Positions 1 to 64,000 of a DNA stretch of 64,000 nt are shown here, piece by piece. Below the pieces are notes generated by a model, which did not search any database, was not told where the DNA came from, and saw only the letters and a list, made by a program, of their open reading frames with translations. The translations under genes were made by a program, and so were the position numbers. Each line of letters starts with the position of its first letter. Position 1 is the first letter of the stretch. The DNA is from Mayamaea pseudoterrestris (lineage: Eukaryota): positions 124,001-188,000 of the forward strand of contig BROI01000005.1 in the NCBI GenBank assembly GCA_027923505.1, written 5' to 3'.

Positions 1-565
1 ACCGCGTTGACGGCAGTGGAAATACAACGGCAAAGGTGACAACACCATAAAACGCCAAGACGGCCCCAAGCTGATTGCCTCCAAGTACATCAATCCAGAC
101 AAAATAGGTGGAATGCAAGAGAAACAGCAGCGACATGGAGAACCAAACGAGTTTATCCCACGTAACGGCAGCATTGGCGACTTCCGGCGACTCTAACTCC
201 TCATCCTCGTAGTAGTACTCCTCATCGTCGGATGCATACTCCAAGGCCTTTCCAATTTCGCCGTTCGAGTTGCTCCTCAGTATGGAATCATTCTGTATGA
301 TACTTGATTCCGTCCCTCGATGCCTCTTGCCGCTATTATGATCCGACTGTGACTGTGACGATGAAAGCTCATTCTCCTTGGCTTCCAGCAGCAACACATC
401 ATGCTTGAGCACCTTGGCGTAATTAATGCCAAACATGCGATAGTAAAAAATGTTCATGCCCCATAGTGCCACGGAAGCAATGAGAACGGTCGGGCTCCGC
501 ATCATGGCGTGGGCAGGCCCCGAGCCATTGCCAAAAATTTCTCCCACCTCCTGCGTGGCGGACAT
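1..565 (-). CDS. EXS-family (ERD1/XPR1/SYG1-like) membrane protein, 5' part; runs off the window start
   Basis: Manual translation from ATG at 565 is open to base 1: MSATQEVG...IASVALWGMNIFYYRMFGINYAKVLK...WDKLVWFSMSLLFLLH. The LWGxN...GINY motif followed by TM helices is typical of EXS proteins. Not in the ORF track. Confidence 0.7.
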   Translation of the reverse strand, partial: MSATQEVGEIFGNGSGPAHAMMRSPTVLIASVALWGMNIFYYRMFGINYAKVLKHDVLLLEAKENELSSSQSQSDHNSGKRHRGTESSIIQNDSILRSNSNGEIGKALEYASDDEEYYYEDEELESPEVANAAVTWDKLVWFSMSLLFLLHSTYFVWIDVLGGNQLGAVLAFYGVVTFAVVFPLPSTR

Positions 566-1115
566 GGTTGTTACTGAGGTTGTGAAACTGAGACACTACT
601 AAAGACTTGGCGATCTGGACTTTTCTCTTATTAGCTTCGTTCAATAACGGATTAAAAGTATCTCCCTGTGAATTTTTAATGGCTCTTGAAGTTGATTGAT
701 GGTTGATGGTTTGCGTTTACTGTGCTGATATTGATCGCTCGTTCAGCAGCAAGAAGCGGAGTGACGAACACGACTATGCTCCGTCACCAAGGTAAGCGAG
801 GAGCTCAATTAAAAAACTTGTAGTAAGCTTAGTCGCGAGCCAATTGTAGTTGGAGGGGGAAGGGCAGATTCCCATGGTCGTCGAGGCGCGCGAGGTGGAA
901 AGCCGTTTTCGTCGCGAGAGCGTTTTCATCCCACGCCAGCAATCGTGTACCGGTACGATAATCGGCGTCGTACCGTTACAAAATCGTCTTACGGTAGTCA
1001 AAATAGAATTCGAATCGTGATCGAGATCTTTGCTGCGACAGCTTGCTTCGAATAGAAGCAACTTGGATCATTATCTGCCCCAAAACAAAGTTTGCTCTCT
1101 CTCTGCAATTGAACA

Positions 1116-2075
1116 ATGGCTTCACGCGAGTACTACGATATCTTGAAACAGGCAAAAATCCACATGGATAAGCACGAGCACCGCCAGGCAGCCGACGTGT
1201 TTTGGAACTCCTTTTGCGCCTGCCCCTCACATTGGTCGCTTGGTCGGTACGATATCTTTACCTACTATACGGAGATTTTGATTGACGGCCGCGTCCAGCC
1301 TACTCACAATGATGTTGAGAACCTGCGAAGCGTACTGGACGACGAAACGGAAGTTGGCATCTTTCGAATCAACGCTGGAACGATTTTGGCGAGTGTTTCC
1401 GGCAACGCGTTCAACGAGTTTGAGGATGCGGCTGACTACTTTCGACAGGCAATCAGTCTAGCTGATGCCGTGTCCAAGAAGGAGCTGCGGAAATGCAAAG
1501 GAATTTTCATCAACCCTGCCCATGACGCTCAATCAATCGTGCAGGACATGCGAGACAACTGTGCGACGAATCTAAAGGGCATGGAGAATCCCATAACTGT
1601 GCCAGTTATGCGCGGCGATGCGACGGAACGACCTCCACCATTAAAGATGCAAACGTCTGACGGAATTTCGTTTGAAGTCCAGCCGGATTATGTGGTGTTT
1701 CCAAACGTGGCTGACATGGAAGGACGACTCGCTACGGGCGGCAAGGAGTGTGATTTTTGCAAAAAGACGCTTGCCCAACTTGGCATTCCTAGGCTCAGCA
1801 CGTGCACACGATGCAAAATGACATACTATTGCTCCAAAGAGTGTCAGAAAGCTGCATGGAAGGCAGGCCACAAGACTGCTTGCCGCGAGCCGAATCAACG
1901 TGTACGAGGCGACGTTATGCAATTAAAGGAGCATGGCAATGAACTTTCGCAAGTTGTCACCTTGGTGGAGGAGCAGCCGAATAAGCAGTGGAAAGTCACG
2001 ACCATGTTGTTTTGTCGTCCCAAGACCCTCATTGTTGACTCTGACCAGCTTGTCCACATTCGGCCTACGAAATGA
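1116..2075 (+). CDS. MYND zinc-finger protein with helical (TPR-like) N-terminus
   Basis: CDFC...CTRCKMTYYCSKECQKAAWKAGHKTAC is a canonical zf-MYND; intronless 319 aa ORF. Confidence 0.85.
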   Translation: MASREYYDILKQAKIHMDKHEHRQAADVFWNSFCACPSHWSLGRYDIFTYYTEILIDGRVQPTHNDVENLRSVLDDETEVGIFRINAGTILASVSGNAFNEFEDAADYFRQAISLADAVSKKELRKCKGIFINPAHDAQSIVQDMRDNCATNLKGMENPITVPVMRGDATERPPPLKMQTSDGISFEVQPDYVVFPNVADMEGRLATGGKECDFCKKTLAQLGIPRLSTCTRCKMTYYCSKECQKAAWKAGHKTACREPNQRVRGDVMQLKEHGNELSQVVTLVEEQPNKQWKVTTMLFCRPKTLIVDSDQLVHIRPTK

Positions 2076-2214
2076 GGCTAGACTGTCTGAATCATTTATT
2101 GAGATACCGTACGTTTGCTCACACAAGACGTTTAGTTGTATAGGTAAACATCGTCGTCAAAAGTGCTCTAGCAGTGTAATAATTCGGTAAATCATTTATA
2201 ATGAGCTCGAAACA

Positions 2215-4505
2215 TTACTTCAAACCGTATAATGTCTTATCTCCATTGATCGACAACAGTAAGGCCGTTTCAGTTTCTTCCTCGTCTCCAGCCGCCGCCA
2301 GCGCTGCAAGCCTTTCCTGCTCGCGCTTTTGCTCCCTCAGCTCCCTTCTTCTACGCCAACGTCGTCTCGCTCCGCGGGAAAGTATCCAAAAGGCAACAAA
2401 AGTACATGCGATGCTTATAAAGCCAAGCGAGTATGCGTGATGGCCATCGATCCACGTTGTTGCCGACAAACATTTCAAGTTCCTCCCGAGTCCAAAGCGA
2501 AAACAAAAGTCAGATAGTGGACCACGATCCTCGACATAGCCAGGAATTGCAAAGCGCTTTGCACGGTCGCCACTCAGCAGCTGACCACCCAAGGCGACGC
2601 TCGGGCTACGAGCTATCCCGCAAATACCTGGAGTTCCTTTTCGACCATCGCCCCGGATCATTTTGATGTACCCATTGATGCCCCACCCAGTGCCCCAACT
2701 GTTGCGAGCAATCCAGTATCTTGTAACGCTTCCATCCAACTGTATCTCTTGGTCATAGCCAGTGATTAACAGAGCGTGGTTGGCGCCCTGCTTGCAGTGG
2801 CTGCGATCAAAAATGCCGCCGCTATAGGATCGAAAGGCAGGGTCAGCACCATTCACGCCGACGGCAATGGGACCAATGTTTCGCAGAACCAGTTCCATGT
2901 GGTCCTCATGGTTCGGCGAAATAATGCCCCAGGATTGTACCGTCGCCATGGGTGCCTTTACCAAGTCCTTTCGACACTTTTCTTCCATACCAACGTAGGG
3001 ATAGTTGGCAGAGCTTGTAAGTCCGTATCGATGGATAAAGTAAAACGCAAGCAACGGATTGCCACCAGTGCATCCCTGATCCGCCGACTGATCACAATCA
3101 ATCAGTTCCTGCACTGACAAGTCCAATTCATGAAAGGTTTCCATCTCCACCTGTCGCGCATATTCAATGGATTTTTCGCGGAGCGTGCCATTGACGAAAT
3201 CATCCGGACTGCGGCTCGCCAAGGCGGTTTGAAACGCTTCATTGGCCTCTCGTCGAGCGGCGCTTGCCTCGAGCGAACCAGTCGCGGCCAAGGCCCAGCA
3301 TGATCCGCAAAGGCCCTGCGAAATAGACGAGATGGAAGAGAAGAGATTATGTGAGACAAGCAAGAAATGGCGCCAAACATAGCAGCCGCAACATGCAACA
3401 TGACACACACCTGATCGATTGACGCATGCACTATTGGTACACCATCCGGATTGTTGGTCGTTGACCAGTCAATTCGCGTGGCAAAGGCGTCGTTGTCAGT
3501 ATGGTCAGTCGTTTGCCATGCATGGTCATCGTCATGGCGAGTCGTATCGTCACTATTTGTTCCGTGCTTGGCACTCCGTTTCTTCTTTTTCTTCTTCTTG
3601 ATCGACAAGACAGTCCCATCCAATGTTGGATCAGACATTTGGGGCGTTTCAAATATGACGGGCGCTCCGCTCGACGGAACGCGCAGCTTGGCGTTTGGCG
3701 CAGCACGCGACGAATGCTTGCGGCCGTGTTTCTTGGTATGCAAGGCATTCATCGAGCCCTTTCCAATGCCAAGGTTGGCAGTGAGATGTAATATAGTGTC
3801 GACTGAAGTCAGTTCCGTCAATATGCCAATGTCAATGGAGCTTTGGTCGTGGCTGGCGGCGGTCAATGATGCGGCGAGGCCTTCCCAGTCAATGACTGTC
3901 TGCTGTTGCAAAGACAGGAGTCCACGTAAGTGGCGATGGAAAAGATGATCATGTTCGTCTTCTTCTTCATCTGGAGCATCTTCCTCGTGATCGTAATCGG
4001 AAAAGCGGTTCAAGGAAAGCTTCATCAAGCTAGTGTTGCGTTGATTGTGATCATACACCAAGCCGACGGATCGCAGAAAATTGACATAACGATTCTGAAC
4101 CACAGAATCTGCTTCTATGGAAACATCAATGTCGCGACCATAATGGGCGGCATGCTGTCTAAACAATCTCAAGCAGTTAGCATCTTCTGCATGGTCTTGT
4201 TCGTAGTCCATGGCGTCTAACAGCAGTTCCTCGTCACTCTGATCAAGTCCACCAGGTAACGTCAACTCGTCTTCTCTCGCATCGTTTGCAGATTGCGCAG
4301 TCTTGGAAGTGGCGCATGCCTCCAAAAGCGCTACCGAATATTGAAAGGGTCGCTCGGTCATGCTCAAACCAAGCAAACTATCAAGGCAGGCAGTAGCAAT
4401 TGTGATGGGTGTTGGTTTCGCGCGAAGTTTTTCGTCGCATGGTGCGGAAGTTCGATCGTCGGAACGAGCGAGTACCGTAGCGAGTTTGAAAAGAGAAGTA
4501 TTCAC
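2215..4505 (-). CDS. Papain-family (C1A) cysteine protease with I29-like prodomain and C-terminal TM helix; intron 3316-3410; start codon uncertain
   Basis: Splicing restores DQ|GLCGSCWA (oxyanion Gln and catalytic Cys). Also LSVQELIDCD, GCTGG, NHALL (His), WIARNSWG (Asn), and LSLNRFSD in the prodomain. Confidence 0.9.
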
Positions 4506-4990
4506 GATCGTCTGTATGGGTGTCTTCGTTAGTTTAACCTAAGCGAGCCTATACTGGAATACAGGCATCACTCGATTGCCGCTGCTGATCAACTTGGTAG
4601 GTACTTCATTGAAAGTTCCCTCAACCGTCTAATCTGCAGACAAGACTTCGACCAGCGTGCTATCATTTCGCCCCATGGCAGCCATTCGTCTCACTCTTCA
4701 ATTTCTGGTCTACACTCTTTGTCATCCCATCAGAGAGCAACCATACAGACTGCTGCTTGTTGACGTATATGAATCTAAGAGCTGATTCCATAATGACGCG
4801 CTACGGCAGTGCTCCAATGGGTACCAAAAGGAGGCAAGCACAATTTGACAACTTTGCCGCGAGCGAAAGGGCTCCAACAAAACACAAATATATCAGACTA
4901 GAGGAAATGAAGTTACAATATGACGAGGTCTTGATTTAACCAGTGTTTATCAGAACTTGCTTCATTAGAAGCATAAATTTCCTTTCAGAG

Positions 4991-5423
4991 TTACCATCCA
5001 TCCTTCTTTTCCGGATTCGACCACTCTGGCTGAACCTGTCCCATATCCTTCTTGATAATGGTATTGTAGTAGTCGGTGGCTTCCTTGCGGCAGTTTTCGT
5101 AGTGGTTCACGCCCTCCTTGCGGTAGCAGTGAATGACGCGCTGACGGAGGATCTTGACGGTTTCGTAGGCGACTTGTCGCTCCCGAGCTCGTTGTTCAAC
5201 ATCATGCAAGTATCCAACAGGATCCTTGGCACGGCCGCGCTATAATAGAATATAATTGAATAGTAGTTGATGAGTGTATATGCTCACGAGAGAAAGACTA
5301 ACGTGAAGTACAAAAGTCGTCTCGTCGTCGTCAGTCACAATCACTAACCTCTGGTCGTTCAACATGCGGATACGGTTTCAATGTCCCTTCATACAGTTTG
5401 GGTTCATCATACATGCCACTCAT
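4991..5423 (-). CDS. NDUFB10: Mitochondrial complex I accessory subunit NDUFB10 (PDSW); intron 5240-5348
   Basis: Spliced MSGMYDEPK...RPE|RGRAKDPVGYL...KILRQRVIHCYRKEGVNHYENCR. The CYRxEGVNH..C motif is characteristic of NDUFB10. Confidence 0.85.
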
Positions 5424-6033
5424 GGTTGATTTCGTTTTCTGACAGAGGTGAAGGGCAACACTGCTAGACGATGACTTTCGGATCAAATCTCATGGTCGAT
5501 TGGAGAGGCTGCCAATCGTCACGTCAGTCGACGTCACACTGAGTACCGATACGATAGTTGCTACCTCAAACAAAGAACGATTGCGCCGCCAGTTTGTAGC
5601 ATACGAAGTAGGTTCGCTTATGAAATGCACGTTATGGCTATCCAAATTTCACTAATCTTCACCCATTTATGGCGGCCTAGGTAGCTGGATCTCGCTCCGC
5701 AACGTGTGTGAAACTCCGAGCCACGGGAGTCATCCTCAGCTCGTCCTTGGTGCTGCTGCAATCGTTCCTGCAACCTTGATACAAAAAGCGGCTTTGATGT
5801 TATATCATTTGCGAAACTGCTGCCGGGCGTGCTGAAGTCGTGCATGAAGCAGTCAGTTTAGCTATCCTATAGAAGTACGTAGCTACTTTCTCATTTTGAT
5901 AGCGACTACCAAGTTGACTTTGTCTGCCTTTATCAAGAGCTACTGTATTGCTATTGCTTGAGGACGGGGATAATCCTAGATAAATCATAAGCAACCAAAC
6001 TGCTAAATGGCTGCTGCTGAGTGTGAGTTGCCG

Positions 6034-7954
6034 CTATTCATCGTCCGCGCTCGCCCCAAAGGCACTTGTTCGTTGAATCGTACCCGTCATAACTAAAGCA
6101 CCCAAGATAAGCAGACCCAGCACGACGACACCGCCCATAGTGCCAGTCACAACCGGCATGAAATAACCATCTACCCCTTCACCAGGTACACCAATATTCA
6201 TGCCGAGAAATGATCCAACGACAGACGCTGCCGTCAGACACAGTGCAACCGTGGTCAAAAGCATATTCGCCAACAGAATCTTATTCCGCGTCGCATCAAG
6301 CTGCTGCTCCCACAAATCAGAGGCAGATTCAATCTTTCCTTGTATGAGGTCTAGAGTATTCATCAAGGAATAACCGTGTTGCAAATGCGACTCTAGTATC
6401 AGCTCTGGTTCATCGGATTCATTCTCGAGCGTCTGGGGGGAGACCGGCTGCACAAAGTTCTCAGGATGCGTCAATAGCCGCGAAAGATTCATCAAGGCCA
6501 TGTCCTCATCTAGACAAAATGAGGAAGAGTAGTTGAGCGCCCGTCATAGTTGCAACAGACGCATTCGTTAATGCCCTGCCACAAGTCAACACTCACCCTC
6601 ATTTAACGTTCGCGTCATTGACGCGCAAAACCCCTTCACGCGAGAAGACATTTCCCGCCTTCCATCCTTGATAATGCGAACAATCTTGAAATGATCGTCT
6701 CCAATGTTTTTTTGCTCCAGGATCTGATCGATATACTGATGCGACATGTCAACAAGTTCCGCCGTGTCCCTAGCAAGCAACTCGTTCATACAAAACAGGA
6801 TAGAGTCTGTGGCTTGTAACTCAAACGGTAAATGAATCCAGTCACGACGATTCATTTCAATCCACTCCGAAGCATGGTGACTGTCACCATCACTGAAGAA
6901 TGATTCGCTATCAATATCGTCAGTCGTCTCATCCCCCATGGACGAGTCACCGCGAGAGAATCGAGATGCATGTAGACGCAACTTCCCAAACACATTCTTG
7001 GACTGACGCAGCTTCTCGTCTCCAGTCACCGGTGGTCCATTCCCATCTTGCTTCGTGCGGCCGACGGTCGAGCTTCCGACTCCTTCCGCATGCTTTCCAT
7101 GAAACGTCGTTACCAAATGGTCGACGAGCCACGACGCCTCCGTCTCGTCGTCTGGCAAAATCACGAGCATGCGCTCACGAAGGACTCTTTGAATAAGAGA
7201 CAGAAGTATTAGCAACAGCAGAAATAACCGATTAAGAAAGGCTCAACGAATCAACGTACATGACGCGGACAGGAGTAAAATTAAACAGCATAACGTGCCG
7301 TCGAACAATGAGTTCAGGTTCGTTGGAAGCTGACACAGGAGTTATCAAGCGCCTCATATCTCGAGGATGCAAATACCCGCCTAGTCGCTCATGATATGTC
7401 ACCTTGCTGGTCTTTCTGCCATGCGAGTGCATCGTTTCAGACGGTCTGCCAGTGGGTTGAAGAGAACTTCGTGGTGGAACTGGCGGCAAGCCTTCAGCAG
7501 CAGAATGAGGCGAATCTTGATGCGAGACTGTCGACGGAACATTGCCATCATTGACGTCTCGTGGATGCAAGTCGTGTCGACTGCCATCGGCAGGTCTGCC
7601 TGTAATGCATTCCATCACATACTTGTACAGTCCGCGGATGGTGAAGGAATGATGCGCAATCACACCATCCTTCATCAACTCGAACACGGGCATTTCGTCT
7701 AGTCTCTCCTGGAGAAATTCTGCAGTTTCTCCCACTTGAACACTGTTCAGAGGTAAAGCAGTAGCCTGCGTCAGCAAGAGTGGTCATGTTAGTGTACAGA
7801 CGAGACATTTTAAATTAAATGCCAGCGTGCAGCGCAAACAATCACTCACCCCTTCCTTCCTTGACGATGGTTGGGAAATAGCCTTGAGCGCTATGAGTCT
7901 CCGAACGGGTCCTTGAATGTCTTTTCGCGACTTTGTTTTCCGAAGAGCGTCCAT
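6034..7954 (-). CDS. MRS2: MRS2/CorA-family Mg2+ transporter, about 4 exons
   Basis: HPRDMRRL, LPFELQA, DEDMALMNLS (joined across an intron), LDATRNKIL, and the GMN signature between two C-terminal TM helices. Confidence 0.9.
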
Positions 7955-8703
7955 GATTGCGCAAAGAATCAAAGTTTAACGGCGTCGAGTCTAGCTGAAA
8001 ATGGTGCTGGCAGCAGTGCTTATTCCCGACCAGTCAAAACTTGTAAGAAGATACTAAATCCAACATAAGAAAATACATGAGAACATTACTCAGTTTGGAA
8101 AAAGATACAAATTCTTGCAACAGGAAAATGTCAATGTCCGTCAACGGGTGCGTGACACCGAAACGAAGTTGCAACGTTTCGCCAGCATCAATAGGAGCAA
8201 CGTATCAACTGTTCCTCCAGCACATTGACGAGAAGTTCCAAGTCCTTAAGTACTTGCGCAACTCTTAAAGGTCCCATGCATGCAAAACGTGCAAGGTGCC
8301 TCATTGATTGTCATGTTGCCGCGCGCATTTACCGAATGTCTGTGCTAGAGCCCAGATTGCTCCGATTCAATTCTCATGAAGAACGGTCTATACAAAACGC
8401 GGCTTTGATGAATTGTAATGGGCGCTTGTACTCACTTTTAGTCAATCTGCATCGACAAGCAAACTATGTTGTAATGAATCCTCATGGTCAATGATGATGA
8501 TCATCCATCGTTCATCGCAGGCAGTTGGTATTTGTCGTACCACTACCCAACGTCAATCCCGCAGCGACTTTTGAACTTCCACCACGCCAGCCAGCGTGCG
8601 TTGCAGCGCGGGTGACGTACGATCGTGCCTGCACACACAACCCTCGAATCCATTCTTTTGGATCTCTGGTTCATCTTTCCGGCAACTCTTTCTCTTCTCC
8701 ACC

Positions 8704-10253
8704 ATGGCCTCCTTGAACGAACTCGTCCCTCCCGGCGTCGTCACGGGCGACAATCTGCTGGTCCTCTTCAAGCATGCCCGCGACAATGGATACGCCATTC
8801 CGGCCGTCAACTGCACATCGTAAGTGCGAGTGTTGTTCGTTCGTTCGACAGCTGCTTGTTGAACCTTGGAAACGACTGCTGACAAATATGTATGCGCAAG
8901 CGACCATGATTTTGGCTATATAATTCTGTAACGAGCGTGTGTCTCTTCATCCGTTCCACCATGCTGTTGCTGCTGTTACATCCTGTTGCATTAACGACCT
9001 ATTGCTTGTAACTATTTGAACAGTTCATCGACTGCCAACGCCTGCTTGGAAGCTGCCAAAAAGGCCAAGTCGCCCGTCATTATCCAAGTCTCCAATGGAG
9101 GTGGCGCCTTTTTGGCCGGAAAGGCTGTCAAGGATCCCAACGCTGCCGCCGTTGGGTCGGTGGCGCTCGCCATGCACATTCGCTCCGTCGCTGCCTACTA
9201 TGGCATTCCAGTGGTGATTCACTCGGATCATTGCGCCAAAAAGGTAATATGACTACTCTTGCTATATGCTGCACCGATTCCTCCAAGTTTTATATGACTA
9301 TATCTCACACAACAAGCCTATTATAGCTCCTTCCCTGGTTCGACGGCATGCTCGACGCCGACAAGGAATTCTTCGACAAGTACGGAGAGCCCTTGTTTGG
9401 ATCGCACATGCTTGATCTTTCGGAGGAGCCCGATGAAGAAAACATTGCCATTTGCGTCGAGTATTTTAAAAAGATGGCGCCCATGAAGATTTGGTTGGAA
9501 ATGGAGATTGGTATTACTGGAGGTGAAGAAGACGGCGTCAACAACGAGGGTATTGATCCGGAGAAGCTGTACACGTCTCCCGAGCAGGTTTACTCCGTCT
9601 ACGAGTCGCTTTCCAAGATTTCGCCCATGTTTAGTATCGCGGCTGCCTTTGGAAACGTTCACGGTGTCTACAAGCCGGGCAACGTCAAGCTCAGCCCCGA
9701 GCGCCTTGGCCACCACCAGGCGCACACGAAGAAAATGATTGGTAGCGGTTTGGAAAAACCAATCTTTTTGGTCATGCATGGAGGATCTGGTAGCACGGAT
9801 GATGAAATCAAGACGGCCGTCAGCAATGGTGTCATCAAGATGAACATTGATACCGACACTCAATGGTAAGTTCGCATGATTTTGGGTATGGTTTTTAACC
9901 AGTCTCGTTTTCTGATCCATTTTCTGTCAATATTTAGGTCTTATTGGGATGGTTTGAGAGTCTTTGAAAAGGAGAAGCGCGATTACTTGCAGGCGCAGAT
10001 TGGGAATCCAACGGGAGCGGATAAGCCGAACAAGAAATTCTACGATCCGCGCGTCTGGATTCGCAAGGCCGAGGAGGCAATGGTAACCCGCGTTGAAACT
10101 TCCATGGACAAGCTGAATAGCAAGGGAACGTATGAGCCAAAGACGGAGGGTGCGACGCCTCAGCTGGGATCTCTCAAGAATCCAAATCCCATCACGTTGG
10201 TGTGCCTTGGGGCATTACTTGGGTCGGCGGTCATGCTCATCCTCAAGAAGTAA
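8704..10253 (+). CDS. FBA: Class II fructose-bisphosphate aldolase, cytosolic type, copy 1, with C-terminal hydrophobic tail; exons 8704-8819, 9024-9243, 9327-9865, 9938-10253
   Basis: YAIPAVN, HSDHC, SHMLDLSEE, EMEIGITGGEEDG, AFGNVHGVYKPGNV, MHGGSG, KMNIDTD, PNKKFYDPR. All three GT-AG introns preserve frame. Confidence 0.97.
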
Positions 10254-10661
10254 GTCAAAGCACTTGCATAGTGCTTGTTTTTGCAGTTGAGACTGCTAAC
10301 AGGAATGTCCATATTACCTGTTATATAGTATATTGACAACCACTCTCTCGGAGTTTATAAAAACGCAAGCGATTGTGCCTGTTGTTAGTACCGTGGTTGA
10401 TGAATTGACGGAACTGGCGACGGAACTTTAGTTATTTGTTACTTGTGCCATGTCGTCTACGTATAAATCGTATAGTCAGGGAGGTGTGGCTGACTATAGG
10501 CAAAGGCAAGAAACAATCATTTCAACCTGTCTTGAACGTAGCCACACCAGAGAAGCCTTATGGCAAGAATATAAAAGATGTACGAGTATGACCCTAGCTA
10601 TATCCTAGCACAACCCATTATTATTTGGAGACTGTTCGACCTTGCATTTGAGCCTCTGTCA

Positions 10662-11939
10662 CTAAGCCTGTCGAACATCTGCATCATCGACTTCAGAAAC
10701 GGATTGTGATGGCATGACATCCGTCAGGTGCTCATTGATCGGCAGTATGGCGTCACCGCCACCCTGCGCCGCCCATGGGAGATAAGTCTCCCTTGGCGCC
10801 GCCAACACATGCCAACTTGGCGTTACGGTTAGCCGTGGCTGCCAGCTACCATTTGAGCGCTGACTTGCATTGCTACTGCCTCCATACGACAATGGCACTA
10901 ATCGACCATCGGAACCAATCGTATATAGTGATGGCACGCTCCCGCTATTACCACTAAACGCCATGGCAAGCTGCTGCTGCTGCTCATTTTCATTCTGCAT
11001 TAATCGCTCCGGCAAAACGTCGGTATATTCTTGTCGACAAATGGGGCAGTGTTGCTTCTTGCTGAGCCATCCAATGATGCATTCCGTGTGAAAGACGTGC
11101 GGGCAGTGCGACGACCACGTGACGCGTTCGCCAGGTTCGTATTGCGACAAGCAAATGGCGCACATGGAGGTAACGTTGCGGCCGATTGGTAATCGTAGTA
11201 GCAGTCGATTGGATTCTTCCGCGCCGTCGTTAATGTCGTAATCGATTAAATGTGGGTTGTTCAATCCGCTTTCAAGATCTGTGCGTGCGACTGGCGGCGT
11301 CGTATCATTAACAGTCGCCAGAGCGCCATCTTCTTCCGCGAGCTGCTCTTTTAATGCCAGACGAGTCGTTGCATTGTCGTTTACATCATGTTGAGCCTCC
11401 GTATCGTCTACATCACCAGCAGTAACATCCATCAAGTCATTTTCCGTAACAACCATACTCGTTGCCTGCAATGACTCTGCCAACACTTGTTTACGCATGA
11501 CTGCGTTCGCTTCACTATGCGCCTGCTGCGTCTGCGTCCAGGCGAACCAATGGTTGCGCAGCTGCAGTTGCGTGGCAGCATGCTGTGTTGCGGCGCTGCG
11601 ATCCATGGCGCGCCGCCGCCCAAAGGCGCAGCAGGCGGGAACGACGCAGCAAAGCAGCAGAAACAAGTACCACGCCAAGAATGCGACAAATTCAAATGCT
11701 TCATTGTCGGTAGAGTCGTTATTGTTGTTAGTGTTGGTGCCATTTTTTGTTGCGTTCGTGCCATTGCTGCTGCTGTCAGTTTGGTTATAAGTGCTGTTGC
11801 TGGATGCGCCTGTCGCGTTTTCACTGCCAATCTCCATCGTCGTGCTTTCATTCTGCTGACTAGCAGCGAAAGCCTGCATCAAAAAGGCTGCCAGCCAACA
11901 TATTTTTGCCAGCGAAACGTTTCGGTTCATCATTTTCAT
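10662..11939 (-). CDS. Type I membrane RING-H2 E3 ligase (ATL-like), copy 1
   Basis: Signal peptide, N-glycosylation-rich ectodomain, TM with Cys cluster, and CAICL...CPHVFHTECIIGWL...CPICR. Confidence 0.9.
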   Translation of the reverse strand: MKMMNRNVSLAKICWLAAFLMQAFAASQQNESTTMEIGSENATGASSNSTYNQTDSSSNGTNATKNGTNTNNNNDSTDNEAFEFVAFLAWYLFLLLCCVVPACCAFGRRRAMDRSAATQHAATQLQLRNHWFAWTQTQQAHSEANAVMRKQVLAESLQATSMVVTENDLMDVTAGDVDDTEAQHDVNDNATTRLALKEQLAEEDGALATVNDTTPPVARTDLESGLNNPHLIDYDINDGAEESNRLLLRLPIGRNVTSMCAICLSQYEPGERVTWSSHCPHVFHTECIIGWLSKKQHCPICRQEYTDVLPERLMQNENEQQQQLAMAFSGNSGSVPSLYTIGSDGRLVPLSYGGSSNASQRSNGSWQPRLTVTPSWHVLAAPRETYLPWAAQGGGDAILPINEHLTDVMPSQSVSEVDDADVRQA

Positions 11940-12457
11940 TGTCGAATTCGATTTGACGGCGCAGATGAATGCCGAGAGGTGCGAACAGTTAGTTGCAGTC
12001 GGTAAACTTTCAGCGACTTTTCTTTTTATAGCTCAGGTCACTCAATATAGTGACAGTTGCAGAAATAGTTCGTCTATAAGAAATCAAGTACTTGAGGTCT
12101 CTCTGCTGTCTCTAATTGCTTATGCTTTTACTTCATTGTGACGAGATGCTTTTGTAGCGGACTGTCGTGCCGCGCCGGCGCGCCATTTCCGTGAGTGGGC
12201 TTCCTCGGAACAGCTTCATGGCGTTCCATAGATCTCACTCACTGGTTATCTCATCCCAAATATCGAACGCTTGAGTAAAGATCATGCTGACGCAGAAGGA
12301 ACGAGTCACACATTCTTCGCATCGCTCCGGTTCTAATCTTCCTCATCGCTATTGGCATGACACCATGGTTCGATGATTCGCAACTTCGCCTGCTAGCATT
12401 GCCTCGCTTCTTGCATGAGAACATTAGAAACACGATATACATTCGCATCACTACATC

Positions 12458-13611
12458 ATGCGGCAGCAGCCTTGCGTCTCGCTGCTCAGCGTCTTGTTTC
12501 TCATTCATCAACAGCAGTTTAAATTACGTCGACAAGTGCACGCAGCAGACACTCGTATACAAGTTGCCTTTCAAGACTGTAATTCTATTCCAAGCAGCAG
12601 CAACAGCAATCATCAACGACCCATTGAAGCATCAAGTCCATCTCCAGAAACAATAAAAATCATGCGTTCCGCTTGGCACTGCCACGGCCGCAACCAGCGC
12701 GAGCTGGTGCAAAACTTGATGGAAGCCAACATTATTCGACACTCACAAGTCGCCCAAATCATGTCAATGGTGGATCGCAAGTACTACTTGCCCAAGCTGT
12801 CGTCGCTCTTTGGCGGTGATGCGAGTGCGGCGCTCTATCCATACGTTGATGCGCCGCAGAGTATTGGACATGGACAAACCATATCGGGTGAGTATTGATC
12901 ATGTGTGCAATTGTGGATGCAACTGTGAATGCAGGAAATATGCTTCATTGCTAACGTTCACCTGCTGCTTTTTCCATGACAGCCCCTCACATGCACGCTC
13001 ACGTACTGGAAGAGATTGTTCCTCACTTGCTTCCCGTCACGGACGATGAAGACTCGCCTGCTGCCAGCAATGATGATGAATCATCCATGCTGCAGCCTGT
13101 CAAGATTTTGGACGTTGGCTGCGGATCAGGCTACTTGACGGCGTGCTTTGGTCGTTTGGTGCACACTTCACCGCCATTGACGCCGAACAGCATCTTGGGC
13201 CGACCCGGCAAGGTGTTTGGCGTGGACATTTACCCGGAACTGGTCGCTCGATCCAAGCAAAACATTCAGTCGGGGCCAGACAAAGAGCTACTGGAGGCCG
13301 GCACGATTCAACTTATGATTGCGAACGGATGGAAGGGACTACCGAACGAGGCGCCCTTTGACGCCATTCACGTTGGAGCAGCGGCGGAGGAGCTCCCCAC
13401 GGCGCTGGCAATGCAGTTGAAAGTGGGTGGCGTGCTGATTGTACCGGTGGGACCACAGGGGGAGGCGCAAGTGCTGTACAAGGTGGAGCGAGTCAAGCAG
13501 CAGCATGAATATGACGCAAGGGAAGAGCCAGATGGTGCGTTTGATCCGTCGGATTATCGAATCAAGCAGCTGCTGGGTGTTCAATATGTGCCATTGGTTA
13601 AAGAGCTTTGA
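12458..13611 (+). CDS. PCMT: Protein-L-isoaspartate O-methyltransferase, copy 1; intron 12888-12982; second Met at 12662
   Basis: PQSIGHGQTIS|APHMH, LDVGCGSGYL, APFDAIHVGAA, LKVGGVLIVPVG, VQYVPL. Confidence 0.95.
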
Positions 13612-13845
13612 AGTACGTAGAAAATCATTAGTAATGGGTCCATTCTGCATGCGAGGTCGTGTACATGTTTGATCAAATATTTAGTGGATTCTCATACATG
13701 TACATAAAACTTTACAACGAATGCACGTACTAACGTACATTGAAAATTTGAGAGCGTTTTAGATTGATCACGGGCGGCGGCACATTGACTTCGTCATGGC
13801 AAGTCGTTTGATGAAATTGATAAGTCTTGTTAGTGATCCGTTCAA

Positions 13846-14955
13846 TCAATTCATTTCATCAAAATTCATATCATCGTCATCGAGATCAAACTCTTTGAAG
13901 AAATCTTCATCCACGCCAAGTAAATCATTGCCATCACCCGCCGCCATCATGCTTGCCGCCAGTGTTACATCGTCCACCATTTCTTGCTGTTGCTGCAAGT
14001 TAACGACTGGTTCTGGTCGATTCTTCTTGCTGGCAATTCCCTTTTTGGGTTTGGTAGCAGGTATATTTTCCGCTTCTAATCGCTTCTTTCGCTGTAGTTG
14101 CTGCTGCTCCTCCAACTGTTTCCTCTTGGCTTCCGCCGCTTCATTTTGTATCGCTAGTATATCCTCTGGCTTGAGCCATACTTCAGGATGCGCACTACAT
14201 ATTTGATCATCTGCATCAAACTGAATACCTTGCGGCTGCCGTCCATAGTCATCCATCCACGGCTCGTAGTTGACAATCTCCTCCGTCACCTCCTCCAGCA
14301 CCCGCGCCTGCGCATGACTACTGCTCGACGCACCCGCCTTTGGGATTTTCACCTTCTTCACCTTTTCGTCCTTGTGCAGCTGCCCCATGAGCTGCACCAG
14401 CTCCCGCTCCACCGCCGCCACGTTGCGCCGCGGCGGCGCAACGCGCTCATGCTCGCGCGCAGCAAACCGCCGCGCCACGACGCGATGCATCGGCGGCGTC
14501 ACGCCCGAGTGATAGTAGGACGGATATCCTTCAGTGGGTTGCTCCTGCGCCTCCTCGAGGGCCATGTCGTCTTCATACACGATGAGCATTTGCGCCACGT
14601 CGACGCTCTTGTAGTACATGGCGTGGTCGTGCGTCTTGTGTAGCTCGATGGGGCAGGGTAGATTGACGAGCGTGGCTGGATAGCGGGCGCCGTCGCAGCA
14701 AAACTCCCACAAGGTGCGATGGCGGGCCTCGGTTGGTTGGCACGTGACGCCTTCCAAGTCGAGGTAGGAGTCGGGAGTTAATGCTGGTGCTGCTGGAGTG
14801 TTGTTGTTGTTATTACTGTTAGCGTTGACGTTGGACGCTGCTGCTGCTGCTCGTTCCTCGCACTCCTTCATCTTGTCGCGGAGGCGAGCTTCGAGTCGAG
14901 GGACTAAAATGCGAAGAACAAGGGTTCGGTCGCGGACGGGTAGGCGGTCGCTCAT
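13846..14955 (-). CDS. TAF7: TFIID subunit TAF7 (TAFII55 N-terminal domain), copy 1
   Basis: YPATLVNLPCPIELHKTHD...YKSVDVAQML...HSGVTPPM..V..RRF matches TAFII55_N. Confidence 0.88.
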   Translation of the reverse strand: MSDRLPVRDRTLVLRILVPRLEARLRDKMKECEERAAAAASNVNANSNNNNNTPAAPALTPDSYLDLEGVTCQPTEARHRTLWEFCCDGARYPATLVNLPCPIELHKTHDHAMYYKSVDVAQMLIVYEDDMALEEAQEQPTEGYPSYYHSGVTPPMHRVVARRFAAREHERVAPPRRNVAAVERELVQLMGQLHKDEKVKKVKIPKAGASSSSHAQARVLEEVTEEIVNYEPWMDDYGRQPQGIQFDADDQICSAHPEVWLKPEDILAIQNEAAEAKRKQLEEQQQLQRKKRLEAENIPATKPKKGIASKKNRPEPVVNLQQQQEMVDDVTLAASMMAAGDGNDLLGVDEDFFKEFDLDDDDMNFDEMN

Positions 14956-15163
14956 TTTGATGCGTTAATGGAAGCTTGTAGATTGTAGCAGTCTCCTAGA
15001 AGCACGCTTGATTGAGCCATCCATGTTGCATGTTGTCGTGATCGATGTTTTGCAAGATTCATTCGTGTCGCAGTGGCAATGGCTATACCACTGCGACATT
15101 GTTTAGGTTATCGGCCGTCGCGGAGCCTGCGCGAATTTCGACGAACACATCACAAATTCCACC

Positions 15164-16181
15164 ATGGCGACGGTTTTTGCAACGCTCAAAGAGTATTCCG
15201 ATCGACTGACGGGAACGACTGGAAGCTTAGGTGTACGTGCTAACGATTGGCTCATATGGAAACGATTATTGTAACTCTGTAGGAGAGATTAGGAGAGGAG
15301 ATATCGTCAATCAAAGAATATCTCGTGTCAATGCATCGCATATCTGGCCTCATCTTTGAGACTTTCAATGTATTGCTCAACAGTATCTTGTTATTATAGC
15401 ACTCGTCGTTGGGGGCTACCTTTATACCAGCGCAAGTTTCATGTCGTCGCAGGAGAACAATCGCGTCGTTCTGTCGACAGACAAGAACGAAAACGACGAA
15501 AACAAGGAACCGCTACGCAACTTTACCACTACTCAACTCCAAAAATTTGATGGCAACAACGACCACCCAGTCTACATGTCTGTATCTGGCATTGTCTTTG
15601 ACGTTTCAAAAGGTCGCGACTTTTACGGTCCCGGTGGTCCCTACGAGAAATTTGCTGGCTGCGAGTGCGGCGTGGCCTTGGCGAAAATGAGTTTCGACGA
15701 GGAACATTTGAACGATTTTAATGGGATTGCGCAACTAAATTTTGGAGAAAAGGCGGAACTGGAGGGATGGATTGACAAGTTTACCAACTATCGAAACTAT
15801 CCAGTCAAGGGGAGATTGGTACCCGACTCGTTACTGCCGCCTGCCGATCATGTTTGGACGGCAAACGAACTAAAGTTGCATGACGGCACGCAGGAGATTC
15901 CAACCAACTACGCCGCTGCGCCCATTTACATTGGTGCCGGGACCAAGGTGTTTGACGTGAGTTTTGGTGGCGTGTCGTTCTATGGCGCTGGTGGACCTTA
16001 CCAAAAATTTGCCGGCAAGATTGTGAGTCGAGCGCTGGCGAAAATGAGTTTGGACGATGACGACCTCGTTTCAAACGATGTGAGTGACTTGACGGAGAAG
16101 CAGCTGGGGATTATGAATGACTGGATTAAAACGTTTGAGGAAAAGAAGAACTACCCAATTGTGGGTAGACTTGAAAAGTAG
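15164..16181 (+). CDS. Membrane steroid/heme-binding protein (MAPR family) with two tandem cytochrome b5-like domains, copy 1; intron 15233-15383
   Basis: N-terminal TM after splicing; two copies of VFDVS.G..FYG.GGPY.KFAG....ALAKMS and Y.IVGRL-type endings. Confidence 0.92.
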
Positions 16182-16209
16182 TGTAATGATATAGGTGTGC
16201 ATTTAGATT

Positions 16210-17043
16210 TTATACCGATAATATTTTGGCCGTCGCATCAGCGGATCGTGTCGAGGAAACACTATGGCTGCTGCCACTGCCCATTAAGTCATCCGTACTT
16301 TGTCGCATTTCTGGTACATTGGCATAGTCACCCGCAAAGGTGGCTGATGGCCTGCTACTGTTATTGTATCCGCTGCTCGTCGTGTACATTGGGTCGACCG
16401 TTCCCACTGGTTCGTACTGGTCCGCGTGCAGCTGCGATGAAAACTCCCGTCGCCCCACGGCCAGCAACAGGCAGGCGCAAAAGTTGACCCAAAAGACCAA
16501 GCCCGCCCACAGCCACACGCTGGTGGAGCGGTTGCAGTAGATGGGTGCGTCGCGACTGCTGCCGTTGTCGTGGAATCGTTCCGTGGTATTTTCGTGGCTG
16601 TCATATCCATCGCTCCGTCGATTACCACTTCCGTAGTAAGACTGCTTCGAGCAAGTTCCATATTTGAACGATTGCGACAAGACAAAGGACAGTATGGAGG
16701 CACCAATGGTAATGCCCAAAGCGACTCCCATGATGAAATCGTTCGGCGACAAGAAACTCAAGCTGGAGGAGAGTCTTCCGTTGTTCAAAATGGCCCACAC
16801 GGTGGCATTCTGCAGTATCAGAAAGAGTGACATCCATATCAAGGGAAGTGTATTGTTATTGCTGATTGATTGACTCCAGCAGGAGAGAAACAGAAACATG
16901 TTCAAAACGAATAGCAAGATCAGTAGGTGGTTCAAAATTTTGGCCATGGAATCCAAATGAAGGGCCGCGTAGGTTGTAACATCGCGGGGACAAAAGGATA
17001 AATTCTCCTCCAAACGATGTGGAAGCATGTTTCGTTGCATCAT
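16210..17043 (-). CDS. Uncharacterised 4-TM membrane protein, copy 1
   Basis: Four hydrophobic segments; the frame is conserved in copy 2 with only in-frame indels. Confidence 0.75.
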   Translation of the reverse strand: MMQRNMLPHRLEENLSFCPRDVTTYAALHLDSMAKILNHLLILLFVLNMFLFLSCWSQSISNNNTLPLIWMSLFLILQNATVWAILNNGRLSSSLSFLSPNDFIMGVALGITIGASILSFVLSQSFKYGTCSKQSYYGSGNRRSDGYDSHENTTERFHDNGSSRDAPIYCNRSTSVWLWAGLVFWVNFCACLLLAVGRREFSSQLHADQYEPVGTVDPMYTTSSGYNNSSRPSATFAGDYANVPEMRQSTDDLMGSGSSHSVSSTRSADATAKILSV

Positions 17044-17113
17044 GCTGTATTATTGTATATTGACTGTGAATGGAAGGGTAGATCAATCTGGTCGTCGATG
17101 CGAGTGATGTGTT

Positions 17114-17133
17114 GTGTCGTGTCGTGTCGTGTC
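17114..17133 (+). repeat. (GTGTC)4 microsatellite upstream of the 4-TM gene; reduced to one unit in copy 2
   Basis: gtgtcgtgtcgtgtcgtgtc seen directly. Confidence 0.8.
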
Positions 17134-17607
17134 GTTGTGAGTGGGTTTTCAATGGCTCACTTGTCAAATGTTTTTCTCGCTTGATACTTTGGGCAAGTCG
17201 TCTAATTCTTCCAGCAGATTCAACGCAACCTTTGCGGCTTTTAAGGCATTGTTTGAAAACCAAAGGAACTCTGGCAAGGCTTTTTTCCAACAAGTTCCTT
17301 TTTGCGTGGTCGTCGCTTGGTCGCTCATGTCGCACTGTTAGTAAAACGTTAATCTCAGCAATAAACTCACGGGATGACATCGATTGCCATGGCCTCGCTA
17401 CTTGACAATCAACCAAAATACCATTCATGATGCTATAGTAAGAGTCGTAAACAAAAGATAATCTTTATTCATGGCAACCAAAATGAAGATAGGTTGACTT
17501 AAAAATTCCAGCCCCAACAGGCCGCTCGCAAAACACCAAAATTCATGAACAAAGTATAGCACAGTTCTCGATATCGTCCAAACACAAAACAAAGTAAAAA
17601 TCTCTCT

Positions 17608-17680
17608 TTAGCCCGCAGCTTCCTCGGCGATGATTGGCTTTTCGTCCGCACGAACTTCCTCATCCTGCGTCGACTTTTTC
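17608..17680 (-). pseudogene. Orphan 3' fragment of the ammonium transporter (last ~23 codons, followed by its 3' UTR)
   Basis: Encodes KKSTQDEEVRADEKPIIAEEAAG*, matching the AMT C-terminus at 26592-26664; cut at the duplication junction. Confidence 0.92.
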
Positions 17681-17807
17681 CACCACGCCAGCCAGCGTGC
17701 GTTGCAGCGCGGGTGACGTACGATCGTGCCGCGCACACGACCCTCGAATCCATTCTTTTGGATCTCTGGTTCATCTTTCCGGCAACTGTACTTGCTTCGT
17801 CTCCACC

Positions 17808-19384
17808 ATGGCCTCTCTAAACGAACTCGTACCTCCCGGCGTCGTCACGGGCGACAATTTGCTGGTGCTCTTCAAGCATGCCCGCGACAATGGATACGCC
17901 ATTCCGGCGGTCAACTGCACATCGTAAGTGTTTTGAAAGTTGCTTTGGTGCGATTGTTGTTCGTTCGTTCGACAGCTGCTTGTTGAACTGTTGAACTATG
18001 GAAACTACTGCTTACGAGTATGTATGCGCAAGGGATCATTGTTTTTGGCTACATAAACCTGTAACGAGCGTGTGTCTCGTCATCCGTTCCACCATGCTGT
18101 TGCTGTAATATCCTGTTGCATTAACGGCCTGTTGCTTTACACTCTTTCATCAGTTCATCGACTGCCAACGCTTGTCTGGAAGCTGCCAAAAAGGCCAAGT
18201 CTCCCGTCATTATCCAAGTCTCCAATGGAGGTGGCGCCTTTCTGGCCGGAAAGGCTGTCAAGGATCCCAACGCTGCCGCCGTTGGGTCAGTGGCGCTGGC
18301 CATGCACATTCGCTCCGTCGCTGCCTACTACGGCATTCCAGTGGTGATTCACTCGGATCATTGCGCAAAAAAGGTATGATTACTGTTGCTGGATGCTGCA
18401 CCGATTCCTCCAAGTTTTATATGACTATATCTCACACAACAAGCCTATTATAGCTCCTTCCCTGGTTCGACGGCATGCTCGACGCCGACAAGGAATTCTT
18501 CGACAAGTACGGCGAGCCCTTGTTTGGATCGCACATGCTGGATCTCTCGGAGGAGCCCGATGAAGAAAACATTGCCATTTGCGTCGAGTACTTTAAAAAG
18601 ATGGCGCCCATGAAGATTTGGTTGGAAATGGAGATTGGTATTACGGGAGGCGAAGAAGACGGCGTCAACAACGAGGGTATTGACCCGGAGAAGCTGTACA
18701 CGTCTCCCGAGCAGGTTTACTCCGTCTACGAGTCGCTCTCCAAGATTTCGCCCATGTTTAGTATTGCGGCTGCCTTTGGAAACGTTCACGGCGTCTACAA
18801 ACCGGGCAACGTCAAGCTCAGCCCCGAGCGCCTTGGCCACCATCAGGCGCACACGAAGAAAATGATTGGTAGCGGCTTGGAAAAACCAATCTTTTTGGTC
18901 ATGCATGGAGGATCTGGTAGCACGGATGATGAAATCAAGACGGCCGTCAGCAATGGCGTCATCAAGATGAACATTGATACCGACACTCAATGGTAAGTTC
19001 GCATGATCCTTGGTATGATCGTCTGTCTGTCAGTCTCGTTTTCTGATTTATTTTCTGCCAATATTCAGGTCTTATTGGGATGGTTTGAGAATCTTTGAAA
19101 AAGAGAAGCGCGATTACTTGCAGGCGCAGATTGGAAATCCAACGGGAGCAGACAAGCCGAACAAGAAATTCTACGATCCGCGCGTCTGGATCCGCAAGGC
19201 CGAGGAGGCAATGGTGACCCGCGTTGAAACTTCCATGGATAAGCTGAATAGCAAGGGAACGTATGAACCAAAGACGGAGGGTGCGACGCCCCAGCTGGGA
19301 TCCCTCAAGAATCCTAATCCCATCACGTTGGTGTGCCTTGGTGCATTACTTGGGTCGGCGGTCATGCTCATCCTCAAGAAGTAA
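17808..19384 (+). CDS. FBA: Class II fructose-bisphosphate aldolase, copy 2 (3 introns)
   Basis: Nearly identical protein to copy 1 with the same intron positions and the same C-terminal tail. Confidence 0.96.
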
Positions 19385-19780
19385 GTCATAGCACTTGCAT
19401 AGTGCTTGTTTTTGCAGTTGAGACTGCTAACAGGAATGTCCATATTACCTGTTATATAGTATATTGACAACCACTCTCTCGGAGTTTATAAAAACGCAAG
19501 CGATTGTGCCTGTTGTTAGTACCGTGGTTGATGAATTGACGGAACTGGCGACGGAACTTTAGTTATTTGTTACTTGTGCCATGTCGTCTACGTATGCATC
19601 GTATAGTCAGGGATAATTTGCTGAATATAGTCGAAGGCAAGAAGCAATCACTTCAACCTGTTTTTCAAGTAACCATACCAGAGAAGCCTGGCAAAGAATA
19701 TAAAAGATGTATGAACGTAGCTATTTCCTAGCACGCAGCCCATTAAAAGACTATAAGACATTGCATTTGAGCCTCTGTCA

Positions 19781-20983
19781 CTAAGCCTGTCGAACATCTG
19801 CATGATTAATTTCAAAAATGGATTGTGAAGGCACGACATGCGTCACGTGCTCATTCTGCCGCGTTACGGTGAGCCGTGGCTGCCAGATACCACTTGAGCG
19901 CTGACTTGCATTGCTACTGCCTCCATATGACAAGGGCTCTAATCGACCATCGGAACCAATCGTAAAGAGTGATGGCACGCTCCCGCTACCACCACTAAAC
20001 GCCATGGCCAGCTGCCGCTGCTGCTGCTCATTTTCATGCTGCATCGCCGGCAAAACGTCGGTATATTCTTGCCGACAAATGGGGCAGTGTTGCTTCTTGC
20101 TGAGCCATCCAATGATGCATTCCGTGTGAAAGACGTGTGGGCAGTGCGAAAACCACGTGACGCGTTCGCCAGGTTCGTATTGCGACAAGCAAATGGCGCA
20201 CATGGAATTCACCGAGCGACCTATTGGTAATCTTAGTAGCAGTCGATTGGACTCCTCCATGCAGTCGTTCATGTCGTAGTCAATTAAATGTGGGTCGTTC
20301 GATCCGCTTTCAAGATCTGTGCGTGCGACTGGCGGCGGCGTATCATTACCAGTCGCCAGAGCGCCATCTTCTTCCGCTAGTTGCTCTTTCAATGCCAGAC
20401 GAGTCGTTGCATTCTCGTTTACATCATGCTGAGCCTCCGTATCGTCCACATCAACAGCAGAAAGATCCATCAAGTCATTTTCCGTAACAATCATACTCGT
20501 CGCCTGCAACGACTCTGCCAATACTTGTTTGCGCATGATTGCATTCGCTTCACTGTGCGCCTGCTGCGTCTGCGTCCAAGCGAACCAATGGTTACGCAGC
20601 TGCAGTTGCGTGGCAGCATGCTGCGCGGCGGCGCTGCGATCCATGGCGCGCCGCCGCCCAAAGGCGCAGCAGGCGGGAACGACGCAGCAAAGCAACAGAA
20701 ACAAGTACCATGCCAAGAATGCGACAAACTCGAATGCTTCATTGTCGGAGGAGTCGTTATTGTTGTTAGTGTTGGTGCCATTGTTGGTTGCGTTACTGCC
20801 ATTGTTACTGCTGTCAGTTTGGTTAAAGGTGCTGTCGTTGAATGCACCTGTCGCGTTTTCGCTGCCAATCTCCATCGTCGTGCTTTCATTCTGCTGACTA
20901 GCAGCGAAAGCTTGCATCAAAAAGGCTGCCAGCCAGCATATTTTTGCCAGCGAAACGTTTCGTTTCATCATTTTCATTGTCAA
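19781..20983 (-). CDS. Type I membrane RING-H2 E3 ligase, copy 2 (C-terminal tail ~26 aa shorter)
   Basis: RING-H2 intact; in-frame indel after PRLTVT relative to copy 1. Confidence 0.9.
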   Translation of the reverse strand: MTMKMMKRNVSLAKICWLAAFLMQAFAASQQNESTTMEIGSENATGAFNDSTFNQTDSSNNGSNATNNGTNTNNNNDSSDNEAFEFVAFLAWYLFLLLCCVVPACCAFGRRRAMDRSAAAQHAATQLQLRNHWFAWTQTQQAHSEANAIMRKQVLAESLQATSMIVTENDLMDLSAVDVDDTEAQHDVNENATTRLALKEQLAEEDGALATGNDTPPPVARTDLESGSNDPHLIDYDMNDCMEESNRLLLRLPIGRSVNSMCAICLSQYEPGERVTWFSHCPHVFHTECIIGWLSKKQHCPICRQEYTDVLPAMQHENEQQQRQLAMAFSGGSGSVPSLFTIGSDGRLEPLSYGGSSNASQRSSGIWQPRLTVTRQNEHVTHVVPSQSIFEINHADVRQA

Positions 20984-21481
20984 ATTCGATTTGACGTCGC
21001 AGATGATTGCCGAGAGGTGCGAAGAGTTGCAGTCGGTAAACTTTCAACGACTTTTTTATTACACTCAAGTCACTCAATGTTTTAACAGTTACAGAAATAG
21101 TTCGTGTACAAAAAGAGCAAAGGGTTTGAGCTTTCTCAGCAATCTCTGCTCTTGCTTTCACTTCATTGTGACGATGCTTTTGCAGCGGACTGTCGTGCCG
21201 CGCCGGCGCGCCATTTCCATGAGAAGTTTGGGCTTCCTCGGAACAGCTTTCTGGCGTTCCATATGTAGCGTTCCATTACCCCTGTCAGCCCAATATCGAA
21301 CGCTTGAGTAAGAAATCACTGACGCAGAAGGAACGAGTCACACATTCTCGGCATCGCTCCGGTTTTGATCTTCCTCATCGCTCATTGCCATGACACCCAT
21401 GGTTCGACGATTCGCAACTTCGCCTTGCATTGCCTTGCATTGCGCGTGAGAACATTGGATACACATTCGCATCACTACATC

Positions 21482-22637
21482 ATGCGGCAGCAGCCTTGCG
21501 TCTCGCTGCTCAGCGTCTTGTTTCTCATTCATCAACAGCAGTATCATTTTCGTCGCCAAGTGCACGCAGCAGACACTCGTGCACTACAACTTGCCTTTCA
21601 AGACTGCAATTCCATTCCAAGCAGCAATAACAATAGTCATCAACGACCCATTGAAGGAGATCCATCTCCAGAAACAGCAAAAATCATGCGTTCCGCTTGG
21701 CACTGCCACGGCCGCAACCAGCGCGAGCTCGTTCAAAACCTCATGGAAGCCAACATTATTCGACATTCACAAGTCGCCCAGGTCATGTCGTTGGTGGATC
21801 GCAAGTACTACTTGCCAAAGCTATCGTCGCTCTTTGGGGGTGATGCGAGTGCGGCGCTCTATCCATACGTCGATGCGCCGCAAAGTATTGGACATGGGCA
21901 AACCATATCGGGTGAGTATCGTGTGTATAATTGTGAATGCAAATGTAGAGACGTGGATGCGATTCATTGCTCACTTTTACATGCTGCTTGTTTCCTTGAC
22001 AGCCCCTCACATGCACGCTCACGTACTGGAAGAGATTGTTCCTCACTTGCTTCCAGTAACGGACGACGAAACAGACTCGCCTACTGCTGGCAATGACGAG
22101 TCATCCAAGATGGAGCCTGTCAAGATTTTGGACGTTGGCTGCGGATCAGGCTACTTGACGGCCTGCTTTGGTCGCTTGGTGCACACGTCACCGCCACTGA
22201 CGCCGACCAGCATACTGGGCCGACCCGGCAAGGTGTTTGGCGTGGACATTTATCCGGAACTGGTCGCGCGGTCCAAGCAAAACATTCAGTCGGGACCAGA
22301 CAAAGAGCTACTGGAGGCCGGCACGATTCAACTTATGATTGCGAACGGATGGAAGGGACTACCGAACGAGGCGCCCTTTGACGCCATTCACGTTGGAGCA
22401 GCGGCGGAGGAATTGCCCAAGGCGCTGGCAATGCAGTTGAAAGTAGGTGGCGTGCTGATTGTACCCGTTGGACCGCAGGGAGAGGCGCAAGTGCTGTACA
22501 AGGTGGAGCGAGTCAAGCAGCAGCAGCATGATGTGAATGACGCAAGGGAGGAGCCGGATGGTGCGTTTGATCCGTCGGATTATCGAATCAAGCAGCTGCT
22601 GGGTGTTCAATACGTGCCGCTGGTCAAAGAGCTTTGA
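21482..22637 (+). CDS. PCMT: Protein-L-isoaspartate O-methyltransferase, copy 2 (1 intron)
   Basis: Same motifs and intron position as copy 1. Confidence 0.95.
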
Positions 22638-22848
22638 ACGAATACATTGGCGATGGGTCCATTCTGCATGCGAGGTCGTTTACATGCTTGATTAAATATC
22701 CAGTGAATGCTCATACATTTACATGAATCTCTACAACGAATGCACTTATTGCCGTGCAAGCGTACATACATTGGAAAATTTGACGACGTTTAGAATCACG
22801 CAGCCACATACTTCGTCATGGCAAGAAATTATACAGTAAACCGTTCAA

Positions 22849-23952
22849 TCAATTCATTTCATCAAAATTCATATCATCGTCATCGAGATCAAACTCTTTG
22901 AAAAAGTCTTCATCCACGCCAAGTAGATCATTGCCATCACCCGCCGCCATCATGCTTGCCGCCAGCGTTACATCATCCACCATTTCTTGCTGCTGCTGCA
23001 AGTTAACGACAGGTTCTGGTCGATTCTTCTTGCTGGCAATTCCCTTTTTGGGTTTGGCAGCCGGTATATTTTCCGCGTCTTGTCGTTTCTTTCGCTGTAG
23101 TTGCTGTTGCTCCTCCAACTGTTTCCTCTTGGCTTCCGCCGCTTCATTCTGAATCGCTAGTATATCCTCCGGCTTGAGCCATACTTCAGGATGTGCACTA
23201 CATATTTGATCATCTGCATCAAACTGAACACCTTGCGGCTGCCGTCCATAGTCATCCATCCATGGCTCATAGTTGACAATCTCCTCCGTCACCTCCTCCA
23301 GCACGCGCGCCTGCGTATGACTCGACGACGTACCCGCCTTTGGAATCTTGACCTTTTTGACCTTTTCGTCCTTGTGCAGCTGCCCCATGAGTTGCACCAA
23401 CTCCCGCTCCACCGCCGCCACGTTGCGCCGCGGCGGCGCAATGCGCTCATGCTCGCGGGTTGCAAACCGCCGCTCCACGACGCGATGCATCGGCGGCGTC
23501 ACGCCCGAGTGATAGTAGGATGGATATCCGTCAGTGGGTTGCTCCTGCGCCTCCTCGAGGGCCATGTCGTCTTCATAGACAATCAGCATTTGCGCCACGT
23601 CGACGCTCTTGTAGTACATGGCGTGGTCGTGCGTCTTGTGTAGCTCGATGGGGCAGGGTAGATTGACGAGCGTGGCTGGATAGCGGGCGCCGTCGCAGCA
23701 AAATTCCCACAGGGTGCGATGGCGGGCCTCGGTCGGTTGGCACGTGACGCCTTCCAAGTCGAGGTAGGAGTCGGGAGTTGTTGCTGGTGCTGGTGCTGGA
23801 GTGTTGTTGTTGTTGTTGTTACTGTTGGATGATGCCGCTGCTGCTGCACGTTCCTCGCACTCCTTCATCTTGTCGCGGAGGCGAGCTTCGAGACGAGGGA
23901 CCAAAATGCGAAGGACAAGGGTTCGGTCGCGGACGGGTAAACGGTCGCTCAT
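22849..23952 (-). CDS. TAF7: TAF7, copy 2
   Basis: Intact 367 aa ORF, near-identical to copy 1. Confidence 0.88.
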   Translation of the reverse strand: MSDRLPVRDRTLVLRILVPRLEARLRDKMKECEERAAAAASSNSNNNNNNTPAPAPATTPDSYLDLEGVTCQPTEARHRTLWEFCCDGARYPATLVNLPCPIELHKTHDHAMYYKSVDVAQMLIVYEDDMALEEAQEQPTDGYPSYYHSGVTPPMHRVVERRFATREHERIAPPRRNVAAVERELVQLMGQLHKDEKVKKVKIPKAGTSSSHTQARVLEEVTEEIVNYEPWMDDYGRQPQGVQFDADDQICSAHPEVWLKPEDILAIQNEAAEAKRKQLEEQQQLQRKKRQDAENIPAAKPKKGIASKKNRPEPVVNLQQQQEMVDDVTLAASMMAAGDGNDLLGVDEDFFKEFDLDDDDMNFDEMN

Positions 23953-24135
23953 TTTGATGCATTAAGGAAAGCTTGTGGTACTGTGATCGAGCCATTCATG
24001 TTGCTTGTTGTCGCGATCATCAATGTTTTGCAGCTTTCATTCGTGTCGTAGCGGCAATGCGATACCACTACGACATTTCGTCAGGTTATCAGCCGCCGCG
24101 CGCGTGAATTTCGACGAACAAAACACAATTCCACC

Positions 24136-25153
24136 ATGGCGTCGATCTTTGAAACGCTCCACGAGTATTACGATCGACTAACGGGAACGACTGGAGGCTT
24201 AGGTGTACGTGCTAATGATTGACTGATATGAAAACGATGGTTAAACACTCTGTTGAAGAAAAATGGAGAGGAGATATCGTCAATCAAAGAGTTCATGCTG
24301 CATCGCATTATCGCATACCTCGCCTCATCTTTTTGATCCTCAACATATTGCGTTACAGTATCTTGTTATTCTGGCACTCGTCGCTGGGGGCTACCTTTAT
24401 ACGAGCGCAAGCTTCATGTCTTCGCAAGAACACAATCGCGTGGTTCTTTCGACTAGCAAGAAGGACGACACCGACAAGGAGCCACTGCGCAACTTTACCA
24501 TTACCCAACTCCAAAAATTCAACGGCACGAACGACCAACCAGTCTACTTGTCAGTGTCTGGCATTGTCTTTGACGTTTCGGACGGTCGCGACTTTTACGG
24601 TCCCGGTGGTCCCTACGAGAAGTTTGCCGGCTGCGAGTGCGGCGTGGCCTTGGCGAAAATGAGTTTCGACAGCGAGCATTTGAATGATTTTGATGGCATT
24701 GCGCAGTTGAATTTTGGAGAAAAGGCGGAACTAGAGGGGTGGATTGACAAGTTTACCAACTATCGAAGCTATCCAGTCAAGGGGAGATTGGTGCCAGACA
24801 AGTTACTGCCGCGTGCCGATCATATTTGGACGGCAGACGAATTGGCGTTGCATGACGGCACGCAGGAGATTCCAACCAACTACGCCGCTGCTCCCATTTA
24901 CATTGGCGCCGGGAACAAGGTGTTTGACATGAGTTTCGGTGGCGTGTCGTTCTATGGCGCTGGCGGACCCTACCAAAAGTTTGCCGGCAAGATTGTGAGT
25001 CGAGCGCTGGCGAAAATGAGTCTGGACGATGACGACCTCGTTTCAAACGATGTGAGTGACTTGACGGAGAAGCAGCTGGGGATTATGAATGACTGGATTA
25101 AAACGTTTGAGGAAAAGAAGAACTACCCAATTGTGGGTAGACTTGAAAAGTAG
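24136..25153 (+). CDS. Double cytochrome b5-like MAPR protein, copy 2 (1 intron)
   Basis: ATG at 24136 with the same GGT|GTACGT donor and CAG|TAT acceptor as copy 1. Confidence 0.92.
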
Positions 25154-25181
25154 TGTAATGATATAGGTGTGCATTTAGATT

Positions 25182-26027
25182 TTATACCGATAATATTTTG
25201 GCCGTCGCATCAGCGGATCGTGTCGAGGAAACACTATGGCTGCTGCCACTGCCCATTATATCGTCAGTACTTTGTCGAATCTCAGGTACATTGGCATAGT
25301 CACCCGCAAAGGTGGCTGATGGCCTGCTGCTACTGTTATTGTATCCGCCGCCACTATTCGTGTACATTGGATCCACCGTTCCCACTGGTTCGTACTGGTC
25401 CGCGTGGAGCTGCGACGACGAGGAAAACTCGCGCCGCCCCACGGCCAGCAAGAGGCAGGCGCAAAAGTTGACCCAAAAAACAAAGCCCGCCCACAGCCAC
25501 ACGCCAGTGGAGCGGTTGCAGTAACTTAATGGGTCGCGACTGCTGCTTTCGTGGAATCGTTCCGTGGTGTTTTCGTGACTATCATATCCATCGCTCCGTC
25601 GATTATCACTACCGTAGTAAGACTGCTTCGAGCAAGTTCCATACTTGAACGATTGCGACAAGACAAAGGACAGTATGGATGCACCAATGGTAATGCCCAA
25701 GGCGACTCCCATGATGAAATCGTTCGGCGCCAAAAAGCTAAAGTGGGAGGAGAGCCGTCCATTGTTCAAAATGGCCCAGACGGTAGCATTCTGCAGTATC
25801 AGAAAGAGTGACATCCATATCAAGGGAAGTGTATTGCTATTGCCACTGAATGATTGACTCCAGCAGGAGAAGAACAGAAACATGTTCAAAACGAACAGCA
25901 AGACCATTAGGTGATTCAAAATCTTGGCCATGGAATCCAAATGAAGGGCCGCGTAGGTTGTGACATCGCGGGGACAAAAGGATAAATTCTCCTCCAGGCG
26001 ATGTGGAAGCATGTTTCGTTGCATCAT
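25182..26027 (-). CDS. Uncharacterised 4-TM membrane protein, copy 2
   Basis: Intact 281 aa ORF colinear with copy 1. Confidence 0.75.
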   Translation of the reverse strand: MMQRNMLPHRLEENLSFCPRDVTTYAALHLDSMAKILNHLMVLLFVLNMFLFFSCWSQSFSGNSNTLPLIWMSLFLILQNATVWAILNNGRLSSHFSFLAPNDFIMGVALGITIGASILSFVLSQSFKYGTCSKQSYYGSDNRRSDGYDSHENTTERFHESSSRDPLSYCNRSTGVWLWAGFVFWVNFCACLLLAVGRREFSSSSQLHADQYEPVGTVDPMYTNSGGGYNNSSSRPSATFAGDYANVPEIRQSTDDIMGSGSSHSVSSTRSADATAKILSV

Positions 26028-26591
26028 ATTATTATATCGTGTACTGGAGGTGAATCAAGCTATGGTCGTCGAGTCGTCGATGCGAGATGCGAGTGATGTG
26101 TCGTTGTCGTTCTGATGAAGTTCTCAATGGCTCAATGGCGCAATGGTCAAATGTAATTTCACGCGAAATGATGATTGAATTTGGCAAGTCGTCTAATGCT
26201 TTCAGCGAATGCAATGTATCCTTTGCGGCTTAAAATACATTGTTTGTAATAACAAAGGAACTCTGGCAAGCACAACTCCATTTTCGTGGTCGCCGCTTGG
26301 TCGCGCGTGTCGCACTGCTAATAAAAAATTCTCAGCGGTTTTGGAAATAATCTCACGGGATGACATCGATTGCCATGGCCTCGCTACTTGACAATCAACC
26401 AAAATACCATTCATGATGCTATAGTAAGAGTCGTAAACAAAAGATAATCTTTATTCATGGCAACCAAAATGAAGATAGGTTGACTTAAAAATTCCAGCCC
26501 CAACAGGCCGCTCGCAAAACACCAAAATTCATGAACAAAGTATAGCACAGTTCTCGATATCGTCCAAACACAAAACAAAGTAAAAATCTCT

Positions 26592-28878
26592 CTAGCCCGC
26601 AGCTTCCTCGGCGACAATCGGCTTTTCGTCCGCACGAACTTCCTCATCCTGCGTCGACTTTTTCGACCTGTTGGACGAGTCCAAGGTGAGGCGGTGACGC
26701 GATGTGTTGAGCGACTCAATGGCGGCTTGCTCCACGGCCTGAATGTCGTAGGCTGGACCCTTGTGGCGACTAATGTCCATACCGGCAATTTCTTCGAGTG
26801 GATCGCAACGGTACCATCCCATGAAGGACAAAAAGTAGAAGAACGCTCCCATGACGGTGAAAGACCACGAAAAGATGAAGAGGCAAGCAATCAACTGACA
26901 GCCAAGGAGGGTAAAGTCACCCGATCCTTCGCCCCATTCGTAGAACCAACCGGCGTGTGAGCCAAGGCCTGGGTACGCCGCCGCCAAGAGGTCCGGAGAC
27001 GAGAAGAGTCCAGTCGCAATCATGCCCTGAAAAAAGGAACATCGTAAGATAAGTGAACGCTCGATACCCTCAGTCAGGCCAGTTTACAGAGCTGCAAACT
27101 GCCACTTACCCAAGCGCCTCCGACCATGTGCACCGGCACGGCGTCCACGGCTGATAAGCAATCAGAAATATCGTGAGTACAACGAGCAAGCGTTTTAAAG
27201 CATATATGTCACAGCAGTCCGGACGTACCGTCATCAAATCTTAATTTAAGCAATACTTTAGAACCCAGCACGTAGAAAATGCCAGCCAAAATTCCAATGA
27301 CGACGGCGGCCCAAGTCTGTACAGTCGCACAACCAGACGTAATGCTATAAAGGGTCGAAAACGAAAGCATGAGCAAATCATCGCTTTTAACGCCGACAAT
27401 CATTCACAAACTTACGCAACCAATCCAGTCAAGGAACCATTCATCGTGGCAACCACATCGTACGAGTAGATTCCAGTGTGGCGCAAATCAATGTATGAGC
27501 TAAAGGCCATGGCAGAAATGGCTCCCGCGCACGCCGAAAGTGTCGTGTTGACGGCAACAAGGCCTGCCAATGCACCACCAGCCTGCGACGCAACGTAGAG
27601 CACTGAACCGGGGTTGAAGCCGTACCTGTTAGAAAACGCAGTACAGAGATGTTTGTGAGATACAGACAAAAGTATTATACCTTCTCGCAATTGACAGCAA
27701 CGTACCATCCAAACCACAGAAGAAACTATCAAACAAAAGAGAGCAACGTATGACATGAGAATATTTCTCATCGAAACGGATCACGAATAGCAATGATACT
27801 ACTAACCGTTCCAAGGAACATGAGAGCGATTGAATGAGGCGTTATCTCAGCTGGTTCTTCGAGAAGATTGCCATCCTGGTCATGGAACCGACCAATGCGC
27901 GGACCGAGGATGAGTCCACCAACAAGCGCTGCAACTCCTCCAGTCATGTGAACGGCTGAAACGAGTGTGAATGATGAAACGTTAGGTTTGGCAATCAGTT
28001 TAACCGCTCAAATTTAAACAAATACTTCACTCACCTCCAGATCCAGCTAGGTCAATCGCTCCCGACCCAAACAGTGGTTCAGCCGCAAACGCACTGAGAA
28101 AGCCTTGCGTGGACCAGAGCGAATGGGCCGCCACTGGATAAACGAATCCAACCAAAAAGCTGGAATACATTAAGTACGCCTTCATTTGCGTACGTTCCGC
28201 AATCGTTCCAGCGACAATGCTGCTGACGGCGCACGCAAACGCAAATTGAAAGAACCAAAGCTCCATGGCAATGCCCTGATTAGTATTGGCAAAGAACTGG
28301 GTGTTTCCAATGAATGTTCTGATATAGCAAAAAGGAGTCATGTGTCAGGGCATGGTGTATAAAGCAGTGGCTGCTCTAACTGTACAGGCAACTTAGTTCA
28401 ACATACTTTTCCGGTCGCCCATCATCGCCTCCGTAGGCGAAGGCCCAACCAACGGCCCAGTACGCCAAGCCACCGCCGCAACTATCCAGCAAGTTCCAGA
28501 GGATAACGTTTCGAGTATTCTTGGCGCGAATGGATCCGGCGCAAAGCATGGCAAAGCCAGCCTGCATCATGAACACCAAGGCGCCACCAAAGAGGATGAA
28601 GAAACTATTGACGCCATCGGCAACATTCTGTGCGGCCGAAAGATTAGCCTGTAGTAATGATGCAAAATAAGAATACGGTTAATCATTAGTATAGGGACAG
28701 TACCTGCATTCTCTTTTAGAAGAAAATGGTTTCGTTATGCTTGCTGACTGATGCGCAGCGAACTGCATGCACTTACCTGCTCATTCTGATCCGAAACGCA
28801 TCCTAGCAACTCACTCAGCTGGCTCGACGTATCGGGAAACTGGGCGAGACAAGTCTCAAAGATGCTGCTTCCACTCAT
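26592..28878 (-). CDS. AMT1: Ammonium transporter AMT1-type, 9 exons: 28878-28777, 28648-28407, 28318-28035, 27955-27807, 27725-27706, 27625-27416, 27344-27229, 27150-27110, 27026-26592
   Basis: MQAGFAMLCAGSIRAKN, FFQFAFAC, GTIAER, DLAGSG|AVHMTGG, LWFG|WYGFNPGS, FDD|AVDAVPVHM. Both pore histidines are present and all 8 introns are GT-AG and in frame. Confidence 0.96.
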
Positions 28879-29233
28879 AGTTCGGCAGAAACAAGGTCAA
28901 TGAGTGGAATGTGTGATGCGCAAGCGAAAGTGAGATGATTGAAACGAAAGTTGAAGGTGCTCGTTGCGTTTGCGCCTCGACGGGGCGTCACTTTCTACAT
29001 GCAACGAGGCGTTCTGATTGGAGGAAGAGATGCTTTGACGAAAGTGTCCATAAATCGCGCCGGCCGGACGTGGCTTGCGAAACAGCTGCCTCCTACCATC
29101 TACTGGCACTTTTACATCGGCGCCGATTAGCTATGTATGAGCAACAATTCACATTCAACAGTAAGCAACAGTATTGTTAATAATCATTCTTTTATAGACA
29201 GCTAAAGATGCATGACGTGAGAGACATCTCCAT

Positions 29234-32200
29234 CTACTCGTCCGCTTCCATTTCACCCTCCATCTTGTCCTCCTCGGTTTCATCCTCCATGACATCAGCC
29301 ACTGGCGCCGCTGGAGCACCAAACAAGGGTCGAGCGCCAAACGTAGTGCTTGATTGACCAAACGAAAATCCTCCCGTTCCAGTGGAACTCGTTGTATTAA
29401 AGGCTCCAAATGGCGAGGATGCCGGCGGTGGTTGCGTCGGAATTGGGAGTGTAATAGAAGAAGAATTACCAAAACTAAAGAGTGGCGCCGTTGACGAGGA
29501 TCCTGGCGGTTTAATGTCCAAAAAGGCGCCGCCAGTTGAAGGTGCAGAACTAGCAAGGGCGCCAAAGCCGGTGATAGGAGCACTTGTCGCGGCCTGGCCA
29601 AAGGTGGGACCAGCCGAGGATGATCCAAACGCTGCTCCAAACCCACCACCGAACCCTCCGCCAAAAAATGGAGTAGTAGATGGTGTCGCCGCAAACGGGT
29701 TGGAAATATTAAGAGTCGCGTCTGCCGGTTTGCTTGCCTCAGGCTCGATTTCAATAGTGCCATCATCGTTCTTATCGGCTTCTTCGCCTTCCTCCGCTTC
29801 TGGGATCATTTCATTCACCCCTTCGGGTGGAGCATAGACAACATCATCCGTCGTCTCAACATCCTTCGTTTCTTCCTCGTCGTCGACGATCACAATTTCC
29901 GCCTCGGAAGCGGAAGGCGCTTTACTCGCTGATTCTTTCTCTTCAAGTTTCGTTTCAGTTTCGGGGCTGTGAACAACAGGTTGTGAATCCTCTAATTCCA
30001 ATTTCGACTCGTCGGCTTCGGGTTCTTTTGGCGAAGTCTCGCCGACTTTTGTCTCTTTGGCTTCGGGCACTTCTGGGGCAATCTCACCTTGCTTTATTTC
30101 TGGACCTTCTGCCTCGTCAATACTAGTTTTGTGACGCTTGGAACCGGGCGTTTCGCTCGACTTTGGTAAAGCATTGTTCTCCTCATGCTTTGCTTCCGGT
30201 GTGGCAATTGCGTCTGAAGCAGCTTTGCGGGAAAGCGCCTCCTGTAGCTTGCGCTTCTTCTCCATAAGCTTCTCCTTTATCGAAACCTCCTTTCTAATGC
30301 TTGGCGGTGTTGGAGGGTCTTCTACTCGCGGATTGGGCGGTGCAGGTTGTTCTTGCTGAGAATTGCTTGTTGCACGTGGCTGGAACAAGGGAGCACTTGG
30401 GCGAAGCGTTGTTGTCGTTGTCGTTGACGCCGTCGATAAATGCGATGCAACAGGTGCTTCAGTCGTTGATGGTGTAAGAGACACTCTTTCAGTCTCTGCA
30501 TTTAAATTGTCGCTATTCTGTTTCGTTATTTCGTCGGGTTTTGGTCGGTCGCTCGGTCCAAATTTGAAGCCTTCCAAAGGAACCGATGGAACAGACGCCT
30601 GCCTGTGCTCGGTCACAATGTTTGTCTGCTTTTCGGACACTAATTGAGACTCTGGAATTGTGTCCATTACGCCTTTCGCAGGAGCATGCGGGGGTACAGT
30701 TAGAACAGGTGCCGCCTGTCGCAACTTTTCTGCAGCAACATGAGCTTCTAGACGAGCTTCCAAACGAACGATGCTGGCCTTCAACGTTGTTTCTGTGCTA
30801 TTGGCTTCTTGCTTCTCAGCCATTAGTTGCCGTAGTCTCGTTCGTAGATTCTCCGTTTGAGTTGTGAGTCCAGCTACTTCCAACTTTCGCGACGCAACTT
30901 CCTTTTCAAGTTCCGTGCTACGGAGCTTAAGCTCGTCTCGTTCATTTGAAACTGCTGACATGGCCGTTGAATTCGAAGCAGATTCTAGCTGAGCCTCTTT
31001 CTCCTGCATCTCCTTCTGCAACTTGATGTTCTTTTCCTTAAGCTTCGTCGCGATCGTCCGAATGCGCGTATTTTCTTCTTCGGTTGTTCGCTTCCAAGCA
31101 GTAAGCGATTCATTCTCTTTAGCCAATTCGTCGACTCTTTTCTTGAGCTGACTATGCTCCACAGGATCGACTTGGTTAAACTTTGAAACAATGCTTTGTA
31201 CCCGATTCTTCCAGTCGTCAAGATCGCGTCGCAAACTTTCATTTTCGGCCGTGAGCACGGCGATTTTAGTTTCTTGCTCGCGCTTGGCCAACTCCTTGGG
31301 CTGCAAGGCAATCTTAGTTTCGTCAAGCTCCTTCTGCGTTATAGAGAGCGTCTGTTGCAGCTTCTCCGCGCTTTCTCGCAACACATAATTACTGTCGTTT
31401 AGTAGTGATGCTTGCGATTCAAGGGCGGCAACCTTCTCTTTGAGTGCATCCACTTCGGCTGTAGTATCACTAAGTCCACTCTGCTTTCGTAGTTCCGAGA
31501 GCTCTGCCCTCGCCTCGTCTAAGCTACGGCGAATCATTGAGGCGCCGGCTCGTTCGCGTTCGACCGTGCGCTTGACATTATCCAGTTCGGTCTGAAGCAA
31601 TTCGTTTTCAGACCGAAGGATCTTGATAACCTCCCTAGTTTCCGCGAGAGACTTTCGCAATTCATCGAAATTCGATGGAAGTTCAGCTGTAGAATCAATC
31701 TGACTTTCGCCCATCTTCTTTTCCATCGCGCTGCCAAGTGATTCGAGTTGGCGGTGAAGCAAACTGTTTTGTTCCCGAGCGGAAGCAAGATTTTTCTCCG
31801 CCATCGTCATGGATTCTTCCAATAATCGCTTTTCGTTATTCCATAGTTCGAGCCGTTGATCCATTTCCACTTTCAACGTTTCAAACTTCTCCTCAAATGC
31901 GCGACGAAGTTGGCTTTCCTTGTCAGCCTGTTCGCGAGCCTGGCGTAGTGCAGTCCGGGATTCAGAATGCACTGTGAGCTCTCTCTCGTAGTTATTCAAT
32001 GCGTTATCACGCTCTTCGCGTAATACCTCCATGTCCACCTTCATGGCCACAGCCAAAGCTTTTGCGGCATCAGTGTCGTGCTTGTTCGCTTGAATTTCGC
32101 CGTGCAGTGCCGCGATTTCCGATCGCAACGCATTCTCTGCCTGCTCTCGCTCGCCGCGCTGTCTGACGAGATCACTCGTCATCTCTACTACAAGCTGCTG

Positions 32201-35104
32201 CTTGGCTGCATTGTCTTGCTGCAGCCCTTCTATCCGTTGCTGAAAATCTCTCTTTTCTTGGTCTAATTTCTCCTCCGAGCTCTTGATAGCGGCGCTAAGA
32301 TCCGTAAGAGCCTCATCACTGTCCGCTGCTATCTTTTTGTAATGCTCTGCTTCCTTTGCCAAACTTTTCTTTTCCATCTTGGTAGTTTCGAGGTCGTCGG
32401 CTAGGGTCTTTATTCGATTGCGAAGCGATAGTTCAACCTGAGTTTCGTCATCGTCAGCAATCTCGCCAAGTTTACGTTTGGCCAAGCGTAACTGTATCTC
32501 AAGCTCACTGATCTTGGTCTGGCCTTCTTTCAGACCAGTTTGCGCTACCAGCAATTGTTCTTTGACACCAGCAACCTCCTCTAGCAATTTCGACTTCACT
32601 GTTTCGGATTCATGTAGTCGAATGTCCAAAATGCTAATGCGCCCGTTCAAATCTTCAACCAAAGACGCACTTTTTGTCTGCTCCCGATCGAGCTGGCCTC
32701 TTAAGCGATCGGCTTCTGCAAGGGCGCCAGCCATCTCACCCTCGCTCTTTGAAGCAAGTTTAGTTTCGATACGCCGAATGTTATCCATCATACTTCCTTG
32801 GCGAGCCATGTCCGCATGAAGGCGGTTGTTCTCCTCAGCTAATCTACTCTCGGCGGAACGTGCAGTCTGCAGTTCTGTTTCGAGAAGGCGGAGTTTCATT
32901 TGGGCTTGCTTAGACTCACTTTCCTGACTAGAGCACTGATTATTGGCGTTGGATACAGCTTGATGCAGGTCAGCGTTGATTCGCTGCAACTGATTGTAAG
33001 CGTTATTGACCTGAGCCATCTCCTTGCGCGCTCTTTCTAAAGACTCTTCCAGACGCTCACACTTTTCTTTATGATAATGAGCATCTGACTCAGCTCGAGC
33101 AACTTGACTACGCGCAGACAATAAATCGCGCTCATGTTGGCTGACTGAGCTCATCAGCTCAGTTGCATGAGCTTCTTGTCGCCGTAGGCGCTCCGACACG
33201 TCGTCATTCTCGCGCTTTAGAGCGCCCAGCTGTCCGCGTGTCTCAGACAAGTCTTTCTCAAGTTCTCGATTTGTCAGCTCCAATCTTGTTGACCGCTCCG
33301 ACTGCAGCGATATCTGCTGCAGTGCCGATTGGTCATCGAGTGCCACTCCAGAGTGGTTACCACTTTGATGCAGCAAAGCGCGATACAAGTCACGTTGCTG
33401 GACGAGTTTGTCCATGAGCTCCATTTGCTTCGTTCGCTCGTCCTTTAACGCTTTTAGTTCCGCCTCCGACGTGTCGAGCTTCGTTCGCAAAACATCCGTC
33501 TGCAAGCGCCCTTCCAACTCGTTAATTTTTGCTTGCAAACGAAGACGATCAGAAATGAGTTTCTGGTTTTGTGACTGCATTTGTGCAATATCAACCGGAA
33601 AGTTCATATCGACTGCCGCACCAGCTTCCTTGCGCAGCAGAGCTTGAATCTGCTGCGCCAATAAATGATTTTCTTGCTTCAGAGCTCTGACTTCCTTGGC
33701 CAAATTTGTTGCCTCTTGACGCGACGCTTGATTCTCGTTTCGGACAAAGTCCCGCTCCTCAAGCGCATCATGCAAACGCTTCTGAAATTCCTTAATCGAG
33801 TCCATGGCGCGGTCATATTCTTCTCGCTGGCGAACCAATCCAGGCGCCGATGCCTGAATCTCCCTCTCCAAATCAAACAGAATTGACTGACAGTGCTCCT
33901 TTTCTTTTCGTTCCCTACGTAGCGCTCTTTTCGTTTCATGGTAACGAGTATACATCTCAGTCAGTCCCAAAGGCTCGTCATCATCGTCATCCATGGCGTC
34001 GCCATCATCGCTCCTGCGATCGGCATCCATCAGCATCAAACCTCTCGCTGCCCCACTGACACGTGGAACAATGGCTTGCTTCTGCAACTCTGTCGCCTGT
34101 TCGTGCAACAGCACTTGAAACTTTTCCTCTAGCTCCTTGCGCAAATCAAGCTTTTCCTGATCGGCCAGCGTCACAGCCTGCTCCGCCGCTTGCTGCAACG
34201 CTTCATTCTGCTTCTCCAAACTCTGGCAGCGTTGCTTCCACTGCTCAATCTGTCGCTTTTGCATATCGGTCAATTTGCGCTCATCCGCTAGTTCCACTTC
34301 ATGGTCATGTTCAAGCTGCGTCTTTTCGTGCTTGAGCTCGAGCAAGTCACGCGAGAGTTCCGTCACCTTTTCCTGCAAGCGAAGCTCCATCTTGCTCACT
34401 TCATTGTATTTTGCTACAGCTGCTTCCTTTTCGTTTGCAATTACATCAAGCTGCAATTGAACTTGCAGCAAGTGATCGCCATTGTCCTGACGAAGCTTGG
34501 AAATTTGCTTTTGCTTGTCGGCCAACTCCTGCTCGAGCCAAGAAGCGTGCGCATGGACAGCGTCAAGCTCCGTTTGAAGACGATGTTTCTCGTGCAATAA
34601 AGGAATGGCTTGCGATTCTTGAATTTGACCGGCAACTTGCTGCGTGGAAAGTTCCTTCTGAAGCGACTCGTTGGATTTTTTCAAGCGGCTGCAAATAGAA
34701 GGAGAGTCCGCGATTGAGACAAATATCAATAAATAACGATAAGGTAATAATAAATGCGCAAATCAGGCTTACCTTAGCTCTTCTCGCAACTGATCCGCCT
34801 CTGTTTGCATCCGGTCCATGCGTTCCTGCACCAACTTTTGATTCTCCTCCTTCTCCACAATCGTTTGCTTTGCTACAGTCAATTCATGCTGCAACTGCGT
34901 CTCATTCACTACAACTTGACGAGACGCAGTAAGCTCGACTTGCAGCTTCGAAACGATAGCCTTTTCCGTCTGCAAAGCATCATAGGCGTTACTTCGCTCC
35001 TGCTTGAGTTGTAGGTACTGCTTCTCGAGGTCTTCCAAGACGCTCCGCTGCGCCTGCGACCAGGCAACCTCCTGCGCCCGACGCCAAGACGGAGATGCAG
35101 ACAT
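29234..35104 (-). CDS. TPR: Nuclear basket nucleoporin TPR/MLP1-like coiled-coil protein with FG-rich C-terminus; intron 34689-34772
   Basis: About 1900 aa coiled coil containing LTEMY, QQRDLYRALL, NYERELTVH and LDDWKNR motifs, followed by a disordered acidic/FG tail. Confidence 0.85.
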
Positions 35105-35332
35105 TTGAAATGTTGTATTTGTCAGCTATTTATACTATCTTGATTAGATTGAGACGAACGCAGTCGACAACGCGACGAAATCCCATGGCCGTCGGTGCGC
35201 TGCGCGCGAGCGAGGATTCAGTGTTGGTGCGACATTGCGACACGATGACTTCACCGCATCAACCACACCTTCGCCAACATCATTCTGTTGCCGTTTTACA
35301 GTTTCATGGCAAGCAAACCGATACAATTTAGA

Positions 35333-36097
35333 ATGAACCGCTTTGCATTGCTACAGGCTCGACCGCTTTTAGTTGTAACGTTGGCTATTGCAGTGATTCT
35401 CTTAGTCTGCAATCGCTTCATGGCGTCATCATCATCGCCATCCCAAGCGCACGCCCTCGAGTCGCAAACAACGTCCAAACATGTGCAGCATCGCATTCTC
35501 TGCTACGGAGATAGTCTCACTGCTGGAACGACGAATAGCTACACTCTTTATCCATATGCTCCCTTTTTGGAACGAGCTCTAAAGGCGGCAGGTCGAGAAA
35601 ACGTTCAAGTTCGACACGTTGGCCTCCCAGGTTGGACGGCCCAGCAAATGGTTGCCACGGCGTCCGAAAAGCAAGGAATCGAGTCTCAAATTCTCCGAGT
35701 CAAGGATCCGAGCCTTTCCCTGGTTGTGATTTTGGCCGGGACGAACGATTTAGGACATGGCTTTGGTGAGGACGAAATTGCTAAAAATGTGTTGCAGCTG
35801 CACAAGATTGCGCGAAGGAACCAAGTTCCAGCGACTCTGGCAATCGCCATTCCGCCCAGTGGCTACACGAGTCAGAACGAAGCTGCGAGACTTGTGGTGC
35901 AAGGAGTCAATGAGGCGCTGCAAGAGTATAGTGCGAGAGAACCCAACATGTCGTTTACACCCTTTCCCTTTGAGTTTGAACGAGGCGGCGAAAACTGGAG
36001 TCCCGATACTCTACATTTGAGTCCAACAGGATATGAAAAGTTGGGGCAAAGTTTAGCTTCTGTGGTTGGCAAGATACTTGACCAGCTTGAGGAGTAA
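35333..36097 (+). CDS. SGNH/GDSL hydrolase with N-terminal hydrophobic segment
   Basis: GDSLT (block I), GLPG (II), AGTND (III), DTLH (V). Confidence 0.92.
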   Translation: MNRFALLQARPLLVVTLAIAVILLVCNRFMASSSSPSQAHALESQTTSKHVQHRILCYGDSLTAGTTNSYTLYPYAPFLERALKAAGRENVQVRHVGLPGWTAQQMVATASEKQGIESQILRVKDPSLSLVVILAGTNDLGHGFGEDEIAKNVLQLHKIARRNQVPATLAIAIPPSGYTSQNEAARLVVQGVNEALQEYSAREPNMSFTPFPFEFERGGENWSPDTLHLSPTGYEKLGQSLASVVGKILDQLEE

Positions 36098-36759
36098 TCA
36101 CAGACGATCGCGACGAGCTCGTCAATCGGAAGGTTTGTAACAAACTCACTCGGCTACACTCGTTTCGTCAGCTTGCACTGTCACGCTTCACTGCAGATGC
36201 ACCTTTGGTCGCAGTAAACTACTGAACCATTGCCAAGAATCTGGACTTGCACGAAATGAATTTGGCTACGCCGTCGACTAAGCATTTCAACGATGCAAAG
36301 CACCACATGCGGTGCGAAATTTACTTGTATCGACTTCGCCGCATCAGCATAAGATTCTCTTTCACTGTCAATAAAAGATAACTCCTCTACGTAGATGCTC
36401 TATAAAGAACGGTTCTGTCCATCTTTGTAAATTTTAACGGCGCAGTCTTGTTTGGCGGAGAATAGGCAGCCGCCAGTTAGTTTAACTGAACCATAACGCC
36501 ACTACACTGCAGTACAGTTTCACGCATAGTGCACAATGCGATCGAGGCACGCACGCATGGGAGCGTCGGAGCGCGGAGTTTTTAACGCCAATCGTGCACT
36601 CTCTAGCGTTCGTAGAGGAGCTACTTTAGTCGCTCCATCCACCGAAGCCTTCTCCGCGTGTCGGCAAGCTCCTCGCTGCGTTGGGAGGCGCCACAAAACC
36701 AACTTCCAAGAGTTGTTGCAGCGTTCGTTTCCTATCGTTCTACAAGTCCTATCATCACC

Positions 36760-38418
<1,659 letters not shown>

Positions 38419-38670
38419 GTTGATTGAGCTGCAAGATTTGGCGTAAGGTAGTTTAAATCTACAGTAGACCTCTAGTTTGGTTTATACTACTTTAAAAGCT
38501 CCAATAACATAGAACAACATAGCTACCTTTCCATGACTTGCCATGTCAAGCGCGACAGCTTCATAAACTTCTCCGGTTCGGCAGAATCTGACCGGTTCTG
38601 ACGCAACCACGTGATTCTCCATGTCGCTCCTTGCTTTCTTTTGGCGTCATTCTCCAAGCATGTTACAACC

Positions 38671-40121
38671 ATGACGAGATACATCGCTGCATCATCTCTA
38701 CTATTATCCTTGTGCATGTGGAGAACTGCTTCAAGCTTTGTTTCGCGAAAGCTCATTGTGAATCAACGAGCCTTTACGGCAGCATCATCATGGCACGGCC
38801 TTGGCGCCTTTCACCTTGACGAAGGCGAGGCCGACGTCATGGAGCAACTCGTGGGAGGCGAACGATACAGCATGGTGCCGCTTCCCGACAGCATGATGGA
38901 TACGACTCTGTTTGTCGGCAATCTATGTGAATTCGTTCACGACGGCGACTTGAGTCTATTGTTTGAATGTGTTTGCTCCGACGTTCACAAGCCTCCTCCG
39001 CCAGCATGCGTGAGCCGGAAACCGAATCGAGATTCGTTGCAGTATGGATTTGTGACGTTTGCGACTAGAAAAGAAAAGGAGGTGAGTGTTGGGAAGTTGC
39101 TACAAGAGCATTGGTTACGCTTGAACATTGACAAGCTCACTCATCGCGTAACTCCATTGTTCGTTGCCACACCCATCAGGCCGCCATTATTCGCTTTGAC
39201 GGATACGAATGGCGGGGCCGCAGCATCAAGGTGCAACCAATCGTCGATCACCCCATCAATGGTCGCGTACGAGTTCCCGAAAAACTCGTCGCCTTTTGCT
39301 GCGGGCCCGTCAAGTCCTCGACTCGACAACCACACAACACCAAGGACACGTCGCTGCGCCGCATTTCACGCGACGACGTGGAGCGCCTCAGTCGGGGACA
39401 ACCGTCCAAGCGCAAGGGATACGGCTCTCGCAACGTTCCTCATCGATTGAACGACGAGGAGCGCAGCGAGTTTGATCGCGCCGCCCGCAAGGGATTCTTG
39501 ACCGTCAATGGTCCAACGGGCATTCGTCGCACCCGCAAGGGATCGCCGCTCGTCAACATTCATCGACAGTGGTGCGATGCGCGCGCCAAGCCGCAGATTG
39601 TCTTGTACAAGGCCAGCAATGGACAAACACTTGATATATTGGAGGTGGACTTTTCGCCGCTGCGGCTGCACGCCTTGACGACGAATGCTGCTGGCGAGTT
39701 CATGGTGCAGTGGAAGGCGGACATGTTTACGGCGGCCACCATGACGGGCATGGATGTGACATTGGATGAGGAAGTGTTCATTGACGCGCCCATTGAATGC
39801 TCCGAGGAGGAAGCTGACGACGAATGTTCGGCTGGATACATGGTGGTAGTGGACCAGGACAATCCAGTGGCATGGGCGACGCGACCCATTTGGAAGTTAC
39901 CAGTCGTTAGTCTTGGTACGTTTGAAGGTCCGCGGTCCAGCGCCAAGCAAATGGCCAAGGAGCTTGGTAAGCTTTGGGAGATTCCCGAGGTTGATGCCGT
40001 CACGGGGGAAGGGCCAAAGAGTCGACGAGCTGCTGGTGCCACAAAGGGCGGAAAGACCAAGGTCAAGGGAATCAGTGAACGGCGAAGGCAACGAGGAGGT
40101 GGTCATCGACAGGCATGGTAA
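38671..40121 (+). CDS. Probable plastid-targeted RRM RNA-binding protein with an additional conserved-looking C-terminal domain; intron 39082-39179
   Basis: Signal peptide ending ASS-FVS; RNP2 LFVGNL and RNP1 YGFVTF; splicing gives KE|AAIIRFDGYEWRGRSIKV. Confidence 0.85.
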
Positions 40122-40201
40122 ATACGCTAGTATTGTACATGCCATATAACGTAGTTTTGTTTGTATTCATATCAGAATGTCTATTACTACAAGTACTAGC
40201 G

Positions 40202-41413
40202 TTACGTTTCGTCGCCAAGAACTGCACTCTCCTGAACTACCAATCCCGACTGATGCTCCGTCTGTATGCCGACATGCTCATGGTAGAATCCCTTTTCGCA
40301 TCCAGCAACTCCACATTCAAAGATACTTTCCTTGTCACGCTGATCCGTATTCTTTTGATGCACTAAGTATTCCATCAAGGCATCCTCCTCGGGCCGAATG
40401 CGACAAACGTCGCGGGGCGGCTCGGTGCTCAACACTCCCGTCCGATCCAGCCACTCGTCCACTTGACGCGTCACCAGCGTACCATTGGAGTCAAACAATC
40501 CCACCAAGCCGGGGCAGCACGCCACCATGCGTCCCTGCTGAATGGCAATCAACGCCGGAACGTCGCGATCCGCCTGCAAGTGACCAAGCGATTTGGACGC
40601 CAGGTCAACGTCCATGAGCAAGCAGCTGCGGCCGCCGCATTTCATGAATCGCGTTCCAAAGTGCTTTGGCGCAACCTGCTGCTCCAAATACAAGTCCAGC
40701 TGCGCGCAGCGCACTGAATCGGGATCATACAAGTGCAGCACTACAAAGTCATTGACGAGTGCCTCGGATCCATTTGATGCCAGCCCCGCCGCGCGCAAGA
40801 CGCGCGTCGGATGCATTTGGCGATGCGCGCCGTAGCCATGCTGACGCGTCTGCTGCTTCTGCAGTAATTGCCACTGTAGTTCGGCCATGCGATTGGCCTG
40901 AATGCGCTCGAGGTCAACGTCGTGTGATATATCATGGTTGTCGTCGTTGAGTAAATAGTCGTACTCCGAGTCGTCGTCATCGTCCGCGTCGGAATCAGGC
41001 TGGGTCTTGTCGCCGCCATGCAAAGTTTCAATGGGATCGTCGTCATGTTCAATCGTTTCTCGCCGATTTGATCGTTCGTCTCCATCGTCTCCATCAATGC
41101 TGTCGAGACTCTGCTGCTGCTGCAATCTCAATTCCTCGAGTGCCCTGTAGTCACCAGTCCCATCATTGTCAGGATCATAGCAGCACCGACATCCACTAAA
41201 TTTGAGTGTTTCCACTAAATTGCGTCGCATGCGCTCCTGCTGCAGCGTCGCGTGCTGATTTTTTAGAAGCGTTTCATCCAATGCATTGGCGCGACGATTG
41301 CTTGCCACCTCGCGCTGGCAGCACGCGTCCAGCGTGGGATCAATGTCGGTTAATTGCTGATTGCTGGTTTTCGTCATGTCCACGGGTGCTCCTAGTCCTT
41401 GGAGGCGGTTCAT
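40202..41413 (-). CDS. Phosducin-like (thioredoxin-fold) protein with Cys clusters
   Basis: Acidic region, LERIQANRMAEL, GYG, VVLHLYDPDSVRCAQLD...FGTRF...VPALIAIQQG is the phosducin-like layout. Confidence 0.75.
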   Translation of the reverse strand: MNRLQGLGAPVDMTKTSNQQLTDIDPTLDACCQREVASNRRANALDETLLKNQHATLQQERMRRNLVETLKFSGCRCCYDPDNDGTGDYRALEELRLQQQQSLDSIDGDDGDERSNRRETIEHDDDPIETLHGGDKTQPDSDADDDDDSEYDYLLNDDNHDISHDVDLERIQANRMAELQWQLLQKQQTRQHGYGAHRQMHPTRVLRAAGLASNGSEALVNDFVVLHLYDPDSVRCAQLDLYLEQQVAPKHFGTRFMKCGGRSCLLMDVDLASKSLGHLQADRDVPALIAIQQGRMVACCPGLVGLFDSNGTLVTRQVDEWLDRTGVLSTEPPRDVCRIRPEEDALMEYLVHQKNTDQRDKESIFECGVAGCEKGFYHEHVGIQTEHQSGLVVQESAVLGDET

Positions 41414-41607
41414 GACGAATATTGTGATTGTTGTTTATAGTAAGTGAACGAAATGAGGGGCTGCAAAACAGAAGATGAATGATGGTGCTAGCGAATCGAG
41501 CGGTCAGCAGAATGTCGCAGTGAGTAATGATCAGACACGAACTGCTTCGATCCACATCATGCACCTCGTCGTCCTGTCAGTGTTTCTTCGTCACAAACCA
41601 CCACACC

Positions 41608-42718
41608 ATGTTGATAATGAGGTTTCTTGTCCTTTCCACCCTTCTACTCCCTCTAGGAGTCACATCCTACTCTGTCAATGACTTTATCAAGGAACGCAAC
41701 CTTGCCAAAAGATCTGCATCACCCGCCTACGTGTCTCCATCATCCCTCTCCCAAGCCTCCATCGCTCGCTTGCATACAAACATGATGCTGCACCGCGACA
41801 CGATTCGCATGCCATCGGAAACGCCCATGGTCCCCTACAAGTCTCCGAACAGTCAGTACGCGCAGTTCATTGACATTACTGCCGCCATGTACAAGGATCG
41901 GACCTTGTTCATTAGCAAGTTTATTGACGAAAATACAGCCAACTCCATCATTTCAACCTTGCTGTATTTGCGCAAGGAGTCGTCGCGTGATCCCATTTCC
42001 ATTTATTTGAACTGTCCGGGAGGATGGCAACGACCGGCGCTGGCAGTATATGATTTGATTCAAAATACAAAAAAGGTTTGTCATGTAAACGAAACTTTTG
42101 TGAAATAGAGTAGAGTGCAGTTGAAGATGGCTGCAAGTCTACTAATGTCTCACTCATTCACAAAATATATCATTATCATCGCTACTATTCACACAGAACT
42201 GCAAAGTCGAAACCGTCAACCTTGGCCTCTGCGCCGGCATGGGCGCCATGCTGTGCGCCTCCGGCACCAAGGGCTACCGCTCGTGCATGCCCAACGCGCG
42301 CTTTATCATGTCGCGCACCGGCATGGAGCAAGCCTTTCGCGGACAGGCCACCGACATTGCGCTGGAAGTGAAAAACAACAAGCTATGGAACAGTCGCATG
42401 GAGGAGGAACTGAGTCTACTGACGGGTCAAAAGTTGGAAACGATTCAGCAGAATTTGAAGCGAGACTTTTATCTTGTTTCGGAGGAGGCGGTGCAGTTTG
42501 GACTCATTGACAAGGTGCTACTGCCGAACATGCACAAGCGCAGCGCGCGTGGTGGATTGGCTGACTTGGGGCAGTTTGAGGGAGACTCGACGCAGCGTTA
42601 CCAGGGCAATGATGACCAGCAGGGTGGTGGATGGGGCTCAAGGCAGCAGCAGCAGCAACCGCCAAGCGGAGGAAACAATGACGACGACGATGATGAACCA
42701 AAGATTGCAAAAGGTTAA
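41608..42718 (+). CDS. clpR: Plastid Clp protease non-catalytic subunit (ClpR-like); intron 42076-42196
   Basis: ClpP fold (DRTLFI, IYLNCPGG, GQATDI, RDFYL...AVQFGLIDKV). The catalytic Ser site reads CAGMG and the His site reads FIMSR. Signal peptide ends VTS-Y. Confidence 0.85.
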
Positions 42719-43221
42719 GATTATAGTAATTAGAGGAGTATAAACTGTCATCTGTTCTATAACGTAGTTGCAGAGTACCTGTTGGATTTTTTGCATTGTA
42801 TGCGCGAGTTGTGTCGCCGACGCCTGTTCACGTTTCGCCAAAGGACCAACACTCTTACCAGACTTTAGTGATGTTTGATAAGAACATCAATCGGGACAAT
42901 TTCTTCATTGCATAGACCGGCGCATAGTGCCCTAGTACGATTGTCAGCAGCTACCAAATGAACGAAGCAGGCAATCCATGAATACCACTCCGACGTTCTT
43001 GCCCGGCTTGCTCGCACGATGTCGCAGCGCGCAAGCCAGACTACTCTTCGTCACTCACTCGGGTTCCACGAAACGAAACGAGCAGCTGCCAATCAATTCG
43101 CGCAATGTTTGACACAAGCCATCAACGCGACCTCATCCATCGTCGTCGATTACTGCAGTCGCACCTTTTCGCACGATCAGTGCCAGCAGTTGCTACTGAA
43201 GACAATACTAAGGATATAGCA

Positions 43222-43920
43222 ATGGGCAAGCGTTTCCATTTGACAGCCGCAGCCGCAGCCGCTGCCATGATGGTGCTGCCGTCAACGACGCAAGCCTTTA
43301 GTGTTGCGCCTGCATTCACGATACGAAATCGAGCCCACATGACGGAAACGTCTCTATGTATGCTGCAGCACGTGAGCCGAAGTATTGCCAGCTACCAGCA
43401 GCGAGATGACCACAATGACTCGGCCATGTCAGCATCGAATGTTTCAGTGGATGCCTTGTCGTCGTCGGCCACAGAGGAAGAAGAATCTACAGATACTGGC
43501 GATGAACAAGTTGCACCACCACCAGTGACTCTGAATAACATGGAGAAGGCTTGGCGACACGTGAAGAAGCCACTCCTCTCCATTGGCGCCAAGGGCGCGA
43601 CTCCTTCGCACGGCAACTCGCTGCGCCAGCTATTGGAGGCGCACGGCGCCGTGAAAATCAAAGTCAACACGAAGCAGTTTAATAATTCACTGCAAGTTGC
43701 TTTCGAAACACTTTCTCGCTTGGCCGTGGAGGCTGGCGCCGCACAGCCGGAGCTACTGTGCGAGCGCACTTCGGAGAATGTTATATTGGTGGGCCGCAGG
43801 GGCATGCGCGCCATGATTGACGCCAACGAGTTTCCGCCGCCGCCACCGCCTCCGTACGTTTATGAAGCGTATGAAAAGCGAGACAAGGCAGTAGCAGCCA
43901 AGACGAGTGCTGCGCTGTGA
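43222..43920 (+). CDS. Plastid-targeted CRM (CRS1/YhbY) RNA-binding protein
   Basis: Signal ending TQA-FSVAP; KKPLLSIGAKG...LEAHGAVKIKV is the YhbY motif. Confidence 0.85.
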   Translation: MGKRFHLTAAAAAAAMMVLPSTTQAFSVAPAFTIRNRAHMTETSLCMLQHVSRSIASYQQRDDHNDSAMSASNVSVDALSSSATEEEESTDTGDEQVAPPPVTLNNMEKAWRHVKKPLLSIGAKGATPSHGNSLRQLLEAHGAVKIKVNTKQFNNSLQVAFETLSRLAVEAGAAQPELLCERTSENVILVGRRGMRAMIDANEFPPPPPPPYVYEAYEKRDKAVAAKTSAAL

Positions 43921-44125
43921 GTGGTTTGATTGAAAGAGTGAGGTGGGATGCCAGATATATTATGCTGTATTATATTTGCTTGTTGCGAGACGATTGTGTT
44001 TATAATTAATTTCGCAGGCTCGCAGTATGAAAATGAGCTAATGCTATGCATTATCAACATGCTTACTGTAATTACAAGTTACGAGATATCTCGCGTTACC
44101 ATTACCATTGTTAAACGCGTCATAG

Positions 44126-45259
44126 TCAATTTCTTGGTGCAGCTGCTTCTGTATCCTCGTCCACTCCGTGATCCGACTCGCTTTGGTCCTGCCGCAGAAA
44201 CGCCGCCACGTGATTTGCAACAACCTGCGCCGTATCTGGATCCGCATGAAAGTGGTGACTCCCCGGCAACGTCTCCACCATTTGCGGCTGCAGCAACTCT
44301 TGCATGTCATTCACATCCGCTTCACTGCGCGGCCATCCATCCTCCGCCAGTAGCAAGCACGTGGGAACACTTGACGCCTGCAGCGACTGGTACAAGCCAC
44401 GATTCATTTCGTACGTCCAGTACTGAATCGTGGGCCACTGCAAACGATGATCGTGTCGAAAGACGAAACCGTCGTCACTGGGTAGCGTACCTCTAGCGAC
44501 CAAGTCGCGCGCCGCCTCCTCGGACAGGTACTGGTTGCCGGGAAACTTGGTCGCCGTCATGCGTCGCGTGTGTATGGCTGCCTCCAAGTTGGGGTAGACG
44601 CGAGGTTTCTTGTCGCTCAACAGTGACGCTTGTCGTCGCTCCACGTGCGCCTTGACGTGGTGCACAACGTCTTTGGACTGCCGCGGCAGCGGAGCGGCAC
44701 CTTCCAGCAAGACGAGGCGATTGACTTGATTGCTGAAAGCTGCCGCGTAAATGCTGCTCACGGCGGCGCCCATGGAGTGGCCAATGAGTGTAAACTTGTT
44801 GTCGTTGAGTGGTGCGTCAACATCATGACTCGCTGCAGTACCTCCACTTTCATCAATATGACTATTTTTCCTCCAATCCAACAGTCTCACAGCTTCCGCC
44901 ACGTAAAAGACTGACTCGGACAAGACTGTCGGCGGAGCATCGATCGATCGATGACTGCTCCAGCCGTGACCCGGCAAGTCGAGCGCCACGAGATTGGTCT
45001 TGTATAAAGGCGACTCCAATTGCTCCAGCAACCGCGGCGCCAGGCGGTGAAAGGAGGCGCAATTATCCATCCAGCCGTGAATGCAGAGAATATTCTTCAT
45101 TGGCAAATGATTTTGAGTGTCGCTCTGGTGTGGCAGCGTCCACTGCTGGGCGGCCAATGCCACGCCGTCGGAACATGTCAATGTCAGTTCCGATACGATT
45201 GGCTTGATGGCGGTCGTCATGACGTGCTTGGCTCCCGACAAGGCTGCTGCCAATGACAT
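44126..45259 (-). CDS. Alpha/beta hydrolase (serine hydrolase-like, SERHL type)
   Basis: HGWMDNCASF, DLPGHGWS, GHSMG nucleophile elbow, GSHHFH. Confidence 0.92.
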   Translation of the reverse strand: MSLAAALSGAKHVMTTAIKPIVSELTLTCSDGVALAAQQWTLPHQSDTQNHLPMKNILCIHGWMDNCASFHRLAPRLLEQLESPLYKTNLVALDLPGHGWSSHRSIDAPPTVLSESVFYVAEAVRLLDWRKNSHIDESGGTAASHDVDAPLNDNKFTLIGHSMGAAVSSIYAAAFSNQVNRLVLLEGAAPLPRQSKDVVHHVKAHVERRQASLLSDKKPRVYPNLEAAIHTRRMTATKFPGNQYLSEEAARDLVARGTLPSDDGFVFRHDHRLQWPTIQYWTYEMNRGLYQSLQASSVPTCLLLAEDGWPRSEADVNDMQELLQPQMVETLPGSHHFHADPDTAQVVANHVAAFLRQDQSESDHGVDEDTEAAAPRN

Positions 45260-45673
45260 TGTCAGAGAAAGGAGAAGTAAAAGAAAAATTTTTCAATCCT
45301 GTCGCTTTCTGCTGGGCGCAGTTCTTGTGTCTTGTGTGAAGAATGAACGAGTCTGACGACGAATGAGTCTCGTTATAAGTGAACGGCGACGGTGACGATT
45401 TGTAAACAGTGCCAGAACTGCAGCTTGCTTTTAAAGTTTGTTAATCAATCTAGTTGTGTGAATATATGAGCAAATGAAGCTTCCTTCATGTTCCAAACGA
45501 ATGAATGATGACGGCGCTTTGTCGACGCATTCATCATCATGGCGGACTTCGAAGGAACACGACTGCGAAATGTCGCATCGCGACCGATTGACTTATCGCC
45601 AAAACCGCGACGAGCCGTCTCTATCGCGCGAATTGTTGCAATCTTTGTTCCACTTGCTCGTCTCCAACTCGTA

Positions 45674-47776
45674 ATGAAGTCATTGCATGTCTTGTCTCTG
45701 AACTCACTAGTTTCCTTCATTGCCACTGGCATTACTCATGAAGGAGCCGAAGCATTCACGCTCGTTCCGCATTCTATAGGCCGACGATATCAGCAACCAC
45801 CATTTCGCGTCGGCTCCGTCTCCTCTACGTCATTACACAAGACCAAGAAGATATTCGTGCGTACAAGTAATGGAAGTCTCACGGACCATACAATCTCGAG
45901 TGAAAAAGCGTTCATCCTGTTTCGCCAAAAAATGGGTGCGGACCATGTCGTCGACGAACGCAACCACAATCCCGTTCACCTTTTCAAAGAACTCGTGAAT
46001 GGAAACGTTTACTCACTGGCATGACACCAATGGGCGAATGATGACTCGTCAAATGCAAGCTTACTGCAGCCGTATGAGGAACCTTCTGTTCGTTTCGACT
46101 ATGATTCACTTCCGTCGCTCTCGGATGTTCGTCCACTTATTCCGCTTCGCTTTGACAAGCCAAACAAGTTTGTCCGCCACAATGACTATCTAGAGTTGCT
46201 CTTTCAAGATATAAGCTCCCAGCTAGAGCAAGAGGGGCGCGTTCCCCCAATGTGTCTCGTGGGCTGCAGCCGCAGTGGCAAGACGGCGACTCTGGACGAA
46301 ATTGCCAATGGATTGCCAAGCTATTTTGCCGCCAATGGCAGGGAGCCAGTGACAATACTCTACGTTACCTTCAACGATTATTCATCCACGTTCCTATTTG
46401 ACCGGCATGATCCATTTCAGGCGCTTTGTCAACGTCTCGTGTTTGTTGCCAGTGAAGGAAACAATGGCGATCAACCGCCGTCATACTACATGGGTCGTTT
46501 CCAAACACTCCGCGGACAACACTACCAACACGATCCATCTGACGTTTGGAAATGGCTGGGCAACAATCGAGTGATTCTACTCATTGACGAGTTGAGTAAT
46601 TTGAGACTAACGTCAAACGATGAGTCCGATCTTGGAGCTTTTCTGCGCGACACCTTTCTTGACCTACCTGGCCGTTATCTCATTTTTACCTCGCACGTGC
46701 TAGGCGCAGTGGAGACCGTGTTGGATAACGTGGATAGCTCCGGAGGAAGCAGTCGAACGGTAATTGTGCAGCGTCTACCGATTGCTTTCGACTTGAATGA
46801 CGCCGTCCTTCACCTTGACCCTCGTATGCGTGGGCCTTGCCAAGCGTTGTACCACGGCCTTGTTCCAGGATTGATCTACGATCAGCGAGAACGACGGCAT
46901 GCAAACCTCAAGCAGAAAGCAGCCTTGAGAATTTTCAACTCGCGAGAGATGCATGACAAGGAAAAGTGGATCAAGTCTATTTTAAACTCCTTCGTTTCGG
47001 GTAATGGCGACAAGGTTCCTCCTGAACTCCACATTCTGCTTACAGCTATTCCACACGATACAGCCTATCCTCCAAGTAGGAATCTCGCCAAGATTTCTTG
47101 GGCACCGTCAATACTTCAGTGTGTCTTGCGGAATACGGAGCTGCAGGAGAAGAGCTGGCTTCTCGAAGCAAAGGAGAGCTTGGCATTGTTGTGCGACCGT
47201 TTAAAAGCGGCTGACGGACCATCGGTGAATGGTTACAAGTATTTATTTGCGATTGCCTACTTGTCCCGCAGCATTGCAGAACACCCATTTGGTGACGTAC
47301 TGCCCGCGGCGTGGTTCGATGAGCCCGGACTCCAAGTGCAATGGAACCCTTTCAATCTGTCGCTTATCGAAAGTCTGTCGTTCAACGACTCTGTCAAGTG
47401 GTGCGAGTTGGAAAGGAGTGTCAATGTCAAAGGTCCACAACCCACCATTGCAATCTTCTTTTCAGACTGCAAGTACTTTGAGAGATATGACTTGATTGCG
47501 CTGCTGATGAAGAATGACACCATTGTTGATCAGAGGGCGTTCCAGCTCACGCAAACATCAGCGAATGCGAGGTTGGACCCATTGGATGATTTCAAGGGGG
47601 AAAGCTACTTAGTCGAGGGCATTGCATTAGAAGAGATGTCTCGCAATGCACAGAAGTGGAATGTTATGAACGACGTTGATTGTGAAGGATATTTCGGCGT
47701 ATCGGGTAGGCATTGGACTCCAACAATGTGGAATCGGTTGAAGAAGACGTTCCGTAAAGCGAGAACAGAATCTTGA
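45674..47776 (+). pseudogene. Crinkler(CR)-like protein: presequence + Ubl-like header + P-loop NTPase + REase-like C-terminus; one in-frame TGA at 46022-46024
   Basis: ORFs 45539-46024 and 46196-47776 share a frame, and the 57 codons between them are open. Walker A GCSRSGKT, Walker B ILLIDE, C-terminal F..YD...FQL. Status (pseudogene, readthrough or intron) is unresolved. Confidence 0.6.
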
Positions 47777-47878
47777 GCAGCAGCGAGATTTGCATTAAAC
47801 AAGCCAGCACGCTAAAAGGAGGACATGTAAGGATGGCTGAGGAAGCGCAGCTGATCTGAGGAGCTGATTGCTCGTTTT

Positions 47879-47959
47879 CATCGTGCTGCGTCGAAAGTTC
47901 ACCATTGACGCATCGTGCTGCGTGCCAAGTTCACCAATGACGCATCGCGCTGCGACGAA
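47879..47959 (+). repeat. 32-bp tandem repeat, ~2.5 copies, each with an internal inverted repeat
   Basis: catcgtgctgcgtcgaaagttcaccattgacg / catcgtgctgcgtgccaagttcaccaatgacg / catcgcgctgcgacgaa. Confidence 0.85.
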
Positions 47960-48128
47960 CAAACGCCCCGTTTGGTATCGCACGTTAGTCTGGTGTTGTT
48001 AAACTACGTATAGTCGTTTGAGGTCATTGATGGAAGCGAACCTTGGCGCTGAGCGATTTTTTTAGCAGGCGGCAACTTTTGAAACCGTTACGACAGTTTC
48101 GGGCGAAAACCATCACGACGACACCACG

Positions 48129-49175
48129 ATGTTAACCATGCATAATGACGAGAACTCGAGAGGAATCATGAGACTGTCATATTCACTGTTGCTGCTGCTG
48201 AAACTAGTCATCACTGCGAATGCCTTTTCTGCCATGATTCATGACACTGAACGTCTTCACCGCCTCATGATTCTGGGCCACGGCCGCGTCGGTCGTAGGG
48301 TGGCCGATCTCGTTCAACAAGACAATCAGCAACGAGGCAATGGCAACAATGCCATGAAAATACTGGCAACCACGAGGAAACCAATTTCAACGAGTCCAGC
48401 GAGCGACAGTTCTGTGGAATTGGTGCCATTCGACCAAGCCGTCCATCATTTCGACTCGTGCTCCCACGTGTTGATATCCATGCCATTGGATGCGTTTGCC
48501 AATTATTTTGAGAGTAGCAGCAGCATACTGCAAGCCATGATGAATGCATCCAGCATTCGCTGGATTGGAGTCGTTTCGTCAACCAGTGTCTACGGCAATC
48601 ACAATGGCGCATGGGTGACGGAGGAGTCGCCGTGTTTCGACGGCAAGCCAAGCTACTTGCACGTCGAGCGATACTTGATGAAGCAACGCCCGAAACAAGT
48701 ATGCGTTTTTCGATGCGCCGGCATCTATGGAGAAAAGCAGTCCGCCTTGCATACCATTTGGAAGCAAGGTGCAGCAAAGGATGCGGCAAGGGCAGTGGAC
48801 GATGGTTCGGTGACGAATCGCATTCACGTCGACGACTTGGCGCAAGCTGTCTTTGTCGCTCTGCAGCGAGGAGCCACCGGCATTTACAACTTGTCGGACG
48901 ATGAACCTGCCTCGCGTCATGTCGTCATGCAGTATGCACGCGAGCTGTTCCAAAATATTGGAGTAACAGTAAAGTCAAAGTCGCCGCTGCCAGCGACAAG
49001 CACTAACGACGCATCAACCAACCGCAGCAGTCGCACGAGCCGTAGGCTATCTGACCAAAAGCGAGTCAGCAATCAAAAAATGCGAACGGATCTGTTGCCA
49101 GAGCTACAATTTCCAACCTACCGAGAGGGATTGCAAGCAATATTAAACGATCGGACCAATCCGTGGTGGAATTGA
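48129..49175 (+). CDS. Atypical SDR / NAD(P)-dependent epimerase-like protein (YeeZ-like), probably plastid-targeted
   Basis: Signal ending ANA-FSA; ILGHGRVG Rossmann motif; SSTSVYG, FRCAGIYG, NRIHVDDLA, YNLSDDEP, KRVSNQK, FPTYREGL. Confidence 0.9.
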   Translation: MLTMHNDENSRGIMRLSYSLLLLLKLVITANAFSAMIHDTERLHRLMILGHGRVGRRVADLVQQDNQQRGNGNNAMKILATTRKPISTSPASDSSVELVPFDQAVHHFDSCSHVLISMPLDAFANYFESSSSILQAMMNASSIRWIGVVSSTSVYGNHNGAWVTEESPCFDGKPSYLHVERYLMKQRPKQVCVFRCAGIYGEKQSALHTIWKQGAAKDAARAVDDGSVTNRIHVDDLAQAVFVALQRGATGIYNLSDDEPASRHVVMQYARELFQNIGVTVKSKSPLPATSTNDASTNRSSRTSRRLSDQKRVSNQKMRTDLLPELQFPTYREGLQAILNDRTNPWWN

Positions 49176-49293
49176 CGAACACGAGAGTCAGGGAATGACA
49201 GACATGCAATTTGTTATTCATATATTGAAGTATTACTACTGATGTTGTAGAGATAGAACGAACGAGTCGTTCCCAGTTCCCAGTGGAATCAAT

Positions 49294-51510
49294 TTACAAC
49301 ACGAAATTGTCCGCCGATGAATCGTCGCCATTAAACTGGTCCAGTTTCAAGGCGCGGCAGACAGCATTGCACTCGTGAGTTCGAAAGAAGTGTCCAATGC
49401 CAGTCATTCCCAAGTCAGTGCGCCGATGCCCACTATTCTTTTTATTTCCATTTTGCTTGGTCTTGCGGTTGCAAATGCATGGGTCGGTCAGTCTATATCG
49501 CAGAGTCTGGCCTTCCTCGTTCAAGACGCCCTGGAGGTCACAAACCAGCAGCTCCTCATTCGAATCTACATATGTCCAGTGCGAAAAGGTATGAAGAAAG
49601 TCATCCAAGTAAACCGTCCCAGTGACAAGTCTTATTCGTTTGCTCAATGGTCTCGTTTTGCAAACATATCCACTATTTCCATTGTACTTGGTCCACTTGC
49701 CATCCAAATATTCTTCCACCAGCAAGGCGCGAAAGGTCTCGTCGGCGATCCCATATTTGTACACTGAGCAATTCAAGAAAGAAATGGTAGGAGCTTTTTT
49801 ACCCGAGTCGGCGGCGTTCAAAAGGTTGCACATTGACACAACTTGATTAAACCTCTCAGCGAACAAATTGGCCTTTAGTTGCTCGCGGCAGATTTCTTCG
49901 TAAAAAGTCATTTGCTGATCCGCAGTCTGATAGGATATGCTTTCTTTGGCTACCAATGGCTTTCCAAGACGCTTTCGGTCGGGGTCGATGTCGTAGCACT
50001 TGTACGCATAGCATTCTATGCCATTGCCGAAGGGCTGCTGTTGGATCATAAAGCCGATTGCTTGTCTATTCAAGAACATGTGTTCGTCCCAAGGACCATC
50101 GTTCTCTTCGTCAGGGTCAGTTTCCAAGCACCAGCGGCGTACTCCTTTCATGAATATGATATTCATGTTGTCCCTTTCTAGTGCTAGCCAGTCACAAGCC
50201 TTGTTCACTAATTTTGTTTGCGACTGAATGTCGCGAGTACTGACCTTAAAAGCGGCTCTTTTTCGGTTACGTGCTGCGGGACGTTGTCGAGTGAACTGAA
50301 CGCTCGTGTATACCCCAAGCATGCGCAGAACTCGCACCGTGGTTGAAAGCGCTGTAGTATCATCCCGTTTTCCGCCCAATCCAACAACTTTAAAGGCCAA
50401 TTTCGGTCCAAACCTATCTGCCAACTGGCGAAGAGTTCGGGCATGATCGTCGGGGAGCAAGTAATCGGCGGATGGTCTGCCTTGAGTCAAAACGACGAGA
50501 GCAAGTGATGGGAGAGCTTCAAACCGCATTCCTTTACTTTGCCGAAGCTGATGTTTTAACAGTTTATCCACAGCTTCTTGCTTTTCGTTGTACCCGTAAT
50601 ACGTGTGGCTTACAGGTTGAGCCGATGGCTTCTTCAAGCGTAGTTTGTTGAAAAGAATCCAATCCAATGGCGCCTCACAGAATACTGACCCATGGTCATG
50701 CATCTCAAAGATAGACATTGTATGGATTCCGCCATCGCCTTCAGCTACGCCATTTAGCTGTTCAGCAATGTATTCCAATGCCGGTAGTCTATAGGCCGCT
50801 CGTGCTTTCTCCGCCGATCCATACTTATCGACAATGAGAATGGTATGAGTTGCGCACATCATTGGCTTTAACTGAATGGCCCGCATCAGCTCATCATGTT
50901 TCTGGTGCATAGCTGGCGTAGTATAAGCTTTAGGAACAACTCCCGGTTGTCGGAAGGAGGTGATTTCGCGGCGACTCGTCCAGTCAGTCACGTACATGAT
51001 TCCATTGTAGTAGTAGACCCAGCGCGGTTCTCCGGTATGCTCATCGGGATAGCCCAGGATTTTGATTCCATACTTGACGCATGCGTGCAAGTCTTGTTTT
51101 AAAATGTTGCGTTCTGTACGGCGAGCTCGACCATGCTTGCTGGAAAGAATTGTCATTTCCTCAATTCTTGTCGTCTCGGCGGTGGCGATCGAATCATCCT
51201 CAGTTTCCGTGGAATTTTCATCAAAAAGAGTACCCGAGGAACCCTCCATGAAGATAAAGTCGCCTTCTGATGATTTTAGATCATCATTGAATATATAATT
51301 CTTTCGTTGGTGAACGAGAATCAAGGCCTTTTCAAACGATACAGCTGATTCATTGGCTGTATTACTTGTCGACTCATTCGATTGACTCGAATACAAAAAA
51401 TTTGCAAGCTTCCTTGGAGGGGATGATTGGGCTGGTGAGGTTGATGCCATGGTTGGTGGAAACAAAATCGGGGATGTGAGCGTCAGTTTCGCTGCAAAAC
51501 TCACGGTCAT
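49294..51510 (-). CDS. Alpha-kinase (eEF2K/MHCK family) with a degenerate vWA domain and a DUF4258-like N-terminal domain
   Basis: PFGNG, LVAKE, LVEEYLDGKWTKYN, FSHWTY, LLVCDLQGV, LTDP, TDLG..GI..FF.TH.CN..C. Upstream: ILIVDKYGS and LVVLTQGRP (vWA-like). Confidence 0.9.
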   Translation of the reverse strand: MTVSFAAKLTLTSPILFPPTMASTSPAQSSPPRKLANFLYSSQSNESTSNTANESAVSFEKALILVHQRKNYIFNDDLKSSEGDFIFMEGSSGTLFDENSTETEDDSIATAETTRIEEMTILSSKHGRARRTERNILKQDLHACVKYGIKILGYPDEHTGEPRWVYYYNGIMYVTDWTSRREITSFRQPGVVPKAYTTPAMHQKHDELMRAIQLKPMMCATHTILIVDKYGSAEKARAAYRLPALEYIAEQLNGVAEGDGGIHTMSIFEMHDHGSVFCEAPLDWILFNKLRLKKPSAQPVSHTYYGYNEKQEAVDKLLKHQLRQSKGMRFEALPSLALVVLTQGRPSADYLLPDDHARTLRQLADRFGPKLAFKVVGLGGKRDDTTALSTTVRVLRMLGVYTSVQFTRQRPAARNRKRAAFKVSTRDIQSQTKLVNKACDWLALERDNMNIIFMKGVRRWCLETDPDEENDGPWDEHMFLNRQAIGFMIQQQPFGNGIECYAYKCYDIDPDRKRLGKPLVAKESISYQTADQQMTFYEEICREQLKANLFAERFNQVVSMCNLLNAADSGKKAPTISFLNCSVYKYGIADETFRALLVEEYLDGKWTKYNGNSGYVCKTRPLSKRIRLVTGTVYLDDFLHTFSHWTYVDSNEELLVCDLQGVLNEEGQTLRYRLTDPCICNRKTKQNGNKKNSGHRRTDLGMTGIGHFFRTHECNAVCRALKLDQFNGDDSSADNFVL

Positions 51511-51725
51511 GTTGAATCATGCCGGAACAATTGGGCGAAGATAATATCAATGAAGAATCGTCCGGCGCGATGGCGCGGGGCGCGCCAGGCGAAAACCGTT
51601 ATTAATACGACGTGGCGCGGTCACACTCGTCCGATTCTTTCTCCGCCATGGGAAAAAATTGGATAACCCAAATTTCGTAGTTTGTAAAATCAGTACCTTG
51701 GTAGCTCGCCTCAAATCATTTTAGC

Positions 51726-53940
51726 ATGACAAAAGACTCTTTGCCATCAGCGAATCACCAGGCTGACCATGTAGCTGCAACGGCAAAAGCTGCGTCGAAT
51801 GAGGCATCCGTTTCCAACGCCTTGCACGAGCATCAAACTGCAGCGGCGCCTGCAAGCTCGACGACCGGTAGCATTGCCGCTGCGGTTGCTGCTTTTGCTC
51901 CTGCTCCCCAGCGTTACAATCCTACAGCTATCAATTCAGCGGGAAGACCAGGCCCCAATCCAGTATGGCAACGTGAGTAAACGTTCTATTGGGTCTGTAC
52001 CGGTACGGGGATCATATAGGTAATCATTTTCTCACCTCATCTAGGATTTAATTTTATCAAACAATGCAACAAACAGTACCTAATCAAACCAGTCAAGCTT
52101 CACTGAAAGCTACAAATGCGCCAAAGCCGCCGCAGAATTATCAACCATTATACCCTGGCCTTGTTATCGACCTTGCGCAACAGAATCGCAACGTGACGGT
52201 GGCAAACATTAACAATGCAATGTTCATGCAGCAACAGCTGCAGCAGCAACAGCAGCAGCGGCAACGACAACTACAACAGCCAAGCAAGATTGTTGAGCCA
52301 ATCGGTCCGCAGATTCTACCGCTCCGTGAGTCGATAGGTTTGCCTGAAGCAAAAGGTGCTACCACTATAAGTACCAGTGATAGCTCGAAAACACGGAAAC
52401 CTTTGCCAGGTTCCGTGCCAATACGTAGTACACCACCTGTCAAGGCTGCAGTCGCCACTACAAACATTCGCAAAACGTCGGAGACAGCACTGAGTACAGC
52501 GGCTCAACAAGCGTCCGTGACGCCAAGTCGACTTATTTGCGACACAGTCGAGGAGGATCCCTTGCCTCCAACCGAGTTTGGAATATACAATGCCGCCTTG
52601 ATTCGCAAGCGCAAGTGGCTCCAAGACTGCAACACTATGACTCCTCTCCCTCCACACACGATCGGATCGGCAAACGACAAGCTTCGTCGCAGTAACGCCA
52701 CCAATACAACAATGATATCGCCGTCGTGCCAATGCAAGCATAATCGCTGCCTCCACTTGTTTTGCGATTGCTTTCGGGCAGTCAGCCTTTGCGGACCTCG
52801 TTGCAACTGTCGAACGCAGTCATGCTGCAACGGCAACAGTCTGGACGATTACCAAATGCAACGTCGACGTCGAGATGCCGTTTGGACGGCATTGAAGCGG
52901 GATCGGAATGGAGCCTTTCGCACTCCGGATCCGGAAGCAGCATGTGGAAACGTGAGTGCGGCTGTATATAATTTTCGAATCCTTGGAAATAGACTCTTGT
53001 CTCATTCTTGTTTTTCTTTTGTGTAACGAAATAGTATGCCTGTGACTGCTTCCAGTCCGGCGTATTTTGCGACGCAAGTCAATGCCCATGTCCTGAGGGA
53101 TGCCACCGAATCGCAACCACAAGCAAGCGCTACTACATGGATCCTAGCGTTGACAAGGATCGGCTTGGAGCGTTGAACGTTACAAATAATACTTTTTTGG
53201 CCTATAGTATGCCACTTCATGTGAATGATATCATGGCGCCTGGGGTGTCCTTTACTCGAGCGGATCCTCGCTACGAATCGCCAGCTTCTTCGAGACCAGC
53301 AAAGCAGACGCAGCGCACGCAAGTACAGCAGAAACTGTACCATAGTCTCATGCTTTCGCCTTCCAAGACGATTCGGTCGCCGCAAGCTGCTGTCAAACCT
53401 ACAACGCAAGGAACGGAGCTTGAGCAGCTGTGGACAGAAGAGATTAGCAAGCTGTCAACGTTTTTCCGTCATCTCCAAAATATCGCCGACGCACAGATCA
53501 CGAGTGAAGATTTAACTCGCGTGCCGGAAGGCTCACAGGAAGCAGTAGTCATATATAAATCAGTTCTTGAAGATATGGAATCAGTCAAGCATGTTGTCGA
53601 TGCAGCCAAATTGAACATTATGACGGTCTTGTACGAGCAGAAGAAAGCTGGACGACAGTACCGCTGTCGGAGTGGGCCCAATCTTGCTGATGATGCTGAG
53701 CTCGAGTTGGAGCGTGCTGAAGAAGAGTTTGTTAGTCCAGAAGAAATGGAGCTTCGCTGCAACGAGAGCATGCCACCGTTTGAAGACTTAGTACACTTAC
53801 TGCCGGAAAGCTCTGACGCGTCGCGTCAACTGTTGATCCGCGCAGTTCAAGACACTGCGATGATGCGGGAATTGGCTCGTATTATTCGGCGTAAAGCTCG
53901 CGAATTGGCAATGATGCGAGCCAAAAAAGCTGATACGTAG
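51726..53940 (+). CDS. CRC (tesmin/TSO1/LIN54-like CXC) domain protein; intron 52952-53034; first intron boundaries uncertain
   Basis: CQCKHNRCLHLFCDCFRAVSLCGPRCNC..CCN, linker RRDAV..ALKRDRNGAF, and a second partial CXC (YACDCFQSGVFCDASQCPC) after splicing. Confidence 0.8.
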
Positions 53941-54072
53941 TTGCAATTGGCGACGAAGCGACAGTAAGGGAAAGAAGTGACGAATAAAAAACAAAGCAAC
54001 GATGCCGAACAAATTATATGATGCCTCTAATTATGTCTATTTTATTATTTTCATACATCAAGTAAAACGAAT

Positions 54073-57000
54073 TTAAATCCCAAACGCCTGTAGGCCTTCG
54101 GCCGTTTGTGAAAGGTTGCGTTGCCGTCGCTTGGCTGCTTTTTCAGCCTGTGACTGCGTTGTCAGCATTTCCGGAAGAGCAGGGACAATATCGGTCTGCC
54201 GATGGGAATGCAAAAGAGACTCTTCGGCAGATGCTCTATTAAAGGGATCCAATGAACCGACAGTATCGGATGGAAATTGGTTCTGGAGTAAATCGGCTGC
54301 CTCGCGAAGTAGATCGCGAATAAAGTCCTTTTGATCCTTAGCAGACCGCTTGGCTCTCATTCTTTCCTCAAAGTTGTCGATGGCAGTCGATGATATTCCA
54401 ATGGTACCCAAGACCTGTCTTGGGTAGACAGAGGGGATTGATAAAATCCCCCCACCGAGTAACGGCTTATCAAACGTTTTAACTTGTTCATACGCCGGCG
54501 GATGGGAGTTTTGTATAAAATTCTGCTGCTGCCCTGCACCTTGTCCTCCGCATTGTAAAGCCTGGCCAAGAACCAGCCGACAGTATATGTCACGAGCGAT
54601 ACTAATGACGGCCCACTCTAGGCCCACCATCCACTTTGGTTCAGTCAAAATATTTCGGACTATCGTTTGGAACATGCTTTGTCCGAGCAACTGACTGTAT
54701 TGAGGCGACCAGGCCGTTGTCTCAAGAATGCGATGGCATATCTTGGTGACTCGACGGCAAGTGTAAGCATCAGGGTATCCGAGGCATTGTATAACTAGCA
54801 AAGTAAGATTGCCAGCAACTTGTTCATTTTCCAGCAGCATGTAATGCGCCAAGCCGTTAATGCGTAGCACCTTTCGTGCATCAGTCGAGTCCTGATCAGG
54901 CGTTCTCGGAGTGCCATCGGCATTTACCTTGACACCATCATCATTAAACCGAGTACTGGGGCCAGACAAAAACGCCGCGTCGTCGTTCTTTTTCCGTGCT
55001 TGTTCATCCTTCGCAAAGTTGGCAAGAACCAAAGCCCATTCACCTTTTAATGCAAATCCCACCTGGAGGACGTCTGCCAGAGTGCGGCTTAAATCGACAC
55101 GATATTTTTCAACGGCTGCTTCCGCAGTGACTGCGTCTAATTCGCCAACGAAAAGTCCAGCATGGCTATAATACCACGAAAACCATGCATCGCCACCAGC
55201 AGCGGCGAGCTTGGCAGCATCTGCTGCGTTTTCAGATGACAATGCTTTCGTCGCTTCATGCGAAGGATCCCCTAGGTGTTGCCACGTCTTTTCTAGGCGG
55301 TATCGGACGTGCTCGAAAATGGGTGCAATAATGGGACCGAGATGGGTGGGATATAAAGTCGATGGACAGCACGTAAGGAGCATCTCCACAACATGCTTCA
55401 GGAACTGAGTCAAATGGCGATGCTCCATCGATTGCAAAGTTATCGAGTCTGTTAGCACTGCCACTATCCTCGGATAATAATTTGCTATCTCGGGAGAAAA
55501 TAAAACACTCTGGGAAATCAGTAAGCCGAACATTTGGAAGCAGGTATTACGCAGCTCATTAAGCCAGCCGCTCCATCTTGGCACAAGGTTCTTGGCGCGT
55601 CGATCAGTTCCCGACACAACGCTGCCTGCCGTACCACCCTCACCAAATACACCACCGGACTTTCCGTCTACATTTTTCGCAAGGAAAGCCTCGTCGTCAG
55701 ATATGGCGTAAGTGTATCGCTGCAAATTGTTCGGGAGCAGCGCTGCTTGATGCTCTGGTCGCCAGATGCCCAAGATGCTTTCGTAAACAGTAAGCAAAGC
55801 GGGCAATATTTTAGGCCAAAGCACAACGAAAGGGTCTGTTTCAGCTAATTGAGATATGCTCACAGGACCCTCGTCCGCAAAATGTATATAAGACTCGGAC
55901 ATACCGCTGGCATTACTGCTGATAGCCTTCGGGCGCTTTCGTGCCGCCTCGTTACAGCGCCGACCGACCGAAAGTAAACGATTTAACGCTGAAAATGCTT
56001 TTTCGTACGTTTTCAACACAGTCTCCACATTTCCTGGATCTATTACAAAGTTCGGCTGCTCGCGGGCTTGTAAAATTCCCAATCCAGTGAGTAAAGATTG
56101 AGGAGTTGCAACTAGCTGCATAAAGTCATCCGACTGGACAGTTTCCACCGCCATCGACAATACATCGGCGATAAAATTCGATCGTGTAACAGGGTCGTCA
56201 ACTGCATTTGCCACGCATGACAAGAACTCATAAAGATGCATTTGATTCATAGGGATTAATCCTTGTGACGACAGCAGAGAACCAGTAGCTTGGCTAAGTT
56301 GTGAAAGCCAAGGCACAAGATGATTAGGCACTCGTTTAGAAATTGAAACTAGCGCCACCCCGCTGCGTTTCTTTAGTCCAATTGTTTGATCACTTAGCTG
56401 TACATCTGGGGTTGACCCAGGCATCCATTCGTCAGGTAGTCCAAGATTGCGAAGTAGAGAGTCCACAGCGGGGAGCAAAGTACTGGGCTCATGGGGCCAA
56501 TAATACATGAGCGAGTTGACAAGTGTCGTGCGGCGGAATTTGAGCCAGAGGTAGGATGGATTCCAAGAAACCAAAACATTTGCCATTTCTGAAAAAGAGG
56601 ATCGCGTCACGACTCTCTTCTCTAACCGCGCTTCATTCGTCTGTGATCCGTCCTGCATGGCCCATGCTGGTATACCGCTCATCGTATTGTCCAACGGATG
56701 AGCGAGTCCTTCAAACTCAATTACTGCATCGCTCAGCTCCGTCAGTTGATTGTTAGATGGTTCCAAATGATCCAACGGCGCTCCAGCGCCATACTGCTGT
56801 AGCAATAGCTTGACTTGTTCGTTCAAAACGGATGCAGCGACATGCGGCTCCGTATTTCCAAATAACCTAAATAATAAACTTGACCGCGCTCGCAAATCCA
56901 CATTCCACGCAATCAGGTCGTCTTCGTCGTCAAAACTTGCCTCCAGGACGGCGGCTAATGGATGCGTTCGCTCCTCAATGTCCTGCCACCGTACTTTCTT

Positions 57001-58643
57001 TACATGCTGCATGTAAGCTTTCATGACAGCGCGCGTAAAAGGGTCCAGCAATTTAGTTCTAATAATTTGTGGATCTCGCATCAAGGATATCCACATATTG
57101 ATCTGCTCAGTGCAGATTCTACCTGATGGATGCCCAAGAATCTCCACAAGCAGTCGCAGAAAAGCTTGAATATTGGCAAAGTCTGGCCCACTCTGCTTCT
57201 CAATCACATGTTTATTGTCAGTTATATTCGCAATATGCGCCGTCACAACGGCTGAAAGCATTCGTGACAAGCCACGATGAAATTCTAATTGCAGGGCCAA
57301 CGAGTCTTCTGCTGACAAATCGCCTGATACCGCGCGTTCCGCTTGTCGCTGCGGCGCTTCCGTTTGAAACGCCGAATTAGCTTCCCTGACAGACACCGGC
57401 AAGTCTCGAATTAACCGCATCCATTGTGTTTCGCTCATTTTAGCACGCAACACCAGCTGCTCCAACGCATCAACTGCTCGTATTTGTATTTTACTAATAG
57501 GCTCGCGCGTCAAATGCATCATGGCCGCAACAAAATCGGCCGACGAGGCCGCATCAGCAGAATCATCTGGAAGCATCCAGTTCGTTGGCATGCTACCGCA
57601 AAATTTTTCCAACGTCAAAAGACAATCAACTAACAGCTTTGCTGTATCATCTCGTCGTTCTAGCTCAACTTTATACGCATTTGCTTCCTCTAGTGCCATT
57701 TGCTGAAGCGTTCGATTCGATTGAAGTAAATAGGTATGCATATTGTGCAAGGTTTGTTTCGCCGTCTGTAGCACGGGATACGATTCCAGCAGAAGTCGAT
57801 ACAAGTGTGGTAGAAACTGAGTGCGGACTTCATTGAGACCAATCAATATATCATTGCGGCGCTGCGTCGAAATCTTGGCGTTAAAGTCGGAGTCAGTACA
57901 GTCTTCGGCAATGAGGCGGAATACCTGAAGGACAATGGAAACGCCCAAATGAGGCTGCTCGCCGGCAGCTGCATTGTACCAAAGTCCCATGCTGCCAGGT
58001 GAAAGTGGACTGAAAATGTCGGAACAAAAAGTCTCCCATCGTTGAGGAAAATCTGTGCACGAAGGGGTACAAATACTCGTGAGAATGATGACAGCAAGAC
58101 TGTACTGTGTACACGCATTGCCTTGCACAGATCAATTGAATTGATACCATAGAATATGCATACATATCAGTATCACTCACCTCGAACCACAAGACCCTGC
58201 AACACTGCCGCCAGCGTCCGCGCCAAAATTCTTGCTTCCGCCGGACTCAAAAATGGTGGCGCGCCATTCATGCCCGAGGCCGCCACAACCACTTGCTGAC
58301 ATGACGTCAACACTGCCTGACGCAGCTGCAAGCGATCGACCTCTCCAATGCTTGCATACGACTGCTTCAAAAACTTGGTAATGACTTCGCAGGCTAGCAG
58401 TTTGACGGGGACTGTCACATTCATTGCCGCCGCTGCATTCAACGATGAATGCTGGTAGACGATTACTTCACTTTGCACCAGCCACTGCAGACAAACAGCC
58501 ATGGCTCCCTCATTATTGCCTTGTTTGAAGCTTTCAATCACATTAAAGGCTTGTTGGCGTTCTGAAGGTAACGTCAATGGCGAGGAACTTGCCGCAATGG
58601 CCCATAGCAATTGATCGGCCGACGAAAAGTTGTTGCTGTTCAT
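54073..58643 (-). CDS. XPO5: Exportin-5/MSN5/HASTY-like karyopherin; intron 58053-58180
   Basis: Importin-beta N-terminus (ERQQAFNVIESFK), spliced VVR|DFPQRWETF, FRLIAED...ISTQRRNDILIGL; ~1480 aa HEAT-repeat protein. Confidence 0.82.
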
Positions 58644-59188
58644 TTGAATGAATGGGTAAAGAATCTAAAGCCGAATCCGATCCCGCTGATCTTGTTCACT
58701 TGAATACTGCCTTGCTTGGACGTCCACTAACTGTAAGAGCAGAGTGTAAAATAAAGAAAACCTTTTTGATGGTATGGAGACTGGAACTGCAACCAAGACG
58801 GACAGAATGGAACGAAACCATGGAGCGGTTGTCGCTTGGTCGGAAAAACAGAACCGATGCGACGGATGGGCAATCTGTCGAGACGTGCAATGGCTGATGG
58901 ATGTGTTGGTTGCAGACTGGCTGGCTTGCAAGCGAGCCGTCCCTCCACTGCTCAGATTTTCTGCAGCATGACCATGGCGCAAGAAGATTTTGAGGCCCGC
59001 GGCGGATCATACGAGCAAGCTGTCAAGATTACCGTAGACCTATCCTTCAAATCTACAGCGACTGAATGAGTCTGACATCAAGCTAGAAAGTGCAGCTTTT
59101 CTGGTACAAGGAAATTATAGTCTATATTTATATGGCGTCACAAAGTCTAACGACTCACACGCAGCCACCACCATCACGCAGTTTACTT

Positions 59189-59677
59189 TTAACGACGCGC
59201 CACCGGTGCCAATGTGTCCGTTCCTTCCACAGCAGCAATCGGCATGCGAGTCGGTGCGTCAGTTGCCATGCTCATGCTCATACTCATCTCATGATCGAAC
59301 AGTCCCTTTGGTAGCTTGCCCATCTTGGGCATGGTTGGTTGAGGTGGCGGAGGCGCCTTTTCTCCCTTGACAGACTTTGCAGCCTTTGGTTCCTTTGGCG
59401 CCTTGGACAGCTTGGCCATGCCTTGTTTGCTGGCTTCGTGCACCTTCTTCTTGGGTAGGACTGGAGGCGATTTCTTGGTTGGGTAGCTCATGTCAAAGCT
59501 CATGGAGAATTCCATAGCAGGTTGGACGCCGCCTCCCTTGCCTTTTAGTACACGTCGTGCTCTCACCAATTCTTGGTCCATGCCGCGAATCAAAACCTCC
59601 TCGTCCTGCAATCGTTGACTAGCACTGGCGACACTGCACATGGCAAGCATGGCCGCGGAAAGGAATAGCTTGGTCAT
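59189..59677 (-). CDS. Secreted Lys/Pro/Met-rich silaffin-like protein A
   Basis: Signal peptide, RRVL (RXL) site, KLSKAPKEPKAAKSVKGEK, MSMSMSM. Confidence 0.75.
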   Translation of the reverse strand: MTKLFLSAAMLAMCSVASASQRLQDEEVLIRGMDQELVRARRVLKGKGGGVQPAMEFSMSFDMSYPTKKSPPVLPKKKVHEASKQGMAKLSKAPKEPKAAKSVKGEKAPPPPQPTMPKMGKLPKGLFDHEMSMSMSMATDAPTRMPIAAVEGTDTLAPVARR

Positions 59678-60125
59678 GGTGTTTACTTACGTCGGTGCGA
59701 GTAAAGTATAGACTGCTGTTGCCTGATCAATGCGAAAGTATGACGGAAAGCAAGACATGATCATGATGTTTTGAGTTGATCTTGTTTGGTGAGCGATTCC
59801 CTTGACGCATTTTTGCACGACGAAATCCGGCGCGCCGGGCGGTCTAGCGATCACGTAAGGTGAGCACCAACTCGGTACTCAATCATTGGACATTCAGCTA
59901 TGGCTGTTGATGGTTTCGGTGGAGTTTTACCGTTACCATCATCAAGTTGCACGGGATCTCATCGATGGACATTTGTATAAAAGTGTTAATTCCATGAAGC
60001 ACTGATCACCAAACGAAATACATTGGATGCCCATGCGCATTCACTTTTCATACTTGACCAAAGAAGATACATTTAAAATGTAGTAGGAGTTAAAAACATA
60101 AACGCAGATTACAACTAATGTTTCA

Positions 60126-61316
60126 CTATGTTGTGGGCGCAGAAGGGGAAGCGGATACGGGTGTAAGCGAATCGAGTGACGGTGCTTTTGTTGGGACGAT
60201 TGTGTCAGTTCCAGCACTCGGCGGTGATGATCCGACCGCCGGTGCTCCAGTTGGTATAGGTCCAGTCGCCGGGGCTCCTGTCGGTGCGCTTGTGCTAGGC
60301 ACTCCAGGCACCGTCGGCGAAGCGACTGTAGGTGTTGGTGCCGTAGTCGGTATGATTGTGTCTGGGCCAATGGGTGCACCCGTTACAAATGTAGGATTCC
60401 GCGTCGGCCGCCTGGCCGGTTGTTGGGCAGGTTGTTGTGCTGGCTGACCGATAGGAGCGATACCGATAGGCTGAGCGATGGGGCGCGTAGGGCGATGCAT
60501 CATCATCATCATTCTCATTCGCCTGTGCTTTGACGACCCCTTGACTTTTGGTGTTCCCCGTTTAAATTTATTTGCTCCTTTTGCTTCACCTTTAACTTTG
60601 TAGGCTGCTTTTGCAAAGGCGCCACCTCCCTTGCCGGCATTGAAACCCCAGTCATTTTTCCCGCTAGGTCCCTTCGGATCCTTTACGCCTTTCTTTGCTT
60701 TGTTCCATTTTTTATCTTTTGAGCCTTTTATTGCGTTGGAACCCTTACTCCAAATTTTTCCTTGAAATTTGCCGTCCTTTCCTTTAGCTTCTTTCGGCCC
60801 TTCCCTGCTGCCAACGTTGTATCCATTCCACCGAATGAAAATATTGTTCTTGACTCGATTCTCCACCACACTGACCCTGATGTTGTTCACTGGGATTTCA
60901 TTCACTCTATTGTTGTTACCGCCTTTGTTGACGTTGCCTCGATCCACAGTATGAGGCCACGCCAGCCTAGAAATGGCGGCGCCATTACTGACTGCAGCAA
61001 CCTGTTGCCCCAGCTTATTAAATATACTGTCCTGCTGCAAATTTCGATGGGTTCCGGTCTGATGCACCACGTCGTCAAGATGTAAAGCTACGGTCGTGGT
61101 TGCATCACCTTCTGAGCTGCTTCTATTACTTTGCACATCTGCATCAAGGTCGGATGTGTGTATATGATGCTTTACTGTATCGCCTAGCTCGTTGGATGTC
61201 TCCAAACTTTGTCGTTGTGCCAAGGACGAGGATCCTTCTTCTTTGGTATTCGCATCTGTTGATGCGCAGCACACGACCAGCACCAACCAAAAGCATACTA
61301 GTCGCTCTAGCCACAT
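60126..61316 (-). CDS. Secreted Lys-rich + Pro/Thr-rich silaffin/cell-wall-like protein B
   Basis: Signal peptide from ATG 61316 (MWLERLVCFWLVLVVCCASTDA), HRNL (RXL) site, K/G/W-rich block, RMRMMMMMH, TxAP repeats. Confidence 0.75.
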   Translation of the reverse strand: MWLERLVCFWLVLVVCCASTDANTKEEGSSSLAQRQSLETSNELGDTVKHHIHTSDLDADVQSNRSSSEGDATTTVALHLDDVVHQTGTHRNLQQDSIFNKLGQQVAAVSNGAAISRLAWPHTVDRGNVNKGGNNNRVNEIPVNNIRVSVVENRVKNNIFIRWNGYNVGSREGPKEAKGKDGKFQGKIWSKGSNAIKGSKDKKWNKAKKGVKDPKGPSGKNDWGFNAGKGGGAFAKAAYKVKGEAKGANKFKRGTPKVKGSSKHRRMRMMMMMHRPTRPIAQPIGIAPIGQPAQQPAQQPARRPTRNPTFVTGAPIGPDTIIPTTAPTPTVASPTVPGVPSTSAPTGAPATGPIPTGAPAVGSSPPSAGTDTIVPTKAPSLDSLTPVSASPSAPTT

Positions 61317-61635
61317 GATAGTCTCTCGCCGAGACTTTATACCACTCATTCTCATGGTTGTCTTCGCAGTTGACATGCAAAACTTGGCATGCTCGAGGTT
61401 ACTCTTGTCAACATCTCGTTTTCGTCGAATTGTGACGTGCTCACAAATTTCCAACGAGCCTGTCGGCCGACAAAGTTCTTTTTCACAATTATTACCGGAG
61501 CGACGCACGGCTACCCACTGATGGGCTGGCTGGTAAATAAGTAGCAGGCATTGCCGTCAAAAGTAAAGATACTCAAATAGAATACGGTTAACATTCATTA
61601 TACGGTATTAATAGATGAAAGGTTCAATTTGTCAC

Positions 61636-64000
61636 TCACTGCCACTGGTTCCAGGTGACAACACGCAGCGATGGGACGAAGAGACCCTGATCTGACGAAG
61701 ATTCGCCTCGCTGAGTTGCATCAAGCGCCTTGCCACTGGTCGCAATCTTCCGCAACCAATGACTTAAAGTCGCCAAGGCGTCACACGCTCGGTATTGCAT
61801 TATCTCAGTCACGCCATCCTCGCGGCCATGGGCAAGATGCATCAGGGTTGCAATACACTCAGGTGTGTTTGTGAGAGGAATTAAATTTGCCGGTTCATCG
61901 CAAAGATTTTTAATCGCAGTGACGGCGGATAGACGTTCCTCCTCCGCCTGCGCATAGCGTCCTCGACGGCATAAGACCTTCACCAAGCCATCAGCGCCAG
62001 CCAGTTCTTGACGCACACCAGAATCTTGCGCCAAGTTTTGAATCGCAAAACACGCGTAAAGGCGAGACTCGTCGCTTTCGGAATTGGCTGCCTTGATGAG
62101 TGCTGGAATAGCTTCCCGCTCCTGGAACACTAACAACTTGGTATTTTGGCGGTGCCGCGTGAGATTCGCAAGAAACTTGACAGCGAGAACGTGACAAGGG
62201 CTGTCGTGAAACGTTGCAATTTGTACCATCGTCTGCACAAGAGAGGTCTCGCGAGCAAAGTGATAAGCGTTGTCTTTCTCCTTGCTCAAGTGGCCCAATA
62301 ACGCAAAGACATTTTGGCGGCTGCCTCGCAACGTAGGGTCGGCGGTTTCGTCATAACCAAACAGCTCAATCGGAGACTGTGAAGCAGAAACTTTTAGCGT
62401 TTTCTGAGAATCTTCAGACGCAATAGAGTGAGTCTTTTGACTTTCACTATTAGAGTCATCCGAGGATCTTGTCTCGCTATTTGCCGAATAACACGTAGTC
62501 TTTGCCGATCTCGACTCGACCCTTGGTGGTTTTGGGACAAGGACAGGGACTAGTGCGTCCACAAATCCAGGAATCTGTGCCATAAGCAGGCGATTCTCAA
62601 TAGATTTGGCAAGATATGCGAGAATGGCAGTACATCCTCGACTTGCGCTGTCGCTGCCACCCTTGATTAAAAAGATAATGGCCTGCATGAGTCTTGGAGT
62701 GTGAAACACAGCAATGCGATTCTCCTTAGGCATGGACAGGTTCAACAGAGTAGTAATAGCACGATTGCGAGCTGCTTCGTATTCAAATCGAATCCGTTTG
62801 TCGAGTTTGACCATGAATCCTTCATCCAGACTGTCTGTCAAAACGGAAGTCAGTGCTTGAAGGACACCGACAGTCCAGCATAGTTTAATGCGCTTCTTCG
62901 AATCATTCGTCATGACTTTAATCGCTCCGCACGCATTTTTACGTCTAACCATGTATCCCAAATCGATTTTTGAGGAGTCTTCGGGAGTGGCAATTGCGAC
63001 GAGCAAGTCCTCCGTTGTCTTGGTTGGATCGGTCATGCGATGTTCCAGCGACTCCAACTTTTGCTCCGTTTTGAAGCTGATTAGTTCGCTGATGCTGCGA
63101 CGACCAAGTAAAGTATCCTCCGATGGTGGATGAAAAGCGCTTGCAAGGTTTTTGCCTGAATGGCTGGTCAGTAGCTGGGTGTCGCTGTCCGATCTGCAAT
63201 CACTCTTACCAACACGATTGGCCGGCACAGCTTCAGATCGGTCTCTGGTTTCTGCAATGACAAAGTCAGAGACGCTTGATCGCGGCGTCAACATGGCCGC
63301 AACTGCAGCTGATGCCGTTTTATGGAAATTTTCATGTCGATTTAGAAAGGATGGTGTATGCACCGAGATTGAGTCTTGCTGTGAAAGTGTCTTCTCCACC
63401 GTGAGTTTTGACTGTGGATTGTAGCGGCGGTTCATTTCGGACCCTGTCTCATATTCTTCCTTGGCCTTTTCCAATGCAAGGCCTATTTCTCGAACAGAAT
63501 CTTCTTCTGTCTTTGGTGGCGTCCAGTTAACAGTTGGGACCGTCGATACTTCTTCGCTCTCCATGATATCAACACTCTCTCCGACTGAATGCTCATTCTT
63601 GTTCTTTTGGATTTGAGTAGAAGCCGACTGGAGTGTACTCGACGTTGGATTAGGTCCGACCAATTTTCCACTAACTTGATGACTTTCCGAACGCGTCGAG
63701 CAAGCCGTTGGGCTTTCGAGGTTACCATCAGTTTCGACGACATCCTCATCACACGAATTTGGCTTGGAACCATGGACCGGATCTACTGGCTCTCCAGAGA
63801 ACGTATCGTCTCCAGTGGTGAACATTGTCAACTCATCATCCGCTTCATCGCCACTAGAACTATCAGAGTGCTGCTCGGACATAAAGTCATCAAAATCGTC
63901 GTAATCTTCTTCACCATAATCATCTCCAACGGTAGTCTCATCTGCTTCCTCATCATCCGCGTCCTGACTCGTATGCGCACTGGCGGAAGCCAGCTTTGGC
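61636..64000 (-). CDS. Armadillo-repeat protein; 5' end lies beyond the window
   Basis: ARM helices (LLNLS...ENR, LANLT, IQNLA, IKNLC); the frame stays open from 63882 to the window end. Confidence 0.85.
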   Translation of the reverse strand, partial: PKLASASAHTSQDADDEEADETTVGDDYGEEDYDDFDDFMSEQHSDSSSGDEADDELTMFTTGDDTFSGEPVDPVHGSKPNSCDEDVVETDGNLESPTACSTRSESHQVSGKLVGPNPTSSTLQSASTQIQKNKNEHSVGESVDIMESEEVSTVPTVNWTPPKTEEDSVREIGLALEKAKEEYETGSEMNRRYNPQSKLTVEKTLSQQDSISVHTPSFLNRHENFHKTASAAVAAMLTPRSSVSDFVIAETRDRSEAVPANRVGKSDCRSDSDTQLLTSHSGKNLASAFHPPSEDTLLGRRSISELISFKTEQKLESLEHRMTDPTKTTEDLLVAIATPEDSSKIDLGYMVRRKNACGAIKVMTNDSKKRIKLCWTVGVLQALTSVLTDSLDEGFMVKLDKRIRFEYEAARNRAITTLLNLSMPKENRIAVFHTPRLMQAIIFLIKGGSDSASRGCTAILAYLAKSIENRLLMAQIPGFVDALVPVLVPKPPRVESRSAKTTCYSANSETRSSDDSNSESQKTHSIASEDSQKTLKVSASQSPIELFGYDETADPTLRGSRQNVFALLGHLSKEKDNAYHFARETSLVQTMVQIATFHDSPCHVLAVKFLANLTRHRQNTKLLVFQEREAIPALIKAANSESDESRLYACFAIQNLAQDSGVRQELAGADGLVKVLCRRGRYAQAEEERLSAVTAIKNLCDEPANLIPLTNTPECIATLMHLAHGREDGVTEIMQYRACDALATLSHWLRKIATSGKALDATQRGESSSDQGLFVPSLRVVTWNQWQ

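Follow-up and report, generated by a model that had tools for sequence, protein, structure and literature searches.

The genome of the diatom Mayamaea pseudoterrestris carries a reading frame for a conflict-type NTPase/nuclease protein that is interrupted by a single in-frame TGA. What is this gene, and what does the stop mean? The frame runs on the forward strand from an ATG at 45674 to 47776 and comprises 700 codons with one internal stop. The premature TGA (46022-46024) is codon 117, in the context GCA-TGA-CAC, two residues past the last strand of an N-terminal header domain; the final stop, also TGA, is at 47774-47776. The frame is thereby divided into same-frame ORFs of 170 aa (45512-46024) and 583 aa (46025-47776). 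All 6 segments of the locus (presequence, header, linker, NTPase, helical part and C-terminus) had a coding-like score in this frame, with negative scores in the other two frames, and tblastn with the unbroken paralogue P0010 returned one piece running through the TGA (E 1.8e-62). Translation, coding scores and this alignment thus bear out the first-pass annotation, which had described a ~700-codon frame interrupted only at codon 117, and the sequence elements it had pointed to (AEA-FTL, Walker A, Walker B and F..YD...FQL) are all present in the translation. The part behind the stop is identical to P0002, an NCBI hypothetical protein of M. pseudoterrestris. The locus is flanked by unremarkable eukaryotic genes, which encode an alpha/beta hydrolase (upstream, opposite strand) and an NAD-dependent epimerase (downstream). 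An altered genetic code at the locus was rejected: TGA is a normal stop in the window (the whole 64-kb stretch of DNA analyzed), where it closes 11 of the 23 ORFs of at least 300 aa.

To describe the encoded protein, we used an AlphaFold2 model of residues 55-700, computed with X at the stop and 75 sequences (pLDDT 91, pTM 0.87). The central part (46091..46900, plus strand) is predicted to be a P-loop NTPase of the STAND / Orc1-Cdc6 / TnsC-like AAA+ fold, with Walker A (GCSRSGKT, residues 197-204; 46262-46285) and Walker B (ILLIDE, residues 301-306; 46574-46591). Pfam AAA_22 matched with E 6e-4. In fold comparisons, STAND, Orc1/Cdc6 and TnsC ATPases matched with Z ~9 up to 12.4, including the plant NLR resistosome 6j5t (Z 12.3, rmsd 5.0, 274 aligned) and the ORC-Cdc6 complex 7jgr (Z 12.3, rmsd 3.8, 202 aligned), both with VIA. 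Foldseek returned an archaeal Cdc6/Orc1 match at E ~1e-5 (8e-6), and a search of viral folds gave AAA-type matches only, the best (E 3e-6) to a Sylvanvirus protein. The residues K203, T204, D305 and E306 are conserved in 73, 66, 74 and 67 of 74 relatives, respectively, and H341 and R361 also match family columns. Sequence and model thus agree on a P-loop NTPase of STAND/AAA+ type. A helical middle part follows (46901..47215), as judged by the secondary structure of the model.

The C-terminal segment (47216..47743) is a putative restriction-endonuclease-like (REase-like) domain with a degenerate site, as indicated by column counts in 74 relatives and by the helix-strand-strand-strand order of the model, in which this part is alpha/beta. 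The family pattern E...D...Q-x-K occurs in 57 of 72 gap-free rows. At these columns the locus has K522, D606, Q624 and T626; the catalytic set is thus incomplete, with Lys at a position that is Glu in 63 of 74 relatives, and Thr where 61 of 74 have Lys. Further changes at nuclease columns affect 518, 627 and 628. Fold searches, which covered model residues 93-445 and whose lists were filled by the NTPase, contained no PD-(D/E)xK nuclease fold among the matches listed. PDB sequence searches with family profiles gave no match below E 0.1, and NCBIfam gave none for the locus protein. In pattern and strand order the domain resembles PD-(D/E)xK nucleases, and we read its site as a putative one of this kind. 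The other haplotype of the locus (see below), read by hand, has a compensating indel at 47547/47550 and likewise no Lys at 626, and the nuclease site is also degenerate in the unbroken relatives P0022, P0004 and P0010. Judged by these residues, loss of the nuclease site is common in this branch and did not need the stop. With two nuclease positions that the family conserves already altered in the locus copy, silencing of a toxic gene by the TGA, as suggested earlier, is a poor fit.

The N-terminal header (residues 55-116; 45836..46021) has a beta-beta-alpha-beta-beta-beta, beta-grasp-like order in the AlphaFold2 model (strands 4-9, 15-20, 38-40, 45-47 and 58-61; pLDDT 89-97 per block). When the header was folded alone (single sequence, no alignment; pLDDT 70.7), the fold matches were weak (best Z 3.7, no chain with Z >=5) and included CIDE-N (Z 3.5, rmsd 3.3, 56 aligned), PB1 (Z 3.0), UBX and Ufm1. 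The Pfam Crinkler domain PF20147 had no match in the locus protein at E <=0.05, the LxLFLAK and HVLV motifs are absent from the header, and an ESM Atlas search with the header gave no usable match. Of the ubiquitin-like header initially proposed, the beta-grasp-like strand order holds, but the header is not the Pfam Crinkler domain; the modelled header is compatible with a small beta-grasp, the fold matches falling short of proof. Behind it lies a variable linker (46025..46090; pLDDT <60) that is rich in indels between the haplotypes, with a net difference of 9 nt. The stop sits in this low-confidence stretch, immediately after the header.

The locus gene, from a diatom, belongs to a large eukaryotic family of NTPase and restriction-endonuclease-like proteins. 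A profile search recovered 1154 clusters at E <=0.001 (150 listed). Among 30 relatives looked up, those named are from Mayamaea, Seminavis robusta, Nitzschia sp., a Bacillariaceae MAG and the aphelid Amoeboaphelidium. The ESM Atlas clusters are eukaryotic, and one, a 'Crinkler family protein' cluster (0.94), has PF20147 in 45% of its members. The Pfam Crinkler domain was found in 3 of the 30 relatives scanned, once above the cut-off. The N-termini of relatives are interchangeable, comprising the locus-type header once or twice, Crinkler-type headers, coiled-coil-like segments and others. In a FastTree of 72 NTPase-REase cores, the locus gene falls in a clade of 6 (support 100) nested in a clade of 22 (support 100), and the latter also holds proteins with Crinkler-type headers (P0019, P0027). 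Thus, the Crinkler/RHS-type architecture recognized in the first-pass annotation (header, NTPase, REase-like C-terminus) is upheld, together with kinship to Crinkler-header proteins. As a separate observation, P0090, P0103, P0108, L008 and L011 consist of a header and NTPase of ~400 aa without REase, and may be a nuclease-less subtype or mere truncations. In a metagenome collection, 369 pattern matches were obtained, none of them confirmed as a related locus, and there was no match to the DNA around the stop.

The NTPase query found 11 loci in the Mayamaea genome, the present one included. Four of them are open (L002, L004, L007, L009) and 7 are broken: the window locus, L003 and L010 (frameshifts), L005 (split by an LTR element), L006 (rearranged), and L008 and L011 (truncated). 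L003, the closest paralogue, has an AEA-F presequence and a complete E-D-QxK set, and its frame changes lie in the header-NTPase linker (L003:2319-2400, minus strand); its database model, P0003, starts behind the break. The L005 paralogue (L005/L015/L026/L027; G000:C3:1074900-1086000), which has a presequence and a complete nuclease motif, is interrupted within Walker A by a 9.9-kb LTR retrotransposon whose two LTRs (405 bp) are 99.75% identical. This break is a real event and could not have arisen as a polishing slip. L006 (G000:C31:207644-211420) is an inversion or rearrangement, with the NTPase half on the minus strand, the REase half on the plus strand and an integrase-like frame adjacent. 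L009 is nearly identical to L010, and the pair may be allelic. P0022 (700 aa), P0005, P0006 and P0010 share the build of the locus protein and are unbroken. For the 5' part of the locus, the assembly has neither a further copy nor a haplotig.

We next consider the N-terminus, for which a plastid-like presequence had been suggested. It was scored with the published ASAFind matrix (PMC4329603, supplement sd4) and a home-made hydrophobicity filter in place of SignalP. Residues 1-27 (45674..45754) are predicted to form an ER signal peptide ending in AEA (KD 2.19 over 9 aa; cleavage score 7.53), and residues 28-54 (45755..45835) a Ser/Thr/Arg-rich, transit-peptide-like stretch with 0 acidic and 3 basic residues among its first 20. 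The best site is AEA-FTL, with Phe at +1 and a transit score of 4.52, above the published ASAFind cut-off of 2; note that any Phe after a hydrophobic stretch passes this cut-off. When the first 80 residues were shuffled 5000 times, 12 of the shuffled sequences reached this cleavage score. Among the genomic copies, L003 (7.63), L008 (5.36), L015 (5.10), L011 (5.06) and L004, which is P0010 (4.71), also encode a hydrophobic N-terminus and a Phe at +1. The presequence is absent from L007 and L009, L002 is without a Phe site and that of L006 is doubtful. Among 47 database relatives of at least 560 aa starting with Met, 5 had a cleavage score >5 and a transit score >2: P0005 (8.07, ASA-F), P0006, P0022, P0036 and P0023. 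The call for P0023 is probably false, since its site falls inside a Crinkler-type header.

The presequence occurs in 5 of the 6 proteins in the clade of the locus gene, a count that includes P0003 by its upstream frame; over the whole FastTree the label did not cluster significantly (a value as low was obtained in 35 of 500 shuffles). Automatic gene models conceal the trait: the presequence encoded in the upstream DNA is missing from both P0002 and P0003. The earlier suggestion can be extended: by matrix score the presequence is of the bipartite plastid type, it is shared by several unbroken relatives, and it is a trait of the subfamily. We consider it likely from these sequence features that presequence-bearing members of this Crinkler-RHS (CR) subfamily are imported into the plastid; for the locus protein itself, import is a prediction from the ASAFind-matrix score. 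As a side observation, the open paralogue L002 encodes, upstream of its annotated start, an Arg-rich N-terminal extension without acidic residues (L002:997-1320; MLRKLCFRL...), which by eye looks like a mitochondrial presequence.

Evidence on the stop itself comes from four public runs, X1-X4, aligned to 45300-48100 as contigs only. These runs are possibly the source reads of the assembly and give it no independent support. X1 and X2 each contain two versions of the locus, at depths of 22.7 and 17.7 (X1) and 67 and 71 (X2), and the depth of the collapsed region 47579-47987 is 41.9 (X1) and 130 (X2). Of the 1213 positions in 46294-47506, one haplotype departs from the window at 58 and the other at 88, and hardly any position is in both sets. 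Therefore, the alleles are ~12% apart and the window mixes both. This divergence extends across 45354-47550, that is, most of the gene and upstream sequence, and no difference separates the haplotypes in the final 200 coding bases or the 3' flank; in 45582-45769 one haplotype is covered. The heterogeneity reported for M. pseudoterrestris is 2.97% (PMC9724779, section 3.1).

Two contigs from both X1 and X2 cover 45920-46276. One is gap-free (357 nt) and has 6 letters different from the window. The other (348 nt) has 43 other letters and 9 gap letters, 46021-46022 among the gaps, which makes the second haplotype three codons shorter and, as aligned, free of this TGA; its aligned letters at 46023-46024 are G and A. 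Among the 40 differences listed of 242, a list headed by differences common to both haplotypes, there is no letter of 46022-46024 and none of the 6 different letters of the 357-nt contig. The first haplotype likely carries the TGA. The error at 46022 that the first-pass annotation named as refuting its reading falls into two cases: a plain sequencing error is unlikely, because any letter that neither haplotype has would come at the head of the list, whereas a chimeric codon is possible. A protein database search with 119 residues around the stop found no fragment of either haplotype.

The window also contains a ~9-kb tandem duplication (8577-17684 and 17678-26668; 88.6-91.6% identity) with a RING-finger and TAFII55 gene per copy. 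Its divergence is near that of the haplotypes at the Crinkler-type locus, and it may represent both alleles assembled in tandem or a true duplication. Five 228-bp tandem repeats of 86-89% identity occupy 37275-38412, within ORFs 37249-38418 (plus strand) and 37264-38481 (minus strand). At the locus, the sole splice seen in runs X1-X4 is antisense: a GT-AG intron of 91 nt across the NTPase region (46577..46667, minus strand), seen weakly in one X4 contig of depth 2. It reads AG/GTAGGT ... TAG on the minus strand, with a strong donor, and X4 is without an RNA record. The transcript may belong to the alpha/beta hydrolase gene as a long leader, or it may be an independent RNA. A look-up of RNA datasets containing the locus listed none, a result that does not bear on its expression.

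On this evidence we think it fairly probable that the TGA at 46022-46024 is a real, recent nonsense change, that is, a null allele at one of two very divergent alleles. We favor this reading because 7 of the 11 loci are broken, one of them by an LTR retrotransposon. There is precedent in RiCRN3, a CRN pseudogene with a premature stop (PMC6131194).

The alternative that survives best, although we regard it as unlikely, is that the stop is an artefact of a collapsed-diploid consensus, codon 117 being a chimera of two alleles that differ by indels and are both truly open. The species assembly is a consensus of Nanopore reads that was polished in several rounds and purged of haplotigs (PMC9724779, section 2.3). 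The mixing of haplotypes in the window, the unlisted positions of the 6 differences in the gap-free contig that spans the stop, and the G and A of the other haplotype with 9 gap letters close by would all fit such an origin, and the frameshift of L003 in the same linker could be a similar slip. However, the window keeps its own letters at 46028-46029 and has none of the other haplotype's gaps, which indicates that the consensus tracks one haplotype through the linker. Moreover, contig and window agree with 0 differences in 45354-45498 and 45819-45947, frames of 1842, 1352 and 740 aa near the locus are without a stop, and the retrotransposon insertion shows that at least one paralogue was broken by a real event.

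A very unlikely alternative is an ordinary gene with the stop inside an intron, at 45995-46069, at 46007-46069 as in P0002, or at 46019-46069 as a 51-nt GC-AG intron. CTGCAG at 46064-46069 is a good acceptor, and P0002 joins ..VNGN to PYEE.., skipping the stop with an implied intron of 63 nt; however, this model also leaves out the presequence and takes its start from a tiny exon upstream, as is typical of automatic models around a stop. All GT donors upstream of the stop lie at or before 46007, so any GT-AG intron would delete the last strand of the header, which has a pLDDT >90 and whose motif L..G..Y.L was found by pattern search in 10 of 12 relatives. The GC-AG variant would leave the header intact but is otherwise without support. 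Of the 6 consensus letters of a donor site, GTGAAT has 4 and GTTTAC has 2. The 75-nt intron proposed in the first-pass annotation (GT 45995...AG 46069) is in frame, but it is 1 of 27 in-frame GT-AG pairs spanning the stop, removes the conserved strand and uses the weak GTGAAT donor, whose +3 letter (45997) is C in the other haplotype. Left unspliced, the linker measures 28 residues from Tyr to Phe, against 11-32 in the seven unbroken relatives with both ends placed, and an X3 contig spans 45918-46107 gap-free (depth 2.9; X3 is without an RNA record).

UGA followed by C is a leak-prone stop context, and here it lies exactly at a domain boundary. Leaky readthrough, which had been considered earlier, or selenocysteine insertion could meter out small amounts of a full-length toxic protein. 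We regard this as extremely unlikely: when paralogues were compared at codon 117, none of those aligned had the stop, which is also absent from the aligned relatives and from the other haplotype. There is no RNA structure behind the stop (z +0.96) and no Rfam match, SECIS included, in 45300-48300, and codon 117 is in the linker and not at a Cys column. With a degenerate nuclease site, there is perhaps little toxicity to limit.

Equally hard to credit is a selected truncation, in which a stable header-only mini-protein in the plastid would damp full-length family members as a decoy or antidote. The position of the stop two residues after the last header strand, the break of L003 in the same linker, and the 14 allele differences listed for the header (7 synonymous, 7 non-synonymous, 0 stops) are compatible with it. 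However, the linker is the most mutable part, and breaks gather there by chance; the downstream frame has stayed open for 583 codons, which argues for a young stop; and none of the 4 genomic matches to an N-terminal query is a stand-alone header gene.

We therefore return to the null allele as the preferred reading. The locus would be one copy of a fast-turnover diatom CR family with a plastid presequence, a small header, a STAND/Cdc6-like NTPase and a PD-(D/E)xK-like domain. Unbroken members would first be taken into the ER and from there into the plastid by means of their Phe-motif transit peptide. By analogy with the family, ATP-driven oligomerization on DNA or a ligand may switch the C-terminal domain. 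The locus copy, with its degenerate nuclease site, may bind rather than cut, or may be inactive. The TGA allele would yield at most a 116-residue precursor (signal, transit and header) or a decaying mRNA, and the other allele would be without this stop. The first Met behind the stop, at which reinitiation could occur, is residue 193, which belongs to the NTPase and shortly precedes Walker A.

These elements can be joined into a broader proposal, which we regard as a long shot. A plastid CR branch, with L002 perhaps mitochondrial, would police or bias organelle DNA; the ~12% divergence, four times the genome average, would be kept by balancing selection between a full-length and a header-only allele; the header-only plastid protein would restrain the family; and the spliced antisense RNA would be a further brake. 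Such a two-allele system as a whole is much less likely than plastid import of the subfamily alone. The stop itself is of little consequence, and the lasting lead is the presequence. If the presequences work, DNA-directed conflict proteins, known from nuclei and from host-pathogen fights, act in the secondary plastid of a free-living alga, and would be candidates either for a defence of the organelle against DNA that invades it or for a control on how plastids are inherited in diatom crosses.

How does the locus compare with known systems? Its NTPase shares the fold of STAND, Orc1/Cdc6, TnsC and MuB AAA+ ATPases (Z 9-12) at 8-17% identity. In contrast to these, it has no identified winged-helix DNA reader or repeat sensor, and a C-terminal REase-like domain stands in their place. 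With diatom plastid proteins bearing ASAFAP presequences (Gruber et al. 2015, PMC4329603) it shares the A-x-A signal end, the +1 Phe and a transit score above the cut-off, but its cargo is a conflict-type NTPase/nuclease protein and its import is at present a prediction.

The closest likeness is to the CR proteins of Zhang et al. 2016, in which a header, P-loop NTPase and helical part are followed by an REase-like domain, the C-terminus found most often in CR proteins (as reviewed in PMC5289972; see also PMC11342252). The locus family shares with them the architecture, swappable headers, many broken copies and free-living eukaryotic hosts. It differs in that the locus header is shorter (62 residues, no Pfam Crinkler match), that it is preceded by a predicted signal peptide and Phe-motif transit peptide, and that the nuclease site of the locus copy is degenerate. 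The account of CRN headers in PMC5289972 rules out signal peptides and describes a hydrophobic region in one header type only. In the open literature we found no description of diatom or plastid-targeted CR proteins; the supplements of Zhang et al. 2016, which lie outside this scope, may list diatom members or signal peptides, and the Crinklers described in bioRxiv 2025.10.10.681168 belong to an oomycete parasite. What appears to be new, as predicted from sequence, is a CR subfamily in which plastid-type presequences occur together with a small, as yet unnamed header. The CRN effectors of oomycetes and fungi (LxLFLAK / PF20147) are linked to the locus gene by the Crinkler-type headers of relatives in the clade of 22. 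However, the locus header has neither LxLFLAK nor HVLV, its host is a free-living diatom, and its predicted destination is not a host nucleus but the diatom's own plastid.
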